Assembly (NCBI GenBank): GCA_028715015.1
Contig: JAQTLF010000003.1
Location: 1 to 51,362, forward strand
Length of the DNA: 51,362 nt
Source: Candidatus Moraniibacteriota bacterium
GTDB lineage: Bacteria; Patescibacteriota; Minisyncoccia; Moranbacterales; GWC2-37-73
Reading direction: 5' to 3'
Part shown: piece after piece, positions 1 through 51,362 of the stretch
Layout: the number at the start of each line of letters is the position of its first letter
How positions within the stretch are numbered: the first letter of the stretch is position 1
Notes under the pieces: model-generated
The model's database searches: none
Told to the model about the DNA's origin: nothing
What the model saw: only the letters and a program-made list of their open reading frames with translations
Made by a program: the position numbers and the translations under genes

Positions 1-5
1 ATCAT

Positions 6-1145
6 GTGAACAGCACCTTTTGGGCTTCAGCTGATTGGGTGATGTTGGAACTTATTCCGCCAAAAAACATTGAAAAAAGCCCCAAGCCGATGGAGGCTCT
101 TTTTGCGGGGTTTGCAGGTGTGGAAAAATCATTTAACACTTTTGAAAAATATATAGACGGAGCCTTTACCGACTATATGAGTCTTGAAATTGTCAGTGAT
201 GAATACGGAGTTCATCTATATATTCGCACAATGAAAAAATATCGTCATCTTCTGGAGGCTCATCTTTATGCTCAATATCCTGATGTGGAGATAATAGAGG
301 TGCCTGACTATGTCAATGATGTTCCTAAGATAATTCCCAACAACCAATGGGATCTTTGGGGTACTGACTTTATGTTCGTTCGCGACAATGCTTATCCTAT
401 CAAGACCTACAAAACTTTTGAAGAAGACATTACTGGGACTATGATTGACCCATTGGCAGGTTTGATTGAGGTTATGGGAAAACTTGGACCAGGTCTTAAA
501 ATATGGTTTCAATTGGTGGTTAAGCCGACATCTCCTGCTTGGGCGGGAACTAATGGAAAAAAAGTTTTAGACAAACTTAAGGGAAAAGAAAAAAAAGAAA
601 AAGGTCTTTTTGAAAGAATTTGGGGGGATATTGTTGACGTGTTGACCCATTTGTACAAAGGTTTGCATGAGCCGGTTGAATTTCCAGCTGAAAAGAAAAA
701 GGATGAACAACCTTTGGACACACGTCTTTCTCCAGGAGAAAGGGATGTTTTGAAAGCTGTGGAAGACAATTTGGGAAAATTGCAGTTTGAAACAAAAATC
801 AGGTTTATTTTGCTCGGAAAAAGAACAAGCATGGACAAGACGTTTGTTTCTGCATTTACTGGAGGAATGAAACAATTTGGCGATGACAATATAAACAGTT
901 TCAAGCCTGACAATGTTTCCAAAACCAAAGCTGACTATTGGACCAGAAAACCACGCTTGGCTTACAAACAAAGAAAGATTCTTAGAAGATATAGAAACAG
1001 AAGCATGGATGGGGCAACTGTTGTTTTGAGCAGTGAGGAATTAGCAACGATGTTTCATTTGCCTGACATGAACGTGATGGCGCCGTCGCTTTCCCGCGTG
1101 GAAGCCAAGCGTGGTGGCGCGCCTGCAAATTTGCCCATAGAATAA
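6..1145 (+). CDS. conserved hypothetical protein, probably 5'-truncated by the window edge; co-oriented partner of the downstream P-loop ATPase
   Basis: The frame stays open back to nt 3 with no upstream stop, so the GTG at 6 is probably internal. TAA stop at 1143-1145. K/E-rich linker (KGKEKKEKG). 84-nt gap to the next gene on the same strand. No catalytic motif recognised. Confidence 0.6.
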   Translation: MNSTFWASADWVMLELIPPKNIEKSPKPMEALFAGFAGVEKSFNTFEKYIDGAFTDYMSLEIVSDEYGVHLYIRTMKKYRHLLEAHLYAQYPDVEIIEVPDYVNDVPKIIPNNQWDLWGTDFMFVRDNAYPIKTYKTFEEDITGTMIDPLAGLIEVMGKLGPGLKIWFQLVVKPTSPAWAGTNGKKVLDKLKGKEKKEKGLFERIWGDIVDVLTHLYKGLHEPVEFPAEKKKDEQPLDTRLSPGERDVLKAVEDNLGKLQFETKIRFILLGKRTSMDKTFVSAFTGGMKQFGDDNINSFKPDNVSKTKADYWTRKPRLAYKQRKILRRYRNRSMDGATVVLSSEELATMFHLPDMNVMAPSLSRVEAKRGGAPANLPIE

Positions 1146-1229
1146 AACATTCAAGCATGTGAGCATATAAACATGCAAATATAAATTCAAAATGCATTTT
1201 AATAAAAATAAACTACAACGTTAGTTATT

Positions 1230-3374
1230 ATGGCTAGAAATAATGAAATCGCATTTTTTGCAAAAACAAATTTCAGAAATCAAGAACGGGTTTTCGGCAT
1301 CAAGACTGATGACCGCACCCGTCATATGTATATCATCGGAAAAACCGGTATGGGGAAAACCAACCTGCTGGAAAATCTGGTGGTGCAGGACATCCGCAAT
1401 GGTCATGGAATCTGCTATATCGATCCTCATGGTGACACCGCCGAAAAACTTCTCAAAGCTGTTCCGGCTGAACGCATCAATGACGTCATCTATCTCAATC
1501 CGGCCGATCAAAATTTCCCATTGGCTTTCAATGTGATGGAATCGGTCGATCCTGACTATCGCCACTTGGTGGCTTCGGGTTTGATCGGTGTTTTCAAAAA
1601 AATCTGGGCTGATTCCTGGGGACCTCGTCTGGAATATATTTTGCGCAATGCGATTTTGGCATTGTTGGAATATCCAGGCAGTACCTTGTTGGGAGTGACC
1701 AGAATTCTGGTGGACAAAAAATATCGTGAAAAGGTGGTGGAAAAAGTGACTGATCCTGTGATCAGGCAATTTTGGGTGGATGAATTTCCCAAATGGAGTG
1801 ACAAGGTGTTGCAGGAAGTCGTGTCTCCGATCCAAAACAAAGTCGGACAATTCTTGTCCAGTTCTTTGATCCGTAACATTGTGGGTCAGACGCAATCTTC
1901 TTTTGACATCCGCAACGCCATGGACACGCAAAAGATTCTGATTATCAATCTTTCCAAAGGACGCATCGGTGAAGACAATGGCGCGCTGCTTGGAGCGATG
2001 ATGATCACCAAAATCCAGCTTGCAGCCATGGGTCGGGTCGACATTTCGGAAGATGATCGCAAAGATTTCTATTTGTATGTGGATGAGTTCCAAAACTTTG
2101 CCACGGAATCTTTCGCCAACATTTTGTCGGAAGCCAGAAAATATCGTCTCAACCTTATTTTGGCCAACCAGTACATCACCCAGATCGATGAAAAAGTCCG
2201 TGATGCCATTTTTGGAAATGCCGGCACGATCATTTCTTTCCGTGTCGGTGCCATGGACGCCGAATTTTTGGAAAAAGAATTCGCACCTGTTTTCGTGCAA
2301 AATGACATTGTGAACTTGCCAAAATATAACATCTATTTGAAATTGATGATCGATGGAATTGCAGGGGACGCTTTTTCAGCGCAAGTTTTGCCGCCAATCT
2401 ACATCGGTGATACTGTCGGCAACGAAGAAAAAATCATCGCCTCATCACGTCAGCGCTACGCTTCAAGCAAGGAGGAAGTCGAGGACAAAATTGCCCGTTG
2501 GTCCGGGGTCATGCCTGTCGGGGGATTCCAGACTGTTAACAAGGCTCCAGCCATGCCGGCAGCTCAGACCTTCCAACAACCAAGGCCGCAATTTTCCAAT
2601 CCTGCGCCAGCAAGCCAATTTCAGCAGCCTGCCAGAGTTTCACAGCCAATCAGTGCTACAGCTTTTAGTTCTCCTGTGCAGCCGGCAGTTCACGCTCCGC
2701 AGCAACCAGCCGAATTTGTCCAGCCAAAGGCTGCTGTGAGCTCGCCTGAGCCCCTGGAAGCTGTCGTTCCTCAAAATGTCATGTCAGCGCAGGCCTCTTT
2801 CAATCAGGGTGTTGCAGAGCCAGATTTGGTGGAATATTCCGAACCTCAGCCGCCAAAACCCATGTTTGAGGCAATTTGCGACATGTGCAATGAAAACATC
2901 CAGGTTCCATTCCAGCCGGACGGAAAACGCCCAACTTTTTGCAAAGATTGTTTGAAAGACTATCAGCGCATGACAGCCAAGGAAAAACTCAATCAGGAAA
3001 GAAAAATGCAAAGACAGCAAGAAGAAGCCGGTTTGCAATCCGCCACAAATCCTGCATCTTCGGTTGCCGCCAATGGACAATTTCCAACTGCACGTCCGAC
3101 ACAAAGTTTCGCTCGTCCGCCAATGAACAACAACCAAAGCGCATCAAATTCGCAACAACGTCCATACGCTGCTCCTCAAAGAGTGCAGCAAAAAACTTCT
3201 TTGCAGCAGCCAGCAAGAAAATTCGAACACAAAGCCTATGAGCCGCAAGATCGTCCGATGTCGCTTTCACAGATGCAACACATCGCTCCCAAAAAATTCA
3301 AACCTCGTCAAAGACCGAACATAAACTTGGACGAAGTCAGAAATCTGATCAACGCCAACAAACAAGAAAACTAG
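1230..3374 (+). CDS. VirD4/TraD (TrwB-type)/HerA-FtsK-like P-loop NTPase with Q/P-rich tail and CxxC-x17-CxxC zinc ribbon
   Basis: 714-aa ORF. Walker A is GKTGMGKT and the Walker B-like segment is FYLYVDEFQNF. YIDPHGD and ANQY motifs are typical of coupling-protein-like ATPases. The C-terminal ~270 aa is Q/P/A-rich and contains CDMC-x17-CKDC. TAG stop followed by a terminator. Confidence 0.75.
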   Translation: MARNNEIAFFAKTNFRNQERVFGIKTDDRTRHMYIIGKTGMGKTNLLENLVVQDIRNGHGICYIDPHGDTAEKLLKAVPAERINDVIYLNPADQNFPLAFNVMESVDPDYRHLVASGLIGVFKKIWADSWGPRLEYILRNAILALLEYPGSTLLGVTRILVDKKYREKVVEKVTDPVIRQFWVDEFPKWSDKVLQEVVSPIQNKVGQFLSSSLIRNIVGQTQSSFDIRNAMDTQKILIINLSKGRIGEDNGALLGAMMITKIQLAAMGRVDISEDDRKDFYLYVDEFQNFATESFANILSEARKYRLNLILANQYITQIDEKVRDAIFGNAGTIISFRVGAMDAEFLEKEFAPVFVQNDIVNLPKYNIYLKLMIDGIAGDAFSAQVLPPIYIGDTVGNEEKIIASSRQRYASSKEEVEDKIARWSGVMPVGGFQTVNKAPAMPAAQTFQQPRPQFSNPAPASQFQQPARVSQPISATAFSSPVQPAVHAPQQPAEFVQPKAAVSSPEPLEAVVPQNVMSAQASFNQGVAEPDLVEYSEPQPPKPMFEAICDMCNENIQVPFQPDGKRPTFCKDCLKDYQRMTAKEKLNQERKMQRQQEEAGLQSATNPASSVAANGQFPTARPTQSFARPPMNNNQSASNSQQRPYAAPQRVQQKTSLQQPARKFEHKAYEPQDRPMSLSQMQHIAPKKFKPRQRPNINLDEVRNLINANKQEN

Positions 3375-3382
3375 CAACCAAA

Positions 3383-3412
3383 AAACAACTCCGCCTGTCG
3401 GGGTTGTTTTTA
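3383..3412 (+). terminator. intrinsic terminator after the ATPase gene
   Basis: Stem AACAACTCC / GGGGTTGTT (one G:U pair) followed by TTTTTAATTT. Confidence 0.6.
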
Positions 3413-3500
3413 ATTTCATGAGTCAAAAAATAAAAACAATGCTGGTCAACATGCTGGAATGGGGATAAAATAATAGTATTAAGCAAATATTTCAAAAATC

Positions 3501-3692
3501 ATGAAAAGAGAAGTTAAAATGGATGCAGACAGATGCCCGCAGGATCATCCTTGTCCACTAGTGAGAATCTGTCCAGTCGGCGCAATTTCGCAGGAAGGTT
3601 TTGCTGCGCCTGAAATCAATCACGAAAAATGCATTTCTTGCGGAAAATGCGTCGCCACCTGTCCATATCAAGTTCCATCTTTTGAACAATAA
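3501..3692 (+). CDS. small 4Fe-4S ferredoxin-type protein
   Basis: 63 aa with CISCGKCVATCP (CxxCxxCxxxCP) plus an N-terminal Cys/Pro cluster (CPQDHPCPLVRICP). An alternative start is Met at 3519. Confidence 0.7.
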   Translation: MKREVKMDADRCPQDHPCPLVRICPVGAISQEGFAAPEINHEKCISCGKCVATCPYQVPSFEQ

Positions 3693-3704
3693 TAAAAAAT
3701 AATC

Positions 3705-4724
3705 ATGGAAAAGGAAACAACAAAAGTAGGCAGTTGGATGGGATTGGTCAAAATTTTTTTGGTGTTGATATTTTTGCCGGTGGTTGCAATCTGGTATGTG
3801 TGGAAAAAGACAACTTGGTCGAAAAGAAACAAATGGATTGCGACAATCGCAATTTTGTTCGTGCTGCTTTTGGTGATTGATTCGAACAAGGCAGCCAATG
3901 AAAAAAGCAAAGAAACTGCCGAGCTGGATGCCAGGGTGGCCGCTTTGGAAAACAAACTTGAACAGGAAAAGCAAAAGAGCGCAACTGAAAATGTTGAAAA
4001 TTTCAAACCTGTTGCCGAAGTTGCAAACAAAGAAGCCGCCGCAACTGAATTGCATGAAGTCATCAGTGTGACAGATGGCGACACTCTTAAAATCAATTTG
4101 AATGGCAACATTGAAACTTTGCGTCTGATCGGAATTGACACCCCGGAGACAGTTGATCCCAGAAAGCCGGTGCAATGTTTCGGACAGGAATCATCGGACA
4201 AAGCCAAGCAGCTTTTGAGCGGCAAAAAAGTCAGTCTGGAAGCAGACCCGACGCAAGGCGAAAGAGACCAATATGGCAGACTTTTGCGCTATGTCTTTTT
4301 GGAAGACTGAACTTTTTTCAATCAGAAAATGATCGAAGATGGCTATGCTCATGAATACACTTTTCAAAGCAAACCATACAAATATCAAAATGAATTCAAG
4401 GCGGCCGAAAAATCTGCCAGAGAAAATAAGCGTGGACTTTGGGCACCTGAAACTTGCAATGGTGACACTGAAAAAGCAGCCACTGCTCAAAAAACACAGA
4501 CTGCTCCTGCTCCAGAAGTTGCTTCCACTTCTGCAATCGTTGAACCTCAATCAACGACCCAAATGTCGCAACCATCAGTGAGCACTGGCGGCGTGGTCAA
4601 AAAAAGTTCCACCGGAATCTGCCACGCTCCCGGAACGACTTATTATGAAAAAACCAAAAATTTCATCTCATTTGATTCAATCGACGCCTGTTTGAACAGT
4701 GGCGGCAGATTGCCGAAGAGGTAA
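3705..4724 (+). pseudogene. membrane-anchored thermonuclease (staphylococcal nuclease/SNase family) interrupted by one in-frame TGA at 4308-4310
   Basis: ORFs 3705-4310 and 4329-4724 share one frame (624 nt apart). SNase motifs run across the stop: LRLIGIDTPE, GRLLRYVFLED-TGA-TFFNQKMIEDGYAHEY, then ARENKRGLW. N-terminus has two TM helices and a coiled coil. C-terminus has CHAPGTTYY...F.S...AC..GGR, an Ada-like/sunset-type metal-binding motif. Confidence 0.8.
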
Positions 4725-4842
4725 AGGAAAAGCCTTGAATAAAAGGAAGAATGAGAGTAAAATTATGTTATATCAATATGCGTTAAATGCTATTGTTCTG
4801 CGGCACGTTATGTAGCAATTATTCTATATTTGAAAAAATATT

Positions 4843-7593
4843 ATGTCACTATCTTGGAATGAAATAAAATCAAGAGCGATTGAATTTTCTAAAGAATGGG
4901 AAAATGAAAAATCTGAAGATGCTGAAGCTAAATCTTTTTGGGATGGATTTTTTAATGTTTTTGGAATGACGCGTAGACGTTTGGCAAACTTTGAATTTGA
5001 AGTAAAGAAATATGGTGGAAACAGTGGATTCATTGATTTGTTTTGGCCAGGAGTTCTTTTGGTTGAGCATAAATCTAGGGGACGTGATTTGGAAAAGGCT
5101 TATTCACAGGCCATGGACTATTTTCCTGGAATTTCAGAAAAAGATTTGCCAAAATATATTCTTGTTTCTGATTTTGAAAAATTCAAGCTCTATGATATTG
5201 AGGAAAATACTGAAATCGAATTTACTTTAAAAGAACTCTCAAAAAAAGCTTATCTATTTGGATTTTTGGCTGGATATAAAAAACAGGAATACAAAGAAGA
5301 GGACGAGGTCAATATTAAAGCTGCTGAGATGATGGGGAAGCTTTATGATGCAATGTCTGAAGCTGGATACATGGGACATGAACTCAATGTTCTTTTGGTG
5401 CGAATCCTTTTCTGTTTGTTCGCAGAAGATGCAGAAATTTTCAATATACATCAATTTAGAAAATATATTGAAACCAGAACAAACGTTGATGGTAGTGATC
5501 TTGGTATGCATCTCGGAATGCTTTTTCAAGTTTTCAATACTCCAAAAGAAAAACGCCAAGCAACACTAGATGAGGAATTAAATTCTTTTGAATATGTAAA
5601 TGGGGGACTTTTTGCTGAAAATATTTCAATTCCTTCTTTTACTTCAAAAATGCGTGAGCGTTTGCTTGAAGCGTGTGCTTTCAATTGGACATCAATTTCA
5701 CCTGCAATTTTTGGGTCTTTGTTTCAATCAGTTATGGACAAGGACGCACGCCGCCATTTGGGAGCACATTATACTTCAGAAAAAAATATCCTTAAATTAA
5801 TAAAGCCATTATTTTTGGATGAATTGCGAAAAGAACTTGATGAATGTGGAAAAAATAATCAAAAATTATTTTTGTTCCAAGAAAAAATTTCCAAACTTAA
5901 ATTTCTTGATCCTGCCTGTGGTTGCGGAAATTTTTTGATTATTGCATTTCGCGAACTTCGTCTCCTGGAGCTTGAAATGCTTAAGCGTCGCTTTGGCTCA
6001 GAAAGCAGGCTTGGACTTTATGATTTGAAACAATATATTCATGTTCGTCCAGAGCAATTCTATGGAATTGAAATTGATGATTTTCCTGCCAGCATTGCAC
6101 AAATGGCCATGTGGTTGATTGATCATCAGATGAATGAAATGGCTGCAAAAATATTCGGAGAAAATATTCCTGATTTGCCACTTACCAAAGGCGCAAATAT
6201 TTTTGTTGGCAATGCCTTGCAAAAAGATTGGGAGGAAATAGTGCCAAAAAATGAGCTGTCATATATTTTTGGAAACCCACCTTTTATTGGTTCAAAGATA
6301 ATGACCAAGGAACAGAGAGACGATATCATTTTGGTTTTTGGTAAAAAATATAAGGGAGTCGGAGTTCTTGACTATGTTTCAGGTTGGTATATGAAAGCTA
6401 CACAATACACATATGAAACCATAATAAAAGTTGCTTTTGTTTCCACTAATTCAATCACCCAAGGTGAACAAGTGGGAATTTTATGGGGTGAACTTTTAAA
6501 GAAATATGGTATTAAAATACATTTTGCACACAAGACTTTCAAATGGAACAATGAGGCACGCGGAAAGGCAGGCGTGTATTGTGTGATAATTGGATTTGCA
6601 AACTTTGATGTAGACAAAAAGCATCTTTATGAATATGAAGATGTAAAAAGTGAAGCACATGAAATGGCTGTAAAAAATATTAATCCATATTTGGTGCCTG
6701 CTGATGATGTGGTTATTTATTCAAAACAAAAACCCATCTGCAATGCACCCGAAATGAGTTTTGGTAACATGCCTTTGGATGGTGGAAATTTATTGCTATC
6801 CGAAAATGATAAAAATAACCTTATAAATCAAAATTCATTAATTGCAAGTTATATAAAGCCATTAATAAGCGCAAAAGAGTTTTTAAATAACGGTAAGCGT
6901 TTTTGTCTATGGTTGGTTGATGCTAAGCCTGAAGATTTGAGAAATATGCCAGAAGTTTTGCAAAGAATTGAGCAAGTTAAAGAATTTCGCCTAACAAGCA
7001 AGAGGCCTGGCACAGTTAAAAGTGCATCAACGCCATCTTTATTTGGAGAGATTAGGGATTTTGGAGAAAAATTTATTGTGATTCCTCGCGTGTCATCAGA
7101 GAATAGAAAATATATTCCAATGGGATTTTTTGATAAAGAAAACATTGTAAGTGACACATGTATGAGTATTCCAAATGCAACACTGTATCATTTTGGAATT
7201 TTGGAAAGTGAGATGCATATGACATGGGTGCGACATGTATGTGGTCGTTTGAAAAGTGATTTTAGATATTCAAAAGATATCGTATACAACAATTTTCCTT
7301 GGTCTGAAAATACAAGTGAGGAGAAAATGAATGCAGTTGAAAAATGTGCGCAGGAAGTTTTGAATGTGAGAGAAAAATACCCAAATAGTTCACTGGCTGA
7401 TTTGTATGACCCACTCACGATGCCAGCCGATTTGGTCAAAGCTCATCAAAACCTTGATCGTGCTGTTGATTCTGCCTATGGTAAAAAAACCTTCAATTCT
7501 TCCGCTGAAAGAATGAACTTTTTGTTTGAATTATATGAAAAATACACGAGTTCATTGATTTTAAATACTGTGCGTAGGAAGATTTTAGAATAA
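4843..7593 (+). CDS. MmeI-family Type IIL (IIG) restriction-modification enzyme: fused endonuclease, N6-adenine methyltransferase and specificity domains
   Basis: 916-aa single polypeptide. N-terminal PD-(D/E)xK-like motif FIDLFWPGVLLVEHKSRG. SAM motif I LDPACGCGNFL. Catalytic motif IV GNPPFIG. Size and domain order resemble MmeI-like enzymes. Confidence 0.85.
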   Translation: MSLSWNEIKSRAIEFSKEWENEKSEDAEAKSFWDGFFNVFGMTRRRLANFEFEVKKYGGNSGFIDLFWPGVLLVEHKSRGRDLEKAYSQAMDYFPGISEKDLPKYILVSDFEKFKLYDIEENTEIEFTLKELSKKAYLFGFLAGYKKQEYKEEDEVNIKAAEMMGKLYDAMSEAGYMGHELNVLLVRILFCLFAEDAEIFNIHQFRKYIETRTNVDGSDLGMHLGMLFQVFNTPKEKRQATLDEELNSFEYVNGGLFAENISIPSFTSKMRERLLEACAFNWTSISPAIFGSLFQSVMDKDARRHLGAHYTSEKNILKLIKPLFLDELRKELDECGKNNQKLFLFQEKISKLKFLDPACGCGNFLIIAFRELRLLELEMLKRRFGSESRLGLYDLKQYIHVRPEQFYGIEIDDFPASIAQMAMWLIDHQMNEMAAKIFGENIPDLPLTKGANIFVGNALQKDWEEIVPKNELSYIFGNPPFIGSKIMTKEQRDDIILVFGKKYKGVGVLDYVSGWYMKATQYTYETIIKVAFVSTNSITQGEQVGILWGELLKKYGIKIHFAHKTFKWNNEARGKAGVYCVIIGFANFDVDKKHLYEYEDVKSEAHEMAVKNINPYLVPADDVVIYSKQKPICNAPEMSFGNMPLDGGNLLLSENDKNNLINQNSLIASYIKPLISAKEFLNNGKRFCLWLVDAKPEDLRNMPEVLQRIEQVKEFRLTSKRPGTVKSASTPSLFGEIRDFGEKFIVIPRVSSENRKYIPMGFFDKENIVSDTCMSIPNATLYHFGILESEMHMTWVRHVCGRLKSDFRYSKDIVYNNFPWSENTSEEKMNAVEKCAQEVLNVREKYPNSSLADLYDPLTMPADLVKAHQNLDRAVDSAYGKKTFNSSAERMNFLFELYEKYTSSLILNTVRRKILE

Positions 7594-7612
7594 ATAATTA
7601 AAACTTGAAAAT

Positions 7613-8596
7613 ATGGAAAACCAAACTATTAAAAGGATGAATAAGGGGCAATGCCAACAATTTCTAGAAAAAACCATTGAAAATGCAAATATAATAAATA
7701 GCTCTGTAGAAAATTTGCAAAAATCAAATGCTGAAATAGAGAAGGCAAAAATTGAAATAGTGGGTGGCGATGAGAATATTGGCCTGATTGATCAGATTAA
7801 AAAGGAGCTTGGTGATATTAAAATTAAATCAGAAGAAATTGACGAGGCATATGATAAGATTTGTACTGACACTGAAGAGGAAGATTCAATAGCAACTCAA
7901 CTAGAGGGCATACTTGATGACATTAAAAAAAATAAGGAAAAAATAGAAAATTTTGAAAAGAAAATACTTGGATATAAAAAGAAAAATGATATCGGGGAAA
8001 CAGAAGATATTCCTGGTTTATCTCAAAAGTTGGATGACCTTTATAATGAGCAGAAAAAGAGGTATTCTATTTTTTATAAAAAAATAGAGCAAGAGCTAAA
8101 AGCTGGAGTAACAAGTGTGAATTTGTCAAAATCTTTTGCTGATAAGGTTGGGGAATACCACAAGGATAGTCGCTTTTGGTCAAAAATGTTTGTGGGACTT
8201 TCAGTTTTGGTTGCTACATATTACGGTTACATAACCGTATCTGCTGAAAGTATACATTCTTATCAAGATGTGATTCTGCACCTTGCTTTCAGGGCTCCGT
8301 TTCTGGCATTTGTTATTTGGTTGGGTATATTTTTTGGAAATCGTAGGGCTGAAAGTAAAAAACTCGAAGAATCATATAAACATAAGGAGGTTTTAGCTAG
8401 ATCTTTCGTGGGATATAAAGAAACAATTGAAGAAATTAGTGATGAAGATAGTGAACTTCTTATTAAACACATGCAAAACCTTCTTGATGCCATGAATATT
8501 AATTCTAGTGAATTTTTAGCTACTGATGGAGAAAAACATCCAATAATGGAATTCACATCTTCTTTTTTTAGAGGCAGTAAAAAGAATGAAGAATGA
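7613..8596 (+). CDS. hypothetical coiled-coil protein with two C-proximal transmembrane helices
   Basis: 327 aa, starting 19 nt after the RM gene. The N-terminal ~170 aa is E/K/I-rich coiled coil. TM segments are FWSKMFVGLSVLVATYYGYITV and APFLAFVIWLGIFFG, followed by RRAESKKLEESYKHKEVLARSF. Confidence 0.6.
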   Translation: MENQTIKRMNKGQCQQFLEKTIENANIINSSVENLQKSNAEIEKAKIEIVGGDENIGLIDQIKKELGDIKIKSEEIDEAYDKICTDTEEEDSIATQLEGILDDIKKNKEKIENFEKKILGYKKKNDIGETEDIPGLSQKLDDLYNEQKKRYSIFYKKIEQELKAGVTSVNLSKSFADKVGEYHKDSRFWSKMFVGLSVLVATYYGYITVSAESIHSYQDVILHLAFRAPFLAFVIWLGIFFGNRRAESKKLEESYKHKEVLARSFVGYKETIEEISDEDSELLIKHMQNLLDAMNINSSEFLATDGEKHPIMEFTSSFFRGSKKNEE

Positions 8597-8699
8597 TTTT
8601 TTTACTGGTTTTATATTGAAATTATAAAATTTTGTTTAAAAAATATTTGTTGAAAAAAATAAGATAAAAATGTATTTAAGGTGAATATTTATTACTAAG

Positions 8700-9128
8700 A
8701 TGACTACAATTATTGCTATATATGGAGCAGTTTTATCAACAATTACTTTTGCTTATTCGTTGTGGAAAAAAAGAGATGCTGTTAAGATTTTATATTCAAT
8801 GTCGGATATAAATAATAAATATTATTGGTCTTTTGAAGTAATAAACGTAAGCCAAAGAAGTATCTATATAAAGGATTTTTGGTTTAAAAATGGTGATAAT
8901 TCAAATGTTGTATTAAAGAATTGTGAAGATTTGGACGACATCGATGTTTCCGAGACGTTAGAATTAAGCCCGAATCGTTCTGTTGAGATAATTTATAGTG
9001 AAAAAATTTTGGAAATGAATAAGATTAATCCAAGAAATTTTTTTGTTGAGGAGGAGAATGGTAAAAAGTATTTTTTGGATGAAAGTTATCACGGTAAGAA
9101 ATTTTTTGATTTTATAAAAAAGAAGTGA
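8700..9128 (+). CDS. hypothetical protein with N-terminal membrane anchor
   Basis: 142 aa. N-terminal hydrophobic helix TIIAIYGAVLSTITFAYSLW. No recognisable motif. Confidence 0.5.
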   Translation: MTTIIAIYGAVLSTITFAYSLWKKRDAVKILYSMSDINNKYYWSFEVINVSQRSIYIKDFWFKNGDNSNVVLKNCEDLDDIDVSETLELSPNRSVEIIYSEKILEMNKINPRNFFVEEENGKKYFLDESYHGKKFFDFIKKK

Positions 9129-9175
9129 CAAATAAACAATGCTTAAGAAATTTGGTTATTTTGGTAAATAAAAAA

Positions 9176-9958
9176 ATGAAAACAATAAAAAGAAAAATTA
9201 ATTCTCCTAAGGGTGAGATTGTAATTGTGATCCACAGCCCCAAAAGAGAAAGTGAAAAACTGGCAATTCTGTGCCCAGGATTTTTGGATTCAAAAGATTA
9301 CAAGCATTTGGTATATTTGGCCGATGCTCTCTGTGAAAAGGGTTATACTGCCGTTAGATTTGATCCAAGTGGAACCTGGGAAAGCGTTGGGGATATTTCT
9401 GAATACACCACGACGCAATATCTTGAGAATATCAAAACAGTTTTAGAATATATGCTGAGAAAAAATGATTACAAGGATATTTTGGTTGGAGGGCATAGTA
9501 GAGGTGGAAGAATGGCTTTACTTTATGCAGCTAGAGACAATAGGATTACAAAAATAATTGGCATAATGGCTTCTTGGGGGTTTCTTGAAAGTAAAGAAAG
9601 GGAAGATTGGAAAATGTCGGGCGTAAAAATTTCCAGCAGGGATTTACCAAGCAGCACAAGAAGAAAGAATAAATTTTATATTCCCTTTTCTCATATTTTG
9701 GATTTGGAAAAATACGATGTAATTGATGATATTTCAAAGATAAAAGCGCCTGTGGTTTTGATTGCTGGAGAATTGGATGATGTGGTATCAGTAGAAGATG
9801 TGCGAAAGCTATACGAAAATGCTAATGAGCCAAAATCTATAACTATTATTCCAGGGATAGAGCATGATTATCGTCGCAGCGAAGAAGAAATTTTAATTGT
9901 AAATAAAGCAATATTGGAACAACTAAATCTGATTAATAAACAATATGGAAAACATTGA
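9176..9958 (+). CDS. alpha/beta-fold hydrolase
   Basis: Nucleophile elbow GGHSRGG (GxSxG). C-terminal GELDD and HDY are consistent with an Asp/His triad. ATG at 9176 is preferred over the GTG at 9125, which overlaps the upstream gene. Confidence 0.7.
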   Translation: MKTIKRKINSPKGEIVIVIHSPKRESEKLAILCPGFLDSKDYKHLVYLADALCEKGYTAVRFDPSGTWESVGDISEYTTTQYLENIKTVLEYMLRKNDYKDILVGGHSRGGRMALLYAARDNRITKIIGIMASWGFLESKEREDWKMSGVKISSRDLPSSTRRKNKFYIPFSHILDLEKYDVIDDISKIKAPVVLIAGELDDVVSVEDVRKLYENANEPKSITIIPGIEHDYRRSEEEILIVNKAILEQLNLINKQYGKH

Positions 9959-10199
9959 AAAGGAAATTGAAATCATTAAGAAAAGAAATCGTGGCGTGGA
10001 GATGGATAAGGCATGGGAAACAAGTTGGACACGCAGAATTTTTATTGCAGCAATCACATATGGTGTCGCATTTCTTTGGATGCACACGATTGGAGAATCA
10101 TTGGTGTTTTTGAAAGCCTGCATCCCGACTGGCGGATATCTTCTTTCAACTCTCTCACTTCCTTTTGTAAAAAATATTTGGATTGCAAGAAAACAGTAA
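9945..10199 (+). CDS. small membrane protein
   Basis: 84 aa. Charged N-terminus (KKRNRGVEMDKAWE) followed by two hydrophobic segments. 14-nt overlap with the hydrolase gene. Confidence 0.5.
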   Translation: MENIEKEIEIIKKRNRGVEMDKAWETSWTRRIFIAAITYGVAFLWMHTIGESLVFLKACIPTGGYLLSTLSLPFVKNIWIARKQ

Positions 10200-10281
10200 T
10201 TAGAAACAAAAACATTGTACAGCTTCATACCTCATTCGTACATACAATGCTTTAATTGCATGTGTCCAACATGTAATAATT

Positions 10282-10311
10282 CCATTACAATATTTCAGTA
10301 TATTGTAATGG
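10282..10311. promoter_or_regulatory. perfect palindrome (12-bp arms, 6-nt centre), candidate operator upstream of the yerC-like gene
   Basis: CCATTACAATAT-ttcagt-ATATTGTAATGG, ending 44 nt before the ATG at 10356. The 26-nt core is repeated exactly at 10798-10823. Confidence 0.6.
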
Positions 10312-10355
10312 GCGGGATGCGAGTTTGTGTTATAATGAAAGAATAAAAAAGATAT

Positions 10356-10769
10356 ATGGCAAAAATAAAACCACATCAAATTGAGCCAAAACAAAAATAT
10401 ATCGCCATCGATAATCTTTTTGAAGTAATCTCTGCATTGAAAACAAAAAAAGAAATCGTTGATTTTTTCTTGGGATTGTTTAGTTCCAGTGAATCTTTGA
10501 TGCTTGCTCGCAGGATTCAAATTGCAAAATTGCTTTTGAATGGGGAAAATTATGAGAATATCAGAAAGAAACTGGGTGTAGGTAATAGCACAATTCAAAA
10601 AACAGATTTATGGCTTCATGGGGGAGATGAAAAGAGCACCATCTGGCTCTCTGCAACAATTAAGCGAGCCGACAAAAATGTTGTCACAAAGAGTAATAAT
10701 TATAATCATGAAAGTTTGTTAAATAAATATCCGTATCATCGTTTCATTAATAAAATTTTTAATGATTGA
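10356..10769 (+). CDS. TrpR-like DNA-binding protein, YerC/YecD family
   Basis: 137 aa. LFEVISALKTKKEIVDFFLGLFSSSESLMLARRIQIAKLL..GENYENIRKKLGVGNSTI matches the YerC/YecD TrpR-related helix-turn-helix pattern. Confidence 0.7.
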   Translation: MAKIKPHQIEPKQKYIAIDNLFEVISALKTKKEIVDFFLGLFSSSESLMLARRIQIAKLLLNGENYENIRKKLGVGNSTIQKTDLWLHGGDEKSTIWLSATIKRADKNVVTKSNNYNHESLLNKYPYHRFINKIFND

Positions 10770-10797
10770 TGTAACCTAAAATTTTAAAAGGTAGTAT

Positions 10798-10823
10798 ATT
10801 ACAATATTTCAGTATATTGTAAT
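10798..10823. promoter_or_regulatory. second copy of the 26-nt palindrome, upstream of the HAD hydrolase gene
   Basis: ATTACAATATTTCAGTATATTGTAAT is identical to 10284-10309. It ends 52 nt before the ATG at 10876. Confidence 0.6.
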
Positions 10824-10875
10824 AGAAATAATGTTTTTTGTTTTAATGTTGTGATATGTAACTGACAATAAAAAT

Positions 10876-11541
10876 ATGGAAATAGATAAAATCAAGGCGA
10901 TTATATTTGATATGGATGGGGTTATTGTCGAATCTGAACCAATACATGAAAAGGCGGAAATGGAAGTTTGTCGACAGTTTGGCATGGAGGTTGATAAAAA
11001 GGAATGGGACAACTTTCGTGGGAAAAAATTGGAAGACATTTTTTCCTATGCCAGCAAGAAATATGGTACGGGAAATGAACCAATTGAGGAAATGATCATA
11101 CGTAAGATACAGTTGTATCTTACGTATGCATTGAATGAAATGAATCTTGTTGACGGTGTGCGCGAATTTTTGGAAGAGCTTAAAAACAATGGAAAATATG
11201 ATTATGCTTTGACAACATCGGGCAGAAAAATTCAACAAGAACAAATTCTTTCAAAGTTCAACCTTGCTGATTATTTTGAAATAGTTGTGGCTTCTGATGA
11301 CGTGAAAAATGGAAAACCTCATCCTGAACCCTATGAAATTACAGTGAGAAAACTTGGCGAGCAACCTGCAAATTGTTTGGTCATTGAGGATTCGGACAAT
11401 GGTGTCATTTCGGCCAAAGCTGCCGGATGCCAAGTGTGCGGGATAACAACGACATTTGGTCGTGACAGACTTGAATTGGCAGGTGCTGACATTGTCGTTG
11501 CTGATTTTTTTGAACTATCAAAAATATTTTTTGAAAAATAA
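10876..11541 (+). CDS. HAD-superfamily hydrolase (beta-phosphoglucomutase/phosphatase-like, subfamily IA)
   Basis: Motif I FDMDGVIVES, motif II TTSG, and motif III/IV K...EDSDNG. Confidence 0.8.
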   Translation: MEIDKIKAIIFDMDGVIVESEPIHEKAEMEVCRQFGMEVDKKEWDNFRGKKLEDIFSYASKKYGTGNEPIEEMIIRKIQLYLTYALNEMNLVDGVREFLEELKNNGKYDYALTTSGRKIQQEQILSKFNLADYFEIVVASDDVKNGKPHPEPYEITVRKLGEQPANCLVIEDSDNGVISAKAAGCQVCGITTTFGRDRLELAGADIVVADFFELSKIFFEK

Positions 11542-11556
11542 TTAAACATACGAATT

Positions 11557-11757
11557 ATGGTTTCATATAATTTCACAAAACAAAGGAAAAAGATTTATCA
11601 GCTGCATGTTCAGGGCATGCATTTTGGAGATATTGCCAAGGAGGTCAAAATGTCGGTTTTCAAAGTGAGTCAGGTTATAAAAAGAATTGAAGAAAAAGTT
11701 CCCAAGCAGGATTTGGAAAAATTTAAAACCCAATTTTCTTCTCAAAAACATTTATAG
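11557..11757 (+). CDS. small helix-turn-helix protein (sigma-70 region 4/LuxR-like)
   Basis: 66 aa. GMHFGDIAKEVKMSVFKVSQVIKRI resembles an HTH. It lies 8 nt upstream of the HEXXH gene. Confidence 0.5.
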   Translation: MVSYNFTKQRKKIYQLHVQGMHFGDIAKEVKMSVFKVSQVIKRIEEKVPKQDLEKFKTQFSSQKHL

Positions 11758-11765
11758 ATAAAAAT

Positions 11766-12922
11766 ATGAAAAAAGAATTTGAATTTCCATTTCATCGAAC
11801 AATTGGCGGGTCAGAAGAACAACACCAAGAAATTAAAAAGCAATGGCATGAATCAGTTGGTGAGATTTGGGATTTTAAAAGGAAAGATATTTCCAAATAT
11901 GAACAAAAAATCACTCCGGAAGATCAGGAAATTATGGAAGACGTACAAACATATGTGCATGAAATTGCGCTTAAATATGGCGGTGATCCAAAAATACTTC
12001 CCAAAGAAAGCATGTTTGTCTTAAGACTAGATAGCTTGTCCGAGATTTCAAATGGTGAGATTGAAAACGGATGTTGCAATTATTTTGACAGGATAATTGC
12101 AGTTGAATGGGGATCTTCCAAAATTCGTTCGGCGGCAATTTTGGCGCATGAAATGTTTCATTTGGAAAGTTTTTCTTCATTGAGAATGAATCAAGAAAAG
12201 AATAAAGTTTTGCCATATCGTATGGGAATTTCTTTGCACAGCAAGGACAAAAAACGATATATTTTCAAAGTGTTGAAGAGGCTTTAGTATCTGAACTGGT
12301 CAATGAACTTGTTGAAAAATATTTGCGCAATGATAAACGATTTACAACTGAATTTACGCAAATTGATTTAATAAAAAAATGGATAGCAAGAGCTGCTATT
12401 GAAAACGGGCATTCAGAAAAAGATGTTAAGGAATATTTGAATGAATTTCTCTCTTTTTCAAATACGAAAGATTTACTCGCAATGATTGAAAGTGATTATG
12501 ATGATGAATATAAGATTGGCTATGTATCGGAATATGTTAAGGGCATGATTGAAGATAAAGAAGCATTTTTCAGAGAACGAAAAGAGGAGCGAATAAGGCT
12601 TGATTTGTTTATTGATAAGATTCTTGAATCATCTGAAGGTTTGTTTAAAAACAAACATGAAGTCCTGGAAGTTTTTTTGCGAGCGCAACTTTCTGGAAGA
12701 TTGCTTCCATTGGCGCGAATGATTGAAAAATCATTTGGAAACGGAAGTTTTCGTGATGTTGCGAAGGAATTTGCGCAATTCAAAGATCCACAACAGGAAG
12801 CAGAATATTGGCTGATGAAAAAAAGACAAAAAGAAAAAAATGATTTGGAACAAAGACAACGCGAACGAATTGGAAAACTTGAAGAAATGGAAAAAGAAGG
12901 GAAGTTATATGTGCATGAATAA
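11766..12922 (+). pseudogene. HEXXH (zincin-like) protein gene split by a -1 frame change at an A6 run
   Basis: Frame 0 ORF 11766-12287 contains AILAHEMFH. The -1 frame is open from 12206 and continues to 12922. The two frames overlap across GACAAAAAACG (A-run 12249-12254). The joined product would read ...ISLHSKDKK/TIYFQSVEEALVSELV.... Confidence 0.65.
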
Positions 12923-13013
12923 AAAAAGAAACCGGTTTTTTGAAAAATATTCTTAGTTGCGGTGTAGTATACAAAGATATCTTAGTTTGGCGTAATTTTT
13001 TAAAAACAATCTT

Positions 13014-13187
13014 ATGGAAAGGATCAAGGTTGAGCAGCATGGTTTTACGGCGTTTTCTTGGTTTGCGGGGTGGCTTTTCACCATCGGTTTTTTGCATCTT
13101 GATTTTTTCTGGCAAGGCGTTTGGGCAATTGTGCTTTGGCCATATTACATAGGCTTGGCCGTGAGTGGAATGGTCCAGGTCAGATAG
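13014..13187 (+). CDS. small hydrophobic protein (57 aa), below the ORF-track length cut-off
   Basis: ATG 13014 to TAG 13185-13187 gives MERIKVEQHGFTAFSWFAGWLFTIGFLHLDFFWQGVWAIVLWPYYIGLAVSGMVQVR. It has two aromatic-rich hydrophobic helices and is followed by a terminator at 13217. No clear SD. Confidence 0.45.
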   Translation: MERIKVEQHGFTAFSWFAGWLFTIGFLHLDFFWQGVWAIVLWPYYIGLAVSGMVQVR

Positions 13188-13216
13188 CGTTTTTGCACAA
13201 AAAAATAAATATTTTG

Positions 13217-13247
13217 AAAAATCACCGGGTAAAAGGTGATTTTTTTT
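13217..13247 (+). terminator. intrinsic terminator
   Basis: AAAATCACC-gggtaaaa-GGTGATTTT followed by a T-run. Confidence 0.65.
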
Positions 13248-13333
13248 CGAAAGAATCTTGTGGTGTTCGCGTATCAAATTATGTGCAAGAAAATTTCTTG
13301 TCTCGTTTGCATTAATTTTTTTAAAAATACTTT

Positions 13334-14179
13334 ATGCATACCAAAACAAAATTGAATAACAAGAATCTTTTAAAAAGAGTTGTCGCAACGACAGCCCTTT
13401 CAATTTTTTCAGTGTCAATTTTGGCACCGATATCAAAAGCTCAAGTCGTGTCTCAATCACCAATAATGCCAGTGTTTGCGCCAATTTCTGATCAGAGCGT
13501 GACAGTCGGGCAAACTTTGACTTTCACGGTCACTGCTCAAAATCCAGATGGCACACCTTTGGTTTATGTTGCATATGGCGCTGATTTGCTTGGCGGCGCA
13601 ACATTTGATGCAAATTCAGGGACATATTCATGGACACCTTCTGCACAAGATATTGGAAATCACACCATAAACATATACGCATCTGACGGTTATTATGCTA
13701 TCAGCATGCCGGTTAATATTATGGTCAATGCTGCTGTGGATCCAGCACCGACACCAACACCTGCACCAGATCCAACACCGACACCAACACCTGCACCAGA
13801 TCCAACACCGACACCAACACCTGCACCAGATCCAACACCGACACCAACACCTGCACCAGATCCAACACCGATTCCAACACCCGCACCAGATCCAACACCG
13901 ATTCCGACACCAACACCCGCACCAGATCCAACACCGATTCCGACACCAACACCTGCACCAGATCCAACACCAATTCCAACACCCGCGCCGGATCCGACAC
14001 CTGCTCCAAAACCAACACCAAAACCATCTCATGAAAAGCAGTCCACTCAAAGAACTGATTCTGCCTCAAAAAGAATCGAATCAGAAAAAAGCAGCGAAAA
14101 CAATTCAAAAAAGCCAACAGAAAACAAGTCAGAATCTTCAAAAAAACCACAGCAAAGTGGCAGTGAAACTGAGAGATAA
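13334..14179 (+). CDS. secreted/surface protein with an Ig-like (cadherin-like) domain and a Pro/Thr-rich tandem-repeat linker
   Basis: Signal-like N-terminus ([23 protein letters not shown]). The segment [18 protein letters not shown]...[25 protein letters not shown] resembles a putative Ig domain. It is followed by about ten APDPTP(T/I)PTP repeats and a K/S/E-rich tail. Confidence 0.75.
13741..14010 (+). repeat. 30-bp tandem repeat (with 24-36 bp variants) encoding the PT-rich linker
   Basis: The unit TCCAACACCGACACCAACACCTGCACCAGA is repeated head-to-tail. Three identical copies lie at 13771-13860, preceded by a near-identical copy at 13741, and later copies diverge (ATTCC variants). Confidence 0.9.
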
Positions 14180-14213
14180 TCACTTTGAATCTGGCTGCAA
14201 ATTGAAAAAACAA

Positions 14214-14245
14214 AAACAAACCACACCTCGTGGTTTGTTTTTTGT
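14214..14245 (+). terminator. intrinsic terminator after the PT-repeat gene
   Basis: AAACCAC-acctc-GTGGTTT followed by GTTTTTTG. Confidence 0.6.
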
Positions 14246-14313
14246 ACTTTTCTTGTTTTTTGATTGTATATATTTTACACGGGGAATATTTTAACTGGAG
14301 GAGGTGAATTTAT

Positions 14314-14670
14314 ATGAAAACAAACAAATCAAAAGTTGCTGGTAGTATAAGCCTCATTGCTGGGCTCTGGTTGGCTTTGTCCGCTCTCTTTATGGGCTTT
14401 GGCTTGATCAGTAATGCCTTTATTGTAGGTGCCTTGATTGCGATTGCTGGCGTGATTGAGCTGAATAGCGTGGAAGCAACCACATCTGTCAGTTGGATTA
14501 ATGGCATCTTGGGCGCTTGGCTCCTTGTTTCTCCAATGTTTCTTGCAGGATTGACCATGAGTGCGACCTGGAACAGTGTCATTCTTGGATTGATAGTTCT
14601 GGGAACTGCCGTCTATGGAGGATCATCCTCATCCTCGTCGATTGGCATGGGTCATCCAAAAATGGGCTAA
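14314..14670 (+). CDS. integral membrane protein, SPW-repeat-like
   Basis: 118 aa with four hydrophobic helices and a WLLVSPMF motif resembling the SPW repeat. Strong SD GGAGGAGGTG upstream. Confidence 0.6.
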   Translation: MKTNKSKVAGSISLIAGLWLALSALFMGFGLISNAFIVGALIAIAGVIELNSVEATTSVSWINGILGAWLLVSPMFLAGLTMSATWNSVILGLIVLGTAVYGGSSSSSSIGMGHPKMG

Positions 14671-14702
14671 CAAGCGAATGACCACAGACCCTAAAGGCTT
14701 GA

Positions 14703-14735
14703 AGAAAAAGATCGAAAGACCTTTTTCTTTTGTTT
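14703..14735 (+). terminator. intrinsic terminator
   Basis: AGAAAAAG-atcgaaagac-CTTTTTCT followed by TTTGTTT. Confidence 0.55.
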
Positions 14736-14840
14736 AAGTGTTGCTTTTTTTGTCAATTATGAGTATTATTATGGCAAATATGATTTTTGGCGAAGCAATG
14801 GTTGTTAACAGACAAATCAATTCTCAAAGGGGGTTGAACC

Positions 14841-14978
14841 ATGGACACGGACAATAACACTGTTGTCACCATCATCGGAATCATTATTCTTACAGCTGTT
14901 GTTTTTGTTCTCATCGCTCCTGCTCTTTTTGAGGGAAGGCGGATTCCGCCAAAACAGAATGGCAAAACAGCGCCATAA
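14841..14978 (+). CDS. small single-pass membrane protein (45 aa), below the ORF-track cut-off
   Basis: SD AAAGGGGG lies 7 nt before ATG 14841. Product MDTDNNTVVTIIGIIILTAVVFVLIAPALFEGRRIPPKQNGKTAP. TAA at 14976-14978. Hairpin terminator at 14998. Confidence 0.5.
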   Translation: MDTDNNTVVTIIGIIILTAVVFVLIAPALFEGRRIPPKQNGKTAP

Positions 14979-14997
14979 TAGAAAAGCATTCAGATTT

Positions 14998-15037
14998 ATG
15001 CGCCACAACCCATATGAGTCGTGGCGCATTTATTATT
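14998..15037 (+). terminator. hairpin terminator
   Basis: ATGCGCCAC-N14-GTGGCGCAT followed by TTATTATTT. Confidence 0.55.
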
Positions 15038-15073
15038 TACAATGAGTAAAAATGATGCTATTATTTGGTGTAT

Positions 15074-16198
15074 ATGAGCACAGACAGAGCAAAAAAACGA
15101 GTGATTGTGGGCATGAGCGCCGGAGTTGATTCTTCTGTGGCAGCTGCACTTTTGAAAGAACAAGGCTTCGATGTCGTGGGGGTTTTTTTGCATTTTTGGA
15201 AAGAACCGGGACAAGATGAGCTGCGAGAAAACAAATGCTGTTCAATCGAATCCCAGCAGGATGCCAGAAAAGTGGCGCAGATTTTGGACATCCCACTCTA
15301 CACAGTCAATGCTGCCAAAGAATTCAAGAAAGAAGTGGTGGATTATTTTCTAGAAGAGACCAAAAATGGTCGCACACCCAACCCTTGTGTTGTTTGCAAC
15401 GAAAGAATAAAGTTCAATTTTCTGTTCAAAAAAATGTTGGAAATGGATGCGGACTTTGTGGCCACTGGTCACTATGCGGAAATAAAAGACATTGATGGAA
15501 AACATCATTTGTACACTTCCAGCGATGAAGAAAAAGATCAGACATATTTTTTGTATTCATTGAATCAAAATCAATTGGGCAGAATTTTGTTCCCGGTCGG
15601 AAAATACAAAAAACCAGCCATCAGAAAAATTGCCGAAAAAATCGGTTTGCCAGTTTTTGACAAAGAAGATTCCCAGGGTCTTTGCTTCACGCCGGAAAAA
15701 ACTCCGACAAAATTCATCAAGCGCAACCTCACTTTGTCATCGGGAGACATTGTCACGACTGAAGGAAAAAAGATCGGCACACATGACGGTTTGGAAATAT
15801 ATACCATCGGACAGCGCAAGGGAATCAACATCGGTGGCAACGGCCCATATTTCGTGGTTGATAGGGATTTTGAAAAAAACCAACTGATCGTGACCAATAA
15901 CGAGGAAGATGAAAAGATTTTCAAAAAAACAATGTTGGTCGAATTGAAAAACTGGATCGCCAGCGAGCCGAAATTGCCGTTTGATGTCAATGTGAAAATC
16001 CGCTATAGACATCCACTTGTGCGTTGCACAATAACTAAGCAAGATACAAGATACAAGATACAAGATACAAACAGAAAAGAAGTAAATTTTATTTACGAAG
16101 TTGAATTTTTGGAAAGACAAAAGGCGGTGACGCCAGGGCAATCAGCAGTTTTCTATGCAGATGACAATGAAGTGTTGGGAGGCGGAACAATTCTCTAG
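15074..16198 (+). CDS. mnmA: tRNA-specific 2-thiouridylase MnmA
   Basis: PP-loop VGMSAGVDSSVAA, NPCVVCN, DQTYFL, and C-terminal AVTPGQSAVFY...LGGGTI. ATG at 15074 is preferred over the TTG at 15065. Confidence 0.92.
   Translation: MSTDRAKKRVIVGMSAGVDSSVAAALLKEQGFDVVGVFLHFWKEPGQDELRENKCCSIESQQDARKVAQILDIPLYTVNAAKEFKKEVVDYFLEETKNGRTPNPCVVCNERIKFNFLFKKMLEMDADFVATGHYAEIKDIDGKHHLYTSSDEEKDQTYFLYSLNQNQLGRILFPVGKYKKPAIRKIAEKIGLPVFDKEDSQGLCFTPEKTPTKFIKRNLTLSSGDIVTTEGKKIGTHDGLEIYTIGQRKGINIGGNGPYFVVDRDFEKNQLIVTNNEEDEKIFKKTMLVELKNWIASEPKLPFDVNVKIRYRHPLVRCTITKQDTRYKIQDTNRKEVNFIYEVEFLERQKAVTPGQSAVFYADDNEVLGGGTIL
16040..16070 (+). repeat. heptanucleotide tandem repeat (CAAGATA x4.4) inside the mnmA coding sequence
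   Basis: The sequence aagCAAGATACAAGATACAAGATACAAGATACAAacag encodes ..KQDTRYKIQDTN... Confidence 0.9.
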
Positions 16199-16328
16199 CT
16201 TATCAGCTTGTCAGGTTTTAGCTTTTTAGAAAACGTAAAAAAGTTTACAATAGATAACAGAATAAGTGTTGAAAAATAATTATTTTATTTTGGCTGATAG
16301 CTAAGAAGCTAATGCCTAAAAAGCTATT
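16199..16328. repeat. AGCT-word imperfect palindromic intergenic element
   Basis: The arms GCTTATCAGCTTGTCAGGTTTTAGCTTTTTAG (16199-) and GGCTGATAGCTAAGAAGCTAATGCCTAAAAAGCT (-16328) are built from the same words as the elements at 21959, 23763 and 51151. Confidence 0.6.
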
Positions 16329-16589
16329 ATGCAAATGGATCCGGAACTTTTGGCACAAAGAAAAAAGATGCAGATGGAAATCATGCTGAAGGACAGCGAC
16401 ATGAAAAAAAATGAGCGCGAGAGGATGCAGGCGGAAATTGCCATGAGAGAAATCCAGCACAAACAAACGCAACTGCAAACGGAATATGCAATGCAAGACA
16501 ATCGTTTGAAAAAACTTATCAGCGAGCATGTCCAATTGCAGGCAGAACTGATAAAATTAAAACATCAAATGAATAATTTAGGACGATAA
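16329..16589 (+). CDS. small coiled-coil protein
   Basis: 86 aa, rich in Q/E/K/M with a heptad-like pattern. No other motif. Confidence 0.5.
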   Translation: MQMDPELLAQRKKMQMEIMLKDSDMKKNERERMQAEIAMREIQHKQTQLQTEYAMQDNRLKKLISEHVQLQAELIKLKHQMNNLGR

Positions 16590-16651
16590 CGTATAAACAT
16601 TTAAACATACAAACATACAAACATATAAACATATAATATATAATATATAAC
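16590..16651. repeat. low-complexity word repeat (AACATA/AACATATA/ATATATA)
   Basis: The sequence is cgtataaacatttaaacatacaaacatacaaacatataaacatataatatataatatataac. Confidence 0.8.
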
Positions 16652-16659
16652 AAAAAAGT

Positions 16660-16905
16660 ATGATTTATTTAAAAGATTTTATGCGGAAAATGGAAAAAGA
16701 GAAAAAAGAAATAGATAAAGATTTTAAATTTCTTGATAGAACAAAGGATCAAATCAGGGATGTTGAAAGAGAAATGGAGAAGAACCGTAAAGAATTAAAT
16801 CCTGTCTTGATTATTGATGAATTAAAAAAAATACAAGAATTGCCCAAAAAGCTTGAAGATGATGATTGGGAAAAAATAGAACAAGAAATTAAAAAAATGA
16901 ACTAA
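16660..16905 (+). CDS. small coiled-coil protein
   Basis: 81 aa, K/E/D-rich, predicted helical. Confidence 0.5.
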   Translation: MIYLKDFMRKMEKEKKEIDKDFKFLDRTKDQIRDVEREMEKNRKELNPVLIIDELKKIQELPKKLEDDDWEKIEQEIKKMN

Positions 16906-17013
16906 TCGCATAACGCAAAACGCATAACACATAACACAAAACGTAAAATGCATAACAACCTGGACGAATTTTCGTGAATCTAAATGTTCCACGTTCTACG
17001 CTCCACGCTACGA
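16906..17013. repeat. low-complexity word repeats (CATAAC/ACGC, then CCACG/CTACG)
   Basis: The first block is tcgcataacgcaaaacgcataacacataacacaaaacgtaaaatgcataaca. It is followed by ttccacgttctacgctccacgctacgag just upstream of alaS. Confidence 0.75.
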
Positions 17014-17020
17014 GACCATA

Positions 17021-18850
17021 ATGACTGCAAATGAACTAAGAAATAAATATTTGGAATTTTTTGCATCCAAGGGACACACGATCATTCCTTCGGCATCATT
17101 GATTCCGCGTGATACCGATGCTTCAACCTTGTTCACCACAGCTGGTATGCATCCGTTGGTGCCATATCTGTTGGGACAAGAGCATCCGGGAGGCAAGCGT
17201 GTGGCCAACGTGCAAAAATGCGTGCGCACCGGCGACATTGATGACGTGGGCGACAATCGTCACTGCACATTTTTTGAAATGATGGGGAACTGGAGTTTCG
17301 GAGACTATTTCAAAAAAGAAGCCATCGAGTGGAGCTTTGAATTTTTGACTGATCCCAAGTGGCTCGGTCTTGATAAGAACAGATTATATGTGACGGTTTT
17401 TAAAGGAGAAAATGGAATTCCTCGCGACGAGGAAGCGATTTCAATTTGGAAAAAAACTTTTGAAAATGCTGGCATGAACGTGGCAGTGGCTGGAGAAGAC
17501 GAAATCATCAACGGTGATGTCCGCATCATTCCTCTTGGAATCGATGACAATTTTTGGATCGCCGGAGCCACTGGTCCATGCGGAGGTGACACGGAAATGT
17601 TCTATGACATGCGTCCTGAAGAAGGAAAATTGGAAGGAAGATTTACTGATCTGGTGGACAGTTTCAGAATCATGGAGGTTTGGAACAATGTTTTCATGGA
17701 GTTCAACAAAACAGCTGAGGGAAAATATGAAAAACTGTCCAAACCGAATGTCGACACAGGCATGGGAGTTGAAAGAACATTGGCTGTGATCAAAGGCGAA
17801 TACACTGTTTTTGAAACTGAATTGTTCAAACCTCTTTTTGAAAAAATTGCAGAAATTTCCGGCAACGATTATGGCGACAGCGAAGAAACGAAAAAAGCTT
17901 TTCGTATCATTGCCGACCACGTCCGCGCCAGTGTTTTCATGTTGGCTGATGGTGTGACACCGCTCAACACCGGAGCCGGATATGTTTTGAGGCGCCTCAT
18001 CCGTCGCGCTGTGCGCTGGGGAAAAGTGCTGGGCATCGAAAAAGATTTCACAGTGAGCGTGGCTGAAATTGTGATTCAGAAATTTGGAGATTTTTATCCT
18101 GAACTCAAAAAACAAAGAGAAACAATTTTTGCAGAATTGAAAAAAGAAGAAGAGAAATTCAGGAAGACTTTGGAAAATGGACTCAGACAATTCAACAAAC
18201 TGTCAGTTGCTGCAATTTCAGGTAAAGATGCTTTTGATTTGTATCAGACTTATGGTTTTCCTTTGGAACTTACGATCGAGTTGGCCAAAGAAAACGGAAT
18301 TGTGGTTGATGAAAAAGAATTTGATGGGGAATTGAAAAAGCATCAGGAACTTTCCCGCACGGCTTCAGCCGGAATGTTCAAAGGGGGGCTCCAAGATTCT
18401 GGGCAGGAAACTGCCAGACTGCACACGGCTGCGCATCTTCTTTTGGCTTCGTTGCGCAAAGTTTTGGGCAATCACGTGTTCCAGAAAGGTTCCAATATCA
18501 CGCCTGAGCGCCTAAGGCTCGATTTCTCGCATCCTGAAAAGGTCACGCCTAATCAGCTCTCTGAGGTGGAAAACATCGTCAACGCTGCCATAGAGGCCGA
18601 ATTGGAGGTTATCAGCAATGAAATGACCCTGCAACGAGCCAAAGAAATCGGTGCCATGGGTGTTTTTGAGTCCAAATATGGAGAAAAAGTGACCGTCTAT
18701 TCAATCGTGGCAGATGATGCCCGCATTGTGAGCATGGAAATTTGCGGTGGCCCGCATGCCAAAAACACCCGAGAATTGGGCCATTTCAAGATCCAAAAAG
18801 AAGAAGCTTCAAGCAGTGGAGTCAGGAGAATAAAGGCGATATTGGAATAA
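17021..18850 (+). CDS. alaS: alanine--tRNA ligase, short form (catalytic, tRNA-recognition and editing domains; no C-Ala/DHHA1-like extension)
   Basis: N-terminus LRNKYLEFFASKGHTIIPSASLIP...TLFTTAGMHP, FFEMMGNWSFGDYFK, editing-domain HTAAHLL and CGGPH. At 609 aa it is much shorter than typical bacterial AlaRS. Confidence 0.93.
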   Translation: MTANELRNKYLEFFASKGHTIIPSASLIPRDTDASTLFTTAGMHPLVPYLLGQEHPGGKRVANVQKCVRTGDIDDVGDNRHCTFFEMMGNWSFGDYFKKEAIEWSFEFLTDPKWLGLDKNRLYVTVFKGENGIPRDEEAISIWKKTFENAGMNVAVAGEDEIINGDVRIIPLGIDDNFWIAGATGPCGGDTEMFYDMRPEEGKLEGRFTDLVDSFRIMEVWNNVFMEFNKTAEGKYEKLSKPNVDTGMGVERTLAVIKGEYTVFETELFKPLFEKIAEISGNDYGDSEETKKAFRIIADHVRASVFMLADGVTPLNTGAGYVLRRLIRRAVRWGKVLGIEKDFTVSVAEIVIQKFGDFYPELKKQRETIFAELKKEEEKFRKTLENGLRQFNKLSVAAISGKDAFDLYQTYGFPLELTIELAKENGIVVDEKEFDGELKKHQELSRTASAGMFKGGLQDSGQETARLHTAAHLLLASLRKVLGNHVFQKGSNITPERLRLDFSHPEKVTPNQLSEVENIVNAAIEAELEVISNEMTLQRAKEIGAMGVFESKYGEKVTVYSIVADDARIVSMEICGGPHAKNTRELGHFKIQKEEASSSGVRRIKAILE

Positions 18851-18930
18851 AAATACAAGTCAACGGTAATTTGTCATCAGTCATCTTGTTGGATGACTGG
18901 CTTGCTGGTGACCGATGACTATTAGCTTTA

Positions 18931-18959
18931 TTGACAAGTTTTTTGCTTCGGGGTATACT
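18931..18959 (+). promoter_or_regulatory. sigma-70-type promoter for rplU
   Basis: TTGACA, a 17-nt spacer, then TATACT, about 30 nt upstream of ATG 18990. Confidence 0.65.
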
Positions 18960-18989
18960 GATTTAGTAACAATTATTCTATATACGATC

Positions 18990-19298
18990 ATGTTGGCAAT
19001 CATAAAAACAGGAGGAAAGCAATACAAGGTGGCTGTCGGAGACAAAATCAAGATTGAAAAACTTGAAGGAGAAGCTGGCGCTGTAATCAAATTTGAAGAA
19101 GTGCTTTTTATCGGAGATGAGACTGATGTAAAAATCGGAACTCCATTTTTAGCTGGCGCTGTTGTGGAAGGAACTTTGGTTGAACAAGGACGTCATAAAA
19201 AAGTTTGGGGAATCAAGCACAAAGCCAAGAAACGATACAAAGTAAAATTCGGTCACAAACAACTTTACACTGAAGTGGAAATCACGAAAATTGCTTAG
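18990..19298 (+). CDS. rplU: 50S ribosomal protein L21
   Basis: MLAIIKTGGKQYKVAVGDKIKIEKL is a canonical L21 N-terminus. 102 aa. The upstream extension from 18915 overlaps the promoter and is rejected. Confidence 0.9.
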   Translation: MLAIIKTGGKQYKVAVGDKIKIEKLEGEAGAVIKFEEVLFIGDETDVKIGTPFLAGAVVEGTLVEQGRHKKVWGIKHKAKKRYKVKFGHKQLYTEVEITKIA

Positions 19299-19344
19299 CT
19301 CATGGGGCATTAAGCATGGAGCATATAACAAAAATGCAATATTC

Positions 19345-19378
19345 AAAACACTCTGTGAAAACGGAGTGTTTTTTGTTT
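19345..19378 (+). terminator. intrinsic terminator after rplU
   Basis: AAAACACTC-tgtgaaaacg-GAGTGTTTT followed by TTG. Confidence 0.7.
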
Positions 19379-19395
19379 GCAAATTTTGAAAAATA

Positions 19396-19433
19396 AAAAT
19401 CCCCGTGGCCGGTTTTTCCGGTGCGGGGATTTT
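19396..19433. terminator. bidirectional hairpin terminator
   Basis: AAAATCCCCG...CGGGGATTTT with an inner CCGG-ttttt-CCGG, flanked by an A-run and a T-run. It lies between convergent genes. Confidence 0.65.
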
Positions 19434-19438
19434 GCGAG

Positions 19439-19762
19439 TCAGCCTTCTTTTGGCAAGAAAGAGGCAAGGATATATTCACCCAGTAGTATTTTCCCACTCA
19501 GGTAAATATCATCACCTTCTTTCTCCCAAGACAGCTTGATCTTGGCTCCGGCATAGTTCTTGATACATCCGGTTACTTCTGGTACCGAATGTTCTTCGAA
19601 AATGAATTTTGCCGGATCTGGCATTGGCACTGGCCTGTCAGCGATGGCGAGGCGTATTGCTTGGATAAAGAGAAGCCTTGAATTTCCTGGTTCATACAGT
19701 GGCTCAACAATGTCAAAAAAGATTGTGCCGCTGCTTTTCCCTTTTTCAAGTCTTTGTCTCAT
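19439..19762 (-). CDS. hypothetical protein
   Basis: 107-aa ORF convergent with rplU. No motif recognised. Confidence 0.5.
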   Translation of the reverse strand: MRQRLEKGKSSGTIFFDIVEPLYEPGNSRLLFIQAIRLAIADRPVPMPDPAKFIFEEHSVPEVTGCIKNYAGAKIKLSWEKEGDDIYLSGKILLGEYILASFLPKEG

Positions 19763-19842
19763 GAACTGCCTCCTTTTTCTGGTTGGGGTTAATAAAAAAG
19801 AACCATTGAGTTCCTATTGAAAATCTATTGATATTGCATTAT

Positions 19843-20430
19843 CTATAAAACCTTGCGGTTTGTCAATGCTTCCGAGAGTGTGAGCTCGTCGGCATATTCC
19901 AAATCGGCGCCTGTTGAAAGTCCGCGCCCCAGGCGGGTGATCTTCACGCCTTCGATGCTTTGGATTTTTCTTTTGAGATATAGGGCAGTGGCATCACCTT
20001 CAGTGGTCGGATTGGTGGCCAAAATTATTTCAGTTATTTTTTCATTTTCAATGCGGCTGATCAATTCTGGAATTTTCAATTCAACTCCGCTGTCACCGAC
20101 TTGGATGACGCCGCCAAGCACGTGATAGAGGCCTTGGTAGGCTTTGGTTCTTTCCAGTGAGATGATGTCTAGTGGTTCTTCAACCACGCAGATGGAATGT
20201 TGGTCGCGGCGCGAATCTTTGCAATATTCGCAAAGTTCGCTTTCGGCAATGTTGAAACATTTCTTGCAGATTTTCATGTTTTTGATTTCCAAAAGATTTT
20301 CGGCAAAGTCGCGAATTTTTTCAATGTCCTGTTTGAAAAGGAAAAGAACAAGACGTTCGGCCATTTTGGGACCGACTGACGGAAGGGAACTCAAGTTTTT
20401 TATCAATTTTTGAAAGGCTTTAGGATACAC
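19843..20430 (-). CDS. recR: recombination protein RecR
   Basis: HhH LPSVGPKMAERL, zinc finger CKKCFNIAESELCEYC, and a Toprim region (VVEEPLDI, ILATNPTTEGDATA). Confidence 0.92.
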   Translation of the reverse strand: MYPKAFQKLIKNLSSLPSVGPKMAERLVLFLFKQDIEKIRDFAENLLEIKNMKICKKCFNIAESELCEYCKDSRRDQHSICVVEEPLDIISLERTKAYQGLYHVLGGVIQVGDSGVELKIPELISRIENEKITEIILATNPTTEGDATALYLKRKIQSIEGVKITRLGRGLSTGADLEYADELTLSEALTNRKVL

Positions 20431-20560
20431 TGGTTTAATTTTAAATTTTAAATTATAAATTTTAAATCAATTTTAAATTTTTAAATAAGAAATCCATTTA
20501 AACATTTATTAATTTTGGATTTCATTTCAAACTTAAAATTTTAAACTTAAAATTCGCAAG
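20431..20560. repeat. AT-word intergenic repeat (TTTAAA/AAATTT/CAAACTT words)
   Basis: The sequence is ...aattttaaattttaaattataaattttaaatcaattttaaattttt...catttcaaacttaaaattttaaacttaaaatt. It is related to the elements at 45395 and 48496. Confidence 0.7.
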
Positions 20561-21955
20561 TTATTGTTGTTGATGAATCTTTTCTAGTGAGCGGAAGCTG
20601 GCGCTGTTTTCCTGGAAGAAAGCACTGACTTCGCCAACTGGACCGTTACGATGTTTTGATATGATGATTTTCACGATGCCTTTGTTTGGAGTGTCAGGTT
20701 TTTCACGATCTTCACGATAGAGGAACAGCACGACGTCGGCATCCTGCTCAATCGAACCGGATTCGCGAAGATCGCTCAATTTTGGAATTTGAGGGCTGCG
20801 GGATTCAACGCTGCGGGAAAGCTGTGACAATGCCAAAATAGGAATGTTGAGTTCGCGAGCCAGGTTTTTGAGTCCGCGGGAAATTTCAGAAATTTCTTGC
20901 ACGCGATTGTCGCCGCCACGTCCTTCCATCAACTGCAAATAGTCGATCACGATCAAACCGAGATTGTGATCGGCTTGAAGGCGACGTGCCATGGTTCTCA
21001 TGCTCATGATGTTGGCGCTGGCCGTGTCGTCAATGAAAAGTTTGGCTTCAGAAAGAATTCCCATGGCTTCGCCGATTCTTTGGAAATCATTGTTCTCTCC
21101 TTCGCTGCTGAGTCGTCCTGTTCTGAGGCGCCACAAATCAACGTTGGCTTCAGCCGCAAGCATGCGGTCAACCAATTGGTCGGCGCCCATTTCCAAAGAG
21201 AACATTGCCACGGCCGCATTTTCGCGGACTGCCACGTGGCGGGCGATGTCCAAAGCCAAAGAAGTTTTTCCAACCGATGGTCTGGCTGCCAAAATGATGA
21301 GGTCTGATTTCTGTAGGCCTGCCAAAACGCCATCAAGATCCGGAAATCCTGTGGGAATTCCTCTGAACTTGTTGCCATCACGATGCAGTTCATCGATGCG
21401 GTTGAAAGCCGCCTCCAAAATCGATTTGATGGGCATGAAATCTTGCTTGATATATTTTTGCGAAACAGCAAAAAGTTTTTGTTCGGCTTCATCCAGAATT
21501 TTCTCCACATCATCTCCTTCGCGGAAACCTGTTTCAATGATTTCGCTGGCTGCATTGATCAATCTGCGCAGCAAAGCTTTTTTCTGCACGACTTTGGCAT
21601 AGTGCACGATGTGCGAGGCGGATGGAACAGTTCCCACCAAAGAAGCGAGATAGCTGGAACCGCCTATTTTTTCAAGTTGTTTCTTTTCATCAAGTTTGTT
21701 TGATATGCTCAAAACGTCAAGCGGTTCACGTTGTTCATAAAGTTCCAGCATCGTTTCATAGATCAGGTTGTGATCGTCTTTGTAGAAATCGCCAACTTTC
21801 AAAAGATCGGCAATCTTGATGACGGCATCTTTTTCCAACATCAAAGAACCAAGAATTGACATCTCAGCTTCCAGGTTGTGCGGAGGTGTGCGCATCGGAT
21901 CATAGTTTTGCGCAGGCGCTTGCTTTGGTTTGTATTCTCTGAATTCTCGAGCCAT
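20561..21955 (-). CDS. dnaB: replicative DNA helicase DnaB
   Basis: 464 aa. PPHNLEAEMSILGS N-terminus, Walker A AARPSVGKTS, IVIDYLQLM, and SQLSR. No intein. Confidence 0.95.
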   Translation of the reverse strand: MAREFREYKPKQAPAQNYDPMRTPPHNLEAEMSILGSLMLEKDAVIKIADLLKVGDFYKDDHNLIYETMLELYEQREPLDVLSISNKLDEKKQLEKIGGSSYLASLVGTVPSASHIVHYAKVVQKKALLRRLINAASEIIETGFREGDDVEKILDEAEQKLFAVSQKYIKQDFMPIKSILEAAFNRIDELHRDGNKFRGIPTGFPDLDGVLAGLQKSDLIILAARPSVGKTSLALDIARHVAVRENAAVAMFSLEMGADQLVDRMLAAEANVDLWRLRTGRLSSEGENNDFQRIGEAMGILSEAKLFIDDTASANIMSMRTMARRLQADHNLGLIVIDYLQLMEGRGGDNRVQEISEISRGLKNLARELNIPILALSQLSRSVESRSPQIPKLSDLRESGSIEQDADVVLFLYREDREKPDTPNKGIVKIIISKHRNGPVGEVSAFFQENSASFRSLEKIHQQQ

Positions 21956-21958
21956 AGA

Positions 21959-22046
21959 GGATTAGGCATTAGGCAATTAGCTTTTTAGCTTGATAGTTTT
22001 TGTGGTGTTTCTGAAAAGCTAAAGCCTGAAAAGCTTTTAAGCTATT
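21959..22046. repeat. AGCT-word imperfect palindromic element
   Basis: ATTAGGCATTAGGCAATTAGCTTTTTAGCTTGATAG...CTGAAAAGCTAAAGCCTGAAAAGCTTTTAAGCT. The arm AGGCAATTAGCTTTT pairs with AAAAGCTAAAGCCT. Confidence 0.65.
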
Positions 22047-22288
22047 TTCTATTATAGCAACTGTGTGGGTTTAATCAACACAGCCAAAATCGATGTTTGT
22101 CCACGGTTTATGCAATGTTTTTGCACACGGATAATTCTTTTGGAAAATTAATTTGTTTTTTATTAAAAAATATCTTTCTTTCTATAATTTCTTATTAATT
22201 TGGCAAAAAATGTTGATGGAAAAAAATGGCTCAAACAAGGGAAAAAATCAGAATATTTTGCTGGAAAAAAAATTCTTTTTAAAAACCC

Positions 22289-22317
22289 TTGACAAGTTTT
22301 TTTTACCTTGCTAAACT
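22289..22317 (+). promoter_or_regulatory. sigma-70-type promoter, candidate 16S rRNA promoter
   Basis: TTGACA, a 17-nt spacer, then TAAACT, about 350 nt upstream of the 16S 5' end. It shares the extended motif TTGACAAGTTTT with the promoters at 18931 and 33661. Confidence 0.5.
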
Positions 22318-22669
22318 GTTTAAGCAATCAAGAAGAAGTGATGTTAAATTCTTTAAGAAACATCCGCAAAAAAGAAAATATTTAAAAATTCGGGCGATGG
22401 AAAAGATACATCCCGATGCATATCAGAAGATGTGCGTGAGGATGTGTTTTTTATACTCTCCAACTATAGGTTGGAAAAGTAAAAAATGTGAACCTTAAAA
22501 AGATGTAATAATAGAACTGATCGCAATTTATTGCGGTTAGTCCTTTAAGATAATTTGTAGTAATACAAATTTCTGGTTGTTTATTCGAGCTTATACGTTT
22601 TTTCATCTTTTCGTTAAATAAAGATGATACCTGATTGAGCAAAAGTTCGCTTTTGTTTAAATCTATTTA

Positions 22670-24214
<1,545 letters not shown>

Positions 24215-24223
<9 letters not shown>

Positions 24224-24440
24224 TAGGGAGTTAAGGTGCGATTGGTGTCTTCGGACAACCAATCAATTCTAACGGTCGTTTGTTCTTGCTTCGGCAAGGA
24301 TAAATCTTGTTTACCATTGAGGTAAGCAAAAATTCGGATAACCAGTCATTAGGACTAGCCACAATAGCTTACGATTAGCCTCGGCTTTTTGTATTGCTGT
24401 AGGCATGAAAACACTTTTTCGCGAAGGTGTTTTTTTGTTG
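24215..24440 (+). repeat. direct repeat, left copy (16S 3' end plus trailer plus terminator)
   Basis: CCTCCTTTCTAGGGAGTTAAGGTGCGAT...GTAGGCATGAAAACACTTTTTCGCGAAGGTGTTTTTTTGTTG. It is co-linear with 31349-31572. Confidence 0.9.
24407..24437 (+). terminator. intrinsic terminator of the 16S transcription unit
   Basis: AAAACACTTtttcgcgAAGGTGTTTTTTT. The same module recurs at 31541 and, with 2 changes, at 35264. Confidence 0.65.
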
Positions 24441-24502
24441 TGTGAAATAGTATGATATGATATGGATATAATGTTAAGTAAAAATGCATCTAAAAGGCAA
24501 AT

Positions 24503-24841
24503 ATGAAACTGAAGCAAGACAAATACCGCAAGGCAAGAGGAGGACATTCCAGATTGCTGGACGTCAGTTGTTCAAAATGCTCACAGCATCTTTTCTATTA
24601 TCAAAAAGATGGCCCAGGAATTTTGAAAAGAACTTATTTGGATAGAATTACAAATTCAGAGAAATTTGAAAATTTGCAACATCTTTCCCTTGGTAAAATT
24701 CCGCAATTAATCTGCTCAAAGTGCGGCGAACATATAGGAGCGCCGATTATTTACAAAAAAGAAAATCGTCTAGTATTCAGAATGTTTGAAGGCGCGGTAA
24801 GCAAGAAAATTGTTAATCTGGATAGTCAGAAAAATTTATGA
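24503..24841 (+). CDS. small zinc-ribbon protein (CxxC...CxxC)
   Basis: 112 aa with CSKCSQH and CSKCGEH about 50 aa apart. Its stop overlaps the next start (ATGA). Confidence 0.55.
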   Translation: MKLKQDKYRKARGGHSRLLDVSCSKCSQHLFYYQKDGPGILKRTYLDRITNSEKFENLQHLSLGKIPQLICSKCGEHIGAPIIYKKENRLVFRMFEGAVSKKIVNLDSQKNL

Positions 24842-25644
24842 AAGATTTCCACATCCATTCAGGATTAATTGAGCATACGAATGATGACATTTTTTCAATT
24901 GCTCAAAAGGCAAAAGAACTTGGATTTACTGAAATCACAATCTTGGAACATATTTCTCCGTTTAAAATAAAATATCCAGCAAATTTAGATCCAAGTAATA
25001 CGATTTTTGCAGATAAAATTCCAGAAACATATTCAAGGAGAACTTCAACAGTTTCTGTTTTGGTTGAACAATGCAAAAAGGCGGAAGCGGAAATTGGTAT
25101 TAAAATTAACAGAAGTTTGGAGGTTGATTATTATAAATCTTTTGAAAATGATATCAAAGATTATGAGAAACACGGGTTAGATTATTTGACTCTGAGTAGT
25201 CATTACGTTGAAGACCCCAAGGCTGACGATGAAAACAAGCTTATTCATATTGGCTTTTCAAAAAACATGAATTATTTTCTAGAAAAATACGGGGAAGAAA
25301 AACTTTTTGAATTGTACTTTAAAAATTTGATGAATGGTGTAAAATCTGGCTTGTTTGAATTAGTGGCTCATTTGGATTTTTTCGGAAGAGCTTTGGAAAA
25401 CTATGACCATCGAAAAGTGATTAAATATGTCGAGCCGATTTTGGAGCAAATAATTAAGAGAGAAATGTTTCTTGAGTTGAATATTTCTCAAGAAAAGCTC
25501 CAGCCAGCACTTGAAATAATCGAGAAATACAAGGAACTTGGCGGAAACAAATTGGTTTTCGGCAGTGACTCTCACTCACTTAGTGATTTAGTAGGTTCAA
25601 TTGAAAAGAGGCAGAAATTTGTTGAGCTTGTTGATGTCAAATAA
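24838..25644 (+). CDS. PHP-domain phosphoesterase (HisJ/histidinol-phosphatase family)
   Basis: DFHIHS at the N-terminus, then EH, SSHY, VAHLDF and GSDSHS, matching the PHP metal-ligand pattern. Confidence 0.7.
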   Translation: MKDFHIHSGLIEHTNDDIFSIAQKAKELGFTEITILEHISPFKIKYPANLDPSNTIFADKIPETYSRRTSTVSVLVEQCKKAEAEIGIKINRSLEVDYYKSFENDIKDYEKHGLDYLTLSSHYVEDPKADDENKLIHIGFSKNMNYFLEKYGEEKLFELYFKNLMNGVKSGLFELVAHLDFFGRALENYDHRKVIKYVEPILEQIIKREMFLELNISQEKLQPALEIIEKYKELGGNKLVFGSDSHSLSDLVGSIEKRQKFVELVDVK

Positions 25645-25666
25645 TGTTTTACTTAAGCTAGTAATT

Positions 25667-26188
25667 ATGGACATAATCAAAACGAAGAGATTCATATTAA
25701 GATTAATAAGATTGAAAGATGCAAAAGATCTTGCAAAAAACATGAATAATTGGAATGTGATAAAAAATCTTTCTCAAATTCCGTTTCCATATGAGTTGAG
25801 GCACGCCAAGCAATTTAGTGGGAAAATAGAGAAGGAGATGAAAAAAGAAAAACCTGAAAATTATGTGATGGTGATTGAAATTGATGGCGAGGTAGTTGGT
25901 GCAGTTGGTGCTCATCACATCGTGCATGGACACAAGGCAGAAATGGGTTATTGGCTGGCTGAAAAACATTGGGGGCGGGGAATTATGTCCGAGGTTGTAA
26001 AGAAATTCATGGCGCATATTTTTACGAAATTCAAACTTCGTCGCATATGTGCATATGCCTATCCTTATAATAAAGGTTCAATGAGGGTCATGGAAAAAGT
26101 TGGAATGAAATTTGAAGGAATCGGTCGCAAAGATATGATTAAGGATGGAAAATTTCTCGATGTTCATATTTATGCAAAAGTTAAGTGA
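25667..26188 (+). CDS. GNAT family N-acetyltransferase (RimJ/RimL-like)
   Basis: TKRFILRLIRLKDAKDL N-terminus, and YWLAEKHWGRGIMSE (Q/RxxGxG/A acetyl-CoA loop). ATG 25667 is preferred over 25601, which overlaps the upstream gene. Confidence 0.75.
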   Translation: MDIIKTKRFILRLIRLKDAKDLAKNMNNWNVIKNLSQIPFPYELRHAKQFSGKIEKEMKKEKPENYVMVIEIDGEVVGAVGAHHIVHGHKAEMGYWLAEKHWGRGIMSEVVKKFMAHIFTKFKLRRICAYAYPYNKGSMRVMEKVGMKFEGIGRKDMIKDGKFLDVHIYAKVK

Positions 26189-26217
26189 TATTTAGGAAAC
26201 TTGTATGGATAGAAGAA

Positions 26218-26254
26218 GAGCCTATCAACAGTTATGTTGATAGGCTCTTATTTT
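26218..26254. terminator. bidirectional terminator between convergent genes
   Basis: GAGCCTATCAAC-agttat-GTTGATAGGCTC followed by TTATTTT. Confidence 0.7.
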
Positions 26255-26265
26255 ACAAAAAGGCG

Positions 26266-27327
26266 TCAAAGTGTTTCTTCATACATTTTTAAGTAATCTC
26301 TGAGTGCTTCATTGAAGTCATTGGCGAGAATTATCTCGCCGTGTAATTTCATGATTCCGCGCTTATACTGCTTGAGAACAGGCGCGATTTTAAATAGATC
26401 GCCCCATTGTCCATAATGCAGATATTCGCTACTGTGGTATCTGATCATCTTTGATGAATATGTGATATCACGACAATGTCCATGAATTATCACATTAGCA
26501 TCGGGAAACGCGTTGAAAATTTCCAATATCAACGGCGTTTCTGAGGATGGCATACCTTCGCCTGACCAAGATACAATTCGATGCTTCCAGTCAGTGATAA
26601 GAGTCAAGTCGCTGCACGATAAATTTCCGACCAGCGAACCAGAACGCGTTACCAAAACCCCTCCGTCAATTCTTTTTGCTAAAAATCCAGCCGAGGTGTT
26701 GGTATAATGATCCTCTTGCATCTTGTTACCAATCGCTGAAAATTCTGGATAGTTGGTGTCTACGATTTCGTCGATATTAAGCTTGATTCTCTTTTCTTCA
26801 TATCGAATCTTTTGATAACGATGATAGACAGTGTCAAAAATCTTTTCCCATGGTGCCATCGTAATCTTTTCGAGTTCGCCGCTGGCAGAATAGACATATT
26901 CTGGCCAAACGATTTCAACTCCAAAACTTGACACAATATCTTGCGCTCTGGGTGTAGCTGGATGATTCCAGTACTGGCTTCCCATAGCTGGAGCAACAAC
27001 AACATGTTTGCCTTTGCCGATTGCAGCATGCAATATAGACATAGGGTAATTATCGGCAATACCGTAAGAGATTTTTGAGAAAGTATTGAATGTGCATGGT
27101 GCAACGATAACAATGTCTTCCTCTGGAATCTTGTCACAACTTGATTCCCGACACACGATTACTTCGCGACTAATGGAATCCCAACAATCAATCATTGGAA
27201 TAGCGGCTGGCGTTGGCATAAGAATTGGTTTTGCTCCATCCTTTTTGAGCATATCGAGCAAAATCATCACGCCTTTGGCTTTAGTCGCACCCGTCACAAT
27301 GACATAAACAATCTTATTCTGAAGCAT
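26266..27327 (-). CDS. fusion protein: N-terminal flavoprotein domain (EpiD/CoaC/UbiX-like) and C-terminal class II aldolase/adducin-like domain
   Basis: N-terminus KIVYVIVTGATKAKG...IVIVAPCTFNTFSKISYGIADN...VVVAPAM follows the flavoprotein pattern. C-terminus VLVTRSGSL...PSSETPLILEIF...ANVIIHGHC follows the aldolase-II PSSE/HxH pattern. SD AAAGGTGGTGA upstream. Confidence 0.7.
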   Translation of the reverse strand: MLQNKIVYVIVTGATKAKGVMILLDMLKKDGAKPILMPTPAAIPMIDCWDSISREVIVCRESSCDKIPEEDIVIVAPCTFNTFSKISYGIADNYPMSILHAAIGKGKHVVVAPAMGSQYWNHPATPRAQDIVSSFGVEIVWPEYVYSASGELEKITMAPWEKIFDTVYHRYQKIRYEEKRIKLNIDEIVDTNYPEFSAIGNKMQEDHYTNTSAGFLAKRIDGGVLVTRSGSLVGNLSCSDLTLITDWKHRIVSWSGEGMPSSETPLILEIFNAFPDANVIIHGHCRDITYSSKMIRYHSSEYLHYGQWGDLFKIAPVLKQYKRGIMKLHGEIILANDFNEALRDYLKMYEETL

Positions 27328-27348
27328 CTCATATCACCACCTTTCGTT

Positions 27349-27825
27349 TTAAGTTAAATGATACTGACGATAGAGTTCGTAAGCCATCGCCGATACGGCA
27401 ACCGGCAAAGTCAAGAAATCGACCTTGCTTTTATCCATCGGCAATTTTACGATTTCATCAAGCAACTGCTGTTTCTCAAGTGTGAGCCCAGACGTTTCTG
27501 TGCCAAAAATAATTACTACATCTTGGTTTGCTGGCAATTTGACATCATAGAAGATTTTGTCAGTTTCGCCAGATGTGCCAATTAGGTACTTACCTTTAGC
27601 TCTCAGGTCTTTGATAGCTTCTTCGAAGGTTTCGTAGTGAATTTCCTTGAAAGTACCCTTGATGTTCCATGACCCAACTTTCGTCTTTACTTTTGGAATA
27701 TCAAAAGACAGTGAATTTTTGCCAGAGGTATAAACGACGGCGTCGATTGACTTGGCAATCTGGACAATGTGCGCCATATCGTATGGCGAACGGATGATAT
27801 CAAATAATAATTCAACTTTTCTCAT
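27349..27825 (-). CDS. SPOUT (SpoU/TrmH/TrmL-like) RNA methyltransferase
   Basis: C-terminal knot motifs VVIIFGTETSGL and KLPM...FLTLPVAVSAMAYELYRQ. The ATG at 27825 lies 1 nt after the upstream stop and has a GGAG SD. The longer ORF to 27888 is rejected. Confidence 0.65.
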   Translation of the reverse strand: MRKVELLFDIIRSPYDMAHIVQIAKSIDAVVYTSGKNSLSFDIPKVKTKVGSWNIKGTFKEIHYETFEEAIKDLRAKGKYLIGTSGETDKIFYDVKLPANQDVVIIFGTETSGLTLEKQQLLDEIVKLPMDKSKVDFLTLPVAVSAMAYELYRQYHLT

Positions 27826-27826
27826 T

Positions 27827-28552
27827 TTATCTATCTCCTTTTGGTTTGATAGCGACCAGAATGAACGGGTCTGATGTAATGGTGGCATCTTTTGCGAATT
27901 TTTCTAGAACCATTTTTTCGTCGGCTTCGGCGAAATTTTCTACAAATGGAAAACTTTTAACCACCGAAACCAGTTCTTGTGCGGAATTGTATTTTCGTGC
28001 AATCTCATATTCATCAAATTTGAAAATTTTAAATCCCGCATTGCACAATAATTCTTTGTAATAGTCTGGTTTTCGTTGCCGGATAATCCTACCACTAAAC
28101 ATTTCTGCAATCTCAATCATACCTTTGCCATAGCCATATTCACGAAAAATGAAAATGCCGTTGCCTTTCAAAACGCGAAAGATTTCGGTTGCATCTATTC
28201 GTGTAACATTTTTGGCAGTTACAATGTCAAAACTACAATCGTCAAATGGCATATCGCCAATATTCGCCTCAGTTATCTTGGCTTTATTGGCAAGATTTTT
28301 GACTGCGAGTTTTACCATTTCACTTGAATTATCAATTCCGAAAAATTGAACTTGCTTGTCGCTATTTTGTAAAATCTGCGACAAAACGAAACCATTTCCA
28401 GTGCCGACATCAAGCAGTGTGCTACCATCATTAAGATGCTGTGTAATCAGAAGTATAAACAGGGTATTCACATCAATGCCTTGTTCGACTTTAAAATTTG
28501 CAACATAATCTCTAATGACTAGAGTCTTGTTATCATATTGCATTGCAGCCAC
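27827..28552 (-). CDS. class I SAM-dependent methyltransferase
   Basis: Motif I LLDVGTGNGFV, FGIDNS, and DIVTAKN. The likely true start is ATG at 28543, preceded by AAGGGGGGGG. Confidence 0.75.
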   Translation of the reverse strand: MAAMQYDNKTLVIRDYVANFKVEQGIDVNTLFILLITQHLNDGSTLLDVGTGNGFVLSQILQNSDKQVQFFGIDNSSEMVKLAVKNLANKAKITEANIGDMPFDDCSFDIVTAKNVTRIDATEIFRVLKGNGIFIFREYGYGKGMIEIAEMFSGRIIRQRKPDYYKELLCNAGFKIFKFDEYEIARKYNSAQELVSVVKSFPFVENFAEADEKMVLEKFAKDATITSDPFILVAIKPKGDR

Positions 28553-28853
28553 CCCCCCCTTGTTTTTCTGAATGTAAATGTATTCAGTACGTTGTTAAAA
28601 AACATCAAACAAAAAAGTTGCGTTGCAATCTCCTGTTCGAATGCTCATATTTATAGCACAGATTACAATAACACAGGATACGAAATAACGCAAGAGTCGG
28701 TCGTCGGATTTTTTAACATGGGATTTAATGCTACAAATACTTGCGTTGTTTATCAATATGTGGTAAAAGTAACTTTACTATAAGGGGAGTACCTAAGGTG
28801 AACTTTTTATGGTTAGTAGTACATTAAAAATCAATTATTAAGGGGGAGAGAAA

Positions 28854-29561
28854 ATGAGTGAGATAAATAATGACTTGTGGTTATTTGATTACAATCAAGG
28901 CGCAGCATACGAAGCTTTCAGTAAGTGTCAGGATGTTTTTAGGGTTATTGAGACACATCTACAGAATAATTTTGATTTTAAGGAGAAAGTAATTCTTGAG
29001 ATTGGAGCTGGAAGTGGAAAGTTTACGCCTTTTCTGGCAAAACAGTGTTCTAAGCTGTATGTTGTTGAAAGAAGCGCAAGTCTTATGCAAATCAACCGCG
29101 ACAAGAATATTCATGCTATCAATACGGAATTCATACTTTCAGATGTTAAAGATCTAGCTATGAAACCCAATAGTATTGATGTGATTTTCGCAGGTTGGAG
29201 CTTGACTTCCATGAGGGAATATTTCGGTATAATTCTTGAGAGTTTCAGGAAATTTTTACGCAAGGATGGAATAATTCTGTTAGTGGAGAATGCTGGCAAT
29301 GATGAGTTTTGTAAAATAATGAATCTCGAAGAGTTTACATCCATAATGAAGAATGTCTATGTGGATATGGGATTCACGCAAAGAAAGGTTGTCAGCACCA
29401 CCATTAAATTGCCGTGTAAAAATGTGTTCTACGATGCATTCCCGAATAAAAAGGAGGCAATGTTGCCATCTCTTGAAATACAACATAAAGTGTTGATTCT
29501 GGAGATGCAATCCTCAGTTTTATTTCAAAAAATCACGTGTAATCATAAGGAGGAAGGGTAA
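28854..29561 (+). CDS. class I SAM-dependent methyltransferase
   Basis: Motif I ILEIGAGSGKFT, VVERS, and DVIFAGWSL. Strong SD AAGGGGGAG. Confidence 0.75.
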   Translation: MSEINNDLWLFDYNQGAAYEAFSKCQDVFRVIETHLQNNFDFKEKVILEIGAGSGKFTPFLAKQCSKLYVVERSASLMQINRDKNIHAINTEFILSDVKDLAMKPNSIDVIFAGWSLTSMREYFGIILESFRKFLRKDGIILLVENAGNDEFCKIMNLEEFTSIMKNVYVDMGFTQRKVVSTTIKLPCKNVFYDAFPNKKEAMLPSLEIQHKVLILEMQSSVLFQKITCNHKEEG

Positions 29562-29562
29562 A

Positions 29563-30474
29563 ATGAAAATCGTAGAATATAAAACTGGACACGAGGAACG
29601 ATTGGCAAAGCTGAAAGTCACGCTTTCTAATCCATTGTCACTCTGTTGGCAGGTTACCAAAAAGTGCAACTACAACTGTTCATTCTGCCTGAGTGGAGAA
29701 CAGGATCAGACGGATTTGCCATTAAGCAAGATTAAATCAATAATTGATGTCTTGGCCGAGTCGAATCTGTTAAGGATCGACTTTACCGGAGGTGAGCCAT
29801 TTCTTCGTTCTGATTTTTGCAAGATTTTGACCTATGCCTCAGAAAAGGGCATTGAGACGCTTGTTACCTCCAATGGTTCGATATGGAGCGAAAAAATCGC
29901 CAGCACTTTATTAGAGACCAACACATTGTTGTTGATTTCTTTGGATGGTGACAAGGAAATTCACGACAAATCTCGTGGTAAAGGCGCTTACAGCAAAGCC
30001 GTAGAGAATATTAAGAGATATCGAGATGCTGGCATTCCGCTTCGCATCAATTGTCTCATTCGAAAGGATAATGTAGATAAAATCGACTACGTCCATCAGT
30101 TAGTGAAAGATCTAAGGATAGATAGATTATTTTTTATCCTGATTGCGCCACAAGGAAAGGCCTATACTGATACAGAGCTTCTGCTTTCGGACAAGGAAAG
30201 AGTGTTCTATTTGGATAGAATTAAGGCGCTTAAGAAGGTATCGGGTGATCATCCATTCATTACGATTCAGGATTATTCAGAATTGGGTAATCATCACTCT
30301 TGCTTCTTGATCGATTCAAAAGGGGATGTAATTTCACAGGGCTATTCTCAAGACGATTGTATTAAGGTTGGCAACATCCTTACGGACGGCCTTGGGAAAT
30401 GCTGGAACAACCCAATTGTTAATCACAAGGGACACTTTCTGCAGTATAGTTACATGTTTAACTATTACATGTAA
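29563..30474 (+). CDS. radical SAM enzyme with a reduced SPASM/twitch-like C-terminal region
   Basis: CNYNCSFC (CxxxCxxC), FTGGEPFLR, SLDG, and C-terminal C-FLIDSKGDV...C-IKVGNILTDGLGKCWNN. It starts 1 nt after the upstream stop, with a GGAGGAAGGG SD. Confidence 0.8.
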   Translation: MKIVEYKTGHEERLAKLKVTLSNPLSLCWQVTKKCNYNCSFCLSGEQDQTDLPLSKIKSIIDVLAESNLLRIDFTGGEPFLRSDFCKILTYASEKGIETLVTSNGSIWSEKIASTLLETNTLLLISLDGDKEIHDKSRGKGAYSKAVENIKRYRDAGIPLRINCLIRKDNVDKIDYVHQLVKDLRIDRLFFILIAPQGKAYTDTELLLSDKERVFYLDRIKALKKVSGDHPFITIQDYSELGNHHSCFLIDSKGDVISQGYSQDDCIKVGNILTDGLGKCWNNPIVNHKGHFLQYSYMFNYYM

Positions 30475-30513
30475 GAAAGTAGCTGTAAGGTTGTACATGA
30501 ACAATTTATTTGC

Positions 30514-30550
30514 AAAGGTCGGAAATTAATTATATCTCCGACCTTTTTTC
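30514..30550 (+). terminator. intrinsic terminator after the radical SAM gene
   Basis: AAAGGTCGGA-N13-TCCGACCTTT followed by TTTC. Confidence 0.75.
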
Positions 30551-30754
30551 TTTTTCTATACTTATTTTTAAAGCAATCCCGTATTTATCAATGTGTTGCA
30601 AGTAATATTATTGGTTTGTATCATATTTGCTTGCTATTAAGCAAATTGACAACTATACTTATAAATGGAGTCTTTTAAGAGCAGCATTATGCCCAGTAGA
30701 ATTTTGATCCAAAATAGATAAGAAATTAAATTAATAATTAAGTATTTTATTTGT

Positions 30755-31252
30755 ATGAGAATAGGAATTATTGGACCAAACAGATGTCCTCAATTAAAAC
30801 AGGAAGAGCTAGAGATAAGAAAGAATAATCTCGGTAAGGTTGCAAGAATTTTAGCAAAAACAAGTTTTGAAATTCTCTTAACTCCCGATAAGGATTCCTT
30901 ATTGGAGTTATTGGGTAAGGAATATTTGAAAAATGATGGCAAAAAAATATCGGAAATAGTCCCACTAGATGATGATTTTGAAAAATACCTGAATGTTGAT
31001 TTAGGAGAAATAATTTCTTGTGGAAAATGGCCAAATCAACCTTCAAAATTCAATGAAGAATGTGGTGTTATGTTTTGTGTTGGATATGGTGGAATGGTTA
31101 TGGCTGAAATAGGTTTTTCTGGATATTATAATCCTAAAAGAATCTACATCATAAATGAATTTATTTCTCAGAAACTTCCTGAGGAAATTGGTTTGGATAT
31201 AAAATATATAAATTTAAATGAGCTAGAGGATACTTTAAAAAATTTAAAATAA
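30755..31252 (+). CDS. Rossmann-like protein, LOG/TIGR00725/SLOG-superfamily-like (weak)
   Basis: 165 aa. MRIGIIGP beta1, IVPLDD, and VGYGGMVMAEIG resemble the LOG-family PGGxGTxxE segment. Assigned by eye only. Confidence 0.4.
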   Translation: MRIGIIGPNRCPQLKQEELEIRKNNLGKVARILAKTSFEILLTPDKDSLLELLGKEYLKNDGKKISEIVPLDDDFEKYLNVDLGEIISCGKWPNQPSKFNEECGVMFCVGYGGMVMAEIGFSGYYNPKRIYIINEFISQKLPEEIGLDIKYINLNELEDTLKNLK

Positions 31253-31348
31253 AAGTAGAAAACAAGCCATGTTAGTTCTGATAAGGGTGTCAATTGGCAC
31301 GCTTTTTCATATTAAAAATCGTTATTTCCACTAATCTCCCATGAGCCG

Positions 31349-31572
31349 CCTCCTTTCTAGGGAGTTAAGGTGCGATCAGTGTCTTCGGACAATTGGTCAA
31401 TTCTAACGGTCGACCTTGTCACTCACGAGTGACAGGTTCTTGTTTACCATTGAGGTAAGCAAAAATTCGGATAACCAGTCATTAGGACTAGCCACGATAG
31501 CTTACGATTAGCTTGTCTTTTTGTATTGCTGTAGGCATGAAAACACTTTTTCGCGAAGGTGTTTTTTTGTTG
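31349..31572 (+). repeat. direct repeat, right copy (16S 3'-end/trailer/terminator sequence without a 16S gene)
   Basis: It starts with CCTCCTTTCTAGGGAGTTAAGGTGCGAT and ends with GAAGGTGTTTTTTTGTTG. It differs from 24215-24440 mainly in two hairpin segments. Confidence 0.9.
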
Positions 31573-31662
31573 GGCAATTATTTAAATACCAAAACCAAGC
31601 TTTATGTAATTTGTAAGGTTGAAGGATGTATTAGTTTGTATAAAACTTTAATATCTAATCTT

Positions 31663-32220
31663 ATGAGAAAAATAATAGTGTGGGATGTTGTTACGCTTGA
31701 TGGCTGTTTTGAAGGAAGGAAGCCGTGGGATTTGTCTTTTCATGATTTGGTGTGGGGGCCGGAGCTGGAGGCGTTGAGTCTCGAGCAGTTGCAAGAAGCG
31801 GATATGCTCGTGTTTGGCAAAAACACATATGAAGGCATGGCGGAGTATTGGACAACAGCGGAAGGGGAGGGAAAAGTAACCGCGCTCATGAATAGTATTG
31901 CTAAGGTGGTATGCTCTTCATCGCTAGAAAAAGCCCAATGGAACAATACGACTATCATCCGCGACGCAATACCTGGATTAAAGCGCCTCAAAGAACAAGG
32001 CAGTGGACCAATATATATTTTTGGTAGCGGAAAACTTGTTCAATCTCTCATGAATGCTGGAATTGTTGATGAAATTCGCTTGTGTATCGCGCCGATTATC
32101 CTGGGCAATGGCCGCAAATTGTTTGATGATGAAAATATGACGCGTAGGCTCGAATTGCTTGAATCTCGATCGCTTCAAAATGGTGGCGTTATTCTTCGGT
32201 ACGAGGTAAAAAGATCGTAG
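31663..32220 (+). CDS. dihydrofolate reductase family protein (RibD C-terminal domain-like)
   Basis: MRKIIVWDVVTLDGCFEG..., GKNTYEGM, IYIFGSGKLVQSLM..GIVDEIRLCIAPIILGNG. The ORF-track start at 31513 lies inside the repeat and terminator, so it is rejected. Confidence 0.75.
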   Translation: MRKIIVWDVVTLDGCFEGRKPWDLSFHDLVWGPELEALSLEQLQEADMLVFGKNTYEGMAEYWTTAEGEGKVTALMNSIAKVVCSSSLEKAQWNNTTIIRDAIPGLKRLKEQGSGPIYIFGSGKLVQSLMNAGIVDEIRLCIAPIILGNGRKLFDDENMTRRLELLESRSLQNGGVILRYEVKRS

Positions 32221-32260
32221 TCCTCTTTATGGATTTATTTTTGCTAATGCGTTATGATGG

Positions 32261-33064
32261 ATGAATAATAAAAAATATACATTCATGACAATTAAAAAAA
32301 TATTTCCAAAACTGAAGAAATGGCACTTGGCAATCAAAATAATTCCGATCATGCTGGGCATAGTTGTTCTGAAGCTGCTGTTCCATAAATTCAGCTTAGA
32401 GTTTATTTCCCTGAATGCTTTGTTTACCAGTTTGATTGCAGCCACGACTTTCTTGATCGGATTTTTGATCACGGGTGTTATTTCAGATTACAAAGAAAGT
32501 GAAAAAATCCCGGGAGATATGGCCTCAGGCTTGGAAGCGCTCTACGACGAGATTTATATTTTGGACAAAAATAAAGGCAATAGCACAACCAAAAATTTCA
32601 TTGTTTTCCATAAGGAATTTTTAAAATCGATCATTGATTGGTTTTATCGCAAAGAAAAGACCAGAAGCATTTTGGACAAATTGCATAAAATGGATGACCA
32701 TTTTGCTGAATTGGAAAGCATTATTCAGCCGAACTTTCTGACCCGGATGAAAAACGAACAAGCAAACATCCGCAGGATGGTTGTCAGGGTGGACAATATC
32801 CGGGATCTTTCTTTCGTGCAATCAGCCTATGCTATCGTTGAGTCACTAGCTTTCTTTGTGATTTTCGGCCTTTTGGTCTTGAAAGTTGAGCCGTTTTATG
32901 AAGCTTTGTTTTTCACTACTCTAGTTTCGTTTTTGATGGTATATATGATATTTTTGATCAAAGATTTGGACAATCCTTTTAATTATTCTGAGCATGGTGA
33001 AAGTGGCACAGAAGTTTCCATAAAGCCGATCCGTGATTTGATCGCAAGACTGGACAATAAATGA
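32261..33064 (+). CDS. integral membrane protein (bestrophin/DUF4239-like, weak)
   Basis: 267 aa. Two N-terminal and two C-terminal TM helices flank a soluble helical region. C-terminal LDNPF motif. Confidence 0.45.
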   Translation: MNNKKYTFMTIKKIFPKLKKWHLAIKIIPIMLGIVVLKLLFHKFSLEFISLNALFTSLIAATTFLIGFLITGVISDYKESEKIPGDMASGLEALYDEIYILDKNKGNSTTKNFIVFHKEFLKSIIDWFYRKEKTRSILDKLHKMDDHFAELESIIQPNFLTRMKNEQANIRRMVVRVDNIRDLSFVQSAYAIVESLAFFVIFGLLVLKVEPFYEALFFTTLVSFLMVYMIFLIKDLDNPFNYSEHGESGTEVSIKPIRDLIARLDNK

Positions 33065-33197
33065 TTACAATTGCTTTTTGAGGTATGCTCAAAGCATAAG
33101 TATAAAAAATGATTTGCATGAAATTAGGAGGGTATTAACATTTTACACCAATTAATGATTAACATCGCCATAATATTATTTATAAAATATAAAAATT

Positions 33198-33593
33198 ATG
33201 CCCAGATATGATATGCCAAATGCTAATAATATTGAACAAATTAAGCATGCAGAAAAAAAGTTGGATATTGAAAAAGAAAAATCCGAGCATATTCCAACTC
33301 CAGAAGAAGTAAAATCATTATTTGAAAAATTGGTTGGAGAAAACGGATATGAAGATGTTCGTAAACTTGAGGATGAGAGAGGTCTCTATTTGTGGGAAAT
33401 TAAAATTGCTCAAGAGGATGGCAGTATGGAATATTCATATATCAGAAAAGGTGATTATAAATCCAGAGGACTTGCAGGAGGCTCTGCATCGGAGACTGCA
33501 ATTCACGTTACATATTTTAATGAAGACGGAATACCAATCAGCGGAACGTCCGTACTTAAACTTGTTAACGATAAATGGGTGGAAACCTTGTAA
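33198..33593 (+). CDS. hypothetical protein
   Basis: 131-aa ORF. No recognised motif. Confidence 0.5.
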   Translation: MPRYDMPNANNIEQIKHAEKKLDIEKEKSEHIPTPEEVKSLFEKLVGENGYEDVRKLEDERGLYLWEIKIAQEDGSMEYSYIRKGDYKSRGLAGGSASETAIHVTYFNEDGIPISGTSVLKLVNDKWVETL

Positions 33594-33660
33594 TTTTATT
33601 GCCATTAGTCTCGCAAGAATGGCTTGTTTGAGCTATTTGGATAACTTTTGGATAACTTTA

Positions 33661-33689
33661 TTGACAAGTTTTCAATATTTATATAATAT
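33661..33689 (+). promoter_or_regulatory. sigma-70-type promoter for the glycine-rich minigene
   Basis: TTGACAAGTTTT -35 block. TATAAT/TAATAT lies at 15-17 nt spacing. Confidence 0.55.
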
Positions 33690-33757
33690 ATCAATAAATA
33701 ATGCTCTTACGAATTTAATTGAGCATTAAAAAAGCCTCTTATTTGAGGTATTTGAAA

Positions 33758-33880
33758 ATGGAAGGGGGTGTTAGCATGGGAGGAAAAGGTGGTCACGGTG
33801 GAGGAAATGCTGGTTCCGGCGGTCAAAGTGGCGGCGGAGGTGGTAGCACCGGTGGCGGAAGCGGTACTCGCGGAAAATAG
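33758..33880 (+). CDS. glycine-rich small peptide (34-40 aa), below the ORF-track cut-off
   Basis: MEGGVSMGGKGGHGGGNAGSGGQSGGGGGSTGGGSGTRGK. The second ATG (33776) is preceded by GAAGGGGG. Promoter upstream and strong terminator downstream. The 62-aa antisense ORF 33707-33895 is a shadow. Confidence 0.5.
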   Translation: MEGGVSMGGKGGHGGGNAGSGGQSGGGGGSTGGGSGTRGK

Positions 33881-33910
33881 CGATTGCCAAAACAAGGTGT
33901 AGGTAACATT

Positions 33911-33950
33911 GCGTCCTTTTTGATTTTAAAAAGGACGCTCTTATTTTTTT
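33911..33950 (+). terminator. intrinsic terminator
   Basis: GCGTCCTTTTT-gatttt-AAAAAGGACGC followed by TCTTATTTTTTT. Confidence 0.8.
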
Positions 33951-33970
33951 AAATGTGTTATAATAAAAAA

Positions 33971-35236
33971 ATGGAACACAGAATAGAAAAATTACAACTT
34001 AAAAATGGTGCGAAATTGATAAATGTGGTTATTAAAAATTTGCCAATAACTATGGTTTCTGCGTGGTTTAGGACTGGCTCAAGATTTGATCCGGCGGGCA
34101 AGGAAGGCCTTGCTCACTTTTTGGAGCATCTCTGCATGAAAAAAACAAAAAAATATCCAAATGAAATTGAAAGGCTGAAATCTTTGGAATCAAGAGGAAT
34201 TAAATTCAATGCTTATACGAGTTATGAAACAACCCATTTTTACCATGTTCAGGAAAAAGAAGAAACTTATACTTCGCTGGAATTTTTGATTGATGGATTG
34301 AATGACTACGTTCTTTGTGAAAATGATATTGAAAAAGAAAAAGGCATCGTGATAAATGAAATGCTTGAAAATAAATCCAATCCCAATGAATATATCTGGA
34401 ATATTTCAAATCAGGCTCTGTGGAAAAATTCAACAATGGGAAGGAATTTTTTTGGAAACAGACAAAGTATAGAATCAATAAAAAAGGATGATTTGGAGAA
34501 ATTCATACAGCAATATTATTCTGCACGAAATTGTGTATTTGTGGTTGTTGGGGATGAAGATACTGAAAAGCTTGGAGAATTTTTCAGTAAAATAAATTTT
34601 AAAAATGACATTGAGGTAAAAAAAGAAAAAGAAGCATATGGGCAACCCGAGAAATTATCGATTGCTAAAAATGACAATAAACAAGTGACTGTTGCTGTGG
34701 CTTTCAAAACATTTTCAATGGGTGATTTTTATGATATGGCAATCATGGATTTCATCAGGGATTATTTAAGTAATAAATGGATCTCAAAATTAATTGAGGA
34801 ATTGAGATTGAAAAGAAATATCACTTATTGGGTTGATGGAGTTTCTGTCAATTTTTCAGACACTGGTTTTTTACGCTTGGTTTTTTCATGTGATAAAAAA
34901 TTTGTTTTGGAAGCTATTGGGATAATTTTAGATGAAATAGAAAAAATTAAGGCAGGCTCATTTAAGGATGTAGACTTGAGTTATTTTAAAAAATCTTTTA
35001 CATCGTCATTGGCCATAAAATTCACTGATCCGTATGAATATTTGTGGTGGTATGGATGGCAGGCAACTATTTTGGGAAAGAACGAAGTGTTTTCCGTTGA
35101 CGAATATGTTAAATTAATCCAAAAAATTACACCTGGAGATATGCGTGAAATTGTTGAAAAATATTTGGATAAGGAAAATATTTCGATATCAATTATTGGG
35201 GATGTTGAAAGCACATCCTTTGATAGCTTGAAGTAA
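33971..35236 (+). CDS. M16 (pitrilysin/insulinase) family zinc peptidase
   Basis: Inverted zincin motif HFLEHLCMK (HxxEH) and the two-domain length. ATG 33971 lies 6 nt after a TATAAT at 33959-33964. An alternative start is 33953. Confidence 0.8.
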   Translation: MEHRIEKLQLKNGAKLINVVIKNLPITMVSAWFRTGSRFDPAGKEGLAHFLEHLCMKKTKKYPNEIERLKSLESRGIKFNAYTSYETTHFYHVQEKEETYTSLEFLIDGLNDYVLCENDIEKEKGIVINEMLENKSNPNEYIWNISNQALWKNSTMGRNFFGNRQSIESIKKDDLEKFIQQYYSARNCVFVVVGDEDTEKLGEFFSKINFKNDIEVKKEKEAYGQPEKLSIAKNDNKQVTVAVAFKTFSMGDFYDMAIMDFIRDYLSNKWISKLIEELRLKRNITYWVDGVSVNFSDTGFLRLVFSCDKKFVLEAIGIILDEIEKIKAGSFKDVDLSYFKKSFTSSLAIKFTDPYEYLWWYGWQATILGKNEVFSVDEYVKLIQKITPGDMREIVEKYLDKENISISIIGDVESTSFDSLK

Positions 35237-35263
35237 GGCTCCACTGTTGTAACATTGTTGCAA

Positions 35264-35292
35264 AAAAACACTTTTTCGCGAGAGTGTTTTTC
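35264..35292 (+). terminator. intrinsic terminator (third copy of the AACACTTTTTCGCGA.GTGTTTTT module)
   Basis: The sequence is AAAAACACTTTTTCGCGAGAGTGTTTTTC. Confidence 0.6.
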
Positions 35293-35370
35293 TTGTTGGA
35301 AATTTTGCAATTTGGGCTTGGGTTGGATGTATGAATATACAAGGAATAATTTTTTTAATCGCATAATTTT

Positions 35371-35982
35371 ATGAGAAAAATAATAACCACAACATTTGTC
35401 ACGCTCGATGGCGTCATGCAGGCGCCAGGCGGACCGGAAGAGGACACCTCCAGGGAATTCAAATATGGGGGATGGACAGCCAATTATTGGGACGAGATTG
35501 GCGGTTCGGTCATGAGCGGTTTTATGAAGATGCCATTTGATCTTCTGTTGGGAAGAAAGACATATGATATCTTTGCTTCCTATTGGCCTGATGCCAAGGA
35601 GGATGGCGAGATTAAAGAGAAATTCAATGCCGCAAAGAAATATGTCGTTTCGCATGAGGCCAAGGAGCTTGCTTGGAACAATTCCGAACTCATAACAGGA
35701 GACGTTGCAGAAAGAATCAGGGAGCTTAAAAAACAAGACGGTCCGGATTTGTGGGTGCATGGAAGCGGCAATCTCATTCAAACTCTGCTGAAGGAAAATC
35801 TCATCGACCGCATGCACGTCTGGATTTTTCCGGTCGTGGTTGGCGGAGGAAAGAGACTGTTTGAAAACGGTGTTCCCGCGCAGGGATTGAAGTTGGTCGA
35901 TTCCAAAACAGCTTCCACTGGAGTTGTCATTGCAACATATGAACCAGCCGGAGAACTTGTGACTGGAACAATTGGCGAATAA
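35371..35982 (+). CDS. dihydrofolate reductase family protein (RibD C-terminal domain-like)
   Basis: MRKIITTTFVTLDGVMQAPGGPEED..., GRKTYDIF, LWVHGSGNLIQTLL..LIDRMHVWIFPVVVGGGKRLF. Confidence 0.8.
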   Translation: MRKIITTTFVTLDGVMQAPGGPEEDTSREFKYGGWTANYWDEIGGSVMSGFMKMPFDLLLGRKTYDIFASYWPDAKEDGEIKEKFNAAKKYVVSHEAKELAWNNSELITGDVAERIRELKKQDGPDLWVHGSGNLIQTLLKENLIDRMHVWIFPVVVGGGKRLFENGVPAQGLKLVDSKTASTGVVIATYEPAGELVTGTIGE

Positions 35983-36089
35983 TCATGCAGCACATTCTTT
36001 TTGGTGGACTGTTTGGTTGCGAGTTGTTTTTGTTGTGCAAAATTTAAAAAGGTATATAATTGGAATAGTTAATAAGTTAATAAAAAACA

Positions 36090-36782
36090 ATGAAAAACAA
36101 AACAAACATGCTGTTTGCTTCAGCACTTGCGTTGGTTTCAATCGGCTTTGCTTTTTCTTCCGTTTCAGCCAAGGAAAATGCTGCTGTAAAACCAGAAAAA
36201 GCAGTTGCGGCTCAAGATGTAAAAGGAGGAAATCCAAATGCTGCAGATAAAACAGTAAATGCCGCAACAACAACCGCAACTGATGCGGCAACAACAACTG
36301 AAACGCAAAAACCTAAGGACAAAACAAAAAAAGACAAACCAAAAGGAAACAGTGGAAAATTGACAGGCGAAGAGCATCGAAGTACTGTGGCAACTTTTGT
36401 GCAAAGTCTTTTGGCTGTGGCTGACAGGGAAGGCGGAATCGGACAAGAAGTCAGAGCTATTGCCCAACAACAAAACGATGCCAAAGATAGGGCTTCAAAC
36501 ATCATCAATGCTGTTGAAAGCAGAAGCAAAATAAAGACATTTTTCATCGGCACAAGCTACAAGAATCTTGGGGAACTGAGAAGCCAGGTGGTTCAAGCGC
36601 GAAATCAGATTGATCAGCTCAAACGTTTGGCTGACAAGGCGGAAAATGATCAAGATAAAACTGAATTGCAAACCCAGATCCAAACGCTGGAGCAGCAACA
36701 GGCAGACATTGACAAATTCATCACTGAAAATGAAAACAAATTCAGCTTGTTTGGTTGGGCAATGAAACTTTTCAGAAAATAA
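36090..36782 (+). CDS. secreted coiled-coil protein
   Basis: Signal peptide MKNKTNMLFASALALVSIGFAFSSVSA. T/A/K-rich linker. C-terminal helical Q/E/K-rich region. Confidence 0.6.
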   Translation: MKNKTNMLFASALALVSIGFAFSSVSAKENAAVKPEKAVAAQDVKGGNPNAADKTVNAATTTATDAATTTETQKPKDKTKKDKPKGNSGKLTGEEHRSTVATFVQSLLAVADREGGIGQEVRAIAQQQNDAKDRASNIINAVESRSKIKTFFIGTSYKNLGELRSQVVQARNQIDQLKRLADKAENDQDKTELQTQIQTLEQQQADIDKFITENENKFSLFGWAMKLFRK

Positions 36783-36803
36783 TAGAAATTTGATTGTTCA
36801 CTT

Positions 36804-36832
36804 AAAATCGCCAGAAATGGCGATTTTTTTTT
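36804..36832 (+). terminator. intrinsic terminator
   Basis: AAAATCGCC-agaaat-GGCGATTTT followed by a T-run. Confidence 0.8.
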
Positions 36833-36911
36833 GCATTCCCGTGGGGTTGTGCACGCAGACAATATTTTTTTGCGAGAATTTTTACAGAAAAATGGCTTGA
36901 TTTCGGCATTA

Positions 36912-36940
36912 TTGACAAAAAGGCTTTAACGTGGTAGATT
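36912..36940 (+). promoter_or_regulatory. sigma-70-type promoter
   Basis: TTGACA, a 17-nt spacer, then TAGATT. Confidence 0.5.
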
Positions 36941-37020
36941 GTTGGGATGGTTATTTTACAATCTCGAAGAGTTTTTCCTATCTTTTATCGTTGTCAAACA
37001 ACAAGGGAAAGGAGTATGTC

Positions 37021-37215
37021 ATGCGCGACCAAAATGATGTTGTAAAAAATCTTCCGCAAGGTCATGCAGTCGTTTCATTTGTTGACAAATCTGGCAAGGA
37101 GCATTTGAACATCACTTCGAACCTGTCATCACTGGATTTGTTGGAAGAAACACTCCAGCAAATGCATGGAAATGGGAATGTTGACTTTGCAGGAGGAGGT
37201 GCAAAAAAGAAATAA
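37021..37215 (+). CDS. small hypothetical protein (64 aa)
   Basis: SD GGGAAAGGAG precedes ATG 37021. The ORF-track start at 36931 overlaps the promoter. Confidence 0.5.
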   Translation: MRDQNDVVKNLPQGHAVVSFVDKSGKEHLNITSNLSSLDLLEETLQQMHGNGNVDFAGGGAKKK

Positions 37216-37243
37216 AAAACCAAAAAAGAGAAAAGATATATTC

Positions 37244-37280
37244 AAAGCAGATGGTTAATTATGAACATCTGCTTTTTAAT
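37244..37280 (+). terminator. intrinsic terminator
   Basis: AAAGCAGATG-N12-CATCTGCTTT followed by TTAATTT. Confidence 0.7.
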
Positions 37281-37549
37281 TTGGCAAAAATATTATGTTT
37301 TGATGTGAAATTTATAATCTTTCCAGGTGTATTTATAGAAAGAGGGAATCCAGGGGAAAGTTATCCGTGAATGTGCAGACGCTTCAATATGTCGCACGAG
37401 TTCGGATCATCCTCTGGGTTCCCACAATGACAAAGTCTTTGGAACACCAAAGGCTCTTTTTTATGCAGCTGTGCATAAGTTGCACTTTCGCGTTTTTTCT
37501 TTTTTTGTGGTATAATTAAATAAGCAAAGATAATAAAACACAAAAAAAT

Positions 37550-38071
37550 ATGAACAGAAAAATTGTGAGTGAATTTGCAGTTGGCGCAATCCTATTGGTT
37601 GCAATCGTTGTGGGTGGAATTTTCTGGCTAAAAAGTGCCCGGGAAATTGCTGCTTTGAACAATGTTTCCAGACAAAATGTCCAGCCAGTGAAAAATAATG
37701 TTGTTGCCAATCAGCCAGAAATAAAAGCTGAAGAAGCTGCAGTTGAAAACGATGTCTGCAAACCTCACTACTATGAAGGCAAGGCTCGCATCAGCAGTTG
37801 GATTGTTTCTGAAGGAGAGGATGGAATCGTGGTTGCGATCAAAAAAGATGAAATTTCAAAACTTCCTGTTGGGGATGTCCAAGCAGTTGGAAACAAGGGT
37901 GACTTCACAGTCAAATTGATTGATCCGACCGATGAGGTAAAAACAAAAATAAAAGCTTCATCCCCGCAAAAACCTGCAACCATAACATTGCAAGGATATG
38001 CTGAATTGTGCCAGCGACCGCCATTGGTCAGCATCCAACCTGCCACTGAAGCCTTCAAAAAACGTTCATAA
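37550..38071 (+). CDS. membrane-anchored hypothetical protein
   Basis: 173 aa. N-terminal TM helix FAVGAILLVAIVVGGIFWL. An extended -10 (TGGTATAAT) lies at about 37507-37515. Confidence 0.55.
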   Translation: MNRKIVSEFAVGAILLVAIVVGGIFWLKSAREIAALNNVSRQNVQPVKNNVVANQPEIKAEEAAVENDVCKPHYYEGKARISSWIVSEGEDGIVVAIKKDEISKLPVGDVQAVGNKGDFTVKLIDPTDEVKTKIKASSPQKPATITLQGYAELCQRPPLVSIQPATEAFKKRS

Positions 38072-38214
38072 TTTTTTCCAGTAGTATTTGATATCACAAA
38101 AGCGTCGTTTGGCGCTTTTTGTGAAAATAGGAAAGGAATAATTAAAACCATTTACTATGATTGTAGCTGTGATATACTGTTTGTATTAATAAACAAGGTA
38201 TTTTGTTCAAACTT

Positions 38215-39156
38215 ATGAAGAAAATCTCCATCATCATCCCGGCTTATAATGAGGAAAAAAACGTTGACCTCATTTATGTCGAATTGCAAAAAGTTTTTGC
38301 AACATGTCCGAAGGAATACGAATTCGAAATTCTTTTTGTTAATGATGGAAGCTCAGACAACACGCTTGGAGAAATTGAAAGATTGGCCGGCAAACATCCG
38401 GAGGTGAAATATATTGATTTTTCACGAAATTTTGGCAAAGAAGTTGCAACCACGGCAGCCCTTAACAATTGTCAGGGAGATGCTTGCATCATGGTTGATG
38501 CCGACCTGCAACATCCGGTGGAACTCATTCCTGAATTTATTGCCAAATGGGAAAATGGCGCAGACGTCGTTGTCGGTGTCAGGAACAAAAACAAAAGTGT
38601 GGGTGTTTTCAAAAAAATAGGTTCGGTTATTTTCTACAAAATAATCAACAGGATTGCCGAGGTCAAGATCGTTCCCAATGCCACCGACTTTCGTTTGCTG
38701 GACAGGGCGGTTATTGATGAATTCAACCGTTTCACCGAAACGAACAGAATGACAAGAGCTTTGATTGATTGGCTTGGATTCAAACGGGACTACATAAACT
38801 TTGAGGCCAATGAAAGAATCCATGGAGAGGCAAGTTATAGTTTTTGGAAGCTTTTCAAATTGGCTTTGAACAGCTTTGTTTCCTTGAGTTTGCTGCCGTT
38901 GAAGTTGGCGGGAAATTTGGGAATTGCAATCACTTTGGTTTCCGGAATTGCCGGTTTCTACATCTTGTTGGGAAAATATTTTTTCCACACCCATTTTGCT
39001 TCGACCTTTTCCGACAGTGAAAATCTGGCGATTCTGATCGTGTTCTTGGTGGGAATAATCCTGACATCCATCGGTCTGATGGCTCTCTATATTGCCAACA
39101 TCCATGGGGAAGTCATCAACAGGCCGATCTATGTTGTGCGAAAAAAGAAAATATAG
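38215..39156 (+). CDS. family 2 glycosyltransferase, polyprenyl-phosphate sugar transferase type (GtrB/DPM1/ArnC-like)
   Basis: ISIIIPAYNEE, VNDGSSDNT, and VDADLQHP (DxD). Two C-terminal TM helices. ATG 38215 is preferred over the TTG at 38203. Confidence 0.85.
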   Translation: MKKISIIIPAYNEEKNVDLIYVELQKVFATCPKEYEFEILFVNDGSSDNTLGEIERLAGKHPEVKYIDFSRNFGKEVATTAALNNCQGDACIMVDADLQHPVELIPEFIAKWENGADVVVGVRNKNKSVGVFKKIGSVIFYKIINRIAEVKIVPNATDFRLLDRAVIDEFNRFTETNRMTRALIDWLGFKRDYINFEANERIHGEASYSFWKLFKLALNSFVSLSLLPLKLAGNLGIAITLVSGIAGFYILLGKYFFHTHFASTFSDSENLAILIVFLVGIILTSIGLMALYIANIHGEVINRPIYVVRKKKI

Positions 39157-39196
39157 ATTAACGATCATTGATTTGCAAAATTATTGACTTTTTGGA

Positions 39197-39225
39197 TTGA
39201 CAAATTATCGCTTCCGGGCTATACT
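39197..39225 (+). promoter_or_regulatory. sigma-70-type promoter
   Basis: TTGACA, a 17-nt spacer, then TATACT, about 150 nt upstream of ATG 39377. Confidence 0.55.
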
Positions 39226-39376
39226 AGTTTGCGACACTATAAAAAAGGTTCTGTATGGAACTCTTTTTTATTTTAGTCAGAAAAAACAAAAATCGCTCAA
39301 TTCATTTTAATTTAGAGCGAGAATAATCATTAAAAGTAAACTTATTAGTACGGTAAAAAATGTCTTTTTAAAATCG

Positions 39377-40114
39377 ATGGCAATTTTCTTTCTCGCCGCT
39401 TCTTTTTTGCTTGTTGCCGCATCAGGCGCCCAGGCCGAAGTGAAAGTTGAATCTGTAAAATTGCAAAATATTCTTTTGACTCAAAATGTGGACAATATTT
39501 TCACCATTTCAGAGGCGCCCGCAGCCGACCCGCTTGAGGTTGAAAAAGCTGCAGATTTTGCCAGTCAGGCCACGGGAGTCCGCAAGGATTTCATCATGGG
39601 CTTGTTGGTGGTTGAGTCTGATCTGGGAAGAAATTCAGGAAAATGCACCTATCAGGAAGTTGAGGACGGTGCAAATATTGACCATCAAAAAGGCCGTTTG
39701 AGCACGCAGGCCTGGAACACTTTTAATGAGCGAAGAGAAATAATCAAAGATATTGCCAAAGATCTTGGCTATGACTATGAAAAGTTGAGCGTTTCTTGCA
39801 ATCCTGGCAGTGCTTATGCAGGGACTGGCGGTGCGATGGGAATTCCACAATTCATGCCGGATACTTGGATGGAATACAAAGATCGAATCTCGGCTATTGT
39901 GGGCAAGGAAAATCCTGATCCATGGGATGAAAAAGATGCCGCAGTTGCTGTGGCACTCAAACTCTCGGATGTTTCAGGCGTGACTGAACATAATATCTAT
40001 GCGGAAAGAAATGCTGCCAAAATGTATCTTTCAGGAAACACATCCAGTCGCTATGATTGGTATGCCAACCAGATCATGTATTGGTCAAAAAATTACGCAA
40101 AATTGCTTGTATAA
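39377..40114 (+). CDS. secreted lytic transglycosylase-like protein (SLT/MltB-like)
   Basis: Signal peptide MAIFFLAASFLLVAASGAQA. LLVVESDLG supplies the candidate catalytic Glu. GGAMGIPQFMPDTW matches the lytic transglycosylase motif. Confidence 0.65.
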   Translation: MAIFFLAASFLLVAASGAQAEVKVESVKLQNILLTQNVDNIFTISEAPAADPLEVEKAADFASQATGVRKDFIMGLLVVESDLGRNSGKCTYQEVEDGANIDHQKGRLSTQAWNTFNERREIIKDIAKDLGYDYEKLSVSCNPGSAYAGTGGAMGIPQFMPDTWMEYKDRISAIVGKENPDPWDEKDAAVAVALKLSDVSGVTEHNIYAERNAAKMYLSGNTSSRYDWYANQIMYWSKNYAKLLV

Positions 40115-40121
40115 AACATGG

Positions 40122-40150
40122 AAAAACGCTTCTTCAGGAGCGTTTTTTTT
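40122..40150 (+). terminator. intrinsic terminator
   Basis: AAAAACGCT-tcttcagg-AGCGTTTTT followed by a T-run. Confidence 0.75.
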
Positions 40151-40211
40151 CTTAGCATCTCTGTTTGGATGTGCTATAATCAAATTGTCGGAAATAACAC
40201 TTCGCTTTAAT

Positions 40212-41324
40212 ATGAAAAAAATTATGTTAATTTCAATTGTTCTGTTGGGCATACTTCTATTGTATGGTGTGGCTCATGGGATTGTCTTTTTTTCGCTGGT
40301 AAAATTTTTCGGCATAACAAACTTGCTGTATAAAAATATATTGCTCTCGGTGATTTTTTTTCTGGGTTTGAGCTTTTTCATTTCTTCGATTTTTGGTCAC
40401 ATCAAAGATAGTTTGTTCACCAGGGATTACTATTTTCTTTCCGGAGCCTGGGTCGGCTTCATGTGGAACATGGTGCTTTTCTTCGTTTTGGTTTGGGTGG
40501 TCGTGTTGTTGGGTCAAAAACTTGGCTTTGCTGCAAATCAAAAAATTCTGGCCACTTTGGCAATCATGGCAGCTTGCGCATATTCGGCCTATGGAGTTTG
40601 GAATGCTTTCAATCCGAAAATAACCAGCTTGAGTGTGGCCATTGATGATTTGCCGGAAGAATGGGTTGGCAAAAAAATCGTGCAGATTTCCGATCTTCAT
40701 TTGGGCAATATCTATCATGCTGATTATTTGACCAGTGTGGTGGAAAAAATAAATGCCCTCAATCCGGACGTGGTGGTGATTACCGGCGACCTTTTTGATG
40801 GCAGCGTGGCAGACTTGAATGTGCTTTTGAAACCGATTGACAGGATCAATGCAAAAGTGTTTTTTGTTACTGGCAATCACGAGACATTCATAGGTTTGGA
40901 CAAAGTATATGCGGCAATTTCACTGACAAAAATAATTCCACTTAGGGACGCTTCCAAAAATATTGGCGGATTGCAATTTGTGGGAATCGACTATCCGCTG
41001 CGTGGCAATGACCGCGACATTTCCAAAATAATTCCAGCCATGGCTGGTTGGGATCAATTTGCTCCAAGCATCTTGCTGATCCATGAACCGGTGCAGATTG
41101 AAAATGCCAAAAAAATCGGAATTTCTTTGCAGCTTTCCGGTCACACGCACAGGGGACAGTTGTTTCCATTCGGTTTCATAACTTCGCTTATTTTCAAGGG
41201 CTATGATCACGGCTTCAAACGTGATGGTTCGTTTGCAATCTATACTTCAAGCGGTCTGGGTGGTTGGGGACCGCCAATGAGAACGGAAAACAGGTCAGAA
41301 ATTGTCGAAATAACCTTGAAATAG
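40212..41324 (+). CDS. membrane-bound metallophosphoesterase (YkuE/calcineurin-like)
   Basis: About 4 N-terminal TM helices, then ISDLHLGN, ITGDLFDG, GNHE and SGHTHRGQ. ATG 40212 lies after the terminator. The ORF-track start at 39999 overlaps the upstream gene. Confidence 0.85.
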   Translation: MKKIMLISIVLLGILLLYGVAHGIVFFSLVKFFGITNLLYKNILLSVIFFLGLSFFISSIFGHIKDSLFTRDYYFLSGAWVGFMWNMVLFFVLVWVVVLLGQKLGFAANQKILATLAIMAACAYSAYGVWNAFNPKITSLSVAIDDLPEEWVGKKIVQISDLHLGNIYHADYLTSVVEKINALNPDVVVITGDLFDGSVADLNVLLKPIDRINAKVFFVTGNHETFIGLDKVYAAISLTKIIPLRDASKNIGGLQFVGIDYPLRGNDRDISKIIPAMAGWDQFAPSILLIHEPVQIENAKKIGISLQLSGHTHRGQLFPFGFITSLIFKGYDHGFKRDGSFAIYTSSGLGGWGPPMRTENRSEIVEITLK

Positions 41325-41403
41325 AGGTTGCTATAAAACAAAAATGTGGAATAAGGGCAATAGCCGAGTGTACTACTTTTTGTAATACATAAGACACAAA
41401 GCC

Positions 41404-42192
41404 ATGATCGTGTTTGCTGCAATCATGCCACATCCATTGGAAAGTATTCCAGGAATCGGAACTCCTGAGAGTTTTGTCGCGATCAAAAAGACACTTTCGG
41501 CATTTGAGCAGCTGGCAAGAGATTTGGAGCAGGCAGCGCCTGACACCATCATTGTCATTTCTCCTCATGCAAAAATGGACCCATACTCTTTTATCATAAA
41601 TTCTGAAAGTGAACTGAGGGGAACATTTCAAAATTTCAATTTGGACCAGGTCTACGAATATGACAACAATATTGAAATTGCTGACAAGCTTGCCTATGCT
41701 TGCACCATGAATGAAATGCCATGCATATTGCACGGGAGCTTTCTTGATCACGGCGCACTCATCCCATTGCATCATCTCACCAAAAACATGAAATCCAAAC
41801 CCAAAGTCTTGCACTTGGCTTTTTCCTTGATGAGCTATGAACGACATTATCGTTATGGGGAAATAATCCAAAAAATCATAGATGAAGATGAATCCGAAAG
41901 AATCGCGGTGATTGCCAGCGGAGATCTTTCCCACAATCTGACCAGAAATGCTCCGGCAGGATTTTCCCAAGAATCTGCAGCCTTTGACCGAACGGTTTTG
42001 CGCTATCTTGGCTGCAATGATTTGGCCAGTCTTATGGGATTAGAAGAAAGTGAATCCAAAGCTGCCAGGGAATGCGGAATCCGTTCAATCATGATTTTGC
42101 TGGGGATTGTGCATGGCAAAAAATATAAATTCGATTTGCTTAGCTATGAAGGACCTTTCGGCGTTGGCTATCTCACCGCCAGACTTTTGTAG
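41404..42192 (+). CDS. LigB/Memo-like class III extradiol dioxygenase superfamily protein
   Basis: IMPHP, VISPH, LDHGALIPLHHL, SGDLSH, and ARECG. Confidence 0.6.
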   Translation: MIVFAAIMPHPLESIPGIGTPESFVAIKKTLSAFEQLARDLEQAAPDTIIVISPHAKMDPYSFIINSESELRGTFQNFNLDQVYEYDNNIEIADKLAYACTMNEMPCILHGSFLDHGALIPLHHLTKNMKSKPKVLHLAFSLMSYERHYRYGEIIQKIIDEDESERIAVIASGDLSHNLTRNAPAGFSQESAAFDRTVLRYLGCNDLASLMGLEESESKAARECGIRSIMILLGIVHGKKYKFDLLSYEGPFGVGYLTARLL

Positions 42193-42250
42193 AACATGGT
42201 CTTGATTGCATTTTTTTGCCTATTTTTAAATCTTTTGTTACAATAATTGC

Positions 42251-42544
42251 ATGACTACATTAACTATCAAAAATAAAATAATCCCCATTTTAAAGCGCCA
42301 AGGAGTCCTCAAGGCGGCTATTTTTGGCTCGTTTGCCAGAGGAGAAGAAACGAAAAAAAGTGACGTTGATTTGTTAATTAAAATGCCAAAAAACAAAACA
42401 TTTCTTGATATGGCTAGCTTGAAAGTTGAGCTGGAGGATAAGCTTGGCAGAGAAGTTGATATTATTGAATATGACGCAATCAGGCCTATTATAAAAAAGC
42501 AAGTTTTGATGGATAAAAAAGAAATATATGAAAAGAAATCCTAA
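42251..42544 (+). CDS. mntA: nucleotidyltransferase-domain antitoxin (MntA type)
   Basis: FGSFARGEE...SDVDLL (GSx10-DxD minimal NTase). 97 aa. It overlaps the next gene by 17 nt. Confidence 0.8.
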   Translation: MTTLTIKNKIIPILKRQGVLKAAIFGSFARGEETKKSDVDLLIKMPKNKTFLDMASLKVELEDKLGREVDIIEYDAIRPIIKKQVLMDKKEIYEKKS

Positions 42545-42857
42545 ACTTTTTCTTACGGATATTTTTGAAAGCATCGAGCTTATTGAAAAATATACCAAAG
42601 GCTTGAGCTATAATAAATTTCTTGAAAACAATGAGGTTCAAGATGCTGTTATGCGCAGAATTGAAATTATCGGTGAAGCCACAAAAAACGTGCCACTTAA
42701 AATTAGAAAAGAATATCCGGAAATTCCATGGCGGCAAATGGCTGGCATGCGAGATATGCTCGCACATGAATATTTTGGGATTGTAATGAAAAGAATTTGG
42801 GACACAACCCAAAAAGATCTTCCAAAACTCAAAAAACAAATTTTGAAAATTATTTGA
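42528..42857 (+). CDS. hepT: HepT (DUF86) HEPN-domain RNase toxin
   Basis: Rx4HxY motif MRDMLAHEY. 109 aa. Canonical pairing with the upstream minimal NTase. Confidence 0.8.
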   Translation: MKRNPKLFLTDIFESIELIEKYTKGLSYNKFLENNEVQDAVMRRIEIIGEATKNVPLKIRKEYPEIPWRQMAGMRDMLAHEYFGIVMKRIWDTTQKDLPKLKKQILKII

Positions 42858-42968
42858 AGGATTGCAATAATAGAAATACAATTTGTCAAAAAATATGCCA
42901 GAAAAAAGTGATATCTGGTTCCGCAAAAGAAAAATATTATTTAATATCTTCGTTAATATCAAAAATTT

Positions 42969-43286
42969 ATGGGAAACCCTTTTCAACTACAAGCCTGTCT
43001 TAGAATAAGCAAGGAAGATATTCCTAGTTTGCTTGAGATTGGCAAAAAATATAGTTTTACTAAAAACGAACACAGGCTTTATCAAATTGAGGTTCCAATG
43101 GATTTGCGAGATGAAAATTGGAATGCTTATGGCAGGTGCGTTGTGGCTGAATATACGCTGGGTAATAATAAAACCATTGGAACATATGTGATGGTAAAAA
43201 TTTTTGATGAAGAACAATGTGAGCAGGTCACAAAGGCGTTTGTATCTGATGAAGAAGTCAGTGCTATTCTAGCCGATATTAAATAA
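42969..43286 (+). CDS. hypothetical protein
   Basis: 105-aa ORF. No motif recognised. Confidence 0.45.
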   Translation: MGNPFQLQACLRISKEDIPSLLEIGKKYSFTKNEHRLYQIEVPMDLRDENWNAYGRCVVAEYTLGNNKTIGTYVMVKIFDEEQCEQVTKAFVSDEEVSAILADIK

Positions 43287-43409
43287 CATTTTTCTTTCAC
43301 TTCACCCAAATTTTTTGTTTTCTCTTTTATGAATACAATAAGGAAGGAAAATAAAAACTTCAGATATCACTAACGTTGGAAATATTTTATAAATTTTCAA
43401 TTAATTAAT

Positions 43410-43742
43410 ATGGAAAAATTTGAATATAAGGAAAGTCAAGAAACAATTAAGGAGTTATTAATGGATCGTGTAAGAAATATGATTGTTGATTTAGTAGTTT
43501 TGACAAGATGCTCGATTGGTGAAATTAAATGCTCTGACCAGGATGTGCAGAAAGTAAGAGATAAAATGAATGAGCATGTCAAAGATATTGAGCAATCATA
43601 TTCAAGACTGGATGATGAAAAAATTGTTAAGTTAAAAAAGTTTCTTGACGCCGTTAAAATGCCTGAGCATCCAAATAAAGATTATATAGATGCAACATAC
43701 GAAGCATACAACGAAATTAATAAATTAATTGAAAATTTATAA
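43410..43742 (+). CDS. hypothetical protein
   Basis: 110-aa helical, charged ORF. Confidence 0.45.
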   Translation: MEKFEYKESQETIKELLMDRVRNMIVDLVVLTRCSIGEIKCSDQDVQKVRDKMNEHVKDIEQSYSRLDDEKIVKLKKFLDAVKMPEHPNKDYIDATYEAYNEINKLIENL

Positions 43743-43894
43743 AATACATCCGACAACACGGCATATCTGGCCAAATAAAAATGGCTTCAACAAATAATTC
43801 ACTCAATCAAGACAGCCATTTTTTTGTATTTTTTAGGACAAAAAAACTGCCCCTTGCAAGTTTGTTAACTTGTAGGTAGCAGTAGTTGATTTGT

Positions 43895-44140
43895 TCATCC
43901 CAAATCAATTTTATAAACAATTGTTTCTGGGTCATAGTCTCTGACCATGACAGTGTGGTTGGGGAGATAAAGAGCAGTATCAAGCGAAGTTCCGTCGGGC
44001 TCTTTTGTGCGTATTTTTTGAAACACACCAATTGATTTCAGTTTCTTTTTAGTTAACTCTTCAACGTTGCGGATTCTTTCAGGGTCAATGTTTCTTACAG
44101 GAACAAACAACGCCCCGAGTTTCAAATCTTTAAATTTCAT
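43895..44140 (-). CDS. hypothetical protein
   Basis: 81 aa. SD GGGAGAG lies 5 nt before the ATG. A hairpin plus T-run (43840-43882, minus sense) lies downstream. Confidence 0.55.
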   Translation of the reverse strand: MKFKDLKLGALFVPVRNIDPERIRNVEELTKKKLKSIGVFQKIRTKEPDGTSLDTALYLPNHTVMVRDYDPETIVYKIDLG

Positions 44141-44432
44141 TTGGCTCTCCCGCGTTTAGCTCGCCAGCATTGAATGTACTACCCGTCATTATGACTTTGT
44201 ACCATAGCAGAAAATTATGATTATGTCAATCAAAATCGGGCAAAAATTCCAAAAAATGGCTAAGACAAAGTAAATTATTTGTTAAATTCCTTTTTATTTC
44301 ACCAGACTTTTTGCTTCTTTTATCTATTTAGAATAATATTGAGAAAGCGAAGCAAAAAACTTCAGATACATGGATATGTTACCTAAAATTTCAATTAATA
44401 TATTTTATCTAGTCAATTAAATTTGGTGAATT

Positions 44433-44840
44433 ATGACAAAGAAAGTTGTTATTGCTGGGAGTGCATCGCTTCAAGAAAAAGTTCAGTATTGGAAAAAAAA
44501 TTGGGAAGATAAAGGATATTGTGTTACGGATTATCCTGCACCGATAAACAAAGAGAATTTTTTAGAAGAATATCCTAAAGTGCATACGGATTTTTTCAAA
44601 AATATTACGGAAGCGGATATTCTTTTTGTTATGAATGAGGATAAAAATGGCATGGTCGGATATCTGGGAGCGGAATCATTTGCAGAAATGTGTTTTGGTG
44701 TTGCAGAAAACATCATTCACAATAAAAATCTTGAAGTGATTCTTTTGCAGAAACCAAGTGAGTGTGTCCAATCTTATGAGGAAATAGTTTTGTGGTTGAA
44801 ATTAGGCTGGATAAGATTGTACGAAAAAAATATTGATTGA
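44433..44840 (+). CDS. hypothetical protein, possibly with a nucleoside 2-deoxyribosyltransferase-like fold
   Basis: 135 aa. KKVVIAGSAS Rossmann-like N-terminus, then GYLGAESFAE. The fold assignment is tentative. Confidence 0.4.
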   Translation: MTKKVVIAGSASLQEKVQYWKKNWEDKGYCVTDYPAPINKENFLEEYPKVHTDFFKNITEADILFVMNEDKNGMVGYLGAESFAEMCFGVAENIIHNKNLEVILLQKPSECVQSYEEIVLWLKLGWIRLYEKNID

Positions 44841-44962
44841 AACATTGGCTAACTAATCATATAAGTTCCAGAAATTTGCCTAAATTATATTTCAAAATAG
44901 TTTAAATTTCTTACGCTTAAGTCGCTGGTCTGTTTTTTGTTTTTCTGCTATCATAGATTCAT

Positions 44963-45394
44963 ATGGAACAAAAAATAATAATGTACACAGATGGCGGATC
45001 GCGTGGAAATCCGGGACCGGCCGCTGTGGGTGTTTTCATTGAGACACTGGGAAAAAAAATTGGACAATGTATTGGCAACAGAACCAATAATGACGCTGAA
45101 TATGAAGCGCTGATTTTGGGTCTGCAAAAAACCAAACAATTCGTTGGCAAAGACAAAGCCAAAAAATGCAGCGTGGATTGTTTTTTGGATTCGGAACTCG
45201 TGGTTAAGCAACTCAATCATGAATACAAATTGAAAGAGCCTCGCATCCAGCAATATTTCATTGAAATTTGGAATTTGATGTTGGAATATGAAAAAGTGAC
45301 ATTCACTCACATTCCTCGAGAAAAAAACAAAATTGCTGACGCGCTGGTGAATGAAGCACTGGATGGACAATGCAAGCAAACGAATTTACTCTAG
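44963..45394 (+). CDS. rnhA: ribonuclease HI
   Basis: YTDGGSRGNPGPAA (Asp), NNDAEYEAL (Glu), DSELVVKQL (Asp), and NKIADALVNEA (Asp). Confidence 0.88.
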   Translation: MEQKIIMYTDGGSRGNPGPAAVGVFIETLGKKIGQCIGNRTNNDAEYEALILGLQKTKQFVGKDKAKKCSVDCFLDSELVVKQLNHEYKLKEPRIQQYFIEIWNLMLEYEKVTFTHIPREKNKIADALVNEALDGQCKQTNLL

Positions 45395-45519
45395 AATTTT
45401 AAGTTTTAAATTTAAAATTTTAAATCAAATCCCAAATTTCTAAATTTTAAAACATTTGACATTTAATCATTTGAAACTCATTTCAAATTTAAAACTGAAA
45501 ATTTAAAACTATTACAACT
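45395..45519. repeat. AT-word intergenic repeat; 45449-45495 is the inverted partner of 48509-48548
   Basis: The reverse complement of AAAACATTTGACATTTAATCATTTGAAACTCATTTCAAATTTAAAAC matches GTTTTAAATTTGAAATGAGTTTTAAATGATCAAATGTTTT, apart from 1 substitution and a 7-nt indel. Confidence 0.75.
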
Positions 45520-46833
45520 ATGGCAAAAGCAAAAAAGTGGATAATTTGGATTGTTGTTGTGGCTGCGGTTATTGGCGGCATCGTTGTTTATTTCAAAAAC
45601 AAAAAACCGGTGACAACCTACACGACAGCCGAGGCGACCAAGGGAAATCTGTCCCAGACTGTTTCTGTGACTGGTGATTTGGTGGCGCAAGACGAAATCA
45701 CTTTGAATTTTGAACTTGGCGGACGGGTGGGAAAAGTTTTTGTCAAAGCAAGCGACAAAGTGGCAGCTGGCGACAAGATTGCAACTTTGGTTGATTCCAC
45801 TTTGCAAAAACAAGTGGATCAGGCCAAGGCAGGTCTTGATCAGGCTGTGGCTGTGGCTGGCGGGAACAATGATGCTTTGCGTGAAGCAAAAGTGCTTAAG
45901 GACAATGCTGACAACACGCTCGATCAAACAAAACAACTTAATGACCAAAACATCAATGCTGCCGAAAGGGCTGTGCAAAATGCGCAAAATTATTATGACG
46001 ACACCAAAAAATATTATGACAGTCTGTCAGACGGAAGCACTAAACTTCAAACAAAACCAACCCTCACAGCCGCAGAAAATTCTTTGGAATCAGCCAAACA
46101 AGCACTCAAGACTGCCAAAGAGCAAGCTGATCTTTCACAAATAACAGCTGAAAATTCTGTTGACAGTGCTAAGGCCAAAGTTAGAACTGTTGAATCTGAA
46201 TTTACTCATGATGCCAACAATGCGCAAATCGCCCAAGCAAAAGCAGCCTATGATCTGGCAGTGCTCAGTCTGGACAAAGCCACTTTGTTTTCTCCGGTCA
46301 ATGGAATCATCACCGAAGTCAACAACAAGGCAGGAGAAATTTTGGGAACAGGTGTCATCAAGGAAACATTTTCGCGCGTGATGTCATTGGACATGATCAT
46401 CGAATCGAAAGTTCCCGAAGCTGACATTGTGAAAATAAAATTGGGTCAACATGCCAAAGTGACCTTTGACGCTTTGACTGCCAATGACGCTTTTGATGGA
46501 GAGATAATTGAAATTGATCCAGCCTCAACAACCATCCAAGATGTCGTTTACTATCAGATCAAACTCAAATTGAACAACGTTGATTCCCGTATCAAGCCTG
46601 GCATGAGTTCCAATATTGATATTGCGACTGCGCAGAAAGATAATGCGGTGATCATCCCGATGCGCGCGGTGAAGACCGATGGAAACAAAAAATTTGTGGA
46701 CGTCCTGCAAGCCGACAACACGACCAAGCATGTGCAGGTAACGACTGGGCTTGAAGGGGATGAAGGCATGGTTGAAATAACCTCTGGACTTTCCGGCAGC
46801 GAAAAAGTTGTGACCTTCCAAACAGTAAAATGA
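45520..46833 (+). CDS. efflux transporter periplasmic adaptor subunit (HlyD/MacA family)
   Basis: N-terminal TM helix, then a lipoyl-like GDKIATL, a long alpha-hairpin (Q/A/K-rich), and a beta-barrel with VIIPMRAV. Confidence 0.85.
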   Translation: MAKAKKWIIWIVVVAAVIGGIVVYFKNKKPVTTYTTAEATKGNLSQTVSVTGDLVAQDEITLNFELGGRVGKVFVKASDKVAAGDKIATLVDSTLQKQVDQAKAGLDQAVAVAGGNNDALREAKVLKDNADNTLDQTKQLNDQNINAAERAVQNAQNYYDDTKKYYDSLSDGSTKLQTKPTLTAAENSLESAKQALKTAKEQADLSQITAENSVDSAKAKVRTVESEFTHDANNAQIAQAKAAYDLAVLSLDKATLFSPVNGIITEVNNKAGEILGTGVIKETFSRVMSLDMIIESKVPEADIVKIKLGQHAKVTFDALTANDAFDGEIIEIDPASTTIQDVVYYQIKLKLNNVDSRIKPGMSSNIDIATAQKDNAVIIPMRAVKTDGNKKFVDVLQADNTTKHVQVTTGLEGDEGMVEITSGLSGSEKVVTFQTVK

Positions 46834-46847
46834 AGTTTTGTCCATTT

Positions 46848-46893
46848 CCTCCCCTCCTCAGTTGAGGAGGGGTTGGGGGAGGTTGAGCAGAGC
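46848..46893. repeat. GC-rich hairpin plus left 10-bp inverted repeat flanking the DUF559 gene
   Basis: CCCCTCCTC-agtt-GAGGAGGGG (46851-46872). GAGGTTGAGC (46879-46888) is the inverse of GCTCAACCTC (47272-47281). Confidence 0.7.
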
Positions 46894-46905
46894 CTAAAAT
46901 AAAAC

Positions 46906-47265
46906 GTGGGTTGTATGCAAACAGTACACAATATCAAAGCAAAGGAGAACACAAGAAAAAAGCTCAGAGAATCTGCAACTCCTCAAGAAATAATTTTGTG
47001 GTCACGATTGCGAAGGAATCAGCTCGGGCATAGATTTAGAAGACAGCATTCCGTTGGAAAATATATTGTCGATTTTTATTGTAGTGAAAAGAAATTGGTG
47101 GTTGAGCTGGATGGATGGCAGCACAGAGAGGAAAATAATGATGGATATGATATTGAAAGGACGGAATTTTTGCAATCATTGGGATATAAGGTTTTGCGGT
47201 TTTGGAATGATGAAGTTAATAAGAATATTGAGGGCGTTATTTTGAAGATTGAAGAATTTTTGTGA
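46906..47265 (+). CDS. DUF559 endonuclease-domain protein (Vsr-like fold)
   Basis: LRRNQLGHRFRRQHSVGKYIVDFYC...LVVELDGWQH...DIERTEFLQSLGYKVLRFWNDEV matches the DUF559 pattern. Confidence 0.85.
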   Translation: MGCMQTVHNIKAKENTRKKLRESATPQEIILWSRLRRNQLGHRFRRQHSVGKYIVDFYCSEKKLVVELDGWQHREENNDGYDIERTEFLQSLGYKVLRFWNDEVNKNIEGVILKIEEFL

Positions 47266-47323
47266 GGACGAGCTCAACCTCTCTGTCCTGAGTACAGGAC
47301 ATCTCTCCTCATCTGAGGAGAGA
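47266..47323. repeat. right inverted repeat plus two GC-rich hairpins flanking the DUF559 gene
   Basis: GCTCAACCTC, then TGTCCTG-agta-CAGGACA (47284-47301), then TCTCTCCTCA-tc-TGAGGAGAGA (47302-47323). Confidence 0.7.
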
Positions 47324-47354
47324 ATGACAAGGAAGAAGTCATTTTATGGAAAAT

Positions 47355-47402
47355 AAAAAAAGCCCGCGTACTCTTGATTGTGTTACAATCAATTTCCGCG
47401 GG
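47355..47402 (-). terminator. intrinsic terminator for the minus-strand gene 47423-47674
   Basis: CCCGCG...TTGATTGT-gtt-ACAATCAA...CGCGGG, with an A7 run on the plus strand that reads as a T-run in the minus sense. Confidence 0.65.
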
Positions 47403-47422
47403 GTGCCTTAAGGGGTTTGACA

Positions 47423-47674
47423 TTAATAGTATATTTTATTATATACTTCATTACATCGCATGCATCGTCTATATTTGCCCGATCTATGCTCTCGCACTAC
47501 AGTCCACCACGATTGGCATGCTGGGCAAGTTCCATGTTTGTATCTGTTTATACCATACAACAGAATTACAAGGCTGATAGCACATGCTGACAGTGTATGG
47601 TTTGCCAGTATTCCAAAAACAGCAATAATGGCAGTTAATACGAAAATCCCAAGCATTTTAAGATTTGATTTCAT
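47423..47674 (-). CDS. small membrane protein with C-terminal zinc ribbon
   Basis: 83 aa. Two TM helices (MLGIFVLTAIIAVFGILA, CAISLVILLYGI), then CPAC-x17-CMRC. It has its own terminator and lies antisense to the efflux operon. Confidence 0.55.
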   Translation of the reverse strand: MKSNLKMLGIFVLTAIIAVFGILANHTLSACAISLVILLYGINRYKHGTCPACQSWWTVVREHRSGKYRRCMRCNEVYNKIYY

Positions 47675-47763
47675 AAGCGCCTCCTTGTGGCTTCTTCGAG
47701 CCAGAATGTATTGGGTACTGCTTTAAGAACTACGACATTCTATTATACTCTAAAACAACAATA

Positions 47764-48495
47764 ATGTCAACATCACTGATAACCATCAAAAATTTAAACA
47801 AAACCTATTCAAACGACGGAGTGGAAACTCCAGTGCTTCATGATGTTAGTTTTGAAATTGAAAAAGGGGAATTCGTTTCCATCATGGGTCCAAGCGGATC
47901 AGGAAAGTCAACCATGATGCAGATTTTGGGAATGTTGGATCGTTTGAGTTCGGGCGAATATCTTTTTGAAGGAAAAAATGTCAATGAATTCACAGACGAT
48001 GAGTTGGCCAAATTGCGCAACAAAAAAATCGGGTTTGTTTTCCAATCTTTCAATTTGCTTGCCCGAACAACTGTGATGGAAAATGTGGAATTGCCGCTTT
48101 TGTATGATGAAGATCATCTGGAACTCAACAATGAAGAAAAAATCATGAACGCTCTCAAAGCCGTGGGCATGGAACATCGCGCCAACTATCTTTCCAATCA
48201 GCTTTCAGGCGGAGAAAAGCAGCGCGTGGCCATTGCCAGAGCTTTAGTGAATGATCCCGGAGTCATTTTTGCCGATGAACCGACTGGAAATCTTGATTCA
48301 AAATCAGGTCTGATGGTTATGAAAATTTTGCAAGAGCTCAACAATGATGGGCATACCGTGATTTTGGTGACACATGAGACATATACCGCCCAGCACGCCA
48401 AAAGAATCATCCAAGTCCGTGACGGCAGAATCATTTCAGATGAACAAGTTAAAGATCGTCTGATTGCCAATGGAGAAGGGGAACTGCTTAAATAG
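47764..48495 (+). CDS. ABC transporter ATP-binding protein (MacB/LolD-type)
   Basis: Walker A GPSGSGKST, Q-loop, signature LSGGEKQR, Walker B VIFADEPTGNLD, and H-loop VTHE. Confidence 0.92.
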   Translation: MSTSLITIKNLNKTYSNDGVETPVLHDVSFEIEKGEFVSIMGPSGSGKSTMMQILGMLDRLSSGEYLFEGKNVNEFTDDELAKLRNKKIGFVFQSFNLLARTTVMENVELPLLYDEDHLELNNEEKIMNALKAVGMEHRANYLSNQLSGGEKQRVAIARALVNDPGVIFADEPTGNLDSKSGLMVMKILQELNNDGHTVILVTHETYTAQHAKRIIQVRDGRIISDEQVKDRLIANGEGELLK

Positions 48496-48645
48496 TTTTA
48501 AAGGCTAAGTTTTAAATTTGAAATGAGTTTTAAATGATCAAATGTTTTAAAAATTAATCATTTAGGATTTGATTTAAAACTTCAAACTTCAAACTTCAAA
48601 CTTAAAATTACAAACTTGGATAAGTATAAAAAATTCTAGATTTTA
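48496..48645. repeat. AT-word intergenic repeat including CAAACTT x4 tandem
   Basis: GTTTTAAATTTGAAATGAGTTTTAAATGATCAAATGTTTT is the inverted partner of 45449-45495. It is followed by aaaacttcaaacttcaaacttcaaacttaaaatt. Confidence 0.75.
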
Positions 48646-49887
48646 ATGAAACTTTCAAGTCCCATAAAAATTTCCTACAATAATCTCATGGCGAGCAAAT
48701 TCCGCTCGTTTTTGACGATTTTGGGAATCATTATCGGAGTGGCTTCGGTGATCATCGTGATGGCCATCGGTGCCAGTGCCCAGCAGCTCATTCTTGATCA
48801 GGTCAATGGCATCGGTTCAAATTTGATCGGTGTTTTGCCTGGCGCTTCCAATGACAAAGGTCCGCCTGCTTCAGTTTTTGGAATTGTGACCACGACATTC
48901 ACCCAAGATGATCTGAATGCCATTTTGCAAAAAAAGAATGTTCCCAATGCTGTGGCTGGCAGCGGCTATGTCAGCGGCATCGGCACGGCCAAACATGACA
49001 GCACTTCGGTTTCGGAAAGCTATCAAGGCGTTTCGGCCAGTTTTCCTGTGGTTGAAAAAGCGGATCTGAAAGCTGGAAGATTTTTCACTCAAGAAGAAGA
49101 TGCAGGTCTGGCACGCGTGGCTGTTTTGGGATCTGCCGCTGCCACTGATGTTTTTGGAATCACTGATCCGATTGGAAAAGTTTTCAATTTGAAAGATGTG
49201 AATTTCACAGTGGTCGGAGTTTTGGACAAGCGCGGAAGTTCAGGTTTGAACAATTCAGACGGTCTTATTTTCATTCCTCTTTCAACGGCACAAAAAATTC
49301 TTTTGGGAATCAACTATCTTAATTTTGCCCGCATCAAAGTTGATTCGCTGGACAACATGGAACGCGCCACGGCCGACATTGCCTATACTTTGCGTGTCAG
49401 ACACAGGATCAAGGATCCTGCTGATGATGATTTTTCAGTGCGCAACACGGCGCAAGCCTTGGAAACGATCACCAATGTCACCAACGTTTTGAAATATTTT
49501 CTGACAGGCATTGCAGCCATTTCATTGTTGGTGGGCGGAATAGGCATCATGAACATCATGCTCATTTCAGTCAACCAGCGGATTCGCGAAGTTGGTTTGC
49601 GCAAAGCGGTGGGCGCTCGCAACAGACACATCATCACGCAATTTTTGGTTGAGGCGATTTTCATAACTTTGATTGGCGGTGTGATCGGAATAATTTTTGG
49701 AATTTTTATTTCATATTTGGCATCAGTCATCATTAATGCGCTGGGATATTCTTGGAATTTTTTGATTTCATTCAGTTCGATCATGGTGGCCACATTTGTT
49801 TCGGCTGCCATCGGTGTCATTTTCGGACTCTATCCTGCCAGAAAAGCTGCCAAAATAAGTCCCATGGAAGCACTTCGCTACGAATAA
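48646..49887 (+). CDS. ABC transporter permease (MacB/FtsX family)
   Basis: N-terminal TM helix, a large periplasmic domain, then a C-terminal FtsX 3-TM bundle with GIMNIMLISVNQRIREVGLRKAVGA and YPARKAAKISPMEALRYE. Confidence 0.88.
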   Translation: MKLSSPIKISYNNLMASKFRSFLTILGIIIGVASVIIVMAIGASAQQLILDQVNGIGSNLIGVLPGASNDKGPPASVFGIVTTTFTQDDLNAILQKKNVPNAVAGSGYVSGIGTAKHDSTSVSESYQGVSASFPVVEKADLKAGRFFTQEEDAGLARVAVLGSAAATDVFGITDPIGKVFNLKDVNFTVVGVLDKRGSSGLNNSDGLIFIPLSTAQKILLGINYLNFARIKVDSLDNMERATADIAYTLRVRHRIKDPADDDFSVRNTAQALETITNVTNVLKYFLTGIAAISLLVGGIGIMNIMLISVNQRIREVGLRKAVGARNRHIITQFLVEAIFITLIGGVIGIIFGIFISYLASVIINALGYSWNFLISFSSIMVATFVSAAIGVIFGLYPARKAAKISPMEALRYE

Positions 49888-49893
49888 AATATT

Positions 49894-51150
49894 ATGTTGA
49901 AAAAATTTTTATTATCAATAAGATTGGCACTCAGAAGTCTTCGCAACAATGTTGGAAGGACGGTTTTGACTTTGGTCGGAGTTGTCATTGGAATTATGTC
50001 AGTCATTGTGGTGACATCCAGTGGTCAAGGTGTGAAAGATTATGTCTTGGGACAATTTGATTCCTATGGCAACAACATCATTCAAATTGAAACAAAAATT
50101 CCAGCCGTTTCAAAAAATTCTTCAGCCAACGCGACCCAGCAAGCCCAGGGTGTGCAGATAACAACTTTGAAAGATGCAGATGGAAAGGCCTTGTTGCGAA
50201 TTCCCAATGTCAAAGAATATGCTGCCGGAACATTGGGTCAGGAAGTCGTCAGCTATTTGGGAACCAACAAAAGATCCATGCTCTATGGTGTCGGAGCGGC
50301 AGGCACCGACATTGATACCGGCATAAAAATTTCTGAGGGAACTTTTTTTTCACAGCAAGAAGATGACAGCTTGGCACAGGTTGTGGTGATCGGTTCAGAC
50401 ATCAAGGATGCCTTGTTTGGTAGCAGCGACGCTTTGGGAAAAGATGTGAAAATAAAAGGCATGAATTTTCGTGTGATCGGTGTGGTGGAAAAAAGGGGAG
50501 TGGCTGGATTTTTCAACTATGACGAAATCATCTACATTCCTGTGCAGACATTGGAAAAGAAAATTTTGGGAATCGATTATGTGCGTTTTATTTCCGTTAT
50601 TGTGAATGACATTTCCATGATCGATGTCACGGCTGCAGATGCCACGGATGTTTTGCGCAGGCAGCATCACATCAGCAATCCCAATCAAGATGATTTTTCC
50701 GTTACGACCATGCAAGAAGCCAGAACGCTCATTGATAATGTTTTTGGAACCATCAATATTTTGCTGTTGGCACTGACTTCAATTTCTTTGATTGTTGGCG
50801 GAGTGGGAATCATGAACGTCATGTATGTGGCAGTGGTGGAGCGCACTTTTGAAATAGGTCTGCGAAAAGCAGTGGGTGCGTCAGCCTCAGAAATCCGCAA
50901 CCAATTTCTGTTGGAAGCCATTTTCATTACTTTGGCTGGAGGAATGGCGGGAATTGTTTTGGGATTTTTGCTCTCCCTTGTTTTTTCCTATGTCTTCTCA
51001 CTGTTCGGATTTGCGCTGACATTTTCAGTCACTTTGCAATCGATTCTGATTGCTACCGGTTTTTCCATGGCTACCGGAATAATCTTCGGTTATTATCCAG
51101 CTTGGAAAGCGTCCAAACTCAGCCCCATGGAAGCTTTGAGAAAAGAATAG
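49894..51150 (+). CDS. ABC transporter permease (MacB/FtsX family), paralogue of the preceding gene
   Basis: Same architecture: GIMNVMYVAVVERTFEIGLRKAVGA and YPAWKASKLSPMEALRKE. Confidence 0.88.
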   Translation: MLKKFLLSIRLALRSLRNNVGRTVLTLVGVVIGIMSVIVVTSSGQGVKDYVLGQFDSYGNNIIQIETKIPAVSKNSSANATQQAQGVQITTLKDADGKALLRIPNVKEYAAGTLGQEVVSYLGTNKRSMLYGVGAAGTDIDTGIKISEGTFFSQQEDDSLAQVVVIGSDIKDALFGSSDALGKDVKIKGMNFRVIGVVEKRGVAGFFNYDEIIYIPVQTLEKKILGIDYVRFISVIVNDISMIDVTAADATDVLRRQHHISNPNQDDFSVTTMQEARTLIDNVFGTINILLLALTSISLIVGGVGIMNVMYVAVVERTFEIGLRKAVGASASEIRNQFLLEAIFITLAGGMAGIVLGFLLSLVFSYVFSLFGFALTFSVTLQSILIATGFSMATGIIFGYYPAWKASKLSPMEALRKE

Positions 51151-51235
51151 ATTTTTAGGCATTAGCTTCTTAGCTTTTTAGCTAATATTGAATTTAAGCC
51201 TGAAAAGCTAATGCCTAATAAGCTAAAACCTGCTC
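51151..51235. repeat. AGCT-word hairpin element directly after the permease stop
   Basis: TTAGGCATTAGC (51155-51166) is perfectly complementary to GCTAATGCCTAA (51207-51218). The interior words (AGCTTCTTAGCTTTTTAGCT, GCCTGAAAAGCT) are shared with the elements at 21959, 23763 and 16199. Confidence 0.7.
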
Positions 51236-51362
51236 AAATATTACACAATATTTTAATTCTATTCGCAAGTTGTAGGTTTAATGGGGTTGTGATACTCTGA
51301 GAGTGTAAATTAAGCAAGAGCCTACTGCAAAATCTCAACGCTAATATAAAAATCAAACTTGT

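Follow-up and report, generated by a model that had tools for sequence, protein, structure and literature searches.

Described systems close to the locus analyzed here include the genomic islands and prophages that tyrosine recombinases insert at the 3' ends of tRNA and tmRNA genes (lambda-type attB x attP recombination). Direct repeats of the 3' part of a structural RNA bracket variable cargo, and the target stays functional through replacement sequence supplied by the element. The integrase gene lies at one junction, empty and occupied sites are found, and tandem arrays occur in which old copies have lost the integrase. Tycheposons of Prochlorococcus are reportedly cargo-carrying tyrosine-recombinase elements of a streamlined genome that target tRNA genes; they are said to accumulate as tandem insertions at a small number of RNA-gene sites, giving hypervariable islands that often hold degraded remnants. 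For islands specific to a 16S rRNA flank, no report was found in the literature, which is absence of evidence only.

The window, i.e., the whole stretch of 51,362 nt analyzed (Candidatus Moraniibacteriota bacterium, assembly GCA_028715015.1, contig JAQTLF010000003.1), contains a 6.9-kb gene block between direct repeats, two copies of the 3' part of the 16S rRNA transcript. This block is probably the cargo of an integrative island inserted at the 16S trailer, with the integrase since lost. Likenesses to the tRNA/tmRNA islands are the repeats around variable cargo, the target kept functional by element-supplied sequence, the tandem arrays with loss of integrases and, in relatives, the integrase at one junction and the empty and occupied sites. 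The differences are that the target is a 16S flank, with the trailer strand of the processing stem as the likely core, that the homology is long (~145-225 nt) and runs upstream to the 16S tail, and that the element supplies a terminator and not a gene end. With Tycheposons, the locus and its relatives would share cargo-carrying tyrosine-recombinase elements in tandem at RNA-gene sites, and remnants; they differ in having a 16S flank as target, and hallmark replication and packaging genes are not in evidence.

The 16S transcription unit and the first repeat, copy A, comprise the following features.

22289-22317, + strand: promoter-like site, TTGACA-17-TAAACT with TG upstream (consensus scan, 10/12 matches)
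22516-22545, + strand: 16S leader strand of the long-range leader-trailer processing stem (RNAduplex)
22666-24224, + strand: complete 16S rRNA gene (Rfam RF00177 at 22666-24222, model positions 1-1533 of 1533, 1417.9 bits)
24215-24440, + strand: copy A, 16S tail and working 3' trailer, attL-like (alignment, repeat finder, folding, nhmmer)
24213-24238, + strand: hairpin masking the tail with the anti-Shine-Dalgarno (anti-SD) sequence (folding)
24240-24264, + strand: hairpin 1 (folding)
24278-24305, + strand: hairpin 2 (folding)
24306-24329, + strand: hairpin 3 (folding)
24350-24379, + strand: processing-stem strand, termed block 6, pairing with the 16S leader (RNAduplex)
24408-24440, + strand: intrinsic terminator (sequence scan)

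The promoter-like site is one of the three members of the promoter-like repeat family D6 (repeat finder), and its consensus match suggests a promoter role. The leader (22516-22545) paired with the trailer (24350-24379) at -31.3 kcal/mol, compared with -18.4 ± 2.5 kcal/mol for shuffles (RNAduplex; z about -5). The leader was also matched by the element profile as reverse complement (22511-22545, E 1.3e-4; nhmmer), and equivalent leader-trailer duplexes of changed sequence were found in the related loci L002, L016, L021, L044 and L051. Copy A resembles a canonical 16S 3' external spacer with an RNase III leader-trailer stem: it follows the mature 16S 3' end, offers about 27 bp of leader pairing in which both strands have changed between lineages, and ends in a terminator. 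In contrast to the canonical layout, the 16S gene is unlinked, with neither a tRNA nor a 23S gene 3' of it; the whole window lacks other rRNA (Rfam) and tRNA (ARAGORN).

The second repeat, copy B, differs from a canonical spacer in carrying the same sequence without a 16S gene or a cis leader.

31349-31572, + strand: copy B, orphan 16S tail and trailer, attR-like scar (alignment, repeat finder, folding, nhmmer)
31374-31398, + strand: hairpin 1 (folding)
31412-31439, + strand: replaced hairpin 2 (folding)
31483-31512, + strand: block 6, with a single A-to-G change and G-U pairing to the leader retained
31540-31572, + strand: terminator (folding)

As the initial annotation had stated, the copies proved to be co-linear and in the same orientation, the repeated unit being the 3'-terminal ~10 nt of the 16S gene, the entire trailer and the terminator. 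Identity was 91% between 24215-24278 and 31349-31412, 99% between 24305-24379 and 31438-31512, and 97% between 24380-24440 and 31512-31572 (pairwise alignment, repeat finder). The sole replaced stretch is a hairpin (24278-24305 vs 31412-31439), and the differences are concentrated on the left side of block 6, in hairpins 1 and 2, and immediately to its right (24379-24385). Judged by its alignment, a 225-nt match of such quality cannot have a chance origin. Full copies matched by an nhmmer profile in the window numbered exactly two (E 5e-49 and 9e-44), and these were more similar to each other (0.89) than to any other genome's copy; gene conversion or local duplication would explain this closeness equally well. 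Since the 16S gene is complete (22666-24222) and no second rRNA is present, copy A starts in the 16S 3' tail (CCTCCTTTCT) and nothing 16S-like stands before copy B, as had likewise been noted. Upstream of copy B lie a protein gene and then a 96-nt spacer, without a mature 16S 3' end. The divergent segments of both copies still fold as + strand hairpins through G-U pairs and compensatory changes, with a predicted -79.4 kcal/mol for the + strand vs -58.8 kcal/mol for the - strand. A search of the element against Rfam gave no meaningful match even at E <= 10.

Orphan copies of 16S tail and trailer were found on about 20 Moranbacteria/Patescibacteria contigs. The 22-mer CCTCCTTTCTAGGGAGTTAAGG matched 44 metagenome and 20 genome loci, about half of them without an upstream 16S gene, and Rfam detected no rRNA in 20 of the 16S-less loci. 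Five other contig types carried a 16S-linked and an orphan copy together, always co-oriented and with the orphan 7.7-35.7 kb downstream. The spacing was 19,568 nt in three independent assemblies, 25,969 nt in two and 7,730 nt in two; spacings of 35,737 nt and 7,776 nt were also observed.

These spacings bear on whether the repeats reflect mis-assembly, in which trailer copies from a single genome or from co-occurring strains were wrongly joined; a mis-join had been considered in the initial annotation. The window comes from a metagenome assembly, the copies have identical runs of up to ~75 nt in common, a Logan contig (k=31) breaks off within the repeat, 30 nt from its end, and the element is the end point of many related contigs, all as an artefact would predict. 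However, each copy has its own variants within read length of unique flanks, and at 31348|31349 the 16S tail abuts unique sequence, a junction that must therefore exist in reads. Because spacings identical to the nucleotide recur in independent assemblies from different projects, mis-joining is effectively ruled out as a class and is very improbable here. A swap between two within-genome copies, e.g., placing the block behind a different copy, may have occurred.

Open reading frames adjoining orphan copies belonged to the Phage_integrase family (PF00589, E 1e-37 and 1e-40; Pfam). Nine distinct tyrosine-recombinase ORFs were present among the loci, seven of them less than 1.2 kb from an element. 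PF00589 genes adjoined orphan copies in L006, L010/L052, L063, L013/L023, L015 and L047, and a tyrosine-recombinase fragment lay directly 3' of the 16S-linked copy in L005/L021. Such a gene, expected inside an island near one end, is absent from the window: jackhmmer and tblastn with the relatives' integrases found neither an integrase nor a transposase, not even a tyrosine recombinase fragment, which bears out what had been reported for the block.

Homology boundaries were obtained from relatives. Between the 16S-linked locus L039 and the orphan locus L010/L052, the match was 89.7% over -4 to +738 (counted from CCTCC); the integrase gene of L010/L052 lies at -1167 to -232. Locus L050, the 16S-linked copy of the L010/L052 genome, matched L039 from within the 16S gene only to +143, which is the end of block 6. 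For this one genome pair, the alignments amount to a comparison of an empty with an occupied site, in which homology to the empty site begins at the 16S tail at the right junction and ends at +143 at the left junction. In RA.bin89, two copies were 100% identical to +146 and divergent beyond. Loci L024 and L064 shared the same junction of element and helicase gene (97.9% from -5 to +1693) with different left flanks, and a third partial element copy stood 3' of the helicase gene. Both L039 vs L010/L052 with L050 and L024 vs L064 show an empty site or presence and absence of a segment bounded by repeats. Genes that follow 16S-linked copies in one genome follow orphan copies in another, and the content between copies was unrelated from lineage to lineage. 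Among the loci, no circular contig or excised form was found. Integron attC cassette arrays are alike in layout only, with variable segments, related structured sites, a fixed anchor and varying order; here, the segments span several kb and multiple genes, the sites originate from an rRNA trailer, and the recombinases lie inside the segments and not at a fixed platform.

A decayed second rRNA operon, from which the 16S gene had been deleted, is an extremely improbable source of copy B. It would account for the 16S 3' tail at the start of copy B. In relatives, a second orphan class (T1) weakly resembles the leader strand and carries a promoter-like sequence ~120 nt upstream. This alternative, also raised initially, was not supported because neither a leader strand nor any other rRNA remnant was found. 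Upstream of copy B, block 6 had no pairing partner (-17.7 kcal/mol, no better than shuffles; RNAduplex), and orphan flanks showed no similarity to 16S leaders. Only 10-16 nt of 16S tail are retained, with no other rRNA remnant (Rfam) and no tRNA. Adjacency to integrases and coincidence with insertion/deletion boundaries would not be expected from operon decay.

Integration at the trailer would operate as follows. The repeated unit is taken as the 3' external spacer of the 16S transcript, running from the anti-Shine-Dalgarno tail through hairpins and block 6, the 27-30-nt strand predicted to pair with the leader in the processing stem, to the terminator. In Moranbacteria-type Patescibacteria, this trailer would be the chromosomal attachment site for integrative elements carrying a tyrosine recombinase, and each element would bring a complete trailer-like attP of its own. 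The crossover, most likely in block 6 and presumably catalyzed by the integrases seen in relatives, would keep the 16S trailer working as a hybrid of native 5' half and element-supplied terminator (attL). The original trailer would be displaced downstream as an orphan (attR), with the right end of the element before it and the final 10-16 nt of the 16S gene as its start. Tandem arrays would arise as such integrations are repeated.

Since the homology boundaries between empty and occupied sites lie at the 16S tail and at +143, copy A would be the working attL-type trailer, and copy B with its left flank (31253-31348) an attR-type orphan scar. In agreement with an intact target, the 16S gene is full-length and copy A keeps the leader-pairing strand and the terminator. 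The 6.9-kb block would have been carried as cargo by an element of this kind or by an array segment, and is probably immobile after loss of the integrase. Since the window shows neither integrase nor empty site and its block has near-native composition, the claim that this block arrived by integration rests on analogy with the relatives. The initial proposal of an insertion or recombination footprint is largely upheld by paired copies, tyrosine recombinases, the empty/occupied pair and differing segments in relatives. The repeats as a target-site duplication of this very block were rejected; copy B belongs to an old, clade-wide orphan class with a conserved left flank. The proposed target, an rRNA 3' end or trailer, can be narrowed: rather than the rRNA gene itself, the processing-stem strand of the trailer is the most likely site of the junction.

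Orphans might instead be conserved paralogues of the 16S trailer, kept as RNA or DNA modules (terminator or processing modules, small RNAs), while the block is ordinary chromosome that rearranges fast by homologous recombination among pre-existing copies, and integrases merely exploit the repeats. This possibility appears unlikely, yet it accords with several observations: orphan hairpins are kept through compensatory changes, orphans persist in very small genomes and divergent lineages, and the T2 class, to which copy B belongs, shares a conserved CTCCC, which in the predicted fold releases the anti-SD tail as a loop. The window without integrase and with native-like composition, the high similarity of within-genome copies, which suggests gene conversion, and the occurrence of the block's core gene cluster elsewhere without repeats also fit. 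Left unexplained are the homology start at the 16S tail and stop at +143, the integrase genes about 250 nt or less from many orphan copies, and the position of orphans a few to tens of kb downstream of a single 16S gene, always co-oriented. Trailer islands and conserved modules are not exclusive, as scars may have been co-opted for function.

The block itself contains the following genes.

24503-24841, + strand: Zn-ribbon-like protein (weak Zn-ribbon Pfam matches only)
24838-25644, + strand: PHP phosphoesterase (Pfam PF02811, 1e-13)
25601-26188, + strand: GNAT acetyltransferase (Pfam PF13302, 8e-29)
26266-27327, - strand: flavoprotein-aldolase fusion (Pfam Flavoprotein and Aldolase_II)
27349-27888, - strand: SpoU methyltransferase (Pfam)
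27827-28552, - strand: class I methyltransferase (Pfam)
28854-29561, + strand: class I methyltransferase (Pfam)
29563-30474, + strand: viperin-like radical SAM enzyme (Pfam; PADLOC pVip models, E 6.5e-29)
30755-31252, + strand: 165-aa protein, no family match

Eight of the nine initial gene assignments were recovered by Pfam, that of the Zn-ribbon protein weakly; the label "LOG-like" for 30755-31252 had no support from Pfam, NCBIfam or PADLOC. In the left part (24503-26188), every NCBIfam match fell below cut-off. With a viperin-like radical SAM enzyme and methyltransferases, the cargo looks accessory. Genes from the flavoprotein-aldolase fusion through the radical SAM enzyme (26266-30474) form a conserved five-gene core, which also occurs in L066 and L067 (68-89% amino-acid identity) in other gene contexts and without a trailer element; a 42%-identical homologue of the 165-aa protein adjoins the core in L066. 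The Logan contig L001 was 100% identical to 24411-30927. The block is close to native in composition: GC content (0.364) and tetranucleotide distance (0.0173) lie inside the range of other window parts. An empty site for this block, which had also been proposed as a check, was looked for and not found in relatives, where the neighbourhoods of the RibD_C and 267-aa proteins lack the element.

Around copy B, the following features were identified.

31253-31348, + strand: T2-type left flank (homology to orphan flanks; predicted fold)
31287-31305, + strand: hairpin and T-run in this flank (predicted fold)
31336-31340, + strand: CTCCC able to pair with the element's GGGAG (predicted fold)
31663-32220, + strand: RibD_C/DHFR-like protein (Pfam)
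32261-33064, + strand: bestrophin-like 267-aa protein (Pfam)
33198-33593, + strand: 131-aa protein
35260-35304, + strand: third copy of the element's 3' module, terminator only

About 100 nt of the left flank have a homologous counterpart flanking the orphan copy of L028. A proximal motif, TCTCCCAYGA...|CCTCC, is shared with L006, L010, L019, L034 and L063, where it lies 3' of the integrase gene. The hairpin 2 type of copy B is present in L010, whose orphan copy is integrase-adjacent. The flank in L028, the closest homologue, looks like it follows a putative arginyl-tRNA synthetase gene; such a gene is not typical island cargo and counts against the island reading.

Among the genes downstream of copy B, that for the 131-aa protein has a homologue (82%) in L065, similarly spaced from the element there, and those at 38173-40111 of the window match genes that L006 carries ~7 kb beyond its orphan copy. 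The terminator-only copy is 80% identical to 31535-31579; in relatives, such copies recur 0.6-0.8 kb after elements.

The direct repeat described in the initial annotation was borne out: pairwise alignment and a repeat finder showed the two copies to be co-linear, and a profile built from many copies detected exactly two full element copies (16S tail, trailer and terminator) in the window. The relevant features are as follows:

22516-22545, strand of the 16S leader that pairs with block 6
22666-24222, complete bacterial 16S rRNA gene
24215-24440, copy A of the element, following the 16S gene
24278-24305, internal hairpin of copy A
24350-24379, block 6 of copy A, the trailer strand predicted to pair with the 16S leader
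29563-30474, radical SAM enzyme of the nine-gene, 6.9-kb block between the copies
31349-31572, copy B of the element, same orientation, an orphan (no 16S gene upstream)
31412-31439, internal hairpin of copy B

Since Rfam placed the 16S rRNA at 22666-24222, copy A starts inside the 16S 3' tail (CCTCCTTTCT). This was the sole Rfam match in the whole window at the gathering threshold, no tRNA was found in the window by ARAGORN, and copy B gave nothing meaningful against Rfam at E <= 10. Copy B is preceded by a protein gene ending at 31252 and a 96-nt spacer. The copies were 91% identical over the first 64 nt, 99% over the middle 75 nt and 97% over the last 61 nt. The internal hairpin listed above is replaced outright between them, and another hairpin differs by compensatory changes. 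On the plus strand, copy A folded at -79.4 kcal/mol (z -5.1) and copy B at -73.0 kcal/mol (z -3.7); the fold of the minus strand was weaker. A scan of viral contigs with a core 25-mer of the element gave 0 matches. Reading the element as a minus-strand 5' UTR with a Shine-Dalgarno sequence for a gene at the upstream CAT/CAC was rejected, as the minus-strand ORFs comprise 3-9 codons; this reading is also opposed by G-U pairs favouring the plus strand and by the better plus-strand folding.

The repeated unit is the 16S trailer, and its 3' end is an intrinsic terminator. Block 6 is the most conserved internal segment of the element; the first 22 nt were fixed by the search pattern, and their invariance is uninformative. 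The duplex of block 6 with the 16S leader reached -31.3 kcal/mol, compared to -18.4 ± 2.5 kcal/mol in shuffles, as scored with RNAduplex on block 6 only and with shuffle controls (RNAduplex on long sequences was uninformative). The element profile matched the 16S leader as reverse complement, and equivalent leader-trailer duplexes occur in five other lineages with both strands changed. The duplex is the classical long-range pre-16S processing stem, a structure of the kind that serves as RNase III substrate. Block 6 persists in copy B with a single A-to-G substitution, at which a G-U pair is kept, and a duplex search found no upstream partner for it. RNAalifold on a MAFFT alignment of 20 copies did not recover the variable hairpins because these are not alignable by sequence.

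A 22-mer running from the 16S tail into the beginning of the trailer was found at 44 metagenome loci and at 20 loci in species-representative genomes, belonging to Candidatus Moranbacteria/Moraniibacteriota, Parcubacteria and Patescibacteria MAGs. A 16S gene precedes the element in about half of these matches; in the remainder, unrelated sequence ending in ...CA joins at CCTCC. Rfam detected no rRNA in 20 orphan loci, and the earlier suggestion of a decayed rRNA operon is unlikely. On contigs with both a 16S-linked and an orphan copy, the two are always co-oriented, and some contigs carry a third copy. The spacing between the 16S-linked and the orphan copy was 19,568 nt in three assemblies, 25,969 nt in two, 7,730 nt in two, and 35,737 nt and 7,776 nt elsewhere. 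Since identical spacings recur in independent assemblies, mis-assembly is excluded as a general explanation, and the mis-join that had been considered for the window is unlikely. Among complete loci, no circular contigs were found.

The orphan copies were classed by their left flanks: members of T1 share some 140 nt of conserved flank; in T2, ...TCTCCCAYGAATCA immediately precedes CCTCC. Copy B belongs to T2, and about 100 nt of its flank is homologous to that of L028 (L-numbers denote loci in related genomes or metagenomes). Derivation of the orphan flanks from the 16S leader was rejected, as blastn-short and local alignments gave nothing above shuffle level.

Some records stood out. L047 (OY820932.1, 1,784,001-1,792,000) comes from a record described as a Smithellaceae chromosome of 4.78 Mb; its 8 kb have a GC content of 30-38% and hold an orphan element of type T1 with a tyrosine recombinase after it. 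Either the assembly is chimeric or the stretch was transferred between phyla. MAGs labelled 'uncultured Bdellovibrionales' (L046, L053, L054, L056, L058, L061 and L065) have 16S tails and trailers of the Moranbacteria type, and these labels are probably wrong. Inside the 16S gene of L049 (RA.bin89), the ORF at 1014-1454 contains what we take, by eye from its translation, to be a LAGLIDADG-like motif (GLADGEGSF), which suggests an rRNA intron with a putative homing endonuclease.

Tyrosine recombinases are encoded just upstream of T2 orphan copies (L063, L010/L052, L006) and just downstream of T1 orphan copies (L013/L023, L015, L047), with matches to PF00589 at E 1e-37 and 1e-40. In L005/L021, an integrase fragment lies directly 3' of the 16S-linked copy. 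In L006 (-1528..-101), an HNH endonuclease gene (PF01844, E 4e-13) lies between integrase and orphan element.

The most telling comparison was among three loci. L039 is a 16S-linked element in a GWC1_36_108-type genome. The other two belong to one genome of UBA12142 type: L010/L052, an orphan copy that lies 26 kb downstream of the 16S gene and has an integrase at -1167..-232, and L050, the 16S-linked copy. Counted from CCTCC, the match between L039 and L010/L052 (89.7%) spans -4 to +738, and the homology therefore begins exactly at the 16S tail and runs 500 nt past the element. L050 and L039 matched from within the 16S gene only up to +143, the end of block 6. As judged from these alignments, the boundaries appear to be the attL/attR/attB pattern of site-specific integration. 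The two copies in RA.bin89 are 100% identical to +146 and divergent thereafter. The crossover most likely lies in block 6. An incoming element would carry a full trailer-like attP and would give the 16S gene a new terminator.

Two strains share a junction of element and helicase gene (97.9% identity over -5 to +1693), with a flank of class T1 ahead of it in the first and of class T2 in the second; the helicase gene is followed by another partial element copy. These repeated copies form a tandem array. Some genes found after the 16S-linked copy of one genome sit after an orphan copy in another, and the content between copies is unrelated from lineage to lineage. The insertion originally proposed for the window was largely right in kind, but the repeats belong to a clade-wide att system rather than to a one-off duplication, the junction most likely falls within the trailer instead of the rRNA gene, and no integrase accompanies the window's own copy, whose origin by insertion is unproven.

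Of the window's two copies, A is the working trailer and B a T2-type orphan. They differ mainly on the two sides of block 6, to the left in hairpins 1 and 2 and to the immediate right at 24379-24385, a distribution to be expected if the junctions had separate histories. Hairpin 2 of copy B (GACCTTGTCACTCACGAGTGACAGGTTC) resembles hairpin 2 of the integrase-adjacent orphan in L010. For the window itself the evidence is indirect; we lean towards the view that an island or array segment integrated at the 16S trailer, brought the block as cargo and lost its integrase. Similarity between copies A and B (0.89) is higher than to copies of any other genome, so that gene conversion or a local duplication may also be at work. 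The main rival explanation, a less likely one, is that orphan copies are retained functional modules and that ordinary recombination among them placed the block; this and the island-cargo reading may each hold in part. A Logan contig from SRR22315509, identical to 24411-30927, begins 30 nt inside the repeat; it confirms the junction between repeat end and block and is compatible with either copy preceding.

As for the cargo, eight of the nine gene assignments made initially were recovered by Pfam, whereas the 'LOG-like' call at 30755-31252 found no Pfam or NCBIfam support. Neither an integrase nor a remnant of one was found in the window, in line with the first reading. NCBIfam placed no block protein above its curated cut-offs, and by exact look-up of the window proteins only the Zn-ribbon protein was on record. 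The radical SAM enzyme, two methyltransferases, the SpoU enzyme and the flavoprotein-aldolase fusion form a cluster conserved in other CPR contigs; this five-gene core recurs in L066 and L067 (68-89% amino-acid identity), where its surroundings differ and the element is lacking. The radical SAM enzyme matched the PADLOC prokaryotic-viperin (pVip) models across the whole length of the models (E 6.5e-29) and scored 85 bits against the NCBIfam viperin model (cut-off 180). The cluster could be a nucleotide-modifying or antiviral pathway. The proposed composition check was not decisive on foreign origin; the block is close to native in composition. No empty site was located via homologues of the flanking RibD_C and 267-aa proteins, whose neighbourhoods lacked the element and showed little synteny.

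Integrative islands have been described at tRNA and tmRNA genes and at some protein genes, and the 16S-trailer elements follow the same integration logic as islands at tRNA/tmRNA genes. Their tandem, cargo-rich arrays recall the tycheposons reportedly present in Prochlorococcus. New features are the target, the flank of a single 16S rRNA gene, the replacement trailer that the element would bring, and a core probably located in the processing-stem strand; a full-text literature search found no earlier description of 16S-flank islands. The flank of a single 16S gene would be an unusual landing pad for a whole clade of ultra-small bacteria, the more so if elements bring a spare trailer and thereby spare rRNA maturation and termination. 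If true, the site would be a predictable hot spot of gene flux in Moranbacteria, would help to explain breakage and mis-binning of 16S-carrying contigs in these lineages, and would point to a concrete process by which rRNA genes could, in part, have become unlinked. Experiments and tool building in organisms without genetics would also gain a defined target, the processing-stem strand, together with candidate integrases. This significance derives mostly from the clade-wide phenomenon and not from the degenerate example in the window. Two further ideas are, taken together, improbable: orphan copies may be expressed RNAs that show the anti-Shine-Dalgarno tail in a loop (T2 CTCCC/GGGAG stem), retain a 27-nt complement of the 16S leader and act in trans on 16S maturation or translation initiation; and/or serial island integration at the 16S trailer may have split the 16S from the 23S gene in this clade and keep them apart.

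Smaller repeats were also observed. The terminator module alone recurs after neighbouring genes (window 35260-35304; L027 924-979, L048 717-775, L010 9034-9094 and others), typically 0.6-0.8 kb downstream of a full element; the L039/L010 homology stops right after such a solo copy. A near-identical hairpin (CYGTCRCTCNNGAGYGACRG) is found at 31412-31439, in element hairpins of L010, L036, L004 and L051, and in the 16S leader of L041. Occupying the place of hairpin 1, hairpin 2 or the leader, it behaves like a swappable module. A motif of 26-38 nt (AGCTAAGAAGCTAATGCCTAAAAAGCTA and its complement) was detected by the repeat finder in both orientations at several intergenic sites (16204-16229, 16299-16328, 21954-22044, 51128-51245) and once within the 16S gene (23770-23807); it may be a dispersed small repeat also seated in a variable 16S helix. 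A pair of 63-nt inverted repeats with 84% complementarity (45397-45459 and 48538-48600) flanks a 3-kb segment, and related AT-rich repeats of the TTTAAATTTTAAA type at 20434-20555 adjoin the DnaB gene. A tandem array with a 30-nt period (alternating offsets of 12 and 18 nt) at 13681-14064 lies inside the ORF 13334-14179, which therefore encodes a repetitive protein.

Follow-up and report, generated by a model that had tools for sequence, protein, structure and literature searches.

To our knowledge all characterized enzymes of the SpoU family methylate RNA, and there is no known precedent for a small-molecule substrate of a SPOUT protein. The gene cassette considered here, a description of which was not found in the literature that we searched, has as its most conserved component a SPOUT protein that is 72-75% identical between the window (the whole stretch of 51,362 nucleotides that was analyzed) and gut Clostridia MAGs. 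The match of this protein to Pfam SpoU_methylase (E 5.3e-13, 49.7 bits) bears out the methyltransferase fold proposed in an earlier note on this DNA. Across 43 sequences, 90% or more have motif 1, P-x-N-x-G-x3-R-[ST]-A, changed to P-[YF]-D-x-A-x3-Q-x-A, a register that was verified against AviRb (1x7o), so that the Asn, Gly and Arg of RNA 2'-O-methyltransferases become Asp, Ala and Gln family-wide and the catalytic Arg is lost. Motifs 2 and 3 (GTExSGL and LPM), the SAM-knot motifs, are retained.

Because the SPOUT protein departs from the RNA methyltransferases in motif 1 with its SAM-knot motifs retained, and because at least one accessory gene product handles nucleotides or sugar phosphates in 37 of 40 loci, we tentatively read the cassette, with confidence somewhat short of even, as a tailoring pathway for a nucleotide- or ribose-derived small molecule. 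(Of the other three loci, two have the fusion gene at the edge of a contig, and in the third, a contig of 6 kb, the cassette begins ∼300 bp from one end.) The substrate class that we infer is a free ribose-containing mono- or dinucleotide, for example an NTP, NAD/ADP-ribose or a related cofactor. Counting against this reading, no cassette component reaches the cutoff of a curated equivalog family, leaving no step with known chemistry, no conserved transporter, regulator or effector accompanies the cassette, and the NMNAT-like, AvrRxo1-like and NudC-like similarities of accessory proteins are subthreshold. Hypermodification of rRNA or tRNA, for which the general knowledge of SpoU substrates cited above speaks, is less likely, given both the motif-1 Asp, Ala and Gln and an adjacency to 16S that is not conserved, with no rRNA near the cassette in 7 other radical-SAM-type loci. 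The earlier note had entertained this possibility alongside a modified nucleoside, sugar or small molecule, and it is the latter guess that fits better.

A check of the open reading frames places five tightly coupled genes in two divergent operons, with intergenic gaps of 1, 21 and 1 nt, as had been claimed, along with the Shine-Dalgarno sequences that are visible ahead of the genes and a divergent region of ∼300 bp that measures 301-310 bp (Table 1). Other radical-SAM-type loci also have spacers of ∼150-300 bp. The mechanical SPOUT reading frame extends to 27888, the real start being the ATG listed, and MT_A likely starts at the ATG at 28543 to give 238 residues, as in its homologues. The divergent region contains weak sigma-70-like matches on both strands and matches nothing in Rfam even with E ≤ 1. 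The hairpin that closes the MT_B-radical SAM operon (fold energy -14.1 kcal/mol, z = -4.67 relative to shuffles) had been missed by a pattern scan because of the scan's loop limit of 8 nt. The SLOG gene that follows is apparently carried on its own transcript, separate from this operon, and promoter-like sites are found upstream of it.

Table 1. Features of the cassette and its surroundings in the window.
Feature	Coordinates	Strand	Shine-Dalgarno upstream	Remarks
Direct repeat, left copy	24215-24447	+		233 nt; starts at last 10 nt of 16S gene
Fusion	26266-27327	-	GGTGGTGA	353 aa; HFCD-type flavoprotein domain ∼1-180, class II aldolase-like domain ∼185-353
SPOUT/SpoU-fold protein	27349-27825	-	AAGGAG	Core; minimal, 158 aa; altered motif 1; ATG start, MRKVELL N-terminus
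MT_A, open reading frame	27827-28552	-		Class I methyltransferase
MT_A, from likely start	27827-28543	-	GGGGGGGTGG, ahead of ATG at 28543	Core; Rossmann-fold class I SAM methyltransferase; first in MT_A-SPOUT-fusion operon
Divergent region MT_A/MT_B	28544-28853			310 bp
Sigma-70-like match, weak	28598-28571	-
Sigma-70-like match, weak	28713-28741	+
Sigma-70-like match, weak	28756-28728	-
MT_B	28854-29561	+	GGGGGAG	Class I SAM methyltransferase
Radical SAM enzyme	29563-30474	+	AAGGAGG	Accessory module; viperin-like size and shape
Terminator-like hairpin and T-run	30514-30556	+		Closes MT_B-radical SAM operon
Promoter-like sites	30596-30702			Upstream of SLOG gene
SLOG-superfamily protein	30755-31252	+	Not evident	Accessory; 165 aa; LOG-like, LDcluster4-type
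Direct repeat, right copy	31349-31579	+		91-99% identical to left copy

The SPOUT and fusion genes adjoin in 40/40 loci and form the core together with MT_A (35/40) and the MT_B family (34/40). Synteny across these loci, which span bacterial phyla and DPANN archaea, establishes a coherent, uncharacterized enzyme set and not a collection of unrelated housekeeping genes. In keeping with co-inheritance, the match lists of the fusion and the radical SAM enzyme share contigs of equal length. The latter enzyme, which had been taken as part of the set, is present in 15 of the 40 loci and is accessory, outside the core; it never shares a locus with a TrxR-like flavoprotein found in 10. Since the TrxR-like protein is without CxxC and never occurs with the radical SAM enzyme, the two are suggested to be alternative redox routes. 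A Nudix protein with best matches to NudB and NudC is present in half of the loci (20/40) and an LDcluster4-type SLOG protein in 12. Rarer accessories are an NMNAT-like nucleotidyltransferase (58 bits), an AvrRxo1/XopAJ-like zeta kinase (70 bits, E 1.5e-19), APH-like kinases, a histidine phosphatase and Fic; the NMNAT-like, AvrRxo1-like and NudC-like similarities all lie under family thresholds and each occurs in few loci only. The cassette proteins are all acidic to neutral (median pI 5.0-6.7), which is weak evidence. Of the neighbors previously assigned to the cassette, the LOG-like gene is conserved with it, whereas PHP and GNAT are specific to the window. Reciprocal jackhmmer links this SLOG gene to a family of 180-190 aa that comes after the fusion in loci of DPANN and Clostridia and of which 6/9 members match Pfam PF18306 LDcluster4 (best E 4.8e-7); its product is 43% identical (E 2e-46) to that of the gene adjoining the radical SAM gene in a relative, L078.

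Carriers amount to ∼37 of 185,579 representative species, and a search of 1.84 billion representative proteins gives only 45 clusters at E ≤ 1e-30. The carriers include Paceibacterota, Saccharibacteria, Berkelbacteria, WWE3, Omnitrophota and gut Clostridia among the bacteria, and Woese-, Pace- and Nanoarchaeota among the archaea. In Clostridia the cassette lies between integrase/excisionase and relaxase/RepA_N/TnpV genes and is the cargo of a mobilizable element. The cassette is thus rare and horizontally mobile, having moved among ultra-small bacteria and archaea and the Clostridia of the gut, and because of its rarity, its spread across phyla and domains and its mobile-element setting in Clostridia it is an accessory trait and not a housekeeping one. 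In the window the two repeat copies bracket a 6.9-kb block, ZnR-PHP-GNAT-fusion-SPOUT-MT_A-MT_B-rSAM-SLOG; their internal hairpins vary in sequence yet still fold as hairpins. The repeat element also occurs after argS on a metagenome contig, where an rRNA gene is absent, and its tie to the cassette is uncertain. Neither the horizontal mobility nor the Nudix, SLOG, NMNAT-like, AvrRxo1-like kinase, TrxR-like and Fic accessories had been picked up in the earlier note.

The fusion matches both Flavoprotein PF02441 (E 5.7e-15) and Aldolase_II PF00596 (E 1.8e-11). Since both domains are carried by 79 homologues of 341-397 aa and the AlphaFold (AF2) model is one compact unit (pLDDT 95.5, pTM 0.91), it is genuine and the alternative of two genes joined by a sequencing error is rejected. 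Foldseek matches the N-terminal half to AtHAL3a/EpiD (TMt ∼0.8) and the C-terminal half, of a different fold family, to FucA/YgbL (TMt ∼0.65-0.68), and returns no PDB entry spanning both, so that the fusion is without a PDB counterpart. Invariant or near-invariant residues comprise PEED68-71, APCTFNT76-82, K85, GIAD89-92 and M157 in the flavoprotein half and P260-S-S-E, H282, H284 and H329-G-E in the aldolase half, where the three metal-binding His and Glu (H282, H284, H329, E263) are retained. The HFCD domain keeps its flavin-binding motifs and has lost the decarboxylase catalytic His; to judge from these residues the fusion looks like a competent catalyst, though not a decarboxylase. A degenerate flavoprotein-like domain is seen in certain remote relatives of the fusion module (P0400, P0490), and for this reason the N-terminal domain could be ligand-binding rather than redox-active.

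Both class I methyltransferases noted previously are confirmed by Pfam, MT_A through Methyltransf_31/11/25 and MT_B through Methyltransf_11/25. MT_A has its best PDB and NCBIfam neighbors among methyltransferases of small molecules (sterol C-MT, phosphoethanolamine N-MT, UbiE, BioC and ArsM), all far under family cutoffs; it is undetected in L011, L014, L041, L045 and L047, a set that includes several short or truncated contigs. MT_B belongs to a second family, cluster c3, that includes the 267-aa methyltransferase of Nudix-type loci, and in the 13 loci with both genes detected it immediately precedes the radical SAM gene. The radical SAM enzyme itself (CNYNCSFC at residues 35-42; Pfam Radical_SAM E 1.5e-20) is 70-85% identical across Patescibacteria. 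The description of it as twitch-like is borne out insofar as one C-terminal Cys is near-invariant and a second ∼90% conserved; however, a third (C280) is confined to the closest clade and a SPASM match in Pfam is absent, so that the conserved Cys are too few for a clear twitch cluster.

We propose that an entry enzyme would first ready the ribosyl substrate. In the window the viperin-shaped radical SAM enzyme would remove a hydrogen from the ribose of a nucleotide; elsewhere its place would be taken by a Nudix pyrophosphatase, with or without the SLOG N-glycosidase-like protein, the NMNAT-like transferase or an AvrRxo1-like or APH-like kinase, and some versions would add the TrxR-like NAD(P)H flavoprotein that is without a redox disulfide. 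The resulting (keto)sugar phosphate would next be held by the three-His metal site of the aldolase-like domain, which may carry out enediolate chemistry, i.e. cleavage, epimerization, dehydration or decarboxylation, followed by a coupled two-electron redox step in the fused flavin domain. Finally, the putative product would be decorated by the three SAM-dependent transferases.

Among known systems, the radical SAM enzyme (AF2 model, pLDDT 92.5) is matched by Foldseek to SkfB (E 1.7e-19) and to the viperins 6q2p and 9dfn (both TM-scores 0.74-0.81 over ∼295 columns). It scores 99 bits against PADLOC pVip, 85 bits against NCBIfam viperin (cutoff 180) and 114 bits against NCBIfam MftC (cutoff 265). 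The flavin domain of the fusion differs from described decarboxylases at the catalytic site: in the alignment the catalytic His of EpiD/PPCDC falls on a nonconserved position or on the acidic PEED motif, and it is this same motif that occupies the catalytic His position of the cysteine decarboxylases.

The open reading frames that the earlier note had placed in this divergent gene pair are all recovered by ORF calls, and the HMM check of its domain assignments has been run, with Pfam agreeing for every domain. Read directly on the sequence, the cassette genes are separated by gaps of 1, 21 and 1 nt, a purine-rich Shine-Dalgarno sequence lies upstream of each of the five genes and the divergent spacer measures ~300 bp, confirming the tight coupling described there. 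A known riboswitch or other known RNA in the spacer was considered and rejected, as no Rfam match was obtained at E<=1. Against the NCBIfam equivalogs none of the five proteins scores above any curated cut-off. The GC content of the window is low, about 36-43%, and the closest relatives of its proteins are annotated as Candidatus Paceibacterota or Pacebacteria, so that a CPR/Patescibacteria genome is its most likely source. The window also holds a solitary 16S gene, with 23S, 5S and tRNA genes all absent within the 51 kb, which indicates an unlinked rRNA arrangement, and a tandem array of 17 overlapping copies with a 30-nt period and an alternating 12-/18-nt register, whose position inside an ORF indicates a repetitive protein.

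Coordinates of the cassette genes and of other features, in the window unless another locus (L042, L079) is named
Feature	Positions	Strand	Remarks
Flavoprotein-aldolase fusion	26266-27327	-	353 aa
SPOUT	27349-27825	-	158 aa, from ATG giving MRKVELL
MT_A	27827-28543 (ORF up to 28552)	-	238 aa
MT_B	28854-29561	+	235 aa
Radical SAM	29563-30474	+	303 aa
Terminator-like hairpin	30514-30556		strong (-14.1 kcal/mol, z = -4.67); closes plus-strand operon
LOG-like/SLOG gene	30755-31252		cassette member by conservation
Zn-ribbon, PHP and GNAT genes	24503-26188		not conserved with cassette
16S rRNA gene	22666-24222		sole bacterial 16S in window
233-nt direct repeats	24215-24447 and 31349-31579		91-99% identical
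Nine-gene block between repeats	24448-31348		6.9 kb, cassette inside
Further repeat copy	35260-35304		partial
Further repeat copies, L079	1773-2046 and 1299-1393
Tandem array	13681-14064		inside ORF 13334-14179
Duplicated SPOUT and further copy, L042	11108-12073 and 13754-14260

The flavoprotein-aldolase fusion, for which the earlier note had allowed a join by sequencing error, is a real protein, as homologues with both domains and a compact structural model attest. Among the 5.8 billion proteins searched, PF02441 and PF00596 occur together in approximately 85 clusters with lengths of 341-397 aa, and an exhaustive HMMER search of 1.84 billion representative proteins gave 45 fusion clusters at E<=1e-30, ~28 of them full length. 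An alignment of 79 homologues reveals invariant residues in both halves, and the AlphaFold2 model forms one compact unit (pLDDT 95.5, pTM 0.91) of which the N-terminal half superposes on PPC decarboxylase AtHAL3a and EpiD (TMt ~0.8) and the C-terminal half on FucA and YgbL (TMt 0.65-0.68) in a Foldseek search of the PDB; that search returned no entry spanning both halves, and the fusion was found neither in the PDB nor in the literature searched. The family is thus genuine yet rare. If the fusion unites an HFCD domain of the trimer-forming kind with an aldolase domain of the tetramer-forming kind, it would be predicted to build a large, cage-like oligomer. Three public database entries (P0078, P0086, P0197) that look like chimeric or deleted assemblies were left out; they join SPOUT to an internally deleted fusion, an MT_A-like methyltransferase to the radical SAM C-terminus, and an unrelated protein with HAD-family Pfam hits to the aldolase C-terminus.

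In the aldolase-like half (PF00596, 44.7 bits) H282, H284 and H329 are invariant and E263 is near-invariant, and FucA aligns with the domain through the third His. With its three metal-binding His and catalytic Glu kept, the domain is probably an active metalloenzyme. The best equivalog is the dehydratase MtnB, at 31.3 bits against a cut-off of 137.05. Methionine salvage through MtnB and 5-deoxyribose salvage were rejected on account of so slight a likeness and because MtnA, MtnK and MtnD are not conserved with the cassette, and we keep the resemblance as a hint that the substrate might be a pentulose phosphate. This type of aldolase domain is known only fused to an HFCD-like domain; relatives with other N-termini exist. 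Among remote relatives drawn from a representative protein library (P0392, P0490, P0468, P0400), those of ~800 aa, such as P0490, place a response-regulator-like N-terminus before an HFCD-like region and then the aldolase domain, and in a remote family of 320-350 aa the N-terminal flavoprotein-like domain is degenerate. One remote relative, of 1115 aa, adds a PNP_UDP_1 nucleoside phosphorylase domain, and P0392 is a 607-aa CoaBC (Flavoprotein plus DFP) joined to Aldolase_II.

The HFCD half (PF02441, 55.7 bits) keeps its flavin-binding motifs, with T12-G13-A14 and APCTFNT conserved, and the family consensus also has GIADN and a PXMNXXMW-like APAMNxxYWNHP, the Asn of whose PAMN motif is Gly in the window. 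The active-site His, which in EpiD and PPCDC initiates thiol oxidation, is absent, its position (EpiD H67, AtHAL3a H90) aligning to a variable column or to E69 of PEED; this invariant acidic P-E-E-D motif stands where the decarboxylase His/clamp Cys would be. The CoaC clamp Cys is missing as well, the Cys175 position being Ser or variable. These features bear on whether the cassette synthesizes or salvages a modified dinucleotide cofactor (flavin, CoA/pantetheine-like or NAD-like), with the HFCD domain using FMN or a pantetheine-like compound as substrate in the manner of UbiX and CoaC, the aldolase supplying or processing a phosphorylated carbon unit and the methyltransferases finishing the product. 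The domain is closest to CoaC, both in score (CoaBC 51 bits) and in its fit to AtHAL3a, UbiX-type flavin prenyltransferases are among the structural matches, and P0392 is a natural CoaBC-aldolase_II fusion. CPR and DPANN organisms commonly lack complete cofactor pathways, and the cassette's accessories mirror such pathways, with a Nudix pyrophosphatase, an NMNAT/PPAT-fold adenylyltransferase, P-loop and APH-family kinases, a histidine phosphatase and a TrxR-like candidate flavin reductase. However, the CoaBC and CoaC scores lie below equivalog cut-offs (51 vs 219.7 and 39.4 vs 261.4 bits), the catalytic His and Cys of CoaC are lacking, the similarity to UbiX is weak (19 bits), CoaB, PanK and riboflavin kinase are not conserved with the cassette, and an essential cofactor would call for far more genomes than those that carry it. 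We therefore regard a cofactor pathway of this kind as improbable.

In order to follow the gene neighborhood we used 66 loci, one genome per species, plus 12 from metagenome assemblies, with ORFs labeled by BLAST and clustering; the counts that follow refer to the 40 loci with a full-length fusion. SPOUT adjoins the fusion in every one (40/40), an invariant pairing which suggests that the two proteins may form a complex. MT_A is present in 35 and was not detected in L011, L014, L041, L045 and L047, several of which lie on contigs that are short or truncated, and the second class I methyltransferase family, one homologous cluster that includes MT_B here and a 267-aa form elsewhere, is present in 34. 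The gene-neighborhood check suggested in the earlier note thus finds the genes syntenic across several bacterial phyla and archaea with unrelated flanks. A chance neighborhood of unrelated housekeeping genes might have been suspected from proteins that match generic superfamily models only, none of them diagnostic, and from public annotations as generic as 'TrmH family RNA methyltransferase', 'flavoprotein' and 'radical SAM protein'; the gene order kept in 40 loci excludes such a coincidence for practical purposes.

Around this core the accessory genes vary. Nudix hydrolase genes occur in 20 of the 40 loci and the radical SAM gene in 15, the two together in just one; a SLOG-type protein of 165-190 aa is found in 12 (the window counted in), a TrxR-like flavoprotein lacking CxxC in 10, never in the same locus as the radical SAM gene, and Fic in 4, from three lineages. 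The co-occurrence of the methyltransferase-radical SAM pair with the fusion, which the earlier note had raised, holds in part: wherever both genes were detected, in 13 loci, MT_B has the radical SAM gene immediately behind it, but the latter is confined to 15/40. Rarer in-operon accessories are an NMNAT-like nucleotidyltransferase, which scores 58 bits with archaeal NMNAT, in Pacearchaeota, a zeta kinase resembling AvrRxo1/XopAJ (70 bits, E 1.5e-19) in WWE3 and one related MAG, APH-family kinases, histidine phosphatase and an extra canonical SpoU. At least one nucleotide- or sugar-phosphate-handling accessory is present in 37/40 loci; of the remaining three, two have the fusion at the edge of their contig, and in the last, a contig of 6 kb, the cassette begins ~300 bp from one end.

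The LOG-like gene of the window, counted with the cassette by the earlier note, does belong there. Reciprocal jackhmmer searches join its product to a family whose genes lie 3' of the fusion in loci of DPANN archaea and Clostridia. With regard to the glycine-rich loop and subsequent conserved Glu looked for in SLOG proteins, this SLOG-type family has G110 and E118 invariant, and at locus L078 a homologue 43% identical to the window protein lies beside the radical SAM gene. Six of nine family members match the Pfam profile PF18306, SLOG LDcluster4 (best E 4.8e-7); the window protein itself has no PF18306 match and the L078 homologue scores 18.4 bits against a cut-off of 26.3. LDcluster4 was reportedly defined by Burroughs and co-workers in 2015 (NAR 43:10633). 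The PHP and GNAT genes, in contrast, must be dropped as cassette members since they are absent from all other loci, and neither the Zn-ribbon gene nor the RibD_C gene of the window is conserved with the cassette. Zn-ribbon (112 aa), PHP/HisJ-like phosphoesterase (78 bits, cut-off 90) and RimJ/RimL-like GNAT are encoded in the same direction, as a group of three that converges on the fusion gene; in L078 their place, convergent with the fusion gene and following it, is taken by a histidine phosphatase, which may be a non-homologous functional replacement.

The SPOUT protein scores 49.7 bits against PF00588 (cut-off 29.7), with profile alignments to the structures of AviRb, TrmL, RlmB and TrmH, and reaches 23-37 bits against equivalogs whose cut-offs are 160-366 (RlmB, 37.2/366; TrmL, 30.7/190.6). 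Motif 1 takes the form P-[YF]-D-x-A-x3-Q-x-A in 90% or more of the 43 sequences from the cassette, to be compared with P-x-N-x-G-x3-R-[ST]-A in RNA 2'-O-methyltransferases, and the register was checked on the AviRb alignment, in which SPGNIGSIIRSA lies opposite kPyDiahiiqva. SAM-knot motifs 2 and 3 are retained, the SLN of motif 3 reading FLT. Because the motif-1 Arg (the TrmH R41 equivalent), which we take to be the catalytic residue in TrmH-type enzymes, is replaced by Gln, this family has probably changed its substrate or mechanism. L042 encodes a tandem-duplicated SPOUT of the cassette type (321 aa), with a further copy after the radical SAM gene, and Pacearchaeota loci (L038-L040) carry an extra canonical SpoU (105.7 bits to PF00588) downstream of the Nudix gene.

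The earlier note had favored RNA hypermodification, a proposal that loses its two supports here, adjacency to 16S and a typical SPOUT enzyme. Methylation of rRNA or tRNA by the SPOUT protein, the class I methyltransferases and the radical SAM enzyme could take the form of a lineage-specific hypermodification or of a mobile, protective resistance cassette analogous to AviRa/AviRb, Tsr, Erm and Cfr. The SPOUT protein is a SpoU-family match, and of the real methyltransferases in the PDB its profile fits AviRb, an rRNA enzyme, best (1x7o, E 1.2e-10); MT_B gives weak RrnaAD/Erm matches (E 8.5e-6 and 5e-8), a class I enzyme is paired with a SpoU methyltransferase as in the AviRa/AviRb resistance pair, and the very high conservation of SPOUT and radical SAM would fit a universal macromolecular substrate. 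In Clostridia, moreover, the cassette is cargo of a mobilizable element, at times near APH-like kinases and ABC transporter/two-component genes. Yet the motif-1 Gln is family-wide, the flavoprotein-aldolase fusion that is SPOUT's obligatory partner has no obvious RNA role, and a scheme of RNA methylation offers no easy place for accessories of the Nudix, SLOG, NMNAT-like, AvrRxo1-like kinase and TrxR-like types. The radical SAM enzyme is not RlmN/Cfr-like, the cassette proteins are acidic to neutral without RNA-binding extensions (acidity being weak evidence), and the additional canonical SpoU beside the Pacearchaeota cassettes suggests that the cassette variant does something different. The window cassette does lie 2 kb from the 16S gene, but linkage to 16S was rejected as rRNA genes are absent near the cassette in 7 other loci. 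Taken together, a role in RNA modification appears unlikely to us.

The radical SAM enzyme, with the cluster motif CNYNCSFC, was modeled with a pLDDT of 92.5, and Foldseek places SkfB first among its structural matches (E 1.7e-19), with viperins 6q2p and 9dfn matched over ~295 columns at TMq 0.74-0.75 and TMt 0.77-0.81. The twitch-like call of the earlier note would fit the C-terminal C-x12-G-x6-C, which is similar to the opening of a twitch/SPASM motif, and the top structural match to SkfB, but Pfam gives no SPASM (PF13186) hit and, where SPASM has a 7-Cys motif and twitch at least 3-4 Cys, two only are broadly conserved here, one near-invariant and one at ~90%, the third (C280) being limited to the closest clade. 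An auxiliary Fe-S cluster is accordingly possible in that clade. The score for MftC (TIGR03962) is 114 bits against a cut-off of 265, and no mft genes (mftA/mftB context) are present in any locus examined. A RiPP cluster, combining an HFCD decarboxylase, an MftC/SkfB-like radical SAM enzyme and methyltransferases, was rejected because precursor, protease and transporter are not conserved, the HFCD domain lacks the His and the invariant partner is SPOUT.

The likeness to viperin raises the possibility of an antiviral or conflict system in which the radical SAM enzyme would make a chain-terminating dehydro-nucleotide and methyltransferases, Nudix and SLOG would process this or a nucleotide signal, for defense or for attack on the episymbiont's host. 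The PADLOC pVip profiles, from a library without a curated cut-off, cover the enzyme nearly full length (99 and 97 bits), its best PDB sequence match is viperin 5vsl (phmmer, E 7e-16), the fold agrees at TM 0.74-0.81 and more distant relatives are radical SAM-kinase fusions. Some loci adjoin Fic, OLD-type ATPase/TOPRIM, SUa-2TM and zeta-toxin-like genes. Set against this are a score of 85.4 bits vs the cut-off of 180 for the curated prokaryotic viperin family (NF038283, viperin_w_prok), the restriction of the enzyme to a minority of loci, the lack of any conserved effector or sensor gene and the absence of the cassette from phage, plasmid and viral-contig collections. In the phmmer alignment to 5vsl, C28 and Q30 sit opposite mouse viperin N77 and H79, presumably the residues that follow the first strand and contact the nucleotide. 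Nucleotide-centered conflict systems typically include Nudix and SLOG (PMC6459960, PMC7159879, both citing Burroughs et al. 2015). Membership in a known defense system was rejected, with PADLOC matching only pVip (for the radical SAM enzyme) and generic methyltransferase domains. A viperin-type function seems to us distinctly unlikely.

Full-length fusions occur in ~37 of 185,579 representative species, the bacterial hosts being Paceibacterota and other Patescibacteria, many Saccharibacteria/Nanosyncoccus, Berkelbacteria, WWE3 and Omnitrophota, joined by several 'uncultured Clostridia' MAGs from human and animal gut and by Woese-, Pace- and Nanoarchaeota. The SPOUT protein of the window is 72-75% identical to those of Clostridia MAGs and the radical SAM enzyme 70-85% identical across Patescibacteria classes, identities suggestive of horizontal transfer, of strong constraint or of the two combined. 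In a Clostridiaceae MAG the cassette is flanked by integrase/excisionase and by relaxase, MobC, TnpV and RepA_N genes, and is therefore cargo of an integrative mobilizable element; other loci adjoin resolvase, Fic, OLD-type ATPase and SUa-2TM genes. An origin in phages or plasmids was rejected, since tblastn with the fusion gave no hit in 50,697 phage records, 72,556 plasmid records or IMG/VR contigs. From its presence in bacteria, archaea and a mobile element of gut Clostridia, the function of the cassette looks portable and selectable. Clostridia, Saccharibacteria and Berkelbacteria MAGs (L003, L021, L026, L027, L018) repeatedly carry, a few kb or less away from it, a fused MacB/FtsX-ABC transporter (574 aa) and/or response-regulator and histidine-kinase genes (clusters c12-c14), which may reflect a resistance or export context or coincidence.

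In the window itself the 233-nt repeats bracket the nine-gene block and would fit its insertion, with the repeats as possible att sites of an island. The element opens with the last 10-14 nt of 16S rRNA, the anti-Shine-Dalgarno CCTCCTTTCT pairing with the following AGGGAG, and contains several hairpins with a terminator at its end; two of the hairpins show compensatory changes among three copies, and there is no match in Rfam. One full copy forms the 16S trailer, the other follows the SLOG gene and the partial copy precedes a second RibD_C paralogue. On a metagenome contig that lacks rRNA genes the element comes behind argS, and a second copy there, incomplete, brackets a 120-aa ORF. As it is thus found elsewhere without 16S, bracketing another small ORF, we do not rely on the repeats as att sites; the element could represent a scar of the att type, a repeat that moves between intergenic regions or an RNA with a regulatory role, and may be a lineage-specific repeated intergenic element.

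Enzymes such as these accessories typically act on free nucleotides, dinucleotide cofactors and sugar phosphates, and we therefore prefer to view the cassette as a tailoring pathway for a nucleotide-derived small molecule, a tentative choice that we hold with somewhat less than even confidence. Entry would be provided here by the viperin-shaped radical SAM enzyme and elsewhere by Nudix, with or without SLOG, kinase or nucleotidyltransferase, and with the TrxR-like reductase; the fusion would then couple metal-dependent enediolate chemistry to flavin redox, and up to three SAM-dependent group transfers would follow. The nucleotide used, the order of the steps and the product are what we infer from the gene content. 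Every part comes from a known superfamily, and the cassette would then be a mobile nucleotide-metabolizing operon with two neofunctionalized components. That it encodes new chemistry is a proposal we put forward with considerable reserve. Equally doubtful, in our estimation, is the fullest version of the preferred small-molecule pathway: a previously unknown methylated nucleotide-derived metabolite or cofactor analogue, made with two new enzyme types, a SPOUT transferase switched from RNA to a small-molecule (di)nucleotide and a bifunctional flavin/metal enzyme coupling aldolase-type enediolate chemistry on a sugar phosphate to flavin redox, with interchangeable radical-SAM and NAD(P)H-flavoprotein versions, the trait being shared by transfer among episymbiotic CPR, DPANN and gut Clostridia for interaction with hosts or competitors.

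The genomes of CPR bacteria and DPANN archaea are very small, and a function is known for only a minority of the accessory genes they contain. With a compact set of four to eight genes the cassette is experimentally tractable. Were the small-molecule chemistry true it would bring to light a natural product or cofactor that is both new and derived from a nucleotide, a SPOUT enzyme that is the first to act on small molecules, a flavoprotein-aldolase catalyst of a new kind and a viperin-shaped radical SAM enzyme in non-antiviral use; were RNA modification true, a mobile multi-enzyme RNA-modification or resistance module would be unusual also. Under either function the names now given to these proteins in databases ('TrmH family RNA methyltransferase', 'flavoprotein', '3-polyprenyl-4-hydroxybenzoate decarboxylase') probably mislead. 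The full-text literature searched gave no description of the fusion or of the gene set, although the supplement of Burroughs et al. 2015 may mention the neighborhood.

Comparison with known systems places the cassette near several of them. With nucleotide-centered Nudix/SLOG conflict and signaling systems it has in common Nudix, SLOG, nucleotidyltransferase, kinase and Fic-type enzymes in mobile, sporadic operons, but it contains no nucleotide cyclase or synthetase, sensor or effector, and its invariant core of three SAM-dependent enzymes plus flavoprotein-aldolase is unmentioned in PMC6459960 and PMC7159879, where aldolase, flavoprotein and SpoU do not appear in the context of such systems. 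The radical SAM enzyme shares with viperin and the pVips the CxxxCxxC motif with CNY-C-FC spacing, equal length and overall fold, whereas it falls under the family cut-off, differs at the N77/H79 positions, has the C-terminal C-x12-G-x6-C hairpin and is partnered with a class I methyltransferase rather than with a nucleotide kinase; the twitch enzyme SkfB is as good a structural match as the viperins. Relative to HFCD flavoproteins (CoaC/PPC decarboxylase, EpiD/MrsD, UbiX) the N-terminal domain of the fusion keeps the fold, the PASANT-like APCTFNT and GIADN, but has PEED in place of catalytic His and clamp Cys and is joined to an aldolase-like domain. That domain shares fold, three His and catalytic Glu with the class II aldolase/adducin superfamily (FucA, MtnB, AraD, OtnC/YgbL), yet it is compact (~165 aa), lies by score outside every characterized subfamily and bears the signature W-x-G-x3-P-S-S-E ... 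H-G-H-C-x-D-I-T-Y-S ... Y-x-Y-G ... H-G-E. Finally, the SPOUT protein belongs to the same fold family as the SpoU/TrmH RNA 2'-O-methyltransferases (TrmL, TrmH, RlmB, AviRb), with AviRb, TrmL and RlmB its nearest solved structures, and has the minimal TrmL-like size; it differs in having Asp, Ala and Gln for the motif-1 Asn, Gly and Arg, and in a gene that invariably adjoins that of the flavoprotein-aldolase fusion.
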